Shown here: piece by piece, positions 1 to 36,228 of the stretch
How positions within the stretch are numbered: the stretch's first letter is position 1
Layout: each line of letters begins with the position of its first letter
Virus record (IMG/VR): IMGVR_UViG_3300006052_000019
Coordinates: 1 to 36,228 of that record
Length of the DNA stretch: 36,228 nucleotides
Reading direction: 5' to 3' (one strand)
Source: a virus
Lineage: Duplodnaviria > Caudoviricetes
Notes under the pieces: model-generated
What the model saw: only the letters and a program-made list of their open reading frames with translations
What the model was told of the DNA's origin: nothing
The model's database searches: none
Translations under genes and position numbers: made by a program

Positions 1-120
1 GCTGCGCGGTGGCGCTGGATTTCGGAGCCTTACAACTGGAAGCGGTTAGGGTCTGTTCTTTCGCAGCAACATCTGGCAAATATCGCTGATGCCGCCATGC
101 AAGGTAAGGGGGAAGCATGA
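1..120 (+). CDS. 3' end of a hypothetical protein (5'-truncated)
   Basis: Frame 1 is open from base 1 to TGA 118-120, which overlaps the next ATG (ATGA at 117-120), typical of phage translational coupling. Confidence 0.4.
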   Translation, partial: AARWRWISEPYNWKRLGSVLSQQHLANIADAAMQGKGEA

Positions 121-194
121 GGAGCGCGATTGCCGCATCACTTTTGATGCTGTGGGTAGGAGTTGCGTTGATCTTGTGGAGGATGCTGCCATGA
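117..194 (+). CDS. 25-aa single-TM peptide MRSAIAASLLMLWVGVALILWRMLP
   Basis: Below the ORF-track cutoff. ATGA overlaps at both ends (117-120 and 191-194), purine-rich SD-like AAGGGGG upstream, hydrophobic core. Confidence 0.5.
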   Translation: MRSAIAASLLMLWVGVALILWRMLP

Positions 195-1159
195 CGCTTG
201 ACAGGCGGTTGAGAGAGATGGCGAATGAAACGGCTTCCGGGAATAAGATTATCCGCGACGGGCGCACGGTTGACGTTGGCCGTTGGGGGATACCAGAAGA
301 CTCCCACCTCCTGCGTAGCCCGGCAGCCTTCCTGGACGACGTGCAAGAACTGTTTCGGGACACCAGCTGCAAGGGTGACCGCATGCCTTCCATCAAGACG
401 CATGGCCTCATGCAGTTTCGGCCAGGAGAGGTCAGCCTGTGGGTCGGGTACAAGGAGAGCTACAAGTCGACCTTCATCAACGAGCTTGTGACCAGCTGGG
501 CGTGCCGCGGATTGAACGTGGCCGTCGCTTCCCTGGAGATGCCGGCGCCGATCTTGCTCAAGAAGACCGTGCAACAGGCCCTGGCAAAGCAGGGACCAGA
601 CAGAGCATCGGTTGAAAAAGCGGTGGAGCATTTATCCAACAGTATGACAATCTACGACGTGACTGGCCGGGTGCCGCCCAAGCATCTGCTGGCCATCATG
701 CGGTACTGTGCTGTCGAGCTCGAGTGCCGGCATTTTGTCCTGGACAACTTGACCATGATCCTTTCGACATCCAACGAGAGGACAGAGGAGCATCAGTCTT
801 TTGTTGCCGACTGCACCACCATCTCCAGGACAACCGGGATGCACATCCACCTGGTAGCACACTGCACCAAGCCGGAGGGCGGGGACGAGGGAAAGATCCC
901 CAACGGGTACAACGCCAGAGGAACGGGTGCGGCTCCAGACATGGTCGACAACCTTCTGGTGGTATGGCGCAACAAGCCCAAGGAGACCAAGATCGACAAC
1001 GGCGAGGACGATGACGATGTGCGCAAGCAGCCAGACGTCATGGTCGTCGTAGACAAGCAGCGGCACTGGGACTACCGCGGCACCTTCAAGTTCTGGATCG
1101 ACAGGAGATCCCTGAGGTTTAGGGAGTTTGGGAACAGCGAATGCCTACCGTTTTTGTGA
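191..1159 (+). CDS. SF4 (DnaB / T7 gp4 / Twinkle-like) replicative helicase, no primase domain
   Basis: H1 GEVSLWVGYKESYKST, H1a VASLEM, H2 FVLDNL, H3 HIHLVAH, H4 RGTGAAPDMVDN, then DKQR. Start moved from 89 to ATG 191 because of GGAGG at 178-182 and the ATGA overlap. Confidence 0.85.
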   Translation: MTLDRRLREMANETASGNKIIRDGRTVDVGRWGIPEDSHLLRSPAAFLDDVQELFRDTSCKGDRMPSIKTHGLMQFRPGEVSLWVGYKESYKSTFINELVTSWACRGLNVAVASLEMPAPILLKKTVQQALAKQGPDRASVEKAVEHLSNSMTIYDVTGRVPPKHLLAIMRYCAVELECRHFVLDNLTMILSTSNERTEEHQSFVADCTTISRTTGMHIHLVAHCTKPEGGDEGKIPNGYNARGTGAAPDMVDNLLVVWRNKPKETKIDNGEDDDDVRKQPDVMVVVDKQRHWDYRGTFKFWIDRRSLRFREFGNSECLPFL

Positions 1160-1422
1160 AGCCAAAGCGCAAAGGCCTGGCGGCCTGGGTCAACTGCGAA
1201 TGCTGCGATGACTACCTCTGCACGATCCACAAGGGCAAGCACGTTTTTGAGTGCGATTGCCCTGGGATCGAGGAGTGGGCCGCCCTATGGATCAACCCGT
1301 ATGAAAAGGGTTCTCGGGCTACTGCTCTGAGACAACCTGGTTGGATTTCCCGCCCTGTTCTTTTGCGACTTGTTCAGCGCGACGACGGCGAGCCTGATCC
1401 ATCCGAGAGTCCAGATCTATGA
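1156..1422 (+). CDS. small Cys/His-rich putative Zn-binding protein
   Basis: CECC..YLC.IH...H...CDC cluster. GTGA overlap with the helicase stop. The 3' part overlaps terS on the other strand. Confidence 0.55.
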   Translation: MKPKRKGLAAWVNCECCDDYLCTIHKGKHVFECDCPGIEEWAALWINPYEKGSRATALRQPGWISRPVLLRLVQRDDGEPDPSESPDL

Positions 1423-1933
1423 AAACGTTCATCTGAGCCTGCTCAGGAGCCAGCAACTGGTTTACCTGGGCCAGGATCTTGAGGGCCGGCACCGGGTCGG
1501 CGAACTTGACCTTACGGATCATGGTCGGCGGGGCCCCATCGTCGTGGAATTCCAACTCGGTCTCGTAAGCCCTTAAACAGGCCGCTGTGCCCTCGTCGAG
1601 CTCGGCCATGGGTACATAGCTACCGTCCTCCCGGAAGAGCTTGCGGGGGTCCATACGGCCTATACGGGCCAGTCTGGCAAGGATCTCCCCGTTTTCCATC
1701 CGTTCGTCATCAAAACGCTTCTGGACCTGGGCCCGGAGGAACGTGGCCACGTTTTCCTTGCGCAGGACTCGATGGGCGTTCTTGGCCGACTTTTCGGAAT
1801 AGCCGGCCTCTATGGCCGCCTTGACCACGTTGCCCGTACGCAGATAATGGAAGACCAGGTCGATTTCCTTCATGGTCAAACCAAAAGGCCTGGCGGCCTT
1901 GTCCAGGGGGAACTGTTTTTCTATCTCGGTCAT
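1319..1933 (-). CDS. terS: terminase small subunit
   Basis: HTH YLRTGNVVKAAIEAGYSEKSA, then LARLARIGRMDPRKLF and KVKFAD..ALKILA, the usual TerS pattern. Confidence 0.88.
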   Translation of the reverse strand: MTEIEKQFPLDKAARPFGLTMKEIDLVFHYLRTGNVVKAAIEAGYSEKSAKNAHRVLRKENVATFLRAQVQKRFDDERMENGEILARLARIGRMDPRKLFREDGSYVPMAELDEGTAACLRAYETELEFHDDGAPPTMIRKVKFADPVPALKILAQVNQLLAPEQAQMNVFIDLDSRMDQARRRRAEQVAKEQGGKSNQVVSEQ

Positions 1934-2121
1934 GGTTTTGACTGCCTGTTTCCAATAAGGTCGGATACTACTTGTGATATCCGCACCAGGGAATGGGCAT
2001 GGGACCGGCTATCGCGTTCAACAGCTTCAAGTCGCTCAGCCATGCGCTGCATTTCCAGCCTATGCCTGGCCACCTGATTTTCCAGGCTGGCGATTCTGGA
2101 CATCAGGTGGGGATCGTTCAT
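1930..2121 (-). CDS. hypothetical coiled-coil protein
   Basis: 4-nt overlaps with both neighbours; heptad pattern. Confidence 0.6.
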   Translation of the reverse strand: MNDPHLMSRIASLENQVARHRLEMQRMAERLEAVERDSRSHAHSLVRISQVVSDLIGNRQSKP

Positions 2122-2492
2122 TGGATCACCGTAGGCGCCGCATGCGCCCGCGCCCAGGCGCGGCGACGCTCCTCCCAGTCGACCAAAAGCTTTTGAACCG
2201 AGGCGGTCATGCTGTTCCAGTTCGTTTCGCGGAACGCTTGCTTGTTGCGCTTGACGATCGGCTCGCTACGGCCCTCTCGCAGGTCAGCGATCATGGCTTC
2301 CAGGACTTTCTCCAGGGCGCCGCGGATCCAGGCGTCGTCGACTACATGTTCCGGGCCAACGATCGCCCAGGCCTGATTGAGGCCGCAAGGGAAGCGCGCA
2401 ATGAAAGCGAACACGTTGGGCCTGTTCTCATCGAACATTGGAACCAGGGTCGTGGTGAGCGGCTTCTGGTTCAATTCTTCCTGGGTGATCAT
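2118..2492 (-). CDS. hypothetical protein
   Basis: ATGA-coupled within the minus-strand operon; globular composition. Confidence 0.65.
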   Translation of the reverse strand: MITQEELNQKPLTTTLVPMFDENRPNVFAFIARFPCGLNQAWAIVGPEHVVDDAWIRGALEKVLEAMIADLREGRSEPIVKRNKQAFRETNWNSMTASVQKLLVDWEERRRAWARAHAAPTVIQ

Positions 2493-2755
2493 GCAAACCT
2501 CGACGGAATGCGCAGAGCAACTTTGGCGTTCATTTGCTCGGTTGTGAATGGATGCTCGTAGTCCTTAAGCGCGGCATCACTAAACAACCGCGCCTCCCAC
2601 ATGGCGCTCAGAGCTTTAGAAGTGTAGAACGGATAGATAGATGGCCGCCTCAGATTCCACTCGCCGATCCACTTCATCGCCTTCTCGCGCTCGTACCTGA
2701 TGTGCCGCTTGGCACTGCGAGCCATGCGTTCAATCTGATCGTTGATCTTTTCCAT
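2489..2755 (-). CDS. hypothetical protein (start MEKIND)
   Basis: TGATG overlap with the upstream stop at 2755; stop overlaps the next start. Confidence 0.6.
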   Translation of the reverse strand: MEKINDQIERMARSAKRHIRYEREKAMKWIGEWNLRRPSIYPFYTSKALSAMWEARLFSDAALKDYEHPFTTEQMNAKVALRIPSRFA

Positions 2756-3141
2756 CAGAAAAACTCCGGCTTTGTCACAGCACGCACGGCTGCCATGACC
2801 CCCTGCTGCATTTGGGTACGCGCGATAGCCAGCCAGTGCGGATCGGCCCCATTGCCCCCCAGCATCTTGAGCAGAAAATCGCACGCCACCCCGTGCTGGC
2901 GGATCATTGACACCAGACCGCTCTCTTCCTGAGACAGGACCCTATAACCCGGTGTCATGCTGGGCTTTTCCTCGACCGTGGCCGGATTTTTTTGAACCGG
3001 ATCGGCGTACGGTTTGATGGGCCAGACAACATCACCATTAAAGTCAATAGATCCTTTGCCACCACAGTCCAAGCAAAACCGGTCCACGTTGAAACTATGC
3101 AGGTCCGGCTGGTCCAAATACCTTTTGTGTTCGCAGGTCAT
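2755..3141 (-). CDS. acb2: Acb2 / T4 Vs.4-like anti-CBASS cyclic-nucleotide sponge with N-terminal Cys/His extension
   Basis: The C-terminal 67 aa (GYRVLSQEE...DPHWLAIARTQMQQGVMAAVRAVTKPEFF) match the remembered Acb2 pattern GYRxLSQEE...[27 protein letters not shown]. Confidence 0.8.
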   Translation of the reverse strand: MTCEHKRYLDQPDLHSFNVDRFCLDCGGKGSIDFNGDVVWPIKPYADPVQKNPATVEEKPSMTPGYRVLSQEESGLVSMIRQHGVACDFLLKMLGGNGADPHWLAIARTQMQQGVMAAVRAVTKPEFF

Positions 3142-3476
3142 AACTTCTCCTCCGGATCCCCGTTGACGCGCGCACGGAACGGCGGGCCCTTGGGGTTGAG
3201 CTTTGTAGGCTTGCCTCGCGCCTTGCGGGCCTTCTCAATGGCCTCCGTTGTCTGGCGCTTGGGTTTTGGAAAATTCTTGATCGATGCCATGGCACTCCTT
3301 TTGAACCATTGGGGCTTGAACTTTTGCAACTGCAAAATGCGCCTGGCCGGGATCTCGCCAGTACGCACCCAGCGGTTGATGGCTTGCTTGCTGATCGGTT
3401 CACCGTGTTCGATGAACAGGTCCCTCAGGTGGTAAGGCCGGCCACCTGCAAATGAAATCGCGTCGACTGTTCTCAT
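3138..3476 (-). CDS. Cro-like HTH regulator with basic C-terminal tail
   Basis: MRTVDAISFAGG...ISKQAINRWVRTGEIPARRILQL is a Cro/YdaS-like pattern; first gene of the operon. Confidence 0.75.
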   Translation of the reverse strand: MRTVDAISFAGGRPYHLRDLFIEHGEPISKQAINRWVRTGEIPARRILQLQKFKPQWFKRSAMASIKNFPKPKRQTTEAIEKARKARGKPTKLNPKGPPFRARVNGDPEEKL

Positions 3477-3484
3477 GGTTGGCG

Positions 3485-3514
3485 AGGATACAATTCACGA
3501 ACCATCAACGTCAA
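3485..3514 (-). promoter_or_regulatory. sigma70-like promoter for the cro-acb2-terS operon
   Basis: TTGACG-N18-TATCCT on the minus strand, ending 8 nt upstream of the cro ATG. Confidence 0.55.
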
Positions 3515-3527
3515 TCGCGGGTTTACC

Positions 3528-3827
3528 ATGTCCAAGTTTGGAAACATCAAGACGAACGGGTTCGCCTCGAAGAAGGAAGCGCGTCGCTACGCAGAGCTCT
3601 CGCTGCAGAACAAGGCCGGGCATATAACTGACCTGCGGACCCAGGTGTCGTACGAACTCATCCCAAAGCAGGAGGGAGAACGAGCGATATCGTACGTTGC
3701 CGACTTCGTTTATCGGCAGGACGGGAAGGTTGTCGTCGAGGATGCCAAGGGGTTCCGGACTGACGTGTACCGGATCAAGAGGAAGTTGATGCTTTGGCGC
3801 CATGGGATCAGAATCCTCGAGACATAG
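3528..3827 (+). CDS. DUF1064-family PD-(D/E)XK endonuclease
   Basis: SKF.N...FASKKEARRY.EL, YVADFVY, VVEDAKG..TDVYRIKRKL. Confidence 0.85.
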   Translation: MSKFGNIKTNGFASKKEARRYAELSLQNKAGHITDLRTQVSYELIPKQEGERAISYVADFVYRQDGKVVVEDAKGFRTDVYRIKRKLMLWRHGIRILET

Positions 3828-4008
3828 GGGCACACTTTACCCGCGCCGCCTCGCGTCCGCCCGAATGCACCCCAACGCGGTACCCTTCATTGAACGCCTT
3901 TTGCACATCAGCCTGGCGCTTCTCTTCCTTGAGGTCCTCGTTGCCCACCAGGGCAAACGCAAGAAGAATTACCAAGACTACAGCCGCACCTTTGATTACC
4001 GTGATCAT
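3808..4008 (-). CDS. small membrane-anchored hypothetical protein
   Basis: N-terminal hydrophobic helix, GGAGAGG SD, AFNEGYRVG motif. Confidence 0.65.
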   Translation of the reverse strand: MITVIKGAAVVLVILLAFALVGNEDLKEEKRQADVQKAFNEGYRVGVHSGGREAARVKCAPMSRGF

Positions 4009-4020
4009 GTCCTCTCCCTG

Positions 4021-4086
4021 GTCAACTACCGGTTGACTCGTGTTTCGGACTATGCCATGCTCCGCCCCACGCCGTCAACTGATGGC
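4021..4086. promoter_or_regulatory. divergent promoter region with inverted repeats
   Basis: Plus strand TTGACT(4033)-N17-CATGCT with TGn. Minus strand TTGACG(4078)-N18-CATAGT. Palindrome GTCAAC-N5-GTTGAC at 4021-4037 and imperfect GCCGTCA-AC-TGATGGC at 4071-4086. Confidence 0.5.
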
Positions 4087-4133
4087 GTCTGAAACGAGTC
4101 GAGACGACACAACCTGAAACGAGAGGACACGAT

Positions 4134-4544
4134 ATGCCGCGCGTAGGTGAAATGCTCCCCAGCAAGTTCCTGAAAAAGGAAGATTGCGAACCCGCCATCC
4201 TGGTGACCATAGCCGGAGTGGAGCAACAAAACGTTGGCACCGATGAGGCGCCCGAAGACAAGTGGGTACTCCTGCTTGAGGAGACCAAGCCCATGGTGCT
4301 TAACAGCACCAACCTGCAGTTGCTCTCCAAGATCTTCAACTCCGACGACAGCGACGACTGGATCGGCAGGAAGGTGGTCTGCTATTCGGATCCCAACGTG
4401 TCTTTTGGCGGCAAGCTAATCGGCGGCATTCGCGTTCGCGCATCCAAGGCAAAGCCGTCGGCTGAGCCCCAGGCGCCGCAGTCAAAGAGCAAGGCCAAGC
4501 CTGCTCCCGCGGCTGAGGAAGACGACAGCGATATACCGTACTGA
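4134..4544 (+). CDS. putative ssDNA-binding protein
   Basis: SKFLKKED...LNSTN...DDWIGRKV...GIRVR core, Pro/Ala/Lys linker, acidic SSB-like tail DDSDIPY; GAGGA SD. Confidence 0.65.
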   Translation: MPRVGEMLPSKFLKKEDCEPAILVTIAGVEQQNVGTDEAPEDKWVLLLEETKPMVLNSTNLQLLSKIFNSDDSDDWIGRKVVCYSDPNVSFGGKLIGGIRVRASKAKPSAEPQAPQSKSKAKPAPAAEEDDSDIPY

Positions 4545-4552
4545 GGACGGCG

Positions 4553-4750
4553 ATGTTTTCGGACATTGAAAAGCAAGCCTTCCCATCGGAAGGTGCAGGT
4601 TCAAGCGGGATGACTTTGCGAGATTACTTTGCCATCCGCCTGTACGAGACCGCGCTCAAGCTAAAGCCGCCAGGCCCGCGAGGCATGATTGATGTTGCCG
4701 AGCGGGCCTACGGCCTGGCTGACGACATGATAGAGGCCAGAGACAAGTGA
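4553..4750 (+). CDS. conserved small phage protein (GMTLRDYFA family)
   Basis: AFP...GMTLRDYFA...AYGLADDMIEAR motif. Confidence 0.8.
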   Translation: MFSDIEKQAFPSEGAGSSGMTLRDYFAIRLYETALKLKPPGPRGMIDVAERAYGLADDMIEARDK

Positions 4751-5358
4751 CTGACAAGCTCACGTTTGACGAAGCCAGCCACGAGTACCGTATGGGCGGC
4801 GTGCGTGTGCCCAGCGTGACGCAGATCTTGCGTGACCTGTCGCTCATCGCACGCCTGCCAGACGGCATGCTTGCCGAGGCGTCCGTACGGGGGAAGATGG
4901 TCCACAAGGCTGTTGAGCTCTACAACCAGGACGACCTGGACGAAAGCACCGTCCACCAGGATTACATGCCGTACCTGCGAGCCTGGAAACGGTTTTGCGA
5001 CGACCATCAGTACGAGCCCCTCATCAATGAGCCAACCCTGTACTCGCACAGGTGGGGATACGCCGGCACTCCGGACACGTTCGGCAGCTGGAAGCAGATA
5101 CGCAAGCGACCACGCGTTCTTCTGGACGTCAAGACCGGCGGCACTGACCCGTGTCACGGACCACAGACGGCTGCCTACGTCGAGCTCCTGCGAGAAGAGG
5201 GACTTTTGTCTCGCGTAGAGATGCCGCAGCGGGCAATCGTTCGTCTGCAACCTAACGGCATGTACCAGGTCGACCCTATGCTGGATCCGGGTGACTGGTC
5301 TGTGTTCATGTCATCACTCACCGTATATCGGTTCAAGGAAAAACATGGAATCACATAA
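4747..5358 (+). CDS. PD-(D/E)XK (Cas4-like / RecB-like) exonuclease
   Basis: HEY...PSVTQIL, RG..VH, GYAGTPD, LLDVKTG, QTAAY. Confidence 0.85.
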   Translation: MTDKLTFDEASHEYRMGGVRVPSVTQILRDLSLIARLPDGMLAEASVRGKMVHKAVELYNQDDLDESTVHQDYMPYLRAWKRFCDDHQYEPLINEPTLYSHRWGYAGTPDTFGSWKQIRKRPRVLLDVKTGGTDPCHGPQTAAYVELLREEGLLSRVEMPQRAIVRLQPNGMYQVDPMLDPGDWSVFMSSLTVYRFKEKHGIT

Positions 5359-6028
5359 CGCAATTGACATCGTCAGGGCCAAAGTGATCGAGCTTCACAT
5401 CGAGGCCAGCTACAAGATCGCCAGCGCGGACGAAGCGGTCAGCGCCAACGACATACTTGGCAAGGTCAAGACGCTGAACAAGACGATCGTGGACGCCAAA
5501 AGCGCCGAACTGGCGCCGCTTAACGACCAGGTCAAGGCTGTCCGCGAAAAGTATCGGGAGGCCGAGGCCATGGTCCTTCAGGCTGAGGAGACCCTCAAGC
5601 GGGCTCTAGTTATCTTTCGTCAGGAAGAGACCAAGCGACTTGAAGAGGTGCGCCGGCTCGAGATCCTGGCCGCCGAAAAGGAAAAGGCCCGGCTGGAAAA
5701 ACAGGCCGATAAGGCGCGCGAAAAGGGGCAGGAAGAGAAGGCTGACGCCCTTGAGCTAACTGCCCAGCTTGTGTCCGCTCCAATCGAACAGGCGGCTCCT
5801 ACGGCCCTTGCAGGGGCATCTTTCCGGGAGACCTGGAAAGGCAAGGTCACCAACCTGTCCCAGTTTCTGACCTCCCTGGCTTCCTCGCCCTACGAGCTTG
5901 AGGACGTGGTCAAGATCCACCAGCCTGGCCTTGATCGGCTGGCCAAGACCATGAAAACGAACATGTCCAAGATCCTGCCCGGAGCGGTGGCAGTTATGGA
6001 AGAGACCATGGCCGTCCGCGGCAAGTGA
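5345..6028 (+). CDS. coiled-coil protein of the recombination module
   Basis: Long charged helical region, C-terminal FRETW...LPG pattern; start ATG 5345 with AAGGA SD. Confidence 0.7.
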   Translation: MESHNAIDIVRAKVIELHIEASYKIASADEAVSANDILGKVKTLNKTIVDAKSAELAPLNDQVKAVREKYREAEAMVLQAEETLKRALVIFRQEETKRLEEVRRLEILAAEKEKARLEKQADKAREKGQEEKADALELTAQLVSAPIEQAAPTALAGASFRETWKGKVTNLSQFLTSLASSPYELEDVVKIHQPGLDRLAKTMKTNMSKILPGAVAVMEETMAVRGK

Positions 6029-6234
6029 GCCAGGAGGAAGCCTGGGCCTTCGAAAGGGAAGCAGCCTGGAATGAATTTGTCCTGATCGTGTCCTGGGTAA
6101 GGGCTGGTGACAAGACTAGGGCTGCGGAGTATCTTCGCAAGATAGAGGCGAAGTTTGGCCGCAAGGTCTCTGATGAGGCAAAGCAAGAAGTCATCAACGC
6201 GGCCCGGTTGTGGAAGAAACTACCAGGAGAATGA
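6025..6234 (+). CDS. hypothetical protein
   Basis: GTGA overlap with the upstream stop; helical composition. Confidence 0.65.
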   Translation: MSQEEAWAFEREAAWNEFVLIVSWVRAGDKTRAAEYLRKIEAKFGRKVSDEAKQEVINAARLWKKLPGE

Positions 6235-6235
6235 A

Positions 6236-6427
6236 ATGGGACGTCCTATGTCGGAAGCCAAGAAAGAGCTCGAAAAGGCCGAAAAGACCGAGCGCACGAT
6301 GATCAAGCCTGGGATGAAGGCTGCCTTCGAGAAGAACGAGAAGAAGGAGCACAAGGCCATGAAGGTTGTGGCCAAGGCAACGCCGCTCAAGAAGCCGGCA
6401 AGCTACCGCGCTGGCCGGGGGCGCTGA
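6236..6427 (+). CDS. small Lys/Glu-rich protein
   Basis: AGGAG SD at 6225-6229, ATG 6236; stop overlaps the next ATG. Confidence 0.65.
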
Positions 6428-6585
6428 TGCCTCCGGTCTCGCAAGCCCAGCGCGCCGCCATGGGCGCTGCGGCCGCCGGCAAGTCCACCCTGGGCATCCC
6501 CGCCAAGGTGGGCAAGGAGTTCATCAAGGCCGACCAGGGCGGCAAGCTGCCCAAGAAGGCCAAGAAGCAGGTCAAGCGGCGATGA
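6427..6585 (+). CDS. 52-aa basic phage protein [52 protein letters not shown]
   Basis: Missing from the ORF track. TGATG overlap at the start, ATGA at the end, strong GC3 bias. Resembles the MP..S.AQ..M.AAA...GIP..V.KEF small phage family. Confidence 0.75.
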
Positions 6586-7130
6586 TCTACATGATCTGGC
6601 TTGCCCAACTCCTGATCATGTTGGCGGCGCTCCCAACGGTGCCCTTCATCATGCTGGTGGCCGTCTGGTTTCAGGATCGCACCACGGGCCGGATGCCGGT
6701 CGGCCTGCGCTGGCTGGAGACGTACGACGACCTGGGCCCCCAGCAGGGAATGTACGAGCCGGCGGTGGTGTGGTGGTTCAACCACTTTGGTTGGCGCGCG
6801 AAACAGTGGTACTGGTTGGGCTGGCGCAACCAGGTCTACACGCTGTTCTGGCGCATGGCCCCAGCCATAGGCGGCCAGAACTGCACCATGTATCGGTTGG
6901 GCAACCACGGCGTTGGAACCTGGTCCTACAAACTGTCTCCGGACTTCGCGAACAACCCCCTGGTCTACTTTGAAAAAGGCCACACCTTCCGGGCGTTTTG
7001 GAAGTCATGGACTATCGGTTGGGGATGGAAGCTTTTCTCCGTCGAGCGGTTCCTGGATCCAAGCCAACCTACGAAACCAGGACCACTAGACCGCCCGCTG
7101 TTCTACCTGCAAGTGCGGCCCGTCAAATAA
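6582..7130 (+). CDS. Trp-rich membrane-associated phage protein
   Basis: Start MIYMIW by ATGA overlap; N-terminal TM; LRWLET.D, WLGWRN and GWGWKL motifs. Confidence 0.7.
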
Positions 7131-7158
7131 AAAAGCCGCCCAACTCGGGCGGCTTTCT
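7129..7158. terminator. bidirectional rho-independent terminator
   Basis: AAAAAAGCCGCCC-AACTC-GGGCGGCTTTCT between convergent genes. Confidence 0.85.
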
Positions 7159-7171
7159 CAACCACAGAACA

Positions 7172-7642
7172 TCAAAGGTCGCGGTGCGGAGAGTTCGGCG
7201 CCGAGTCCTCCGCATGCTGCAGGCCTACTACTGCCAGGCGCTGAGCAACCTTGGATAGCGTGGTAGCGGCCTCCTGGACATGCGCAGGAGCGTCGGGCGT
7301 ATGCAGCTGCTTGGCCACCACGGCGATGTCTGCCGCAGCCTTGACGTGCGCAGAAGAAATCTCATGGGGCTGGTCAGCGGCATGGGCCTGGGTGGGAACA
7401 ACCATCTGCGGTTTGGCTACCTTGACTTCCGCTTGAGTGGGCGGCGCAATGGGAAGGCTTGCCAAAATGCGAGGGTACTCAGGCGGCGTGTGCGTGTTGG
7501 TCGGCAGTGCCGGTGCCGGTGCCGGTACTTGCGGCGTGGACGTGGTGCTTTTCTTCGTGGCCATGTGATAGGCCGTAAGCACCAGCAGGATGCCCAGGAA
7601 TACGCCCAGGGCGAGTAGCAGTTGATTCGTGTCGATAATCAT
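7172..7642 (-). CDS. membrane-anchored Pro/Ala/His-rich protein
   Basis: N-terminal TM helix; ATGA-coupled to the spanin gene. Confidence 0.65.
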   Translation of the reverse strand: MIIDTNQLLLALGVFLGILLVLTAYHMATKKSTTSTPQVPAPAPALPTNTHTPPEYPRILASLPIAPPTQAEVKVAKPQMVVPTQAHAADQPHEISSAHVKAAADIAVVAKQLHTPDAPAHVQEAATTLSKVAQRLAVVGLQHAEDSAPNSPHRDL

Positions 7643-8121
7643 CGTGTTGCTCCAAGATTGCTTTCTAGGGCGCGGATTTGGATGGCTGCGCCGTCACCAA
7701 GTTGCTGACCTCGTTGAAGTAGGACGTTACATCTTTTGACCATTCCTGCAAGGCTGTAGGAGACTTCATTATCTCCGGGGCCACTTCCAGCTTGGGGCAC
7801 ACCGACAGATCCACTTTTGGCGAAGGCGTCGATGGCGGAGTTGAGCAGCACGACGCGACTAGACAAGTCAGCAGCGCGCTTATCGGCCGCTTGACGCTCG
7901 GCCTGGTACTGCGTTGTGATACGGATGCGTTCATCATCGAACTCCCTTTGTTTAGCTGCTGCCTGGGCCAACAGCGTTGCTGTTGCTTCAGCGTCAGCCT
8001 CCTTGATCTGGGCGATCTGCTTCTCAAGCCCGTCTATTAGAGGCGTGGCATAGACAAACAGCATCAGCATCGCGCCGACGGTGGCCACGATACCGTACTT
8101 GAGAAGCGTGAGGTACATCAT
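7639..8121 (-). CDS. i-spanin (Rz-like)
   Basis: N-terminal TM plus coiled coil and one Cys; downstream of the endolysin; contains an embedded lipoprotein ORF. Confidence 0.75.
   Translation of the reverse strand: MMYLTLLKYGIVATVGAMLMLFVYATPLIDGLEKQIAQIKEADAEATATLLAQAAAKQREFDDERIRITTQYQAERQAADKRAADLSSRVVLLNSAIDAFAKSGSVGVPQAGSGPGDNEVSYSLAGMVKRCNVLLQRGQQLGDGAAIQIRALESNLGATR
7665..7934 (-). CDS. o-spanin (Rz1-like lipoprotein) embedded in the i-spanin gene
   Basis: AGGGAG SD 7 nt before ATG 7934; KR + hydrophobic stretch + lipobox LVAS-C; Pro-rich mature part with a further Cys. Confidence 0.7.
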   Translation of the reverse strand: MNASVSQRSTRPSVKRPISALLTCLVASCCSTPPSTPSPKVDLSVCPKLEVAPEIMKSPTALQEWSKDVTSYFNEVSNLVTAQPSKSAP

Positions 8122-8345
8122 TTCGGGTCACCCTCCCCACGCTCACTGACACGCTTGCCGATTATCGATCCGATGATGGCAGCAATGCACAGGCCGAACT
8201 GCACGAAGAAACTCGAATCGAAAGGCGGGGTCAGCGTCATGAACTTGTAGGTGGCACCACACGCTGCCACGATGCCGATGAAGTTCCAGGGACAGTAGCT
8301 GATCCCGTCAGACTCCGTAAGCCAGTCTTTGATGAGCTTCATCAC
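8118..8345 (-). CDS. putative holin (2 TM)
   Basis: Two hydrophobic segments and a charged C-terminus; between endolysin and spanin. Confidence 0.55.
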   Translation of the reverse strand: MMKLIKDWLTESDGISYCPWNFIGIVAACGATYKFMTLTPPFDSSFFVQFGLCIAAIIGSIIGKRVSERGEGDPK

Positions 8346-8815
8346 GCACCGACGTAGTCAAGATCCTCGGCGACGCGGTTCATCCAGCCGGCGCCGAAGG
8401 TAGGGAACGTGGTGAGCTTCGTGTAGAAGCGGATCTTGGCGGCCGCGAACCTTGCGCAGAATACGCTCGGGCTGATTGCTGCAACCGCTGCTCGCGTGAT
8501 CGGGCCCCAGTTCCCGTCATCGGCTACACCGGCAACAAACTGGGCCTTGCGGATCGCCGTGCTCAGGCCTGCGTTGACGGCGAAGTCCAGGATCTGAAAC
8601 GCGATCGAAGCGGGTAACGTGTCGCCCTGAACCCGGTCCCAGAAGTCTCGCTTGTAGATGGCGATCGCCTGCTCTCGCGTGAGGTTGGCAATGTCCACGT
8701 CAGGATAAGCGTGCTTGCTGATGCCGAACTTGGTCTCGCCGCCAGGGTCTGCGGGGTTGTTGACGTAGCCGCCTTCGTTGTTCAGGACTATGTTGATCGC
8801 GTCGTCGAAATTCAT
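8342..8815 (-). CDS. endolysin, glycoside hydrolase family 108 with PG-binding tail
   Basis: EGGYVNNPADPGGETKFGI, YKRDFW, DFAVNAG, DG.WGP.T, FGAGWMNRV. Confidence 0.92.
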   Translation of the reverse strand: MNFDDAINIVLNNEGGYVNNPADPGGETKFGISKHAYPDVDIANLTREQAIAIYKRDFWDRVQGDTLPASIAFQILDFAVNAGLSTAIRKAQFVAGVADDGNWGPITRAAVAAISPSVFCARFAAAKIRFYTKLTTFPTFGAGWMNRVAEDLDYVGA

Positions 8816-9093
8816 TTGAGTAGCCCCTGTATCAGGTGGTGTACGCTGGCGCCACCAACCGAGGATGCGGTGGCGACGGCGGCCAGGATCTTGATGCCCA
8901 TCTTGGCTTCAGCCTTGACCTCGTCATGGGCCCTGACGATCTCTTCCATCCGTTCCGCGTGATCTTCTTGCTTGCGCTCAATTCTCACGAGTGACTCCTT
9001 TATACCGCTGATGGTCCCGGTGAGCTCACCGAGCAAGCGTTCCGTGCTGACATCAGCCATTTTGCAGTCCTCGAGTTCCAAAGTTGTGTCCAT
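8812..9093 (-). CDS. coiled-coil plus C-terminal TM protein (holin-like)
   Basis: GGAGG SD; directly upstream of the endolysin. Confidence 0.6.
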   Translation of the reverse strand: MDTTLELEDCKMADVSTERLLGELTGTISGIKESLVRIERKQEDHAERMEEIVRAHDEVKAEAKMGIKILAAVATASSVGGASVHHLIQGLLK

Positions 9094-9131
9094 GATATAG
9101 CCTCCAAGCGTCTCACGCGCTTACGTTATGG

Positions 9132-12100
9132 TCAATACTGGGATCGTTCCTGCACAGACTGCAAGTGAGACCTCTCAGCCTCAGTTGCGCCTCTCCAGAA
9201 TTTCTTTTGCTGTGACTTGCTAAGGCCAACTGTATTGGCTGCCCGGTACATCATCTGGCGCTCCTTGCCGTAGATGTTGTTCTCGTCCATGAGCTTTTCG
9301 GCCTTCTCGGTGTCGCCCTGCTTGATCGCTTTGATGATGTCTGGCCTTGCCTCTTGCACGTCCATCTGGTGGCTCGTTTGATCGGAGTGCATGGCGCCCA
9401 TCGCTTCGCCGCCTGGGTAGCCCTTGCTCGTCGTGACGGTAAGGGGAGGCGGGATCAGCGGACCGGCAATCGTCGAGGCGTCGAGAGTCTTGCCGTTGCC
9501 GGTGAGCATGTTATGCAAGGCCTCTATCTCTCGCATTGGCAGCTGCGCCTGTATGAAGTGCTTGGCGATCTTGGCGCCGGCGGTTGCCAGGTCGTCGTCT
9601 GGCCGATAGATCCGGCGGCCGAAGTTGTCTTGATTGGCGAACGCTTCCGTTACCGGCTTGGCCAGGGTTGACATCTTGTTCTTGAGCATGGTTCCTGGCT
9701 TGGTCAACCATCCCTCCATCTCCTCGCCGATCTTCCCGAACGGCGTGCGGCCGTAGACAGCGGTGCCGTCCTCGTCGTGGCCCATCAGGAAGCGGTCGCG
9801 CTTGCCTTCCTCGTTCTCGCCCTGGGGCAGGAACGACTTGATCGTGTCGGGCCAGCTGAGCGGGTTCAGGACCGTATGGATCGGATGGTCGAACACCTGT
9901 TGCGTGCTTTCGTGCAAGAGGTTGGTGTACTTTTCCCACTGATCCCCAAGCCCCTGGGTGTCGTACCAGGCGCGGTCCTTGTCTTTGTTGTCGCGTATTG
10001 CGCCGATGCCAACCTGCAGCATGGCGTTGAGGCCATACATGAGTGCTATATCAACCGCGACACCGGCGCGCGCCTTGTGGGCCGCGAACGAGATCGCCTT
10101 GCCCGCCTCCTCCTGATTAAGCTCCTGGCGCAGCTGGGACTTGATGTCGCGCGGCAGGCCAGAGATTGCGTCCTTCATCGCACCAAGGTTCCCCAGGGTG
10201 AACGACCTGGAGAACATCATCACGTTGGCAACCTTGCGCCCCATGGCCGATATCGACTCTGGCGGCAGCGCGCCTGCGTACCGGTTGGCAATGTGCGCAG
10301 CCACCAGGGCAGAGGCCCGATCGCTGTGACCATCCTTCATCATGCGGTTGTAGATCTCGTTGGCGATGCCGGCTTGGAGCTCTGCCACCCGGTCCCACAA
10401 CAAGGTGCCGTGGACAAAGTCTCCGGCTCGGTCGATGCCGCCCTTGATAGCTTCGCCGGCGCCTTTGTTCACCAGGCCTACCGCGCCCCCAATACCCTTG
10501 GCCAGAAGTCCGCGACCCTTCTCGAGGTCCGGCTCTCGGCCGATCGAAGTGATGTCCTCGTACATGCCCTGGCGCCCGATCGGGACATAGCCGGCACGGA
10601 TGAACTTTTGCATCTTTTCCGGATCCTGAAGCATCGCGCGCCCGCTCTTCCAGAAGCCGGTGCCAGGCAGCATCTTCAAGCCCATGACCGGAAACGCGCG
10701 GCCGACCTCCACGCCCAGGTGAATGAACGGGCTCCACATGATCGCGGTGGTTGCGCCGTTCTTCATGGCCAGCAGCGCCTTGTAGATCTTGCCCGACGGC
10801 TGCGTGAGCACGGCCTTGAGCGGTCCCTCGAACTCCTTGGGAATCATCCGCTGCCTGACCGTCCAGTTCAGCTTTCCCTTCTCGTCCTCCTCGGCCCGAT
10901 AGCTCTTGAGGGCCGGGTGATCGAACGTGACGAACTCGCGCGGATCCATGGCCAGGTCCTGCGAGAGCTCCTGAATCCGGTTGACGAGCTCGCGCCCGGC
11001 GATCGCTTTCTCCAGGCGGGCCATGGCGATCGGCATCGTGCGGATGTCCTTGATGAAGCCGGCGCCGGTGCCGAATTTTGCCTTGAGCGCCTCCTCAGCC
11101 TCGGCCGTTGTGAGGTGCTTGCGGCCTGTCAGGTTGCTTGACTTGGTCGTCAGGCCGCCAGGGCCCGTGCCGCGGTTGCCAAACTCCGTGAGGTGTCCGA
11201 CCTCGCCGTCTTCACCGATCAAGGCGGCCACGCGGGGGACCCAGTAGTCGACGCCGCTGCCCTCGTACATGCCGGCGGCCTTGGCGCGCTGCATGAGCGC
11301 CTCGCCGTGCGCAGTCAGGAAGTTCATGACGTCCTGCTGATCCTTCGGGAGAGATGCCAGGCCCTTGGTGGGATCCTCAGCGGCGCCGGTGCGGCGCATG
11401 TCGTTCTCTTCGTCGCCAGCTTCCCACATCCGCTTGAGTTGCTCGGGCGTGAAATCCTTGGTCAGGATCTCGTGGAACCGCTGATAGTTCCAGGACGCTT
11501 CGCGCATGTGGTTGGCAAAGTCCTTGACCATCGCCATGGACCGTTCGGACCCGCGGACCATGGGTGATACTTTCGACAGGTAGTCCTGGACGATGCCCTC
11601 GCTCCAGTCGCGCACCTGCTTGCCGACATTAGATTCCCAGAGGCGCTTGAAGATGCCTGGCTTTTTGGCTAGCTCCGGCGCCTGCTGCTGCCCAGGGATC
11701 GAGTACAGGATGCTCGGATTGTTTTTATCGAACGCGCCACTGTTGCCTATTGCAGACTTGATCTGTGACTTATCGAACACTTTGTATTCGGTACCACCTG
11801 CTGTCTCGCCATTGCCCCCATGGATTGCTCCATCAAATCCAGCGTCCTTTAATTTTTTGACAAAGTCCTTGTCGTCAAGCAAATGATAGGCATCCATGTA
11901 GAGCTTGTTGATCTCGCCAGGATTTCGCTTAACCATGTCAGCGACAGAATCGTATTTGCCGGAGAAGTTCTCTTGCCAGTTGTCGGTCCCCTGGATGATG
12001 TCGGCATGCTCAAGAGCAACACGCTTGGCTTCTTCTGGGCCAAGAGTCTTTGCTATGTGCGATATATCAACAAATGGATCGCCTGTCTTATCGTTGATCC

Positions 12101-15100
12101 ATGGCTTTTCGATCCTAAGGTAAGCGGGTATGACACGCGAATGCTCTGCCGTACCGTCTAACTTCAGGTCGTTCGGCGTTTGCGCATAAGCGTTGGCTGC
12201 TTCCTTGTCACCGAATGATATGGAACCCCTGCGAGACTGGATCTCCTGATCCGTCTCGCCATGCTCGCCACGGTATACGCGAATCGGGTTGCCTTCATCA
12301 TCCTTGGCCTTGCTATCTCCGAACCAATTTTTGAATTCATCGGTATCGGGAGCCTTGAGGCTGTAAGAAATGCGGCCGTCTTCCGGGTCCCAGGTGCCTT
12401 TGTTACCTGTCGCGGATTTCAATTGCTTGGGGTCGAACACCGCGAGAGTTTCATCGCTGGCGTTATGCTCTCTCTCGTAAAATCCGTCGTGATTCCCACG
12501 AATATATTTTTGCGCTTCCGGCCGTTCAATCGTTTGCCAATCGCCCATGCTCAAACGATCACGCAAAGACGATTTCATTTGTTGACCATCATCGTCCCGG
12601 TAAGGCGGCAACTTGTCTATGCCAGGATCGTTTTTTTCAAGATGTCTTGCTAGAGCTTCAACGTGTTGTTTGTTATTTGGATCCCATGGATTTTCCGCTC
12701 GCACATACAGCTTGTGGACGTTGAGGCCCTCAGGGTTTTTGCCGTACTTAAACTCCGACACTCCAATCGCATCGTGCGGATTCGCGGCCGTAAAAATTGC
12801 TCCAGCAACTCCGTCTCTTTCTACGCCTGGACGAAATGACTCGATATCATTGGCAGTTGTAGCGTGATACATGGGCCGAGGCTCACGACGCTTCATCGCT
12901 TCATTTTTTGCGGCGTGGAAAGAATCGTATTCATCCTGCATCCGCTGAATAAACGAATCAAACGCTTTCTTGCCGTAATACTTTTCCGCAAAACTGCGTC
13001 CGTATTCGTCGTCCGAAGAGGAGGCTTTTGCATATCGCTCGTCGTTGATTTTGCGTTCGGCTTCAACGTCTGGTTTTTTGGGAGGCACAACGCTTTCAAA
13101 TCTACGGCCACCATGAACGACGCTGTTCCCAAACCATCGCTTAAAAGCTGGCGTATCGGTTTGCTTTTCTTCTTCCTTTAGTCTGGCTGCGTTCCCCAGT
13201 TCTTCAGGTTCGCTGGCACCATGCTCGACAGTTCCGGGTCTTTGCTCTCGTCCTGGTCGTTGCCCATCGCCAGATAATTCTCCGGCGTAAGAGGAATCCC
13301 GTTTTCCCGCATGTATTTCTGAACCGTATCCTCGCCACTCCGGTTCGCGGACGCCGCCTGAGAGGGCTCTGAGTTGTTCGCGGGCCTGATCTGGGCTGAT
13401 CTTCCCCGCGCTTGCTTCATTCCAGATCCTGTCCGCTTCACTTTTCATCCCCTTCTTTGATGCGGCCTCATACATGCCGCGCACAGCTTCCCAAGAAATT
13501 GACTGCATCTCTCTGGGCAACAACTGTCGCTCAACGGCCGCTCGACGATACGCCTCTTGAACTAGCGGGTAAACACCGCGGATACCGGTAGCAGCAGATC
13601 GTGCTGGTCCTGGTTCCCCAGGTTGTCCGCTACCAAACAAGTGCGCCACCTCAAGATCGGATTGCCCAAGCGGGCGCAACAAGGCTGCTGCCATTGCGTG
13701 CGTATCTGCCGTCAGGAATCCGTGCGGCGAGTTGGGGTCGACAATGTTGTGGTAGAAATTTCTGACCTTGTGCATCTCGCCTAGTTGCGCGCTGATGTTT
13801 GATCGCGATCCGTCGTGGAATATGGATATGGCCTTGGCCATTGGCTTTAATCCGGCGCCCCACGCGGTGACGGCCTCTTCGCCACCCTTGGGGGTCTTTG
13901 CAAAGTCGGCGAAGCCGCCTTCCGGAGTAACAAGACGGAAGCGCCGATCGTTGTGCTCCTCATCGAACGACTTGATCCACATGGCTTGGCCAAGGTCATT
14001 GCCTTCGAGTTCACGAAGCGTCTTCCCTTTGACCGAATCGTAGAGCGATTGGTTGAACGCCCTTCCCTTTGGGTTCGTGCTGCGCTCGACAAAAGCGCGA
14101 GCGTTAGCGTCCATCTCCGGAGTCCACGGCCGGTCCATGTGTTTTTTGAGGGCTGTCGCAATACGCTCCATCTGAGACACGTTTACGTCCCAACGCGTCT
14201 TTGGTGAGAGCGCGGCAAGCATGCCGGCAGACTGTCGCGTGGTGATATCGAACCGCTTGGCGAATCTGTTGGAGATATTGTTGGCGCCGTCGTACCATTT
14301 TTTGGCGCGGCCGCGTATTTGATCCGAGAACTGATCGTGCAACCACAGGAGATTGTCCTTCATGTGGTTGATCATTTGCTCGGCCTTGGACATCGGCGTG
14401 CCATCAAGACCCTTAAAGTTCGAGTATTTGCTCATTACGCCGACGTTTTGCTCGACCTTGTCCGGCTCGGTTTGGTGTGTCTCCCAATCCGACAACAATG
14501 GTTTTTCTTGTTCGTGCGCCACCGTTTTGAGACGGCCCTTGTAAAGCGCCGTCGGGTTGCGCGCTCCCACCCAGTCTGGTCCTTCGTCCGAACCCATCCG
14601 CGCAGCGTTGCCCATGGGCTGCACGGCCTTCATGGATCCGTTGGCCGCCGATCGCAGCGCCGAACGAGTCAGGCCTCGCAGGACGCCGGCGTCCACCTTG
14701 CCGATCCCGAAATTCTTGTAGAGGAAAGCTTTGGCGCCATCCATCATCTTTCCGATAGGACCGCGGTCGTAGCCTGTTTCCACCAGGTGGGCTGCCACCT
14801 CGCGCATGAAAGCCTGGCCACCCTCTGCCATCATCAGCTGGCCAGACTTCTCGTGCCCGGCCGGGAAGGTGTAATTTTTCTTGACCGTGTCCCACACCTT
14901 CTTGATCTCTGGGTCGGTCTGCGCACGATCCTTGAGGTCCTTAAGCAGCTGAGCGTACTTGTCAAAACCAAGCATGCGCGACAGGCCGTAATGCTCACCG
15001 ACCTCGTGCATCATGAGCGACGGCGATGTATGCGGATCAGCGCGATCAGTGTAGATTTCGACGTGGGCCGGCTCGCCGTTCCTGGCTGCTATGTACATAG

Positions 15101-18100
15101 CCTGGGCGCGCGGGTCGAGCTTGTCGCCCAACGCGCTTTGGTCTGAAGGAATAATCCGAACGATGCCCCGGTCTTGGAGCTTCTTGGCGGTGCCGTCGCC
15201 AAAAACTCGGTCGATCTCGTCCTCGTGAGCACCGACACGCTGCCGCTCTTCTACCGGTGCCAGGAGTTGATCTACTTTTTCCCGGCTTTTCTTGGGACTG
15301 GTTTGCCCTTTGCCGGCCTTGTCACTGGCAGGCTTACTTGCTACTATTGGTTCGGAAGGAGAAGCAATGAACGGTGCCGAAGTACTCGCCTCTGTCCCGC
15401 CCGGTTCGGTCTTCTTCGACGTCGACGGCGTCCCGGCCGTCCGGTTCCCGGATGGCTCCTGCTGGAATTTCTGGGGCGGCTCCAAGGACCCATTCCCGCC
15501 GGCGCGCGTGAGCTCTTTCGGCGACAAGGTGCCACCAGCCGAGTTCGCCGCCCTGGTCGACTCGTCCGTCAAACGCTGATTCTCGGCGTCTTTGGCGGCC
15601 CCGTACAGGTCGGACTGGGCCGCTGTCAGTTCCTTGATGCGGTCGCCGTCCTTCTTTGGATCAAGGTCCCGTCTCAGCTCGTACAGATGGTGGCCAATGT
15701 CCTTGGATGCGATCGTCTCTGGCGTATGGATCTGGACCTCGGCGATATGTCCGTCGGGCATTTGCACGTTTATCAGGACATCGCGGTAACCCTCTTCCGT
15801 TGGCTTCGCAAAACGGTCTTTGAGTTTAACCACCGCGTCCTTGCCAAACGCCGCCTTGATGGCCTCTATGGCCTTGGGAACTTCGGCAGATGAATGAATC
15901 ACGATGGAACCGCGCAAGAGGTCTTTGAGACCCGTCTCGTCGCCCTTGTAGTCGGACCAGAGCTTCTGAATGGTCCGGCCTTCTTCCTTTATCTTGGCAA
16001 TGACGGCGTCGCCACCCACAGCCGAGGCGGCGGCGCGCAGCTTGTCCGAATAGTCAGCCAGGTTGCGCTTGGCGCTTTCGATCATTGGCGCAATCCTCTT
16101 GCGCCCTTCGACAAACTGCTCCGGCGTAGGCTTGGGACCTTCAGGCTTGGGCTGTTCCAGGAACTTGCGGACCCGGTCCATGATCGGCTTGGGGATGATC
16201 CTGTCAAGCGATACCCCGGTGAAGTGGGTGTTGGCGTCCTTGGCTGGCGCGCCTTCCTCGCCTTCAATCCGCACGGGCAACTTCTTCCAGCCAAACTCGC
16301 GCGCGGTCGTGACCGTGCCGTTGCCGTCGACCACGTCGAACTTGCCATCCGCGCGCCGGCGCACGGTGATCGGGTCGCGACGAGGCACCGCGCCGCGCGC
16401 TGCCGCCTCCATGCGCTTTGGCGCGTTCTCCAGGCCCTGCTTGTTTTCGGATTCAGTCTTGGTCGACAAGAGGTCGTCCAGGCTTACCGTGTGCGTGTCC
16501 GGCGTCAGGTTGAAGTAGGCCCCGTGGTCCTCGGGCAGTTCGGTCGGGCGCTCCTTTTTGTCGACCACCCGCTTGAGGTATTCCTTGGTGGTCTCGCCCT
16601 CGCGCTGCGGCTCGTACTCGTCTACAGGTCTTCCTTGGTCGGCTCCGGCCGCTCCGCCGCGGTCAGACCCGGATTGCTGAACCTCTGGTCCGGCTTGAGG
16701 ATGCTCGCCGCCGTCGGTGGTGCCACCGCCTTGTTGATCCCGTACGGCGTCCCTCCCTGCTTCCACGGGCTGGGTTTCTTCAGCTGCTCGACGTACTGCT
16801 GGTTCTTGAACCTCGCCAGCTGGTCGTGACTCATCGCTTGCGCCGCCTGCACCAGGCTCGCGCTGCCGATCGGTTGCGGTATCGGGTTCATTGATTTTCC
16901 TTATCTCTGCCATGAATCCGGGACCGTGCTCCGGATGCTGCTCTGCAGCAGCCTGGACTGCGTCAGGATCTTTGTGCAGCGCCTCGCGCACCTCGGTCAG
17001 GTCTAGCCCGTGTTCCGGGCCCAGGCCGTGCAGTTCTAGGCTGGTACGGTCGCGCGCTTCCTCTATGAGATCTTTGCTGGTCTTGCCTTTTTGCTCGGTT
17101 GCCGCGCCGGAATTTGGGACAGAGGATGGCGGCTCTACCTCTCCAGTCGGAGAGGACTCCGGCGCGGCAGACTGTGCTGCGCGATCGCGCAGGTTTTTCC
17201 ATTCGTTTCGTTCGGCGTCGGTGAGAAATTGCGCATGCTCCCCAACCTCAACCGTGGCGTCTTTACGGCCAGCTTCCCGTGCCTGCTGGTCAGCGATGGT
17301 AATCCGGGTGCCCTCGGCCTTGCGGGTGAGATCAGCCAGGCGGGACTGCTCCTGATCCGAAAGCGCACCCTTCCCAGGGCCCGTAGGAGCCCCAGGTTCG
17401 ATTCCAATGCCGCCGGGCTCCGGAGCTACTGCCCGGAGTTTCTCGACGGTTGTGACCCCTTCTGGAGCCTCCTGGCGGCCTTCCAGCGTTTGCGGGGCCG
17501 GCGTCGGCGTCTGTCCGTTTAGGAGTTCCTGGATCTGACGGGCTTGATCTTCCGGGGTAGCCCGGCCGCCCACTATGCTGGCCGCCTTGTGCGCCGCGCC
17601 AAAAGCGGCGGTCTGGACCACGCCGCCAATGACAGCATCTTGGATCTGTTGCGGCAGCGTTTTGGCCCACTGCTCAAAGGTCATGTCCGGATTGGCCACA
17701 GCCGCATCGATGGCCGATGACACAACCGAGGAGGCCGCACCAAGGCCACTGTTGACGGCCGCGTCAGCGACAAACTTGCGCAAACTATTGGCCCCACCCA
17801 GGCGTTCGATAAACCTTCCTACCGGGATAGCGCCAGCGGCGGCATTGACGGCGCCTACCCCAATGCCCGCACCCAAAGCTTCAGCCCGGCTGCCGCCACG
17901 CGCCGATACGTTGGCCACTTCTTCGCCACCAGCTTGCAAGCCAAAAGCCGCCGCCGCCGGTATGACGCTGCCCGTAATAACGCTGGCGGCCACCGCCGGA
18001 GCCGACACCGCGACGCCGGCGGCTGCATCAAAAGCTTTCTCGCCGATCCCGTGACCCATCTCAGGATGAGTAACTTCCGCCTCTAGCTGGGCCTGCTTTA

Positions 18101-18458
18101 CTTCGCGTATACCGCGCTGGACCATGTCTTCGTTGCCAACCAAGTTTCCGACCGCCGCATGGATACCGCCGGCCAGGGAACCAGACTTGGTCAATGTCCC
18201 GTAGGTGCGCTTAAACGATTCGTAGATGTAACCAAGGTCAGCGCCGATCCCGCCCTCTGGCCGTGGCGCATCTTCCTGGTCACGCGCCACGCCGGTAACC
18301 CCGCTGGGCGGGATAACAGCATCTGGCTCCGGCTGCGGCTTGAGCCAGTCCTGGGATACCGGGTGTCCGTTGGCCTGCAACTTGGCGAACAGGTCCGCCT
18401 TGGACATGCCATCGGGCACGCCTTGAACCGTAGTACCGTCTGGCAGTTGAACGTCCAT
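9132..18458 (-). CDS. 3108-aa large polyvalent / internal virion (ejection) protein
   Basis: Last of the internal-virion genes. ParB-like about 16260-16500 (PITV...VVDGN), RelA/SpoT-like about 15590-16100 (KDLLRG, GYRD, EVQIHT), zincin HEVGEH 14991-15008, DUF7178-like about 13440-14350 (WY, AALSP, KVRNF, TADTH), two ART-like domains about 11700-13160 (FK.WFG.S...YH/YR...VF...Q.KSA.GN), LPD38-like C-terminus. Confidence 0.85.
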   Translation of the reverse strand: MDVQLPDGTTVQGVPDGMSKADLFAKLQANGHPVSQDWLKPQPEPDAVIPPSGVTGVARDQEDAPRPEGGIGADLGYIYESFKRTYGTLTKSGSLAGGIHAAVGNLVGNEDMVQRGIREVKQAQLEAEVTHPEMGHGIGEKAFDAAAGVAVSAPAVAASVITGSVIPAAAAFGLQAGGEEVANVSARGGSRAEALGAGIGVGAVNAAAGAIPVGRFIERLGGANSLRKFVADAAVNSGLGAASSVVSSAIDAAVANPDMTFEQWAKTLPQQIQDAVIGGVVQTAAFGAAHKAASIVGGRATPEDQARQIQELLNGQTPTPAPQTLEGRQEAPEGVTTVEKLRAVAPEPGGIGIEPGAPTGPGKGALSDQEQSRLADLTRKAEGTRITIADQQAREAGRKDATVEVGEHAQFLTDAERNEWKNLRDRAAQSAAPESSPTGEVEPPSSVPNSGAATEQKGKTSKDLIEEARDRTSLELHGLGPEHGLDLTEVREALHKDPDAVQAAAEQHPEHGPGFMAEIRKINEPDTATDRQREPGAGGASDESRPAGEVQEPAVRRAAEETQPVEAGRDAVRDQQGGGTTDGGEHPQAGPEVQQSGSDRGGAAGADQGRPVDEYEPQREGETTKEYLKRVVDKKERPTELPEDHGAYFNLTPDTHTVSLDDLLSTKTESENKQGLENAPKRMEAAARGAVPRRDPITVRRRADGKFDVVDGNGTVTTAREFGWKKLPVRIEGEEGAPAKDANTHFTGVSLDRIIPKPIMDRVRKFLEQPKPEGPKPTPEQFVEGRKRIAPMIESAKRNLADYSDKLRAAASAVGGDAVIAKIKEEGRTIQKLWSDYKGDETGLKDLLRGSIVIHSSAEVPKAIEAIKAAFGKDAVVKLKDRFAKPTEEGYRDVLINVQMPDGHIAEVQIHTPETIASKDIGHHLYELRRDLDPKKDGDRIKELTAAQSDLYGAAKDAENQRLTDESTRAANSAGGTLSPKELTRAGGNGSLEPPQKFQQEPSGNRTAGTPSTSKKTEPGGTEASTSAPFIASPSEPIVASKPASDKAGKGQTSPKKSREKVDQLLAPVEERQRVGAHEDEIDRVFGDGTAKKLQDRGIVRIIPSDQSALGDKLDPRAQAMYIAARNGEPAHVEIYTDRADPHTSPSLMMHEVGEHYGLSRMLGFDKYAQLLKDLKDRAQTDPEIKKVWDTVKKNYTFPAGHEKSGQLMMAEGGQAFMREVAAHLVETGYDRGPIGKMMDGAKAFLYKNFGIGKVDAGVLRGLTRSALRSAANGSMKAVQPMGNAARMGSDEGPDWVGARNPTALYKGRLKTVAHEQEKPLLSDWETHQTEPDKVEQNVGVMSKYSNFKGLDGTPMSKAEQMINHMKDNLLWLHDQFSDQIRGRAKKWYDGANNISNRFAKRFDITTRQSAGMLAALSPKTRWDVNVSQMERIATALKKHMDRPWTPEMDANARAFVERSTNPKGRAFNQSLYDSVKGKTLRELEGNDLGQAMWIKSFDEEHNDRRFRLVTPEGGFADFAKTPKGGEEAVTAWGAGLKPMAKAISIFHDGSRSNISAQLGEMHKVRNFYHNIVDPNSPHGFLTADTHAMAAALLRPLGQSDLEVAHLFGSGQPGEPGPARSAATGIRGVYPLVQEAYRRAAVERQLLPREMQSISWEAVRGMYEAASKKGMKSEADRIWNEASAGKISPDQAREQLRALSGGVREPEWRGYGSEIHAGKRDSSYAGELSGDGQRPGREQRPGTVEHGASEPEELGNAARLKEEEKQTDTPAFKRWFGNSVVHGGRRFESVVPPKKPDVEAERKINDERYAKASSSDDEYGRSFAEKYYGKKAFDSFIQRMQDEYDSFHAAKNEAMKRREPRPMYHATTANDIESFRPGVERDGVAGAIFTAANPHDAIGVSEFKYGKNPEGLNVHKLYVRAENPWDPNNKQHVEALARHLEKNDPGIDKLPPYRDDDGQQMKSSLRDRLSMGDWQTIERPEAQKYIRGNHDGFYEREHNASDETLAVFDPKQLKSATGNKGTWDPEDGRISYSLKAPDTDEFKNWFGDSKAKDDEGNPIRVYRGEHGETDQEIQSRRGSISFGDKEAANAYAQTPNDLKLDGTAEHSRVIPAYLRIEKPWINDKTGDPFVDISHIAKTLGPEEAKRVALEHADIIQGTDNWQENFSGKYDSVADMVKRNPGEINKLYMDAYHLLDDKDFVKKLKDAGFDGAIHGGNGETAGGTEYKVFDKSQIKSAIGNSGAFDKNNPSILYSIPGQQQAPELAKKPGIFKRLWESNVGKQVRDWSEGIVQDYLSKVSPMVRGSERSMAMVKDFANHMREASWNYQRFHEILTKDFTPEQLKRMWEAGDEENDMRRTGAAEDPTKGLASLPKDQQDVMNFLTAHGEALMQRAKAAGMYEGSGVDYWVPRVAALIGEDGEVGHLTEFGNRGTGPGGLTTKSSNLTGRKHLTTAEAEEALKAKFGTGAGFIKDIRTMPIAMARLEKAIAGRELVNRIQELSQDLAMDPREFVTFDHPALKSYRAEEDEKGKLNWTVRQRMIPKEFEGPLKAVLTQPSGKIYKALLAMKNGATTAIMWSPFIHLGVEVGRAFPVMGLKMLPGTGFWKSGRAMLQDPEKMQKFIRAGYVPIGRQGMYEDITSIGREPDLEKGRGLLAKGIGGAVGLVNKGAGEAIKGGIDRAGDFVHGTLLWDRVAELQAGIANEIYNRMMKDGHSDRASALVAAHIANRYAGALPPESISAMGRKVANVMMFSRSFTLGNLGAMKDAISGLPRDIKSQLRQELNQEEAGKAISFAAHKARAGVAVDIALMYGLNAMLQVGIGAIRDNKDKDRAWYDTQGLGDQWEKYTNLLHESTQQVFDHPIHTVLNPLSWPDTIKSFLPQGENEEGKRDRFLMGHDEDGTAVYGRTPFGKIGEEMEGWLTKPGTMLKNKMSTLAKPVTEAFANQDNFGRRIYRPDDDLATAGAKIAKHFIQAQLPMREIEALHNMLTGNGKTLDASTIAGPLIPPPLTVTTSKGYPGGEAMGAMHSDQTSHQMDVQEARPDIIKAIKQGDTEKAEKLMDENNIYGKERQMMYRAANTVGLSKSQQKKFWRGATEAERSHLQSVQERSQY
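13178..13441 (-). CDS. nested +1-frame small protein within the polyvalent gene
   Basis: GAAGGGG SD before GTG 13441 (alternative ATG 13420 with AGGA). Protein-like core DTVQKYMRENGIPLTPENYLAM...DPELSSMVPANL; the main frame here is a low-complexity linker. Confidence 0.6.
   Translation of the reverse strand: MKRTGSGMKQARGRSAQIRPANNSEPSQAASANRSGEDTVQKYMRENGIPLTPENYLAMGNDQDESKDPELSSMVPANLKNWGTQPD
15319..15361 (+). promoter_or_regulatory. antisense sigma70 promoter and RBS inside the polyvalent gene
   Basis: TTGTCA (15319-24), N17, TACTAT (15342-47) with extended -10 TG (15339-40); AAGGAG at 15356-61; ATG 15367. Confidence 0.75.
15367..15579 (+). CDS. nested antisense 70-aa protein, candidate antidote to the RelA/SpoT-like domain
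   Basis: Own promoter and SD. Globular-looking MNGAEVLASVPPGSVFFDVDGVPAVRFPDGSCWNFWGGSKDPFPPARVSSFGDKVPPAEFAALVDSSVKR. Lies in the Ser/Thr/Gly/Pro linker that begins where the RelA/SpoT-like domain ends. Confidence 0.72.
   Translation: MNGAEVLASVPPGSVFFDVDGVPAVRFPDGSCWNFWGGSKDPFPPARVSSFGDKVPPAEFAALVDSSVKR
16622..16891 (-). CDS. nested +1-frame 89-aa ORF within the polyvalent gene
   Basis: TAAGGA-AAATCA-ATG; the ORF coincides with an R/G/E/Q/D-rich linker of the main frame just before ParB. Confidence 0.5.
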   Translation of the reverse strand: MNPIPQPIGSASLVQAAQAMSHDQLARFKNQQYVEQLKKPSPWKQGGTPYGINKAVAPPTAASILKPDQRFSNPGLTAAERPEPTKEDL

Positions 18459-18460
18459 GG

Positions 18461-20458
18461 CTATTTCAGGTCAGTGAACTTCACGACCTTGGGAGAGGTT
18501 GCCGCGGCCGTCGCTCCAGGGTCCGGCGCTGCGGTTGTGCTGTTGACCCGCGTGGCGCCGGTGCCACCGGCCGGAGCATCGGTCACGCTACCCTGGACGC
18601 CGGCCGCAAAGGATCCGGGCGCCGAGCCACCGCCGCCACCATTGAAGATCCCGCCGCCGCCCGGCACCGGAGCCGGAGCAGCTGCCGGACCAATGCCACC
18701 GCCAGGGGTATGCAATTGATTCAGCCTATCGATGTAGGCCTTGTCTCTAATGCCGGTGGCTTTCGATTCTTCATCGGCGTCAAGTGGAATCCACTGTTTG
18801 CCGTCTGGGCTTTTCTTGAAAAAACCTTTGAGGCCAGTCTTTGGATCCGTGCGCTCCCAAAATCCAGCACCATTCATTGCGACATCAGCATCCGCCTTGG
18901 CGCGCACGGGCGCGTTGGCGGTGTCCAACTTCAATCCGCCCTCTGCTTTGTCGGCTTCCTTGCGCGCAAATTCGGCCGCGCGCTCGCCACCCTTTGCCCA
19001 AGCCAGATATTCGCCGGCGCTCTTGAACGGCTTGCCGGTGGTTGGGTTAACCGTTTTGTCGGCCACCACCTGGTTGGCCTCGGCAATCGAAGCTATCGGT
19101 TTGCTGGCCTCAGGACCGCCAAGGTCGATGCCGGCGGTCTTTGCATCAATGTCTTGCTGGGTAATGACGGAGCCGTCAGCGCGTTTGGTTCCGACCAATC
19201 GCTTGCGCGCCTCTATCGCGTCTTGCTCTGCAGTGGTCTTTTGCGCCGCCGGCAACCACGGTGCGATCTGCGAAAACGGCGTGACGTTCGATGGCACCGT
19301 CGTGGTCTGCCCGGTCTGCCTGCCGTTAAGGTCTGTCGCTGGGATGCGCAGCGTACCGTCGTCCTGTTTGATCGGCGGCCCGCACAGCTGCTGCGGGTTG
19401 AACCCAGCACCGGTGGCGGCGTGCGCGTAGTCGAGGGAGTCTTGCGGAGGGTTCGCGCATGAACGCTTCAGGCTCTCTTGCAACTGCGGGCTATTGGCGA
19501 GCATGGTGGAGATAGCGTTGAGCCGTCCCGTGCGATCCATGATGCTCTGCGGGGTCCAGATCGACAGGCCGCTATCCGGATCGTGGGGATCCGTAGCGGG
19601 CGGCGCGGCCGGCGTCGTGCTGGTCGAGCCGTTGTAGCCCTGCGCATCTGTCTGGATGACCGGATGAAATCCGGTGCCGTCTAGCGAAGGCACCAATCCG
19701 TTCAACGAACGCGCGGTGACGGCGTGTCCAGCAGCATCGACAGAGTTCAGGTGCGTATTGATGAGATCACCGTACAGCGTCTGCGTGGCCGCAGTAAGCT
19801 TGCTCGGATCCTGCGTCGATGCGTAGTCACCGAACGCATCGTGCATGGCGTCCAGGTTTTGCTGCAGCGGCGACTTCGTTTGACCATCAGCGACAAGGGC
19901 GCGCTGTGGGTCGACGGCACAACCGGTAAACAACTTGTGCATGTTGCCGTCCTGCGATGGGTCATGCACATCGACATTGCCGGTGCCCAGCTGCGTGACG
20001 AAATCCTTGTTGGCGTTGTTTCCCGCCACCACAAGCGGGGCCATGACGCCCTTGGCGTATGCTCCTCGAGCCGCATTGATCTGATTCTTGATCGGCTCGA
20101 AATTGGTCTTGTAATCGTCCGTCTGCGAATAGGCAGCAAACCCGCCTGGGTAGTGGGCCTCTGCGGCAGCACTGACCTTCTCAAGTTCCTTTTGCTGCTC
20201 CTGGGCCCAGTTCAGGACGTCGTTCCAGTGCTGCCGGTCTTCCTCGTTTTGAACATGGCGCTGCGTAAAATCGATCTGGGCTTGGTGCATCTGGTCAAGC
20301 CTGTCCTCGCGCGCTCGCTCGTAGTTGTGCTGTTCGCGCGCGTCCTGCATCGCTTGCGCATGCTCGATAAATCCAGCACCCGCCTGGATCCCGGACAGGA
20401 TCGAAGAGCCTGGGCTCTGGTAGGGCATGTTCCCGAAGCCGCCGCCCATCCCGTACAT
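18461..20458 (-). CDS. internal virion (ejection) protein
   Basis: SSILSGIQAG N-terminus followed by a coiled coil; position before the giant gene. Confidence 0.7.
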   Translation of the reverse strand: MYGMGGGFGNMPYQSPGSSILSGIQAGAGFIEHAQAMQDAREQHNYERAREDRLDQMHQAQIDFTQRHVQNEEDRQHWNDVLNWAQEQQKELEKVSAAAEAHYPGGFAAYSQTDDYKTNFEPIKNQINAARGAYAKGVMAPLVVAGNNANKDFVTQLGTGNVDVHDPSQDGNMHKLFTGCAVDPQRALVADGQTKSPLQQNLDAMHDAFGDYASTQDPSKLTAATQTLYGDLINTHLNSVDAAGHAVTARSLNGLVPSLDGTGFHPVIQTDAQGYNGSTSTTPAAPPATDPHDPDSGLSIWTPQSIMDRTGRLNAISTMLANSPQLQESLKRSCANPPQDSLDYAHAATGAGFNPQQLCGPPIKQDDGTLRIPATDLNGRQTGQTTTVPSNVTPFSQIAPWLPAAQKTTAEQDAIEARKRLVGTKRADGSVITQQDIDAKTAGIDLGGPEASKPIASIAEANQVVADKTVNPTTGKPFKSAGEYLAWAKGGERAAEFARKEADKAEGGLKLDTANAPVRAKADADVAMNGAGFWERTDPKTGLKGFFKKSPDGKQWIPLDADEESKATGIRDKAYIDRLNQLHTPGGGIGPAAAPAPVPGGGGIFNGGGGGSAPGSFAAGVQGSVTDAPAGGTGATRVNSTTAAPDPGATAAATSPKVVKFTDLK

Positions 20459-20736
20459 TAGAGTGAACTCCCGATCATGCCGCCGGCCATGCCACCCAAG
20501 GCGGCACCCACCGGCCCACCAAACGCCATGCCTGCAGCTGATCCAACTGCGCCAAGCACCTGGCTGATGCCGGCCTTGTTGCCCGCTTGGACGTGAGAGT
20601 TGTACATCGTGCGCTCGCTCTCGGACTGGGCTGCCGCAGCACCCATCTGATTGACGCGTTGAATCTGCGCTCCGCCCTCTTCGAGCAAGCCGCCACCGCG
20701 CGCCAGGTCAGACTGAGATAGGTCGATTCCTGCCAT
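20458..20736 (-). CDS. small Gly-zipper internal virion protein
   Basis: GGPVGAALGGMAGGMIG glycine zipper. Confidence 0.65.
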   Translation of the reverse strand: MAGIDLSQSDLARGGGLLEEGGAQIQRVNQMGAAAAQSESERTMYNSHVQAGNKAGISQVLGAVGSAAGMAFGGPVGAALGGMAGGMIGSSL

Positions 20737-21113
20737 CAGAGTGCTCCCGTTATGCCTGTTGCCTGGCTGCCCATGACGCCCATTTGATTGGCGACCGTGA
20801 CGTCCTTTGCTTTGTTCTGCGCTTGCACGTTGGCCAGCGAATTGCTCAGGCCTCGCTGTTTGTCGACCGCCGCCTTTTCCTCAGGCGTCAATGACGTCTC
20901 CATCTGAGCGAGGTTGTTGGCCTGTATTCCTGTGGCCTGGGAGTTGGCCTGCTCTTGCGTCGCGAGTGCCTGCGACGTTGCCTGCGTCACCTGGTTCGGA
21001 TCCATCGCATACTGGATCAACTGATTCTCGTAAGGCACAAAATGCTGAAGATAGGTGCTCCACTCCTGCTGACTCACCGCACCAATTTGCGTGGCTACTG
21101 ATCCGATGCCCAT
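20736..21113 (-). CDS. internal virion protein (Gln/Ala-rich)
   Basis: W..YLQHFVPYENQL motif, similar in pattern to the upstream gene; start MGIGSV 1 nt after the upstream stop. Confidence 0.65.
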   Translation of the reverse strand: MGIGSVATQIGAVSQQEWSTYLQHFVPYENQLIQYAMDPNQVTQATSQALATQEQANSQATGIQANNLAQMETSLTPEEKAAVDKQRGLSNSLANVQAQNKAKDVTVANQMGVMGSQATGITGAL

Positions 21114-21114
21114 G

Positions 21115-21804
21115 TCATACCCCTGGAAGGTTCTCGACGCTGCCGGCGCCGAAAGAAGTGCCGCCACCCTGCGCCATGTTCTGCTGTATCTGCAGGCCGT
21201 ATCCGCCGCCCAGGTCTGTCATCGGGCCGCCACCAGGGGACGGACTCATGGCCGATGCGCCCAGCGCGCCGATGCCAAAGCCAACCGCTTGCATGGCTCC
21301 GGAGTTCGCTGAATTTTGCACCTGGGCGTTGTTGATGGCCTCATGGCTTGTTATTTGGGCGGCCATGTCCATGCCTTGCGTGGCCCCTGCCGCGAGCTTG
21401 CCGCCCTGCGCCGTCAGAGACTGGAGCCCCTTTAGATAGGCAGAGGTTATCTGCTGGTTGCCGCTCTCAATTGAGATGCCCTTGCTCTCGGCCTCGGCGG
21501 TGGCCGCGCCGGCCACGCCAAGCTTGAACCTTGACGAGCCAGCGTTGACGCCACTGGAAAGCGATGCGCTTCTCTGGGCCATGTCCTGCGCAAAGGCCAT
21601 CGCCGTGTCGGCATTGCCCTTGCCTTCAGCCTCAGCGCGCTGCCAGGAATCCTTGCCGGGCGCCATACTTGAGACGACGTCGCCCAGGTGGTCGGCTATA
21701 GGAAGCCAACGCTTTTGGTAATCCTGAAATTGCTGGGTGAACGTGCTTGCCAGCACCTGCTCTTGAGGTGTTGGTCCGACTTCACCGCCGCCGAAGAGTC
21801 CCAT
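21115..21804 (-). CDS. internal virion protein (Ala/Gly/Gln-rich)
   Basis: MGLFGGG N-terminus, SGVNAGSSRF motif, C-terminal Gly-rich hydrophobic segment. Confidence 0.7.
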   Translation of the reverse strand: MGLFGGGEVGPTPQEQVLASTFTQQFQDYQKRWLPIADHLGDVVSSMAPGKDSWQRAEAEGKGNADTAMAFAQDMAQRSASLSSGVNAGSSRFKLGVAGAATAEAESKGISIESGNQQITSAYLKGLQSLTAQGGKLAAGATQGMDMAAQITSHEAINNAQVQNSANSGAMQAVGFGIGALGASAMSPSPGGGPMTDLGGGYGLQIQQNMAQGGGTSFGAGSVENLPGV

Positions 21805-21823
21805 TTAAGCCGGCACCATTTTT

Positions 21824-21850
21824 GAAACGAAAGATAGCCAACCGGCTATC
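21824..21850 (-). terminator. possible terminator
   Basis: GATAGCC-GGTT-GGCTATC followed by TTTCGTTTC in a 115-bp intergenic gap. Confidence 0.45.
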
Positions 21851-21919
21851 CAACGCTGTTCGCGCCGGACGCAACCGAACCTTGCTAATGATAATCCCAG
21901 GGGCACCACAATGTCACCA

Positions 21920-22723
21920 TCAACCGCCAGGCGTCTGGTTGTTCGTTGTATCTGCAGGCATGGTCTGCCAGGTCGAAAGAGAATCAACCTCTGCCTCAGC
22001 CTCCCAGTCCCATTCGTCCTGCAAGGGAGCAGGCGGAAGCACAACGATCGATTGGTTGATCGTGACTTCGATGCGGTTGGCGGCGACATTGTCGGTGGCC
22101 GTCCAAGACACGCCGGACCCGTTAACGAAATTGATCTGTCGGCGCCAGCCCACCGTAGCCCCATTGAGCATGACCGTGATCAGCTGCTGGTCAGGCTGCA
22201 CCTCAACCGCGGTAGCACTCAGGGCGACCCCCACCTGCAGGGCAGGGTAACCGTTCACTGGTGTCTGGGTGAGCGCGCCGGCCGGGCCGCAGAATACCGG
22301 GTACGAAGGGGCGAACGATGAGCCTGGGACATTTGCCACCTGGCCCTGGGTGGCCACCGTCACCGCGGCGCCAGCAGCAACGCTGCTCTGAGCTATCCCA
22401 ATGATCGCGTACGACTGGGACAAGATGGTTGGGTCCGCAACGGAAACGTATCCGCTCGATGACTCGTAGACCGCCTGGCCAGACGTGATGGCCACGCCTG
22501 CCTTGTAACTGGTGGTGCTCGATGTGCTTGACGACGAACCAGACGATATGCTTGAGACCGACGTCTGAAGCGCCGTGATCGAGGCTTGCGATGTTTTTGT
22601 CGCGGTAGACACGGCCGCCTCCAAAGCGGTCAGCCTCTGACGTATCGCGTCTATAGCAGCAAGCACCGCGCGGTCTGCTCCGTGCGGAAGGTTGATGGCG
22701 GGGAATCCTACCTTGCCGCTCAC
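21920..22723 (-). CDS. virion structural / fibre-associated protein with DUF2190-like domain
   Basis: N-terminal coiled coil; AG.AI..GQAVY...IIGIA....AG..V.V...G...VGVALSAT; C-terminal DEWDW motif. Confidence 0.65.
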   Translation of the reverse strand: MSGKVGFPAINLPHGADRAVLAAIDAIRQRLTALEAAVSTATKTSQASITALQTSVSSISSGSSSSTSSTTSYKAGVAITSGQAVYESSSGYVSVADPTILSQSYAIIGIAQSSVAAGAAVTVATQGQVANVPGSSFAPSYPVFCGPAGALTQTPVNGYPALQVGVALSATAVEVQPDQQLITVMLNGATVGWRRQINFVNGSGVSWTATDNVAANRIEVTINQSIVVLPPAPLQDEWDWEAEAEVDSLSTWQTMPADTTNNQTPGG

Positions 22724-23706
22724 ATCAGATCCTCTATGTCCTCGGCGAACTGCACCCGGTTGATCTTGTCAGTCCCTGACAACGAGAATTCAAAATACCT
22801 TACGCAGGCCCCTCCAGGTGGCTGCGGAAGGATAAATTCATTTTGTCCGGTCACCGGTATGTTGCCACCATACTGGGTCCCGTCAGCAAAAAGATTGAGG
22901 GTTGTGCTTGCATAACTGTCGGCCGTCACCCTACAGAACATGTATGCGGTTGGCCACGGAAGATAAAACTGCTTGGACTTCCAACGATACGGAAGTTGAG
23001 CGCCAGAATTAGCGTTGAAAGAAACTATCGACGTGTTGGTGTAAGAGGGGTTTGGAAACGCCGATGTTGGCGGAGTAAATGCGGCCGTGTACTGAGCTAT
23101 AGCACTTAACCGCAACTCGTCGACATAACCAACAAAAGCTGAGCCGGTTGGATTGAACCCGCCGAATTGCAACGTCGCAGTATTGCCCAAAGGGAATATG
23201 GAACCAGGGCTGGATATGGCACCAACAACAGCGCCGTTCAAATAAAAAGTGAAGTTGCCAAGATACCGAACAAGGGCAACGTGAGCCCAGGCGTTCGCTG
23301 GAAGAGAAACCGTAGCGGTATTTTGGTACGAACCGTTGATTGCTATTTGAGCTTGAACTGTCGTTCCACCAGAGTTGCTAAAAAACTGCAGGCCCACTTG
23401 GCTCAGAGCGGATTGCAAAGCTACAACGTAAGGATAGTTTGTGTTGACCGATCCAAAATTTATGGCGTAGACCCAGAACTCTAAAGTGAAATCTCCGGAC
23501 CCGTAATCAAGAGCACCCTGCGGCAAAATGCCGACCATGTAATTGCCTGACACCGGAACAGACAATGATGATCCACCAAACTTAGATTGGGCCGTACTAA
23601 TGCTGCAACCAACATTGGTTGATTGAACAAATAGACCAGCAGAGTCCACGAAAGACGTTGAACCATTGGGCCCGTCAAAATGCATTAGGACGTTTACTAT
23701 TGACAT
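22720..23706 (-). CDS. LamG (ConA-like) domain plus tail-nozzle C-terminal module, copy 2
   Basis: LMHFDG.NGST, GDFTLEFWVY, WAHVALVR, GYVDELRLS; then YRWKSK...FADG...FEF...QFAEDIEDL. Confidence 0.75.
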   Translation of the reverse strand: MSIVNVLMHFDGPNGSTSFVDSAGLFVQSTNVGCSISTAQSKFGGSSLSVPVSGNYMVGILPQGALDYGSGDFTLEFWVYAINFGSVNTNYPYVVALQSALSQVGLQFFSNSGGTTVQAQIAINGSYQNTATVSLPANAWAHVALVRYLGNFTFYLNGAVVGAISSPGSIFPLGNTATLQFGGFNPTGSAFVGYVDELRLSAIAQYTAAFTPPTSAFPNPSYTNTSIVSFNANSGAQLPYRWKSKQFYLPWPTAYMFCRVTADSYASTTLNLFADGTQYGGNIPVTGQNEFILPQPPGGACVRYFEFSLSGTDKINRVQFAEDIEDLM

Positions 23707-23708
23707 GA

Positions 23709-24716
23709 CTACGTCAACTCCTGCACGTCTTCAGCAAACTGGGCTCGCGTAACCTTGTCTGTGCCGACTATCTCAAACTCGAAGTACTTGAAGCACGTCA
23801 CGCTTGGTATGCGGAACTCGTACTGACTGGTTATCGGAACGCTAGCAAACTGCACTCCGTCAGCGAAAAGATTCAAAGTTGTGTTGAGGTAGCTGTCAGC
23901 GGAAACACGAGCAACTTGATAAGCGGTTGGCCATGGCACGAAGAAACGTTTTGACTTCCAACGATACGGAAGTTGGTTTGCTTGATCGTTGTTGAAAGCT
24001 AGTATCACCCCTGTTGGAGCGGTTGGCACATAGAAGAAAGGAGCCGTCGCCGGCGTGTAGTTTGCCGTGTATAGGCCGACTCCCTTGGTTACGCGTAGCT
24101 CGTCGTAGTTGATGTAGTTCTGGGTGAACGTCTGGAAAAAGAAAGCGTTCGATACGTCGTATCCGCTGTAATTAAAATTGTCGGCTGTTGAAACGTCCAG
24201 GACACCATCAATAAAAAGCCTGCTTACGTTCGATGCTCTGGATATTGCGACAGAGTGCCATCCTGATGCAGGAACGATAACTTTGGTGCCGATAAGGTTC
24301 TGCGTAGTTGCCGAGTTCGAAAAGCGCAAGCCACCAGGTGGATTGTTTTGTATATACAGCGATGGCTCGTTGCCAGTTGCTGCGGCGCCAATGTATGCGC
24401 AAGGGTTGAATATCGTATTGCCAGTGGTCGCGCTTCCGCTTGTTATGTTCATCCAAAATTCTATGGTGAAATCAGCGGTGCCAAAATTGAAATCAGTTGT
24501 AGTTCCAAATACCAGACCAGGCGGTCCGTTGTTTACGGGGTTCAATCCTGTGAATGAAGAAACGCCAAATTTTGCTGTCGATGTATCTATGAAGCAAGAC
24601 GTCGTAGGCGCACTTGGTCCTTGATAGAACGTGATTGACCTGGACGGGTTTGCGACGTCCGTGGTCACCGTTGAGCCATTGGCACCATCAAAGTGCATCA
24701 GCAAAACAGTTGTCAT
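23709..24716 (-). CDS. LamG (ConA-like) domain plus tail-nozzle C-terminal module, copy 1
   Basis: LLMHFDGANGST, DFTIEFW, WHSVAISR, DELRVTKG; same YRWKSK...QFAEDVQEL tail. Confidence 0.75.
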   Translation of the reverse strand: MTTVLLMHFDGANGSTVTTDVANPSRSITFYQGPSAPTTSCFIDTSTAKFGVSSFTGLNPVNNGPPGLVFGTTTDFNFGTADFTIEFWMNITSGSATTGNTIFNPCAYIGAAATGNEPSLYIQNNPPGGLRFSNSATTQNLIGTKVIVPASGWHSVAISRASNVSRLFIDGVLDVSTADNFNYSGYDVSNAFFFQTFTQNYINYDELRVTKGVGLYTANYTPATAPFFYVPTAPTGVILAFNNDQANQLPYRWKSKRFFVPWPTAYQVARVSADSYLNTTLNLFADGVQFASVPITSQYEFRIPSVTCFKYFEFEIVGTDKVTRAQFAEDVQELT

Positions 24717-27616
24717 GGCGTCGGGTTCGAGTCAAGCACAAGATAAAGAGTATCGGTCAAGGGATCGTTGTACCGCGCTATGGCGTGGAACGCGAGCGAC
24801 ACCTTGCCGGAACCGGCAGCGTTGACGTCCAGATAGAAGCCCGCGTTGGTTCCTCCGGATATCGTGTAAAAACAGAAATACCGGTTATCGTTTATCACGG
24901 CCATCATTGATGCCGGATTCAGAGCGAGCCATTCATCTTTGGTGAACAGAGTCTCCGTGAGCAGTCTTTCGCTTCCTGGAGCAGCAATGGCGACCAATCC
25001 CTCGAACGTGGCGAATACAACACCGACACCCTTGAGATACTGGATCGACTGCTTGCTCGCGCAAGCGTATGCGTAGCTTGCCTTGGTCTGCGAGTACTGG
25101 TCTGGGGTCTGCCCTGAACACAAGTAGGGGAACTTTTTCGTGCAGACGACAACGGTGGAGTCGATCGCCTCGATCCCGACAATGTCCCAGTCAAACGTGA
25201 GCCGGTAGGCTATAGGCCAGGCATGCGGTACGCCCTGGGCAGACAGGCACAGCTGGTTGCCGGCGAACCCCGCATAGATCCCGTTAGGAAGGGCCAGGAT
25301 GCCCTGCATGTTCACTGGCGGTGGATACCATGCAGTTGAGGCTATCGCGGTCACCAAGGCCGCATCCGGGAGCGCGTCGACTATTCCTGAAGTGAATGTG
25401 CCTGGCACGGTAGCGCCGGATGTCCCAACCTGGGTGACGGTCCCGAAACCTATCCCTGTTGCAACGAGCAAGAAGGCGGTGCCTGTTGATCCAGTGACAG
25501 CGCGGTACACGTTCATGCTCGGACTCACGCCGCCAGTCACCTGGTTGACGTTAGGTATGGAGGCTCCACCACCCTGGAAGTACGTTGAGTCGACGCCGGT
25601 TGCAGAAAGGCTTGAAGGGAGCGGAACGCACACCGCCTGGTTGATGGGGCGCTGCAAAGTACCCGATCCGTCCGATGTGATCATTGCCGGACATGGGCCT
25701 GACTCAAGGCCCAGATCGTTGACCACGGTATAGACGTAGCTGGTGTACTCGAGGTTGGATGAGGATGATGCTGGGCCAGTGCCGGACAGTTGCAAGTTGT
25801 CGTACCAGACCTCAGCCCAATCTGGGAAGGATTGTCCTGCCACCTGCATGCAGCCCATACCAAAACCAGAACCAGCGTTTGGCATGGTTGCCTGAGACAG
25901 TGTGAACGCGGTGATCACCGTTGATCCATCCGATATGGTCATGGCAATCGTCGAGGTGCTCACTGGACTTGCAGGTGTGATAGTGAAAGAAGCCGTGTAC
26001 CAGTGGCCAGCCCGAAAAGCTCCAGTCCAGTTTGGATCGGTATCGGTCTGCCAGGTCGATATGGAAGCAGAAGCAATGCTCGTCTGATTGATGATGGAGG
26101 CCGGGGCTCCGTTGTTCACCGCCTGCCATATCACCTGCACACCGGTTGAGGTGTGGTGAAGGCGGATCATTGACCCACTCCCACCTGTGTCCAGGCTGAA
26201 ATAAAAATCGATGTACGAGTAAAGCAGGTAGTCGTTCGTGAGACGCTGAACGGCGAAATTCACGGACATGGTGATAGGAGCCGTGTTCAGTATCGCCTGA
26301 GTCTTCCAACCAAAACCAGTTACATTGCCAATGCTTCTTGTCTGAAGGCACGCTCCAGGGTTGCCGCCGGTGATCGATATGATGCCAAACGAATAGCCGG
26401 GAACACTTACGAGGTTCCAGTTGGATGCACCGTCAAATGTTTCGGTGATTGATACCGATCCAGATCCTACGACCGCTGGTACAAAAAACGGATTGGTCAC
26501 CGGCACGGTCGGGTTGGGGACTCCAAGCTTGCGCGAGTAGGTTGGGTAAGGGCCAGACGCAGCACCCAAGGTCGAAGACCCCGTCACAGGCTGATTGGTG
26601 GTGACGTAAGCAGGACCAGGATTGGCGATGGTCGGAGTACCCAGTGCTGAAGGCACGAAGTTGCCGGCAGCGTCAGGGAAGGATGTCGATCCATTTGCGC
26701 CATTGAACTGCATCAGAACGATCGTGTTCGAGTCCGTCGACATTGAGTTTGGCGGCAGAGGAACAAACGTCGTTGAGTACCTGGCAACATTTGAAATACG
26801 AAGGTCCTTGATGTTTCCGTTGACGTACCACGTCGGGCCACCGGTCGAGTCGTTGTTGACGAACAGAGCAAGCTGAGCGGTTGATGAAATACTTGAGGCG
26901 TAAGCGCCGGTGCCAACGGAGACGCCGTTGAAATAGATCGTGACGACGCCGCTCTTTCGGACAACTGCAAGGTGCGTCCATGTGTTTGAAGCTATCAAAG
27001 ACGCGCCACTGTTGATGGTCGTCGCGTTGTTGTTGAGTATTAAAGAACATCCACCAGTTGAAAAAACTATTTGCCATATACGTTGACTGCCACTGAGGTT
27101 CCACACGCCAGCCAATTGTTGCGTGGTTCCAATGGCCGTATAGACCCATGCCTCAACAGTGAAATCTCCTGTGCCAAGATTTGACACACCAGATGGCGCG
27201 GCACCAACAAGCCCAGAAGCGCCGTTCCCGTTGTATACCGGGAAAGTGATGGAGGCTCCTGGGCCGGTAAGACCTGAAGAAAGTCCTATGTCAGTGAACC
27301 GCGGCACGTCGGTTCCGGTGAATATAGTGCGGTAAGACTTGTCTCCGGCGATAGCCATTTTGGCTACGTCGACCTCTATGGCCGGTGACGTAAGCTGCGT
27401 TGCATTCCAGGTCAACCACACCTGGTCTGCCAAGTAATAGATGGTGACTGGGTTTGTGACTATGCCCTGGCTGGTGACTGTGGAAAAGTTTTTCCACGAC
27501 TCCAGGTTGCCGGATATCAGGCGCGCGTTGGCGCTGTTCTGCCCCATGTCGTTGGGCAGAAGGCGAGGAGCTATACGGGGAGCCTCGCCCTTGAATGTAC
27601 CGACATCGATGGCCAC
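24713..27616 (-). CDS. tail tubular B / stabilization (nozzle) protein, N-terminal part, with inserted lectin-like domains
   Basis: FKGEAPRIAPRLLP, YVYTVVND.G.ESGP, W.PPP.NMQGI..LPNGI.AGF, PHAWP..Y, C.SK.SI; LamG insert about 26570-27240 and a second beta insert about 25770-26460. Confidence 0.75.
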   Translation of the reverse strand: MAIDVGTFKGEAPRIAPRLLPNDMGQNSANARLISGNLESWKNFSTVTSQGIVTNPVTIYYLADQVWLTWNATQLTSPAIEVDVAKMAIAGDKSYRTIFTGTDVPRFTDIGLSSGLTGPGASITFPVYNGNGASGLVGAAPSGVSNLGTGDFTVEAWVYTAIGTTQQLAGVWNLSGSQRIWQIVFSTGGCSLILNNNATTINSGASLIASNTWTHLAVVRKSGVVTIYFNGVSVGTGAYASSISSTAQLALFVNNDSTGGPTWYVNGNIKDLRISNVARYSTTFVPLPPNSMSTDSNTIVLMQFNGANGSTSFPDAAGNFVPSALGTPTIANPGPAYVTTNQPVTGSSTLGAASGPYPTYSRKLGVPNPTVPVTNPFFVPAVVGSGSVSITETFDGASNWNLVSVPGYSFGIISITGGNPGACLQTRSIGNVTGFGWKTQAILNTAPITMSVNFAVQRLTNDYLLYSYIDFYFSLDTGGSGSMIRLHHTSTGVQVIWQAVNNGAPASIINQTSIASASISTWQTDTDPNWTGAFRAGHWYTASFTITPASPVSTSTIAMTISDGSTVITAFTLSQATMPNAGSGFGMGCMQVAGQSFPDWAEVWYDNLQLSGTGPASSSSNLEYTSYVYTVVNDLGLESGPCPAMITSDGSGTLQRPINQAVCVPLPSSLSATGVDSTYFQGGGASIPNVNQVTGGVSPSMNVYRAVTGSTGTAFLLVATGIGFGTVTQVGTSGATVPGTFTSGIVDALPDAALVTAIASTAWYPPPVNMQGILALPNGIYAGFAGNQLCLSAQGVPHAWPIAYRLTFDWDIVGIEAIDSTVVVCTKKFPYLCSGQTPDQYSQTKASYAYACASKQSIQYLKGVGVVFATFEGLVAIAAPGSERLLTETLFTKDEWLALNPASMMAVINDNRYFCFYTISGGTNAGFYLDVNAAGSGKVSLAFHAIARYNDPLTDTLYLVLDSNPTP

Positions 27617-27619
27617 GGA

Positions 27620-28357
27620 TTACCTCGCAAGGAAAGGACGCGGAGTTGCACGCACGCTCCCCTTCTGATAGCCGCGGTCCCTCCAAGAGCGCGCCATGCC
27701 AACCCCCTCTTGAAAGAGTTCGGCATTGCGAGCAGCTGCTACAGGATCAGACCACGGTTGGCTGTTCATCTCAAACAAGAACTGCAGTGCGCCGGCCTCG
27801 ATGTATGTGTTCCATCGAGACACCAGGTCGTTGGGGATCGTCGTTGCGTTGATGGACGTCTGAACGACGATCTCAACGTTCGTCAGGAACGCGTAGTTCG
27901 GCGTCGGGTAGAACTGGATCATGCCCTCCGGTATGTACGAATACCAGGTTGGGAGATCCGTTATCATGTTGGGGTCGTACATTGTGGCATCAGCCGGCCG
28001 CAAGTCTACCCAGGTTGCGTTCTGTTGCTGCACAGCCGCGGCGTTGATGCCGATAACCTCGAGCGATGCATCTCCAGAGAAGTTGTAGACCGGCTGATTT
28101 ATGGTGAGAGCGGCGTTGGTCACGTTGCGCTTAAGAAAGAAACTGCGCCGAGTAAACTCACGAGCCGCACGAGTGTAGGCCAGGTTGACGATCGGTATCG
28201 GACAGTCCTTGATTGTTGATGCAACGTCCAAAGCCAGTTGCGATATCAATGTCGTACCAGGCGTCAAGAAGCCCGCGGTCTGGGTGCCACCGTAAGTTGC
28301 CGCGTCGAGGGCAGGGTTTGCTGGCCCCGGCATCAATGAGAACGTGCCGCTGGACAT
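27620..28357 (-). CDS. head-tail adaptor / tail tubular A-like protein
   Basis: DCP...AAREF.RRS, FYPTP, IE.GAL..L......PWSDP; position in the head-tail module. Confidence 0.7.
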   Translation of the reverse strand: MSSGTFSLMPGPANPALDAATYGGTQTAGFLTPGTTLISQLALDVASTIKDCPIPIVNLAYTRAAREFTRRSFFLKRNVTNAALTINQPVYNFSGDASLEVIGINAAAVQQQNATWVDLRPADATMYDPNMITDLPTWYSYIPEGMIQFYPTPNYAFLTNVEIVVQTSINATTIPNDLVSRWNTYIEAGALQFLFEMNSQPWSDPVAAARNAELFQEGVGMARSWRDRGYQKGSVRATPRPFLAR

Positions 28358-29031
28358 CAGGCTTGCTCCTTCTCACTAAGGCGCGGAGTAGCCTCAGGTA
28401 TAGCGATCTTGGATGCCAGGATCATGCCCTCGAAAATCTGCCAGTGGAACTGGGCTTTCTGAGTATCCTGGCGCCGCGTCTGCGATGCCAAGGCCTTACT
28501 GATAAGTCCATGCACTATCGCCTGACGGTAGTTGTCAGGGATCGGTATGACCGTCGTCGATGTGTTCAGAGTCGCCACCCCAGCACCCGACATGAACGGT
28601 ACCCCACCTACCAGCATCTGCAGTGAACCGCTCCCGTTGTTCGGGGGGTAAACATGGAAGACCGTCGGAGACCGGTCGTCGAACATGACGTCGGTTACGT
28701 CAGTGGTCTGGGTGATGGTTCTCCAGTTCGGTATGCGCCTTTGTATCAGCGTCATGCCGGCCTTGTTCACAGCGTTCAGGCTGGCCGTGTTGTACAGCGG
28801 TTCCATGCACTGGACATAGGAACCGTATTGGCCGGTGGCGGCCGGAAGGTTTTGCACGGAGCCGGAAACCAGCGGGCAGGTTGCCACTACCGGGCTGATG
28901 TCACGCTTGAGGCTAACCGCAGCGGCAAGGACGTCGTTGAGCCATAGGAGCATGGAAGGATCCAACCACGTCGTTGGGGTTGGATCCAGGAGCTCCGCAC
29001 GCGCCGAACTGACGACCTCGCCTACTAGCAT
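28357..29031 (-). CDS. head-tail adaptor protein (DUF6682-like)
   Basis: AR..L.D....W....LL.WLND, G..Q.LP, P.W, FHVYPP, Y..AI; position. Confidence 0.7.
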   Translation of the reverse strand: MLVGEVVSSARAELLDPTPTTWLDPSMLLWLNDVLAAAVSLKRDISPVVATCPLVSGSVQNLPAATGQYGSYVQCMEPLYNTASLNAVNKAGMTLIQRRIPNWRTITQTTDVTDVMFDDRSPTVFHVYPPNNGSGSLQMLVGGVPFMSGAGVATLNTSTTVIPIPDNYRQAIVHGLISKALASQTRRQDTQKAQFHWQIFEGMILASKIAIPEATPRLSEKEQA

Positions 29032-29038
29032 GGTTCAC

Positions 29039-29452
29039 CTATGCTGATGCGCCGATGCCAGGCGATTCCTGGGCGGCTGGTACTTTCAGTAGCATGCGGG
29101 CCTCAATGATCTTGCCGCGCATGTCTGCTTCCGTAAGCTTCCCCTTCGTCAGGTTAAGCCCGTACTCGTCCATGGCGTATTCGATAAGTTGACCGCGGTC
29201 CATCTTTTCAATGTCCGCTTCGCCCTTCTCGAGCTCTTCCCTGAACGCCAGGTCTTTCGTGCGAGGACGGTCTCCACGAATGTACGCCATGCGCTCCTCA
29301 AGGGAGGCGTCAAGGTCGCCATTGTATGGACGCAACCTGCCCATGCTGAGTTGGATCCCGTTCTGGTTTGCCATGCAAATATAGCCGTCGTCTCTGATGC
29401 AGACGATAGTCTTGTCCGGCTTGTACTCGCTTCGTTCCTTTAGATCTGCCAT
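29039..29452 (-). CDS. hypothetical protein with possible helix-extension-helix C-terminus
   Basis: GGGAG SD; IEKMDRGQLIEYA...GL.L......DMR.KI. Confidence 0.65.
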   Translation of the reverse strand: MADLKERSEYKPDKTIVCIRDDGYICMANQNGIQLSMGRLRPYNGDLDASLEERMAYIRGDRPRTKDLAFREELEKGEADIEKMDRGQLIEYAMDEYGLNLTKGKLTEADMRGKIIEARMLLKVPAAQESPGIGASA

Positions 29453-29473
29453 CGGTGTTCTCCCATGAAGAGG

Positions 29474-29499
29474 GCCTGGGGGACACCGCGCCCCCCAGG
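29474..29499. other. GC-rich intergenic hairpin
   Basis: CCTGGGGG...CCCCCAGG stem with no strong U-tract. Confidence 0.4.
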
Positions 29500-29517
29500 A
29501 TCTTTACTGCGCGGCGA

Positions 29518-29865
29518 TCAGTTGCCGGTAATCGTATGGCCAGGGGCACCAGAAGTGGAGCGGTGCTTGATGGTTCCAGTACGGCCCGTTCCTGCAGCCT
29601 TGTGGCCCTTGTCTCCCTTGATGCCGACCTTGCCGCCCATCACGGATCCCTTGTCCTCTTCGTTGGCGGGATCAACCATTTCCCCGTCCTCGTAATGGTG
29701 CTCAGGTCCGAGCGGCTTGTGCTTGAAGTTCATCTTGGCCTTTCCGCTCGCACCACGAATCTCGTTCTCGATCGTGTTGGGAGGAAGCTTGACCATGCCG
29801 GTCATACCGGGCGTTTGCAGTTCCGCCGGAACGCCTGCACCCATTCCCTTCTTTACGTTGGACAT
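29518..29865 (-). CDS. Gly/Lys-rich hypothetical protein
   Basis: TAAGGAG SD; follows the capsid gene. Confidence 0.7.
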   Translation of the reverse strand: MSNVKKGMGAGVPAELQTPGMTGMVKLPPNTIENEIRGASGKAKMNFKHKPLGPEHHYEDGEMVDPANEEDKGSVMGGKVGIKGDKGHKAAGTGRTGTIKHRSTSGAPGHTITGN

Positions 29866-29898
29866 CTTGATCTCCTTAGTTGTCCATTGAAAGCCTTT

Positions 29899-29920
29899 AC
29901 CCCGGCGTCGCCGCCGGGGG
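29899..29920. other. hairpin after the capsid stop
   Basis: CCCCGGCG-TCGC-CGCCGGGG stem with no U-tract; may stabilise mRNA. Confidence 0.4.
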
Positions 29921-29926
29921 ATCAGC

Positions 29927-30880
29927 TTACGGGTGGCAGTACGACGTGCCGATGTACGTCGCGCCGATGACCTGAAAACCGAAAACCATAAGACCGCGGA
30001 TCAGGTATCCGAAGTCGCTCGGGTTGTCAATCATCTGTGCTTCGACGATCTGGGCTGCGAACGCCAGGCCGGCAGAGTGACCGAACATCACTGACCAGCT
30101 GGTGGTGCCGCTGGTGTTCTTCGCCACGTTGCGCGACTGGTAGATGTTGAAACGATCAACAACGCCAACCTTGCCGTTGCGCAGCACGGACACACCATCA
30201 CCGGCCAGCGAAGCGATGCGAAGATCGGAACGCTTTATCAGGTTGATGTACCAGGGCGGCGCCACGAGCCAGCGGCCTTCATCGGACACGTTGTTCTCGT
30301 CCAGGGCCTGGCCCATAAACGTGATGTGATCGATGACGGTTTCGGTCGTGGTCGAAGTGGTGCCGGTCGGAATGATCGTCAGCGGCGACGCAAGCGTTCC
30401 GAGGTACAGGGTGCCAGAGTCCTGGCCCGCAGTGTTACCGGTGTTGCTGGTATCCACCTGGGTGGGGATCGTGACAAGCATGTCCGCGTCAGCTGCGATC
30501 TTTAGCTGGATCGAACCGTCGTTGGCAAACACGTCCGACAGATCAACGTCGGACTGGCGCACGTCAACGATGTTCAGGCCGACGTTGAAACTGTAGGCCT
30601 GGTTGATGTTGAGCGTGACGCTGTTGCGAGCGGGGAACTGCGGGGTGAGGCCGTTACCAATGACGTACGTCGACACGGTGATGTCGGGCACGGTACGAAT
30701 GACGACTTGGGCACCATAGCCGGAGATATCGCCCTCGTAATCCGTGGTGGCGATTTCACCGAATACGGTGGTCTTGTAAAACTTTTCAACCAGCTTGCCG
30801 CTGTAAACGACGGGGTTGAAATTGACTGTGCCGGTGGGATCGTATTGCGGATACCCACCAGTGCGCGCTGGACCGCCCAT
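29927..30880 (-). CDS. major capsid protein
   Basis: F.P.VYSGKL...FY, TDYEG.I...G..V.IR..P, LDENNV...GRW...PPW, NG.VG..DRF.IY.S, FG...RGL.VFG; AGGAG SD. Confidence 0.88.
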   Translation of the reverse strand: MGGPARTGGYPQYDPTGTVNFNPVVYSGKLVEKFYKTTVFGEIATTDYEGDISGYGAQVVIRTVPDITVSTYVIGNGLTPQFPARNSVTLNINQAYSFNVGLNIVDVRQSDVDLSDVFANDGSIQLKIAADADMLVTIPTQVDTSNTGNTAGQDSGTLYLGTLASPLTIIPTGTTSTTTETVIDHITFMGQALDENNVSDEGRWLVAPPWYINLIKRSDLRIASLAGDGVSVLRNGKVGVVDRFNIYQSRNVAKNTSGTTSWSVMFGHSAGLAFAAQIVEAQMIDNPSDFGYLIRGLMVFGFQVIGATYIGTSYCHP

Positions 30881-30928
30881 GTGTTTCTCCTATAGGGTTT
30901 GTTCAGTGCGCAGACACAGCGCGGCGCT

Positions 30929-31915
30929 CTAAGAACGACCTTGCTGCTGCATCTGCGCGGCAACCTGTTTGTCGAACCGTAGAGCCTCTTCCCTGGTCAT
31001 CTTGCCAAGCGACTTCCTCTTGTACCCGTCCTTGATTTCCTTTTCCGTGAGGGCCCGACCTTCCACGAAGGATGGGTTCTCCGGAACCGGCTCGTCAGGG
31101 CTTCCCCCAAGAATCGCTGCTGGCGTTTCTGGGAGCGGCTGAACCGGCGCCGGCGAAAGGGATGAGACGAACTCGTTGAGCAATTTCACGATGCCGGACG
31201 CGTTGCGATCCTGGCGGTGAATGTTGACCAGACGCTGCCTGATCATGCCTGAGTTTTCGTCTTTACCAGAAAGCCACTTGAGCCAGCGCACGTCCTTGTC
31301 GGTGACCTGCCACGTTGGGAAACCCTCGGTGAGGTCTTCGATGAACTTGGCTTGCAACTGTTCCTCGGTGTTCTGCTCATCGGCGTTTTTCTTATCAAGC
31401 AGCGGCTTTACCGCCGCGTCGATTCGTTGACGCACGATGGATTCAGTAGACGACATGGCCGCCCGAAGGATGGCCGCGGCGCGCTCTTCACCGATAGAGT
31501 CGATCTCTTCTTCGTTGAAGTGCTGGCGCAGATCAATTGCAGGTTGCGCTGATGCTTGTTGCTTGCTGGATAGCTCATCCACTTTTGCGGAAAGAGACTG
31601 CACCTGGGCCTCAAGCTTGGTGATCTTGTCGCGACTGCGTGCGTTCTCGTCTCTACGAAAGCCTTCTACGGCTTGCGAGCGAGCGTACCAATAGTCGCGA
31701 GATTGATCCCGTTCTTTGTCGGGGGCCTTGAGCAGTTCTTCTGCGGTGAAGAAAACAGGAGCAGGTGCTGATGGCGCATTGGCCGGTTCAGCAGATTGGG
31801 TTGCTTCGGGAATTGGATCTTGCCCTTCTCCCAACAAGGCTCGCGCGCGTGCTGCCTGCGCTACTACCTGTCGCGGGATACGGGGACCTTTGTCAACATT
31901 CGGGTTTGCGTTCAC
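30929..31915 (-). CDS. capsid scaffolding protein
   Basis: Coiled coil; P.W.......W..WL...D..SG..R; ends QQGR; directly upstream of the capsid gene. Confidence 0.75.
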   Translation of the reverse strand: MNANPNVDKGPRIPRQVVAQAARARALLGEGQDPIPEATQSAEPANAPSAPAPVFFTAEELLKAPDKERDQSRDYWYARSQAVEGFRRDENARSRDKITKLEAQVQSLSAKVDELSSKQQASAQPAIDLRQHFNEEEIDSIGEERAAAILRAAMSSTESIVRQRIDAAVKPLLDKKNADEQNTEEQLQAKFIEDLTEGFPTWQVTDKDVRWLKWLSGKDENSGMIRQRLVNIHRQDRNASGIVKLLNEFVSSLSPAPVQPLPETPAAILGGSPDEPVPENPSFVEGRALTEKEIKDGYKRKSLGKMTREEALRFDKQVAAQMQQQGRS

Positions 31916-31936
31916 GGGGTTCCTTGATAGCCGATC

Positions 31937-32257
31937 CTAGGGTCTGTAGGTTGTCGTCCGAATCGTGGATTGCTGTGATTGTCCGGCCACAGCGTTAACC
32001 GGTGGGTGGGGGCGACGCGCCTGGCCCACCTCCAACCTCTCGAGTTCTTCCTTCACCGTAACCATCTTCTTCCCAAAGGCGACCAACCATTGGGCAGCGC
32101 CTTGGCTGCGGTATAGGGCAGGAGCTTCTTTGGTCCTGCACTCGTCGTCAAGCGAAGCAAGTTCCTTGCTGAAAATTGCGTCCAGCATTCTGTAGTCCGG
32201 GCTCGCGGAAAACCGCGAGAGGAACTGCATTTCAGCTTTCGTCAATTGACTCTGCAA
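31937..32257 (-). CDS. small head-module protein of the kind usually found between portal and scaffold
   Basis: LYRSQG.AQ.L motif; GGAGG SD with TTG start. Confidence 0.65.
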   Translation of the reverse strand: MQSQLTKAEMQFLSRFSASPDYRMLDAIFSKELASLDDECRTKEAPALYRSQGAAQWLVAFGKKMVTVKEELERLEVGQARRPHPPVNAVAGQSQQSTIRTTTYRP

Positions 32258-32278
32258 ATGAACCTCCCAATGGGCGCA

Positions 32279-32307
32279 ATCGTACAGTCAGAACAAGGAC
32301 ATAGCAA
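32279..32307 (-). promoter_or_regulatory. sigma70-like promoter for the head operon
   Basis: TTGCTA-N17-TACGAT in the 52-bp gap, upstream of GGAGG. Confidence 0.6.
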
Positions 32308-32309
32308 GG

Positions 32310-35300
32310 CTACTCATCGTCGTCGTCCTCGTTTTGGAAGTACAAATTCATCGCCGCCTGGACGGCGATCAAGTTGTTGCGCGCGCGCCGTAGCTCCTCC
32401 TCGGCCAGCCGGGCTTCCTCGACCCGCTGCGCGATCTGGCGCGTCGTCTCGTTCTCTGCCGCGCGCGCCGCGGCGGCGTGCTGCGCCGCAATACGGCGGG
32501 CCTCGTCCAGATCGGCTTCCGTCGCCCGCTCGACCTCGGCCATGCGCTCCGTAATGCGAGCGATTTCCGCTTCCAGCTTGGCGATCCGGGCAAGGTGCTT
32601 CTCCTCGCGGCGCTCGAGGCGAGCCTTTTCGGGGTCTTCCGGCGGTGTAGGCGCTGGCTTTTTGTCAACCTTGGCCGGCGCGATTGGCAACTTTTCCGGC
32701 TCGATTGTCAACGGAGCCGGCTTTTTCTCCTCTGGCGCGGGCGCGCGCGGCGGCGGAACCTCGAGCGGCCCAATCCCGGCGCTGCCCAGGATCTTGAGCA
32801 GCAGCCCGGACGGCTTCGCGGCTGGCTTGGGCGCCCTCTTGGCCTTCGGAGCGGGCTTGGGCGGCTCCTCCGGCTTGGGCTCCTCGGCACCCCACTTGAC
32901 GCCCAACTTCTCGCGCAGGCGCCCCATGGTCTTGGGGTCGAACCCGGCCGGCGGCGCCACGGGGATGACATTGTTGTTCTGGACGATATTGGCGTCATCA
33001 AATCCATGCCACCAGTTTTCGTCCTCGACCTCCTCGTAGCCCCAGTCCCAGGCATCCTCGGGAAACTGCGCGGTGTTGGGCGGCGGTTGCAGGACGGTGA
33101 AATCGTCGTAGCCGTACCACCAGCCCTCGTCCTCAAGCTCCTCGTAGGCCCAATCCCAGGCATCTTCCGGACCAAGGGCGGCGATCGGGACGAACTGGAC
33201 CGTCGTGGCGTCGTCGATCGCCTGCCACGTCAGGTCTTCCTCTGGCTCCTCGTAGCCCCAATCCCAGGCATCCTCGGGGATGGCCGGCGGGAAGAACGGC
33301 TGCTCGACCGCGTAATCGTCCAGGCCGGTCCACCAAGCCTCGTCCTCGGCCGCATCCTCCGGTGCCCAGTCCCAGGCGTCCTCGATGACGTAGGGCAGCG
33401 TGGTGCCGTTCTGGACGGTGGTGCCGTCGTCCCAGGCCAGCCAGGGCGCGTCATCGTCGCTGTCGTCCGGCGCCCAGTCCCAGGCATCTTCGGGCGACTG
33501 CGGCGGGAAGAAGGGCTGCTCTACGTCATAGTCATCGAGGCCGGCCCACCATTCGTCATCGGGCTCTGGATCAACCTCCCACCCCCAGGCATCCTCTGGC
33601 GACTGCGGCGCCACAAACGGCGGCTGCAACGTGGCCGAGTCGTCCAGGCCGGTCCACCACGCCTCGTCCTCAAGCTCCTCGTCCCACGGGTAGACGTCCT
33701 CGATGACGTACGGCAGGGTCGTGCCGGCATTGATGCCCTGCTCGTACTCGATCCACGTCCACCAAAGCTCGTCCTCAACCTCCTCATAGGCCCAGTCCCA
33801 AGCGTCTTCTGGCCCGATGGCGATGAAGACCGGCGGCTCGATCGTGGCGCTGTCGTCGACCGCCCACGTCCACTCGTCCTCGATTTCCTCGTAGGCCCAA
33901 TCCCAGGCATCCTCTGCCGGTTGCGGATAGACCGCCTCCTCAGAGAAATCGTCAAGGTGAGCCCACCACGACTCATCGGGCTCCTCCTCGTCCCACGGGA
34001 ACACGTCCTCCGGTAGTTGATTGACGATTGCAAATCCGGCGAGCGTGGCCGAGTCGTCATAGCCGCGCCACCATAGCTCGTCTTCGACTTCCTCATAGCT
34101 CCAGTCCCATTCGTCAGGAACAGTAATGGGGGTTCCAGGGACGATCTTGAACGCGGCAATAGCCGCCTCGGCAACAGTTGCCGCCCCCGTCCAACTCCAC
34201 GTTGCAGAAGGCGTACCCGTACCGGACGTGATCTGGTAGGACGCCTCCATCACCAGATACGTCGTGCCATCCGGCTGACCAAAGAGGCTAGTGAATCCCG
34301 CAGGGGGATCAGTTAGCGCAACCGGAGAAACATCAGCGTTCTCGATGACCGCCAGCACCAACTCCACCGGGTACGTCGTGGGATTGGAAGTCGAGGCCGT
34401 CAGCGTGGTGCCGAGGACTATGGGTGTTATAACCGTATAGCCATAGACATCCAGCGGCTCTACCTGAGCAATGCCGCTCCACTCCGTCACCACCAGTGTC
34501 AGGTATCCACCAGCCGTATCCACAGCCGGAAGCGATGCGGTGATCGTGTGCGTACCAGCAGTGGCATTGGCGACATACCAGATGCCAGAGCCATTTCCAT
34601 TCGTCGCCGGATCAGCGACGCCAGCCCATACAAGCGCAACCTGATTGGCATTGCTATCGGTTACTGTCGGAGTGACAAATGCGACCGGGGAGAACGATGC
34701 AACCTGAATGGCAAGGAAATTGCCTTGACTGACATTGTTCAGCGTTGCGGTTGCCGTGCTGTTTGTAGCTACCTGAGTAACTACCGTCTGCACCAGTTCG
34801 ATGTTCGGACGGAACCTCGTCGCGTACTCAAAGCTATCTTCTTCTGGTTCTTCGTAGCTCCAATCCCAGGCATCTTCCGGCGGGTTGGGATAGACGGCTT
34901 CCTCTGAGAAGTCGTCGAGCCAGTGCCACCAGTCATCCCATGCGTCGTCGTCGATCCATTCGGTTTCCTGCGGCTGCTGCGAAGGAACCGTAGCGTGGAC
35001 CAAAGGCTCGAACAGATCCCACTCTGCCTCGAGCCAGTCAATCTCGTTCTGGTTGTCGCTGTCCCAGTCCCATTCGTCGGGCTTGAGCGGGCACGGAGAA
35101 TTGAGCTTCCATGTCGTGAGGAGCGCCTGCGCCGCATCGGTGCCGATCTGCGTCCACGAAAACGTCGCGCTTGGCGTGGAGAAGGCGTTGACGTTCGGGA
35201 CGAAGCAGTAAACGATCCCGTCGTAGTTGTTGGTGTTGGTGTCAAGAAACTGCGGCGCCCATCCTGCGGGCGTGCGCAGGCCAGAGTCGGGCGCAGTGCC

Positions 35301-36228
35301 ATTGGACTCGTAGAGCCCAAATTGCAGAATCGCAAGCTCGTTCTGCTGCGCGAGCCCGGCCAGCGGGCCGATCGTTACCGGCGATGCGCCCGATGCGAGG
35401 TAGTTGACATTGACGGTCGTGGAGGTATCGAACGGGGAAGAAGCCGCAAGCCCCGACCATTCCTGAATGAAGCCACGACCCTTGAAGCTGCCGGTGAACG
35501 TCCACGAAGCCGAGTGTCCCGACCCCGTGGTGTCGTACATATACCAGATGGCAGTACGCTCAACCTCCGCACCCGTGCTGGTTGCCGGCGCAACTGCCAA
35601 AATCCATGTGCCGCCGCCAACCGTATCCGTGGGCGTCGGAGCGCCAGGGTCCGTCGTGCCGCGAACCGTGATGCCGCAGATGATGACGTTGCCGATTAGC
35701 GCATTGGTCGGCAGGGCCGCATACAGCGGATTGGCTGCGGCAAAACCGGACTCGTAGTGCTGTAGCAGGACCGCGCCGTTGCAATAGTTGACGGACGCGC
35801 CAACCGGGTCAAATAGAGCCCATCCTTCTTCTACCCACTCGGCTCCGGTATCGGGAGATTCCCAGTCGTAATGGCCTTCCTCACCGTTGTTCAGCGGCCT
35901 TTGCGATGGCACCGATACAGGGTCGAATAGAGCCCATCCGTCCTCAAACCACTCCGCACCCCAGTCGGCAGCTTCCCAGTCGTAGTGGCCCTCCTCACCG
36001 TTGTTCAGCGGCTTGGCAATGCTGCTGGTGTTGACCCACAATTCGTAAGCCGAATGAATTTCGCTCCACTCGGCTCCGGTATCGTCCTGCTCCCACGGCC
36101 ACGGGTCCGGCACGTTCTGATTGGGGCCGCCGGATGACGCTGCCGATATGGCAATCGACTGCCATGCGAGCGAGGAGCCAAGCGTGGCGGTGCGAACCGT
36201 CGTGGTCGTTGTGGTGACGTCTTCATCG
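32310..36228 (-). CDS. large Trp/Asp/Glu repeat protein with beta-sandwich modules (5'-truncated, >1300 aa)
   Basis: The frame stays open from 36113 to the window end (DEDVTTTTTVRTATLGSSLAWQSIAISA...). PEDAWDW repeats, two homologous beta-rich modules, Pro/Lys linker and C-terminal coiled coil. Confidence 0.8.
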   Translation of the reverse strand, partial: DEDVTTTTTTVRTATLGSSLAWQSIAISAASSGGPNQNVPDPWPWEQDDTGAEWSEIHSAYELWVNTSSIAKPLNNGEEGHYDWEAADWGAEWFEDGWALFDPVSVPSQRPLNNGEEGHYDWESPDTGAEWVEEGWALFDPVGASVNYCNGAVLLQHYESGFAAANPLYAALPTNALIGNVIICGITVRGTTDPGAPTPTDTVGGGTWILAVAPATSTGAEVERTAIWYMYDTTGSGHSASWTFTGSFKGRGFIQEWSGLAASSPFDTSTTVNVNYLASGASPVTIGPLAGLAQQNELAILQFGLYESNGTAPDSGLRTPAGWAPQFLDTNTNNYDGIVYCFVPNVNAFSTPSATFSWTQIGTDAAQALLTTWKLNSPCPLKPDEWDWDSDNQNEIDWLEAEWDLFEPLVHATVPSQQPQETEWIDDDAWDDWWHWLDDFSEEAVYPNPPEDAWDWSYEEPEEDSFEYATRFRPNIELVQTVVTQVATNSTATATLNNVSQGNFLAIQVASFSPVAFVTPTVTDSNANQVALVWAGVADPATNGNGSGIWYVANATAGTHTITASLPAVDTAGGYLTLVVTEWSGIAQVEPLDVYGYTVITPIVLGTTLTASTSNPTTYPVELVLAVIENADVSPVALTDPPAGFTSLFGQPDGTTYLVMEASYQITSGTGTPSATWSWTGAATVAEAAIAAFKIVPGTPITVPDEWDWSYEEVEDELWWRGYDDSATLAGFAIVNQLPEDVFPWDEEEPDESWWAHLDDFSEEAVYPQPAEDAWDWAYEEIEDEWTWAVDDSATIEPPVFIAIGPEDAWDWAYEEVEDELWWTWIEYEQGINAGTTLPYVIEDVYPWDEELEDEAWWTGLDDSATLQPPFVAPQSPEDAWGWEVDPEPDDEWWAGLDDYDVEQPFFPPQSPEDAWDWAPDDSDDDAPWLAWDDGTTVQNGTTLPYVIEDAWDWAPEDAAEDEAWWTGLDDYAVEQPFFPPAIPEDAWDWGYEEPEEDLTWQAIDDATTVQFVPIAALGPEDAWDWAYEELEDEGWWYGYDDFTVLQPPPNTAQFPEDAWDWGYEEVEDENWWHGFDDANIVQNNNVIPVAPPAGFDPKTMGRLREKLGVKWGAEEPKPEEPPKPAPKAKRAPKPAAKPSGLLLKILGSAGIGPLEVPPPRAPAPEEKKPAPLTIEPEKLPIAPAKVDKKPAPTPPEDPEKARLERREEKHLARIAKLEAEIARITERMAEVERATEADLDEARRIAAQHAAAARAAENETTRQIAQRVEEARLAEEELRRARNNLIAVQAAMNLYFQNEDDDDE
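32980..34120 (-). repeat. 11 tandem coding repeats of about 30-37 aa (PEDAWDW.YEE.EDE.WW..LDD)
   Basis: Counted in the translation; recurrent CCCAGTCCCAGGCATC-like DNA on the plus strand. Confidence 0.85.
35806..36012 (-). repeat. two copies of a 93-bp coding unit with 114-bp period
   Basis: PLNNGEEGHYDWE....GAEW.E.GWALFDPV occurs twice (35806-35898 and 35920-36012). Confidence 0.85.

Follow-up and report, generated by a model that had tools for sequence, protein, structure and literature searches.

Polyvalent proteins have been described as large proteins in which ParB, RelA/SpoT, zincin (in an HEXXXH variant), ART and LPD domains are joined, and their accretion from solo domains, their delivery with the DNA and their processing by the zincin have already been proposed (Iyer et al. 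2017, PMC5512222). The main text of that account contains the words 'overlap', 'linker' and 'glycosylase' nowhere, and 'nested' only twice, for a hairpin fold; we found in it neither partner genes within linkers nor a means by which the producing cell survives the enzymes. Nor did we find any title or abstract describing nested partner genes in polyvalent proteins in a literature search that had most subscription journals outside its reach.

The closest solved relative of the synthetase domain considered here is Tas1 (Apk1), a type VI effector, in complex with its immunity protein Tis1, a partner of 76 residues (PDB 6OX6). Tas1, a producer of (pp)pApp, drains ATP; Tis1 neutralises it by binding and has been proposed to block its acceptor site (PMC11782079). 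The MuF polymorphic toxins of temperate phages of the Apk2-IapK-Aph1 type are similar to the present locus in that a phage (p)ppApp synthetase is placed on a virion-associated carrier and adjoined by a cognate immunity gene, but their toxin is C-terminal, and iapK and aph1 are ordinary genes (PMC12226406, PMC12691689). The Apk2 toxins are blocked by their cognate IapK proteins through binding, and the alarmone product of such enzymes is not readable from motifs with certainty (PMC12226406). In the locus described here, unlike both of these systems, the synthetase domain lies in the middle of a phage polyprotein, and the candidate partner gene is antisense, within a linker. Small shifted-frame genes inside larger ones are familiar from lambda, where Rz1 lies inside Rz; such pairs occur in embedded, overlapping and separate forms, and their products interact. 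Rz/Rz1, however, is one fixed pair, whereas here several unrelated, domain-specific families are found on both strands of one giant gene.

The window, that is, the whole stretch of 36,228 nucleotides that was analysed, is part of a podovirus-like phage genome. Along its minus strand, the major capsid gene is followed by two SU10-type adaptor genes, tail and small virion genes, a 665-aa gene and a 3108-aa gene that is an intact ORF, with holin-like, GH108 endolysin and spanin genes downstream. The giant gene is accordingly encoded in the virion module, between the capsid, adaptor and tail side and the lysis genes. In podovirus-like phages, the last large genes ahead of the lysis cassette generally encode ejection proteins, and the position of the 3108-aa gene suggests the same role for its product. 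The gene and the domains of its product are as follows.

9132..18458, minus strand: polyvalent protein gene, 3108 aa, the last virion-module gene ahead of the lysis cassette
16224..16616, minus strand: ParB-like domain, aa 615-745 (ParB_N E 0.067, under cut-off; phrog_723 E 0.009)
15573..16130, minus strand: RelA/SpoT-type synthetase domain, predicted to be Tas1/Apk-like, aa 777-962
14589..15311, minus strand: zincin-like region, HEVGEH at aa 1141-1146, limits approximate
13344..14426, minus strand: DUF7178 domain, predicted HhH-GPD DNA glycosylase fold, aa 1345-1705
12393..12884, minus strand: ART-PolyVal domain 1, from Pfam
11730..12302, minus strand: ART-PolyVal domain 2, from Pfam
9486..9701, minus strand: LPD38-like stretch, weak (E 4e-4, under cut-off)

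Several biochemically disparate conflict domains are joined in this single polypeptide, and its ParB, RelA/SpoT, zincin, ART and LPD types are those described for the polyvalent proteins (PMC5512222). An earlier reading of this DNA, made from the sequence only, had counted at least six recognisable domains in an internal virion protein. When the protein was scanned piecewise against Pfam, with the position relative to the cut-off recorded for each domain, four were over it, namely RelA_SpoT (PF04607, E 1e-6), DUF7178 (E 2e-26) and the two ART-PolyVal domains (E 4e-13 and 2e-13); the ParB-like, LPD38-like and zincin-like stretches are weak, and the virion status is that suggested by gene position. 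The ParB-like stretch has 19 BLAST matches among the collected loci and proteins. The zincin call combines a weak PHROG match (phrog_873, E 0.002) with the HEVGEH motif, consistent with the HEXXXH variant reported in polyvalent proteins (PMC5512222), and the Pfam and NCBIfam scans gave no match for it. No MuF domain was matched in the giant protein in Pfam or the PHROGs, and the synthetase occupies aa 777-962 in the interior of the 3108-aa chain, so that the layout differs from that of the MuF polymorphic toxins.

Three small ORFs, each in a low-complexity linker of the 3108-aa protein, overlap this gene.

16622..16891, minus strand: ORF A, +1 frame, over host aa 523-613
15367..15579, plus strand: ORF B, antisense, 70 aa, over host aa 960-1030
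15319..15361, plus strand: promoter-like site TTGTCA-17-TG-TACTAT (15319-15347) and Shine-Dalgarno (SD) sequence AAGGAG of ORF B, from sequence
13178..13420, minus strand: ORF C, +1 frame, 80 aa, over host aa 1680-1760, with an alternative GTG at 13441

The sequence-only reading had credited all three with expression signals. The ORFs themselves stand, and the signals are strong for B only, with an SD duplex of -9.4 kcal/mol; the SD sequences of A (-5.8 kcal/mol, at its inner ATG) and C (-4.1 kcal/mol) are modest, and neither of these two ORFs has a good -10 box. Within the 3108-aa gene, SD-led nested ORFs are as frequent as in 150 synonymous shuffles (3 observed, 3.0 expected), and promoter-like sites number 4 against 2.5. 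Because the count of SD-led ORFs in this gene is at the chance level, ribosome-binding signals alone prove nothing. The same lack of excess would be expected if the ORFs were chance-open shadows of low-complexity linkers that are conserved through the host frame, an explanation that we consider highly improbable. Codon usage argues against it. Thirteen other window genes served to train a codon model, and each alternative frame was compared with the host frame over 608 segments of 70 codons. The +1 frame outscores the host frame in 28 segments, all of them over A or C, and the -2 frame in 7, all of them over B; among the 608 segments the +2 and -1 frames never do so. The -0 frame outscores the host in 13 segments, of which 6 fall within C, 5 lie immediately upstream of B and the remaining 2 are in other places. 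In the +1 and -2 frames, the nested-frame codon preference is specific to A, B and C, and the three sites originally picked out by reading the sequence are exactly those that carry it. Two further candidates were rejected: the ORF at 9511-9711 has a strong SD but neither a homologue nor a codon signal, and that at 11653-11886 mirrors the conserved end of an ART domain, an example of the reflection of host conservation in the -2 frame to which the chance-shadow explanation appeals.

Single-sequence searches gave no homologue of B and did not find the RelA domain in viral contigs. In most of 23 RelA-type polyvalent proteins, a motif, QEPSG..TGTPSTS, is seen by eye in the linker that follows the domain, and on the opposite strand the same stretch encodes the DVxGxP of B. 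A profile built from 13 antisense ORFs, with the window left out, matches B at E 2e-13. For a wider sample, 95 RelA loci were fetched with search patterns derived from the RelA core, and 66 distinct loci were kept once exact duplicates, the copy of the window itself, 8 loci with weak or unrelated matches and 5 without a usable anchor had been set aside. With the iterated profile, B was found in 42 of these 66 loci, a sample that may favour B-bearing loci since the confirming query contained the linker; none of the DUF7178 loci, 95 in number and including the best 80 of 541, gave a B match. B is, then, a small gene that adjoins the synthetase and is tied to it. Its occurrence follows the host architecture: it is present in 29 of 33 long hosts, 8 of 12 hosts with short tails and 5 of 21 hosts with a stop within 150 aa. 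The copies in these 42 loci are always antisense, with the stop 179-245 nt past the GYxD motif. An SD-like word precedes 39 of the 42 distinct starts, and 35 of them are preceded by a TAnnnT box.

The third codon positions of B coincide with those of the host, and so amino-acid conservation alone cannot show which frame is selected. The free-standing copies bear on this point directly. B is a free-standing convergent gene in L180-185, L187-190 and L192, and five distinct loci (L180-182, L187 and L192) have it after an early host stop; a profile from three free-standing copies matches nested copies down to E 6e-12. For B and likewise for C, which also persists beyond the host-frame stop, such copies refute the chance-shadow explanation. 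Furthermore, B retains its SD and -10 boxes, its AlphaFold2 model has a pLDDT of 93.8, and its profile matches 387 called proteins (clusters) at E<=0.001. Neither B nor C has a credible Pfam or PHROG family or any NCBIfam family, and an Atlas search with both gave leads below 0.9 only.

In 64 of the 66 RelA loci there is a small partner of some kind, identified in 42 by the HMM and in 22 by eye or with a separate profile. The 24 loci without a B match were sorted partly by eye: a different small gene on the same strand is present in 14, an extension in frame with the host in 3, a same-strand relative of B in 3 and a B-like antisense ORF under the threshold in 2. Only L138 and L141 have no partner, and in these two alone Arg replaces, at two positions, the Lys shared by the remaining 64; the two loci form one clade inside the nested group, so that the loss of the partner together with the Lys-to-Arg changes counts as a single event. 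The same-strand genes behind the stand-alone synthetases of L124 and L125 are related to B (hhalign 89%, E 2e-6). A resemblance by eye of B to the same-strand family behind stand-alone RelA genes of the type of Bordetella phage PHB04 gp033 was not supported, the HMM having missed B and hhalign giving 1.4%.

As a single sequence, the synthetase domain matches Tas1 (6OX6_A) at E 3.5e-9; its profile matches Tas1 at E 1.2e-27, with the next entry at 1.5e-6. Residues K48, R52, K56, D70, R73, G114, Y115, E131 and Q133 are invariant in 39 synthetase sequences. This is an RSH synthetase domain with its conserved residues intact that is closer to Tas1 than to the (p)ppGpp synthetases, and from these sequence matches we predict a Tas1-like chemistry. 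Among 48,161 chains, the top structural match of the B model is 6OX6_B, that is, Tis1, and it is a weak one (Z 4.5, rmsd 3.8, 58 aligned) that lies within 1 Z of ranks 2-4. The B profile has no sequence-level match to Tis1, and Foldseek with B returned nothing at E<=0.001 in the PDB or viral libraries. The weight of the match derives from the fact that both chains of one solved complex were reached independently. A Tis1-like fold is tentatively predicted for B, the 70 residues of which compare with the 76 of Tis1, and, as far as the models indicate, B is likely the immunity protein of the predicted (p)ppApp synthetase domain.

The synthetase and B could instead constitute a toxin-antitoxin-type module for prophage or superinfection defence, in which B would keep the domain silent inside the giant gene product until an incoming competitor displaced it and abortive infection followed, active delivery by the virion being unneeded. 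ToxSAS modules such as CapRel are indeed phage-triggered (PMC11782079, PMC12691689), and partner-like C-terminal extensions are seen by eye in frame in L101, L103 and L110. Among five complete relatives, two have a tyrosine integrase and one is a provirus by its classification, which means that lysogens might be protected. However, the domain sits inside a late-module gene without an evident internal start, an integrase was not found in the other three of the five relatives, and none was seen among the 27 window proteins scanned, the window being part of the genome only. We regard such a defence module as unlikely.

For the second family, 95 DUF7178 loci were fetched, the second retrieval consisting of the best 80 of 541, and 81 of them are distinct. 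A profile that started from the window plus four loci and went through two iterations matched C in 67 of these 81 loci (again including the best 80 of 541): 64 copies are in the +1 frame, and one each is in the +0 frame, the +2 frame and antisense, the last in L094. If the host stop lies within 100 aa of the anchor, C is present in 16 of 16 loci as an ordinary overlapping neighbour; it is present in 32 of 38 loci with a host stop at 100-299 aa and in 19 of 27 where the host runs for at least 300 aa. In the RelA loci, C was found only in the copy of the window. Within the collected RelA and DUF7178 loci, to which the judgement of pairing applies, B and C never cross-pair, B occurring only with RelA-type and C only with DUF7178 domains, which is the consistent pairing of ORF family and domain anticipated in the sequence-only reading. 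These comparisons show that B and C are conserved, that each is tied to one domain family, and that both exist in nested and free-standing form. The start of C lies in the last helices of DUF7178. In 19 nested loci, the identity of C in its own frame is barely above that in the host frame (0.287 vs 0.250), and a single-sequence search with C gave three chance-level phage matches only.

The DUF7178 model (pLDDT 93.3) points to a DNA glycosylase fold. DNA glycosylases make up 20 of the top 22 structurally matched chains, and the other 2 belong to the queuine salvage enzyme DUF2419, the best match having Z 9.3, rmsd 3.9 and 185 aligned residues; Foldseek of DUF7178 against the PDB gave nothing at E<=0.001, and a literature search for 'DUF7178' found no paper. 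The HhH-GPD DNA glycosylases, which include Ogg, AGOG, EndoIII, AlkA and MutY, have a catalytic Asp and, in the lyases, a Lys. In 50 DUF7178 sequences, K220 and D241 are invariant, and by motif we take them to be the HhH-GPD catalytic Lys and Asp. DUF7178 differs from these enzymes in its identity of about 10%, in large insertions and in the unusual presence of a small partner gene. From the structural matches and the motif, we predict that DUF7178 has the HhH-GPD glycosylase fold. A predicted complex of DUF7178 with C scored 0.80, but one control reached 0.61, and we give this score no weight. C is absent from 14 of the 81 DUF7178 loci, and the Lys and Asp motifs are kept in all nine of these that were inspected.

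ORF A comprises 89 aa, or 70 aa from the inner ATG at 16834. Its codon score exceeds that of the host frame by 0.24 per codon, a signature as strong as that of C, and over A the host has a GC1 of 0.87 and a GC3 of 0.47. No homologue of A was found in single-sequence searches, as the chance-shadow explanation would have it, nor any NCBIfam family; the host segment that precedes it likewise has no homologue and no recognisable domain. We consider A to be likely a gene. The absence of any family or fold found for C or A, and the dispensability of C in the loci that lack it, would also suit nested proteins that are real but act as activators, chaperones or independent early effectors rather than as inhibitors. 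We find this fairly unlikely: B and its domain match both chains of the Tas1-Tis1 complex, the partner of the synthetase is near-universal, and the joint loss of the partner with active-site changes fits inhibition better.

The nested layer extends well beyond this gene. In 59 non-redundant polyvalent host stretches of at least 900 aa (359 kb), SD-led ORFs in the +1 frame number 72, against 34.2 in 12 shuffles (sd 3.9, max 41), and those that also have a -10 box number 13 against 3.6 in the +1 frame and 20 against 3.2 antisense. Antisense ORFs with an SD only are not enriched across these hosts (49 vs 45.1), which is what chance shadows would give, and the other frames are flat. The corresponding counts in 41 other long genes (87 kb) are 11 against 6.2 (max 11), 0 against 0.4 and 1 against 0.4. 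The enrichment over codon-shuffled controls that had been proposed as a check is seen, therefore, across the homologues. B accounts for 18 of the 20 antisense ORFs with a -10 box, and without C 61 of the +1 ORFs remain. The remaining nested ORFs include six clusters of 8, 7, 6, 5, 5 and 3 members, most of them behind one recurring host sequence. One further nested family adjoins the B promoter back to back and does not lie behind a domain end, an arrangement that suits a non-inhibitory role. We conclude that a nested partner layer in polyvalent genes is real and general.

Under the explanation that we favour, with a probability of roughly two in three, the giant gene encodes one enzyme domain after another, two and likely three of the linkers being the alternative-frame text of small partner genes, and B likely binds and blocks the predicted (p)ppApp synthetase beside it as Tis1 blocks Tas1. 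A sigma70-type promoter of its own, on the opposite strand, would drive B and so uncouple its synthesis from the late operon. During synthesis of the giant protein, B might spare the producing cell, or a lysogen, from the drain of ATP. The giant protein would then be packaged and ejected with the DNA; B, a polypeptide of its own, would not have to accompany it. After infection of a new cell, the synthetase could act until B is expressed from the incoming genome, or be met by the matching B of a resident relative. Ejection is the least secure of these steps, because an injected ATP-depleting enzyme is costly to the phage. For the glycosylase-fold domain, C likely plays a comparable part, by binding or regulation, and would be dispensable in some lineages.

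The sequence-only reading went further, taking the disordered linkers for by-products of overprinted antidote or regulator genes and the whole protein for an array of effectors with nested partners. For B and C, the homologues support the view that the linkers are alternative-frame text of partner genes, with structural and contextual support for an antidote in the case of B only. Its suggestion that the zincin might release domains after injection agrees with the processing already proposed for polyvalent proteins (PMC5512222). A full array is not what we found: in this gene, no nested partner lies behind the ParB-like, zincin-like, LPD38-like or either ART domain, so that the gene is not such an array, and a partner is proven for only 2 of about 7 domains. 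The bolder version is a two-layer cassette array for polyvalent genes at large: behind each dangerous domain, a small cognate immunity or regulator gene of a largely unannotated layer would supply the linker with its alternative-frame text, the effectors would leave the virion with no antidote, and antidotes expressed from host-polymerase promoters inside the gene would time the end of the attack and determine which lysogens are immune; we put it forward tentatively, as more doubtful than not.

Hidden partner genes would answer the question of how the producer survives polyvalent enzymes and would at the same time offer a mechanism of domain accretion, joining the polyvalent proteins with the toxin-immunity pairs. 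The presence of a partner would flag which uncharacterised domains are toxic, and co-expression of the nested partner should permit the cloning and purification of such domains. At least eight small-protein families are added, and DUF7178 gains a predicted fold. With respect to accretion, read-through of the stop codon of an effector across its partner gene could yield an added domain together with a new linker. In a tree of the synthetases (63 rows, 4 near-copies left out), read with a midpoint root only, capture of the partner by read-through and its secondary release are both possible; nesting extends across much of the tree, and the free convergent forms of B make up one clade amid the nested forms.

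Stand-alone RelA-type genes are followed in L098-L117 and in Bordetella phage PHB04 (gp033; L017:6570-6782) by a family of small same-strand genes that differs from the family of B. In PHB04, the next gene after the small one encodes an HD phosphohydrolase, so that the order synthetase, small gene, phosphohydrolase resembles that of apk2-iapK-aph1, in which a phage (p)ppApp synthetase toxin is followed by its immunity gene and aph1 as ordinary genes (PMC12226406). In three loci (L101, L103 and L110), the reading frame of the synthetase is extended at its C-terminal end by a stretch that, judged by eye, is partner-like; these proteins are possible fused toxin-antitoxin forms. At L149:3424-4914, the ParB-like domain has a gene to itself; a synthetase gene, likewise stand-alone, and the small partner of that synthetase lie upstream of it.

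Four called proteins matching the profile of B, the nested antisense gene predicted to encode a Tis1-like immunity protein, contain 2-4 tandem copies of the B-family domain (P0025, P0026, P0027 and P0040), as would be expected of poly-immunity proteins. In one of the four, the domains are preceded by a hydrophobic N-terminus.

Several families of small genes nested in the +1 frame were also observed. One, of ~90-130 aa, occurs in L139, L140, L151, L153, L159, L160, L162 and L164 at positions about 3470-3950; its start lies on the host strand directly downstream of the promoter of B, back to back with B, and several members have a TATACT/TATAAT-like box. Three others each lie behind one recurring host sequence, with six members (L139, L148, L152, L153, L163 and L191, at about 1240-2130), five (L021, L065, L122, L123 and L155) and three (L109, L119 and L155), respectively. 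A further family (L109:6444-6695, L119:4940-5113, L143, L145 and L155) is preceded by a domain ending in PPAxxQAxIWYPEQELY, which by eye resembles the end of DUF7178, the domain with a predicted HhH-GPD DNA glycosylase fold; this domain may be another of the glycosylase type that has a partner of its own.

Within the giant polyvalent-protein gene, both ART domains fall in a stretch of lower GC content (window 11700-13200; GC 0.48-0.54) with a GC3 of 0.52, compared to 0.66-0.83 in the rest of the gene. This low GC and GC3 suggests that the two domains were acquired recently.

Elsewhere in the window, the gene at 32310-36113 (minus strand), which encodes 1267 aa and lies upstream of those for the capsid, has a GC-rich middle, contains a 512-aa antisense ORF (32478-34016) and had no match in sequence searches of Pfam, PHROG, NCBIfam or PDB. 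Three successive genes at 22720-27616, two of them in low-GC DNA, encode Laminin_G_3 lectin-like domains and, from these sequence features, likely form a variable receptor-binding cassette.

Follow-up and report, generated by a model that had tools for sequence, protein, structure and literature searches.

A small out-of-frame gene accompanies the DUF7178 domain of giant phage polyvalent proteins and may encode an inhibitor of it

Does an open reading frame lying out of frame inside a very long phage gene encode a protein of its own, and if so, to which part of the surrounding gene does that protein belong? The locus that raises these questions is found in a 36,228-base linear virus record, estimated to be 53% complete, the whole of which was analysed and is called the window here. 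Its longest gene, referred to below as the host gene, closes a capsid and internal-virion-protein module downstream of the major head, structural and internal-virion-protein genes, and its product has the make-up of a phage polyvalent protein, combining several effector and LPD domains in a single chain encoded in a virion module (Table 1). In this protein Pfam recognizes two ART-PolyVal stretches as well as a DUF7178 domain above the cut-off (E 5.8e-23). The motifs WYDGAN, AALSP, HKVRNF, TADTH and QSISWE occur at host aa 1388, 1415, 1563, 1583 and 1652, and the motif-defined domain that the first-pass annotation had placed ahead of the nested frame is indeed DUF7178.

Table 1. Positions in the window of the host gene, its DUF7178 domain and the nested small gene.
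Feature	Position	Strand	Remarks
Host gene, 3108-aa polyvalent protein	9132..18458	minus	ParB-like (weak), RelA/SpoT, DUF7178, two ART-PolyVal, LPD38 (weak)
DUF7178 / phrog_3842 domain, host aa ~1357-1708	13335..14390	minus	predicted HhH-GPD glycosylase fold
Predicted active-site segment	13704..13772	minus	HhH Lys (HKVRNF, K1564), Gly/Pro loop, Asp (TADTH, D1585)
Shine-Dalgarno-like site GAAGGGG, upstream of GTG 13441	13448..13455	minus	anti-SD duplex -7.9 kcal/mol
Nested +1-frame gene, 87 aa from GTG	13441..13178	minus	from ORF list; 80 aa from ATG 13420
Conserved ~54-aa core of nested gene	13190-13351	minus	four short helices predicted, net charge -5

The nested frame is the +1 frame over host aa 1673-1760, on the same strand. 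Both the GAAGGGG site and the core sequence that had been quoted for it are present, the former upstream of the GTG; the in-frame ATG, a second possible start, has the weaker anti-SD duplex of the two (-4.1 against -7.9 kcal/mol). Over the core, 28 of 52 host residues are Gly, Arg, Glu or Ser, in keeping with the linker of these residues that had been described for the main frame, and in the window the ORF does stop just before the first ART-like domain. Its other border requires correction: the ORF adjoins the DUF7178 domain as claimed, but its start falls inside the last two helices of the domain and not after its end, and the span 13178-14350 originally assigned to the ORF takes in the domain as well. 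Stop-free +1 stretches of at least 55 codons occur 20 times in the host gene, so the length of the ORF by itself is uninformative. A frameshift error in the window is unlikely, because contig pieces from two other runs that partly cover the stretch match it with zero differing letters and zero gaps. Another run contains the stretch in full and may be its source. No RNA holder of the stretch is listed.

A single-sequence search with the window core yielded no candidate in a set of 5.8 billion, one match only (E=5) among GenBank phages, and one match, to an unrelated repeat protein, among 1.84 billion representatives; Atlas scores for the core were 0.76 and 0.78 and serve as leads only. The exact sequence of either translation, from the GTG or from the ATG, is absent from a 15-billion-protein collection. 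The domain leads further. Among its first 17 loci, six carry a comparable +1 ORF in the corresponding position, and a six-row core profile matched 59 free-standing database proteins, 55-96 aa long and without exception unnamed or hypothetical. In some loci the family likewise stands as a separate gene, behind the host stop or facing the host. In a search of 26,853 six-frame segments, an iterated family profile built without window-derived rows gave the window ORF 37.6 bits and E 2.6e-9, where the first seed alignment used to pick the rows of that profile did include the window.

The resulting family is defined by ~55 conserved residues with the core G-x-D-(amphipathic helix)-G-x-P-L-T-R-E-N-Y-L-x-x-A-Y-P-(loop)-A-E-x-E-x-x-L-P, in which the G.PLTRENYL motif that the first-pass annotation had likened to small phage proteins is recognizable. 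The window copy is divergent, keeping most of this core and missing the YP motif. Cores are net-negative in 66 of 74 clusters (median -4, window -5), and 95% of rows contain a Glu. Leu, Pro and Glu are abundant in the small frame, and the overlapping host frame consists to 53% of Gly, Ala, Pro and Ser. The small protein is modelled with low confidence (pLDDT 66) as four short helices, and no solved fold matched the model at Z of at least 5; the ~55-aa helical core contains no nuclease motif. Pfam, PHROG and NCBIfam returned no family for 65 members or for the window ORF, tblastn of two further members against GenBank phages found no match, and no locus was found for a fusion protein (P0071). 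In GenBank OP947163 only the host CDS is annotated over its copy of the small gene.

Signals of separate translation recur across the family. A start codon with an anti-SD duplex of -6 kcal/mol or better occurs in 34 of 47 nested clusters, versus 30 of 324 control windows taken from the +1 frame of the domain, and several loci have a +1 stop immediately ahead of the start codon of the small gene. Difference rates at codon positions 1, 2 and 3 of the small gene are 0.154, 0.155 and 0.353 (242 close pairs), and those of host codons inside the domain are 0.089, 0.022 and 0.442. The second codon position of the small gene is the third of the host, the freest position inside the domain; in the overlap it is no longer the freest, indicating that the wobble there belongs to the small gene. 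The frame constraint that had been suggested as a check is seen, with wobble following the +1 frame in the overlap. Pairwise identity is likewise higher in the small frame than in the host frame (0.34 vs 0.24 for distant and 0.73 vs 0.59 for close pairs), a comparison that favours the small gene because the alignment was made on it, and for this reason we rely on the codon-position test instead. With an open frame, a start codon, a ribosome-binding site and purifying selection on its own frame all present, comparative sequence analysis confirms the nested 87-codon ORF as a real gene.

To which domain this gene belongs was addressed in a sample of domain loci made up of the 80 top-ranking relatives each from 541 viral and from 515 metagenome ones, 31 genome loci and the first 17; the sample leans to close relatives, includes duplicates and counts the phage of the window itself once (L099). 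The anchor motif is present in 206 of the 208 loci, and L181 and L201 were left out for lack of a matched anchor. The iterated profile places the family behind the domain in 158 of these 206 loci: nested in the +1 frame in 110, overlapping the host end in 35 (32 in +1, 3 in +2), after the host stop in 6, and convergent on the opposite strand in 7. The remaining 48 comprise 45 loci without the family at 15 bits, two that are too short and one with a weak distant match only. Clustered at 80% domain identity, 74 of 102 clusters have the family, 27 lack it and one is too short. Nearly every match is where the domain is, since 158 of the 159 profile matches of at least 15 bits in 1.29 Mb sit 100-700 nt behind its QSISWE anchor.

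The linkage holds in the other direction too. A DNA pattern built from the small-gene motif with no reference to the domain picked out 94 viral loci, all 94 of which are tied to the domain: it lies directly upstream in 92, one is a cut contig with the tail of the domain, and one is convergent. This pattern favours one subfamily, and many of its contigs repeat viral relatives already sampled. An extra locus reached via a database homologue again proved to have the domain with a nested gene; in two whole bacterial assemblies the sole profile match is at the domain, and each of four domain-carrying whole records has a profile match, once in three of them and twice in the other. Among cultured strains the pair is present in Jannaschia seohaensis DSM 25227 (L182) and Pseudofulvimonas gallinarii DSM 21944 (L181). 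Distances between domains and between partners correlate (Mantel r 0.48, shuffles up to 0.27), as expected from gene linkage alone. As far as gene order can tell, these counts establish that the small gene is tied to the preceding DUF7178 domain, one of the two partners that the first-pass annotation had considered.

Within this association the layout is fluid. The host runs at least 150 residues past the anchor in 36 of 47 nested clusters and at least 400 in 24. A quickly inferred maximum-likelihood tree covers 98 domains, 4 of the 102 clusters having been left out as short, and on it the nested state needs 13 changes and the adjacent state 9, and well-supported branches force 5 of each. The layout has thus switched several times on the domain tree, which does not give the direction of switching.

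The association is not obligatory. In 27 of 102 clusters the domain motifs are intact and the family is absent; the cultured Roseobacter phage CRP-738 has no profile match in its complete 53.8-kb genome, in a search in which the positive controls matched, and two further complete or near-complete records carry the domain without the family. These three records indicate that the domain can do without the small partner. A second in-frame domain follows DUF7178 in 15 of the 27 clusters without the family and in none of the 74 with it. It weakly resembles S-AdoMet lyase (E 5e-4 and 3e-3, below the cut-off, in 2 of 10 tested), and behind it lie two other nested +1 families, in 13 and 8 loci. Since the loci of this type fall mostly in one weakly supported part of the tree, they represent few events. 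About six more family-less clusters have other or divergent +1 ORFs, as judged by eye, and no candidate nested ORF was found in another ~6, including the L010 group, L003, L007 and CRP-738. Either the family-less enzymes are controlled otherwise, or the domain is non-toxic and the partner optional.

What the partnered domain might do is suggested by its predicted structure. The model (~350 aa) is good (pLDDT 83, pTM 0.79), and in a wide structural search ranks 1-21 of 48,161 chains are all HhH-GPD glycosylases or kin of that fold. The best match is the Thermotoga 8-oxoguanine glycosylase 3n0u (Z 7.6, rmsd 4.5, 188 aligned), where a Z below 8 can reflect a common arrangement; other top-ranked folds are endonuclease III, AlkA, MagIII, ROS1, AGOG, MutY, OGG1 and the queuine salvage enzyme. 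Foldseek returned no PDB match to the domain with E below 0.001, and a sequence and profile search of PDB sequences gave nothing relevant. In the model, residues 196-203 and 207-217 (domain model numbering) form a helix-turn-helix whose second helix opens with the Lys of HKVRNF (K208), a Gly/Pro loop comes next, and the Asp of TxDTH (D229) precedes the following helix (230-237). This Lys and Asp are invariant in 64 of 64 diverse aligned rows, and the motifs are matched in 204 of 206 loci. We take the layout to be that of bifunctional HhH-GPD glycosylase/AP-lyases, with the two residues presumably equivalent to the catalytic ones.

Given the moderate Z, the glycosylase-like reading is drawn from the uniform fold list together with the motifs, and on these grounds an HhH-GPD glycosylase fold is predicted with moderate confidence, in line with the HhH glycosylase-like domain that had been proposed upstream of the nested gene. 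The modelled Lys/Asp pair suggests that the domain cuts bases from DNA. Its substrate cannot be read from the fold, as the same fold also hydrolyses a queuosine nucleotide and modifies phage thymidine.

We think it probable, on gene linkage, charge and analogy, that the small acidic protein is the cognate inhibitor, or immunity protein, of a glycosylase/AP-lyase domain delivered by the virion. The host protein is itself probably packaged and ejected, as we infer from the position of its gene among capsid, portal and internal-virion genes, and the virion would thereby bring the domain into the next host, where it would excise bases through its Lys and Asp. Enzyme and small protein would be made together from one late mRNA, and the acidic surface of the small protein would block the DNA-binding cleft of the enzyme while phage DNA is copied and packaged, protecting the phage during production of the enzyme, when its DNA is most exposed. 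On ejection the inhibitor would be left behind or released and the enzyme delivered alone. Small ORFs are reported behind 89.4% of MuF toxin genes (PMC5576092), and DNA mimicry is reported for Rehh immunity proteins, a role that the acidic surface of the small protein would also suit. Enzyme and small gene would move as one cassette, and nesting would arise because the cassette moves as a unit and the host frame runs on into further domains, reading through the small gene, which in that frame would serve as a linker rich in Gly, Ala, Pro and Ser. Where the domain is the last part of the chain, the small gene overlaps or follows the host stop.

The small protein might instead be a positive partner of the domain, that is, a folding chaperone, activator or specificity subunit, an explanation we consider unlikely enough to prefer inhibition and serious enough to weigh with care. 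The domain would then be a harmless repair enzyme, acting for instance on oxidised guanine in injected phage DNA, or a stripper of host defence marks. The linkage data are equally compatible with such a role, the best fold match is a repair enzyme, and a non-toxic enzyme easily explains why lineages without the family are viable. Acidity speaks for inhibition, a DNA-binding helper being more often basic, and so does the arrangement, as a small gene after an effector and the other nested ORFs behind effector-type domains fit the toxin-immunity pattern. To our knowledge the solved HhH-GPD repair enzymes work without a subunit of this kind, which also counts against a positive partner. It is improbable that the gene is a selfish or hitch-hiking linker insertion comparable to the HNH genes concealed within phage methylases, or that it acts as a regulatory ORF adjusting how much host protein is translated: out-of-frame insertions that keep the host frame open do exist (PMC11855218), but the ~55 conserved residues match no nuclease or other family, and the gene always occurs at one domain and is kept if the host stops earlier or the gene faces the host.

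The explanations that deny the ORF either its independence or its upstream partner fare worse. Being on the same strand, usually in +1, and beginning inside the last helices of the domain, it could be read as a C-terminal extension produced by programmed frameshifting that yields a shorter host protein; its own start and ribosome-binding site, the +1 stop directly before the start in several loci, and the occurrence of the family in +0, +2 and antisense positions make this very improbable. Hardly more credible, and if anything a shade less so, is a partner or inhibitor of the following ART-PolyVal domain, which the first-pass annotation had offered because in the window the ORF ends just before the first such domain. 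The family follows DUF7178 whatever comes next, including the 41 loci in which the host ends there and many hosts without an ART match (e.g. L002, L022, L008, L038 and L188), and ART domains elsewhere in the loci have no adjoining family match. We therefore rejected the ART reading, the linkage being to DUF7178 and independent of the presence of ART. That there is no gene at all, the conservation being a shadow of host-frame constraints, has next to no probability left; the failure of direct searches with the window core to find a true homologue would fit it, and it is already contradicted by wobble that follows the +1 frame and by conservation of the family where no host frame overlaps.

Beyond the inhibitor reading we offer a wider proposal, which we consider somewhat likelier to be wrong than right: giant phage ejection proteins may be strings of toxin cassettes with antidote genes hidden in their linkers, and DUF7178 a new virion-injected HhH glycosylase/AP-lyase weapon with a DNA-mimicking inhibitor. 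Hiding the antidote would allow an internal toxin domain to keep a co-translated inhibitor with the chain unbroken. A DNA-mimicking inhibitor of DUF7178 would, we presume, be the functional counterpart of PBS2 Ugi for the HhH superfamily. The company of the domain varies: in 26 host frames, some of them truncated where the locus ends, proteins of ~530 to more than 3,000 aa combine it with ART-PolyVal, LPD22/23/37, PBECR5, zeta, GNAT, InPase, DNA methylase and JAB domains. Their gene neighbours are portal, head, tail and internal-virion genes, and in CRP-738 the domain gene is located between the portal and coat genes. A sequence search with the host-frame linker over the nested ORF found no match, and no relatives of the antisense ORF or of the RelA/SpoT domain were found in viral contigs.

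If these readings hold, DUF7178, which is functionally uncharacterized and widespread in aquatic phages (~930 and ~1,100 stored stretches are estimated to carry its motifs), gains a testable function, and an unannotated family of small proteins is named as its partner. The pairing would account for the way in which polyvalent proteins might keep their internal effector domains in check while virions are assembled. OGG1, MUTYH and endonuclease III belong to the HhH-GPD superfamily, for which the small protein would provide a natural inhibitor should it inhibit an enzyme of this kind; and should the cassette proposal be true, linkers would point the way to effectors and to a reservoir of enzyme inhibitors that lack annotation. 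A literature search, outside which most subscription papers lay, found no paper that names DUF7178 and no account of its pairing with a small gene.

Several known systems share parts of this arrangement. The domain resembles HhH-GPD glycosylases (Tm1821 Ogg 3n0u, endonuclease III 2abk and AGOG 1xqo; also queuine salvage DUF2419 and phage PUGT gp46) in predicted fold, HhH Lys and downstream Asp, and differs from them in its ~10% identity, its ~350 aa with insertions, its place in virion-module proteins and its dedicated small gene. It matches Pfam DUF7178 (PF23802) and phrog_3842 above the Pfam cut-off, yet those models span ~200 aa and the subfamily described here ~350 aa. Its host proteins are like the phage polyvalent proteins of Iyer et al. 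2017 (PMC5512222), giant multi-domain virion-module proteins with ART-PolyVal, LPD22/23/37/38, RelA/SpoT, GNAT, PBECR5, InPase and zeta domains; the main text of that paper has no occurrence of 'glycosylase', 'overlapping' or 'helix-hairpin-helix', and nested partner genes do not appear in the passages searched.

Analogous too are phage and bacterial polymorphic toxin-immunity pairs, MuF toxins above all (Jamet et al. 2017, PMC5576092; Zhang et al. 2012, PMC3482391), which likewise have an enzyme domain on a phage structural-module protein and a small unannotated ORF directly downstream, an exact layout that recurs in 41 of our 158 loci; no HhH glycosylase toxin was found in the passages searched. 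Unlike MuF toxins, the window host and the 26 scanned host frames have no Pfam match to MuF, and the enzyme is often internal, as it is in the window, where it is not C-terminal, with the small gene nested out of frame (110 of 158). Nested out-of-frame genes are familiar from the Rz/Rz1 pair of lambda, in which Rz1 is a lysis subunit. The hidden HNH of ShiLan (PMC11855218) is likewise a full gene with its own start, overlooked by annotation, that lies out of frame within a longer one; it is a homing element, unlike the present gene, which is tied to one enzyme domain and matches no nuclease family. Unlike both ShiLan and Rz1, the small gene alternates among nested, adjacent and convergent layouts. 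Genes concealed out of frame within phage genes were thus already known, and the present locus contributes a defined enzyme-partner pair with two-way linkage, found in all layouts from separate to nested, together with the fold assignment of its domain.

The small gene that follows the DUF7178 domain, encoding a protein of about 55 aa, also occurs in settings that differ from its nested same-strand position in the window. At locus L305 (GenBank OP947163.1) it is nested on the minus strand at record positions 2159-2317, where it carries no annotation and the enclosing giant CDS is labelled a methyltransferase. At six other loci carrying the domain (L084, L089, L135, L147, L152, L270) it runs antisense to the host gene and overlaps the final host codons with its stop, an arrangement in which a promoter of its own would be needed. 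In some database proteins the small domain is fused N-terminal to a zeta-toxin-family domain (P0071) or present as a tandem duplicate (P0062, P0063), and in P0065 it is the terminal part of an unrelated protein; genomic contexts of P0071 and P0062-P0065 were looked for and not found.

Two other nested +1 families lie behind SAM-lyase-like domains. The second family, with motif P..HPL.GG.I.FG, lies about 850 nt past the QSISWE anchor, a motif near the end of the DUF7178 domain, and occurs at 13 loci (L110, L040, L054, L088, L105, L190 and related loci); here the glycosylase-like DUF7178 domain is directly followed by a SAM-lyase-like domain and then by the nested ORF. The third, with an LRASG motif (8 loci: L021, L066, L100, L102, L109, L127, L179, L192), lies about 860 nt past the anchor, downstream of a related SAM-lyase-like domain.

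Within the window, the antisense ORF has a strong ribosome-binding site (anti-SD duplex energy -8.8 kcal/mol) and is a candidate partner of the host protein's RelA/SpoT domain; a search for relatives that included viral contigs found none. The SD-like site of the 89-aa ORF scores -6.2 kcal/mol, and its product matched nothing in Pfam, PHROG or NCBIfam. This ORF is probably the 'first nested gene' of the first-pass annotation.

Further ORFs within the host gene of the window
Feature	Coordinates	Strand	Remarks
Antisense ORF, 69 aa	15370-15579	+	nested in host gene, directly past RelA/SpoT domain
+1-frame ORF, 89 aa	16622-16891	-	ATG start, SD-like AAGGA

Separately, the first ART-PolyVal domain of the host protein is apparently split by a helical insertion of ~65 aa (host aa ~1795-1860, about 13075-12880, minus strand), which seems to separate the WFG motif at the domain's N-terminus from the region that Pfam matches.

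The DUF7178 domain also occurs with its motifs intact where the partner family is absent, in Roseobacter phage CRP-738 gp40 (L304) and the L010 group. The C-terminal tail of these proteins is short, hydrophobic and then acidic, a sequence pattern that could represent a cis-acting cap.

Follow-up and report, generated by a model that had tools for sequence, protein, structure and literature searches.

A conserved antisense gene nested in a phage polyvalent protein gene encodes a predicted Tis1-like partner of the neighbouring alarmone synthetase domain

The chemistry by which toxic alarmone synthetases are held in check by small immunity proteins is already known from the Apk1/Tis1 and Apk2/IapK systems. 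Apk enzymes, which synthesize (p)ppApp and are defined by a GxN motif at syn3 (PMC12226406), carry the toxin at the C-terminus of proteins with an N-terminal PAAR (Apk1) or MuF domain (Apk2), and their Tis1/IapK partners inhibit them by blocking access to the acceptor site (PMC11782079, PMC12226406). In phages, RelA/SpoT-like domains also occur within very large polyvalent proteins, and for these Iyer et al. (2017, PMC5512222) proposed an alarmone-like response. Here, we describe a phage locus in which one strand encodes a likely toxin of this kind and the complementary strand its likely antidote.

The window, i.e. the entire stretch of 36,228 nucleotides analysed, contains an uninterrupted gene for a protein of 3108 amino acids (table 1), with genes for the major head protein and other virion structural proteins upstream and for a GH108 lysozyme and an Rz-like spanin downstream. 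Pfam detects two ART-PolyVal domains, DUF7178 and RelA_SpoT in this protein, along with weak matches to LPD38 and ParB_N, but neither a PAAR nor a MuF domain; a metallopeptidase-like HEVGEH motif is present as well. It is very large and combines several conflict domains from the polyvalent repertoire, which places it among the polyvalent proteins, and the position of its gene in the structural module makes it likely that it is an internal virion protein that is ejected. A sequence-only reading of the window had proposed that a complete expression unit lies on the opposite strand of this gene, and its promoter-like site, Shine–Dalgarno (SD) sequence, start codon, 70-aa open reading frame and stop codon were all found in place.

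Table 1. Coordinates of the carrier gene, the nested gene with its putative signals and the enzyme domain in the window.
Feature	Position	Strand	Basis or detail
Polyvalent protein gene	9132..18458	-	intact ORF, 3108 aa; neighbours: structural genes, lysis genes
Sigma70-type promoter-like site, TTGTCA-N17-TACTAT with extended -10 TG	15319..15347	+	9/12 consensus matches; TTGTCA 15319-15324, 17-nt spacer, TG 15339-15340, TACTAT 15342-15347
Main-frame linker across antisense gene and its promoter	15330..15527	-	predicted disordered, pLDDT < 50
Shine–Dalgarno sequence AAGGAG	15356..15361	+	5 nt ahead of ATG 15367
Nested antisense gene, predicted Tis1-like immunity protein	15367..15579	+	70 aa; ATG 15367, TGA 15577-15579
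Tas1-like small alarmone synthetase domain	15537..16130	-	aa 777 to about 974 of 3108; Pfam, Tas1 match, model

The enzyme domain scores above the Pfam RelA_SpoT cut-off of 27 (29.4 bits, E 1e-6), and the toxin Tas1 (6ox6_A) is its best match both by sequence (E 2.4e-9) and by fold (Foldseek, E 2.6e-9, with RelP/RelQ next). Its model is confident (pLDDT 93–98 per block up to residue 190), with a helix reaching residue 198. The conserved residues K824, R828, K832, D846, Y891, E907 and H923 are all present and correspond, in domain numbering, to K48, R52, K56, D70, Y115, E131 and H147, which are invariant in the enzyme alignment A1. We take these to be the conserved basic residues, the catalytic Asp and Glu, the acceptor-stacking Tyr and a His. 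By Pfam score, fold and conserved residues the domain is thus a small alarmone synthetase of the SYNTH fold.

Taken by itself, the window goes only modestly beyond chance: five promoter-like sites were counted over 12 kb, where shuffled sequence gives 3.0 +/- 2.0. Nine antisense starts with an SD sequence occur in the large reading frame, of which only three, at 15367, at 15374 (its neighbour in another frame) and at 11653, also have a -10-like box, and no second hidden gene of comparable quality was found there. That the antisense reading frame is more than a chance occurrence follows from its conservation in other loci. In 13 loci of the first round, a related antisense frame likewise terminates where the RelA/SpoT-like domain has its C-terminus, and all of these loci (13/13) have a GGAG-type SD sequence and a -10-like hexamer; the -35 box is poorly preserved in several relatives. 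Of the 11 viral loci in a first alignment-based set, six had the antisense frame; another alignment scan brought up these 11 again, and scanning viral contigs with the single protein gave no relative. Out of sample, 21 enzyme-bearing loci (of 40) yielded four matches at E <= 5e-8 and two weak ones that were judged acceptable by eye. A further 74 distinct viral loci include 42 with an antisense relative at 7 bits or more, a threshold chosen after the list had been seen, and the best score elsewhere in those loci is 5.0 bits. Under a fixed rule, 30 of 37 testable loci have a start with an SD sequence and 27 also a -10 box, as compared with 2.7% and 0.3% of control anchors (n=592). These counts leave out the 19 of 40 pattern loci and 7 of 155 later loci that lack the enzyme, ten enzyme loci that are fragmentary or do not look phage-like, 74 near-duplicates, L053 with its interrupted enzyme, and L025, which is identical to the window and appears in the tree only as the window's tip.

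Co-occurrence in the first-round loci and in 42 of the 74 further ones also supports the proposal that domain and antisense frame travel as one cassette, and the nested position at the C-terminus of the enzyme is invariant across different carrier proteins. Counting sense, fused, convergent and nested forms, a partner is kept in 65 of the 74 loci (42 profile matches plus 23 read by eye), and in six further loci of the 74 there is no downstream DNA. The hidden-gene signature accompanies 44 of 59 internal domains in proteins of at least 1500 aa (training loci included), and K48, R52, K56, D70, E131, K143 and H147 are kept in 61 of 61 domains having it. Three domains without a partner (L003, L005 and L006, in incomplete records) carry K56R and K143R. 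Against a tight coupling of partner and enzyme activity, however, 13 of the 23 internal domains that lack both the signature and a fused partner retain all 14 conserved residues. The expectation that gene callers miss the nested gene was right for the window, whose large protein is present in a collection of 15 billion proteins whereas the 70-aa protein is absent, but it is too general, as 27 related small proteins have been annotated elsewhere, either unnamed or as 'hypothetical'.

What does the small protein do? Single-sequence searches gave no match in the protein collection, GenBank phages, Pfam or PHROGs, pairwise BLAST against gp033 of Bordetella phage PHB04 was not significant, and the ESM Atlas returned unnamed clusters only (0.82–0.83), which is a lead at most. 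Comparison of sequence families, by contrast, showed the nested family to be homologous to partners that are encoded in sense beside, or fused to, the same enzyme family (probability 94.5, E 7.7e-8, 58 columns; E 1.2e-7 in a second comparison with 44 rows); fused forms amount to about 26 proteins (e.g. L010, L054 and L056). The link to Tis1 itself is weaker by sequence: none of 13 nested members matches Pfam Tis1_ImmP at E <= 1, profiles A2, A4, A6 and A8 do not reach Tis1 in the PDB, and the Tis1-like sense family A7 is approached by the nested family with E 0.009, probability 4.5, over 57 columns, and by the bridge family A6 with E 0.003. The sense-downstream partner genes of the Apk2/IapK type in the compared loci do match Tis1 (E 0.007; Pfam Tis1_ImmP in 4/12). 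In its structural model (pLDDT 82), the 70-aa protein gave nothing at E <= 0.001 in Foldseek. A comparison with 48,161 chains put Tis1 (6ox6_B) on top, at a modest Z of 4.4 (58 aligned residues, rmsd 3.8) against 3.8 for the next chain, and unrelated chains score within 1 of the Tis1 value. A PDB match to the designed propeller Scone-E is a repeat artefact. The small protein adjoins a synthetase as Tis1/IapK proteins do, but antisense and nested instead of downstream in sense, and its sequence does not match Tis1.

The sequence-only reading had further suggested co-folding the two products as a check, and for enzyme plus small protein the median complex score was 0.87 (runs 0.87, 0.38 and 0.90), with 0.02 for the best control; the mark for this score is reached by 116 of 157 solved pairs and 2 of 215 mismatched pairs. 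Contacts shared between runs amount to at least 0%, one of the three having placed the partner differently, with a partner pLDDT of at least 59, and because the Tas1–Tis1 complex has already been solved the score may in part reflect likeness to it. The predicted interface is on the acceptor-site side of the enzyme and includes residues 60–70, 102–115 with the conserved Y115, and 146–172. The small protein is predicted to have a Tis1-like fold and to bind the acceptor-nucleotide side of the enzyme. Sense-partner homology, the Tis1 structural match and the predicted complex together support its proposed role as antidote of the adjacent toxSAS-like domain, while sharpening the type of pair to Tas1/Tis1 (Apk/IapK) and away from FaRel2/pZFD: a pZFD/ATfaRel2 reading was rejected since Tis1 ranks first and the protein, which contains no Tyr, cannot have a YXXY motif; no pZFD/ATfaRel2 structure was among the matches listed (best 50 of 48,161 chains). 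We consider it probable, overall, that this is a conserved nested antisense gene with its own signals, whose product, a Tis1-like immunity protein, would inhibit the neighbouring Tas1-like synthetase domain by binding to it.

Gene and binding could also be real while the enzyme is a mild synthetase of (p)ppGpp or mixed products that tunes host physiology, with the small protein serving as a regulator or timer rather than a life-saving antidote. The nucleotide product of the enzyme is indeed uncertain, because the GxN signature of Apk enzymes, including Tas1, is replaced by DxL at syn3. SaEAS, the second structural match, makes both alarmones, the alarmone-like response discussed in Iyer et al. 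(PMC5512222) points the same way, and no HD hydrolase was found in the viral record, which is 53% complete. Yet it is the toxin Tas1 that is closest by sequence and fold, partners of the Tis1 type are tied to (pp)pApp producers (PMC11782079), and a partner is retained across most loci in one form or another, so that we regard a mild enzyme as improbable.

Much less likely still is a type I-like scenario, in which an antisense transcript across the enzyme region silences or destabilizes the toxin message and the peptide is secondary. Such a transcript may cover the enzyme region, since the + strand has no listed terminator-like site between the antisense stop and there. In one RNA run (share 0.07) a single contig of eight, 159 nt long, lies over 15531–15689, but as these contigs carry no strand, start or level, they provide no evidence of an antisense transcript. 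An RNA mechanism, however, would require neither the conserved SD sequence nor the predicted complex, and the sense-encoded and fused homologues require no antisense RNA.

It also leaves protein-level selection unaccounted for. The third codon positions of the main and antisense frames coincide. We compared the purine/pyrimidine class of third bases in 40 nested genes, whose pairs are not independent. Within the overlap, third bases that determine only the antisense residue keep this class in 799 of 881 cases (0.91), those that determine only the main-frame residue in 275 of 379 (0.73), indicating some remaining main-frame constraint, and those that determine neither in 413 of 747 (0.55); in the enzyme region, as a control, the values are 0.92 for main-only, 0.58 for antisense-only and 0.57 for neither. 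This comparison of both frames shows that, as had been suspected, the antisense frame is under protein-level selection, and the apparent conservation of the linker is the shadow of the antisense gene. The description of the main frame as featureless over the nested gene holds for model residues 202–267 (pLDDT < 50), but not for the last ~14 antisense codons, over which the last helix of the enzyme is predicted to extend.

That the antisense frame is conversely a by-product of a conserved low-complexity linker, and no gene at all, is hardly credible. The amino acids of the two frames are tightly coupled, open stretches of at least 70 codons make up 39% of the antisense frame, and when the main protein is recoded with synonymous codons, that frame stays open 49% of the time, and ATG, SD sequence, -10 box and open frame are all kept 3.7% of the time; a product of open-frame probabilities was not used because the loci had been selected for being open. 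Against a by-product stand the antisense-only third bases (0.91 against 0.58 in the control), SD and -10 sequences recurring far above control, and homologues both in sense and where the main reading frame has already stopped (L097, L118 and L066). Equally implausible is that a genuine gene accompanies the enzyme while its product targets some other partner, either a protein of the host or a different domain of the polyvalent protein, as might be read from the weak sequence link to Tis1 and a co-fold owed to the solved pair, since the position at the C-terminus of the enzyme is invariant across carriers and the record contains no second copy of the small gene.

If the small protein is an immunity protein, the following sequence of events may be envisaged. 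The large protein would be made late and ejected together with the DNA, and its enzyme domain would pyrophosphorylate nucleotides, most likely producing (p)ppApp and draining ATP. As the domain sits in mid-protein, an immunity gene could not follow it in the late operon and would therefore have been placed antisense, under a linker that is read through, where a host sigma70 promoter would provide the antidote once the DNA is in the cell and before fresh toxin is synthesized late. Together, the enzyme, the linker and the hidden gene would form one cassette of ~800 bp moving between virion proteins. A far-reaching and rather doubtful extension is that of a widespread dead-man's switch: the virion would inject an active ATP-consuming synthetase whose sole antidote would come from a gene that is driven by a host promoter and concealed on the strand opposite to the toxin-coding one, and a cell that destroys or silences the DNA would be left with toxin but no antidote. 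The arrangement might have arisen when a toxin gene came to read through an immunity gene convergent to it, turning a C-terminal toxin into a cassette able to sit anywhere in a polyvalent protein, and other 'linkers' by toxic domains may hide antidote genes too; the tree, with a midpoint root and many weak nodes, suggests the order from convergent to nested.

Overall, prokaryotic viruses appear to contain a natural, recurrent and fully nested antisense protein-coding gene with free-standing homologues, whose function is predictable in that it is directed against the product of the very gene hosting it. This offers an explanation for a toxic enzyme midway in a giant virion protein, where a downstream immunity gene is impossible. 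Given the frequency of its signature in internal domains, the gene family has been missed by annotation, and conserved low-complexity 'linkers' become readable as pointers to hidden genes. With a candidate for the inhibitor needed in cloning and assaying such domains now supplied, the role of alarmone synthetases in phage virion proteins becomes testable.

A nested antisense layout of a toxin–immunity pair was not found in the literature searched. Antisense frames embedded in annotated genes are known from P. aeruginosa, where olg1 is reportedly paired with tle3. Like the phage gene, olg1/tle3 and olg2 show purifying selection, but they are reportedly evolutionarily novel ORFs (PMC8850804), whereas the phage gene has relatives that stand alone and is predicted to act against the product of the gene hosting it. 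The large multi-domain protein with ART-PolyVal, metallopeptidase-like motif and RelA/SpoT domain resembles the polyvalent proteins of Iyer et al. (PMC5512222), whose main text does not use the word 'antisense' and whose passages on the RelA/SpoT domain propose no immunity partner for it. FaRel/AT2faRel, FaRel2/ATfaRel2 and CapRel likewise have a toxSAS neutralized by a small structured protein, with fused enzyme–partner forms occurring here too, but differ in lacking the nested antisense layout and in the YXXY motif. The Apk2/IapK (BcTis1)/Aph1 MuF modules of temperate phages share a virion-associated alarmone synthetase with an adjacent small protein inhibitor (PMC10083569, PMC12226406), whereas our locus has no MuF domain, a putative toxin that is internal (aa 777–974), a predicted immunity gene that is not downstream in an operon and, in the partial record, no HD hydrolase. 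Closest is Tas1 (Apk1)/Tis1 of Pseudomonas aeruginosa (PDB 6OX6), the best match for the enzyme in sequence and fold and for the small protein in fold, with a partner of 76–77 aa as against 70 aa here and acceptor-side binding that is predicted for the phage pair. Tas1, however, forms the C-terminal part of a PAAR T6SS effector whose immunity gene is separate and co-expressed, whereas the phage domain is internal to a protein of 3108 aa, has DxL in place of GxN at syn3, and has its partner antisense within the same gene, behind a promoter-like site of its own.

That the antisense gene nested in the large polyvalent gene is real we regard as nearly certain; the window alone supports it poorly. 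The promoter-like site, the AAGGAG and the 70-codon ORF lie exactly where the sequence-only reading had placed them (see table), and promoter-like sites occur five times in 12 kb versus 3.0 ± 2.0 in shuffles. When the main protein is recoded at random with synonymous codons, the antisense frame stays open in 49% of trials, because the third codon positions of both frames coincide, and start, Shine–Dalgarno (SD) sequence, −10 and open frame all survive in 3.7%. The window, from a virus record that is 53% complete, is a piece of phage genome, and polyvalent-type domains were found in its 3108-aa ORF. Among its other small ORFs, that of 128 aa likely encodes a nucleotide-sponge anti-defence protein and that of 77 aa reads like a shadow frame, while for that of 89 aa there was no GGAG/GAGG SD and no match among fetched loci or in PHROGs. 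In two comparison loci (L005, L006) a segment resembling, by eye, the ParB_N-match region directly follows the enzyme domain.

Features of the window and of one comparison locus
Feature	Position	Strand	Remark
Head, tail and lysis genes	window	-	
Acb2/Tad1 hairpin domain in 128-aa ORF	2755-3141	-	E 1.7e-12
77-aa antisense ORF	11653-11886	+	weak SD, -10-like hexamer; just past second ART-like region
Promoter-like TTGTCA-N17-TACTAT with TG	15319-15347	+	
AAGGAG, Shine-Dalgarno	15356-15361	+	
Antisense ORF, 70 codons	15367-15579	+	
Weak ParB_N match	16230-16529	-	E 0.04; directly upstream of enzyme domain
89-aa ATG ORF, other sense frame inside large gene	16622-16891	-	upstream of ParB-like and enzyme domains
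Polyvalent-type ORF, intact, 3108 aa	18458-9132	-	
RelA/SpoT protein near portal, 69-aa small gene, then HD hydrolase	L001 (Bordetella phage PHB04) 5092-7357		annotated hypothetical

A search with the region found 23 other large proteins, most alignments spanning the supposed linker. In DNA, an antisense ORF that keeps the same frame relationship to the main gene and ends at the enzyme's C-terminus was found in 6 of 11 viral loci. A profile built from these six and the window, run against 40 metagenome and genome loci (21 of them enzyme-bearing), added four at E ≤ 5e-8 plus two weak ones accepted by eye, with the window-identical L025 left out of the count. In all 13 first-round loci, with starts picked by eye, the ORF is preceded by a GGAG SD and a −10-like hexamer, which occur at 2.3% and 17.6%, respectively, of 682 other antisense ATGs. 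In nine of the 13 (L004–L048) the antisense stop coincides with a Tyr codon in or just past the enzyme's last helix. Three later scans covered at least 155 loci, at least 148 with the enzyme and at least 74 distinct. Among the matches listed, 42 of 74 distinct loci have an antisense match of at least 7 bits at the expected place, a threshold chosen once the list was known and with some of the 42 being close kin of training loci; the highest score elsewhere in the later loci listed was 5.0 bits. By a fixed script rule, 30 of the 37 testable matches listed have start and SD and 27 also the −10 box; among 592 control anchors the rates are 2.7% and 0.3%. The remaining 32 loci, again among the matches listed, comprise 14 with a small sense gene downstream, two with a fused sense domain, seven with a convergent antisense ORF (by eye), three with nothing clear and six with too little DNA. 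At the protein level, with training loci included, the hidden gene's shadow (at least 20 bits) follows 61/110 internal enzyme domains, and 44/59 in proteins of at least 1500 aa. The proposed joint travel of RelA/SpoT-like domain and antisense ORF is supported by antisense homologues at the enzyme C-terminus in further viral loci.

Selection on the antisense frame, likewise proposed from the sequence, was assessed in 40 fully nested genes by asking whether the third base common to both frames keeps its purine/pyrimidine class. In the overlap this class is kept in 799/881 cases (0.91) where the antisense residue alone depends on the base, versus 275/379 (0.73) where the main residue alone does and 413/747 (0.55) where the base is silent for both; over the enzyme the values are 0.92 main-only, 0.58 antisense-only and 0.57 neither. 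The reversal between enzyme and overlap is clear even though the pairs are not independent: where the two genes overlap, constraint on the antisense frame resembles that on an ordinary gene, and constraint on the main frame is weaker.

The enzyme scores above the Pfam RelA_SpoT cut-off over residues 777–963 of the 3108-aa protein. Tas1, the toxin of the P. aeruginosa Tas1/Tis1 pair (PDB 6OX6), is its best solved relative by sequence (E 2.4e-9) and its best fold match (E 2.6e-9), followed by SaEAS and RelP/RelQ. The model is confident up to about residue 974 and the 66 residues beyond are disordered, so the last enzyme helix lies over about 14 antisense codons and linker over the rest; the featureless linker that had been supposed opposite the ORF therefore holds for most of the overlap but not for this helix. 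The enzyme has the conserved residues K, R, K, D, Y, E and H, which have catalytic roles. At syn3 the enzyme has DxL where Tas1 has GxN, which PMC12226406 gives as the signature of (p)ppApp synthetases, so its product is not fixed as (p)ppApp.

The antisense protein, modelled from seven sequences (pLDDT 82), had no match in Foldseek. A wide VIA structure search put Tis1, the immunity protein of Tas1, at rank 1 among 48,161 chains (Z 4.4, rmsd 3.8, 58 aligned; 3.8 for the next row). Taken alone this match is modest, but Tis1 shares its PDB entry with Tas1, on which the enzyme matches best. Sense-encoded domains that adjoin these enzymes or are fused with them align with the antisense family over its full length (probability 94.5, E 7.7e-8; E 1.2e-7 in a further comparison), and its profile found one of 52 proteins at E 5e-6, the best reversed control being 0.19. 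A second sense family, found beside enzymes of the GxN type, resembles Tis1 (E 0.007 against the Tis1 chain 6ox6_B; Pfam Tis1_ImmP in 4/12 members) but is only weakly linked to the antisense family (E 0.009, probability 4.5), of which no member scored in Pfam. The two proteins are predicted to form a complex, with a score of 0.87 against 0.02 for the best control, in keeping with the sequence-only reading, but one of the three runs (0.87, 0.38, 0.90) falls low; the mark was reached by 116/157 solved and 2/215 mismatched pairs, contact agreement between runs was at least 0% and partner pLDDT at least 59. Because Tas1–Tis1 is already solved, the score may express likeness to that pair rather than binding. 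The predicted interface covers enzyme residues 60–70, 102–115 including Y115, and 146–172; Tis1 and IapK occlude the acceptor site, according to PMC11782079 and PMC12226406. The antisense protein is thus predicted to act like Tis1, outside Pfam Tis1 membership.

Residues K48 (K824 of the 3108-aa protein), R52, K56, D70, E131, K143 and H147 are intact in 61/61 domains with the hidden-gene signature. In L003, L005 and L006 the polyvalent enzyme domains carry the substitutions K56R and K143R and are possibly weakened or inactive copies; no partner was found in these records, which are incomplete. Of 23 internal domains that lack both the signature and a fused partner, judged from proteins only, 13 retain all 14 residues checked, which speaks against a strict coupling rule. 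Enzyme and partner are sense neighbours in L020, L040 and PHB04 (gp034/gp033), fused in one frame in L010 (3001–3759), L054 and L056 and in proteins such as P0124, P0084 and P0152, some of which may instead be gene pairs whose starts lie in frame, and convergent with little overlap in L066, L097 and L118 and, by eye, L140 and L167. In the nested layout the main-frame tail is short in 11 and long or open in 28 of the matches listed. Carriers include, by eye, portal-like, MuF-like and other virion-protein-like sequences. Convergent and nested forms are intermixed inside one clade (support 0.96), and nesting may have arisen via read-through of a convergent immunity gene, an order that the midpoint root and many weak nodes of the tree keep hypothetical. 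In L053, from about 481, an unrelated insertion-element-like sequence breaks the enzyme before its last helix (by eye). In L015, L029, L038 and L047, apparently non-phage by eye, the same enzyme domain, of GYRD type, precedes ankyrin-like repeats or a linker near WD-like repeats.

The small protein, predicted to fold and bind the enzyme, very probably inhibits it, and the whole toxin–antidote reading is likely. The large protein would be made late and ejected, judging from gene position and Iyer et al. (PMC5512222), its enzyme domain would synthesize a toxic alarmone, and the antidote would be transcribed by host sigma70 upon DNA entry, ahead of late expression. The single RNA contig here (159 nt, 15531–15689) carries no strand, start or level and is no evidence of such transcription. 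Polyvalent proteins with RelA/SpoT domains are already known (PMC5512222). In the literature covered, which includes few subscription papers, no antisense or nested immunity gene was found for alarmone synthetases, and the nested antisense layout appears new, a point on which the supplementary gene neighbourhoods of PMC5512222 and PMC12691689 could bear. The PHB04 genes resemble the Apk2/IapK/Aph1 triad, yet have no MuF match; the fused forms share the single-chain arrangement of CapRel but differ in inhibitor type. Alarmone synthetase toxins with Tis1-like inhibitors are known from T6SS and MuF phage modules, in which the immunity gene is described as following the toxin gene (PMC12226406, PMC10083569, PMC5576092), whereas in the window the putative immunity gene runs antisense, nested in the gene of the putative toxin.
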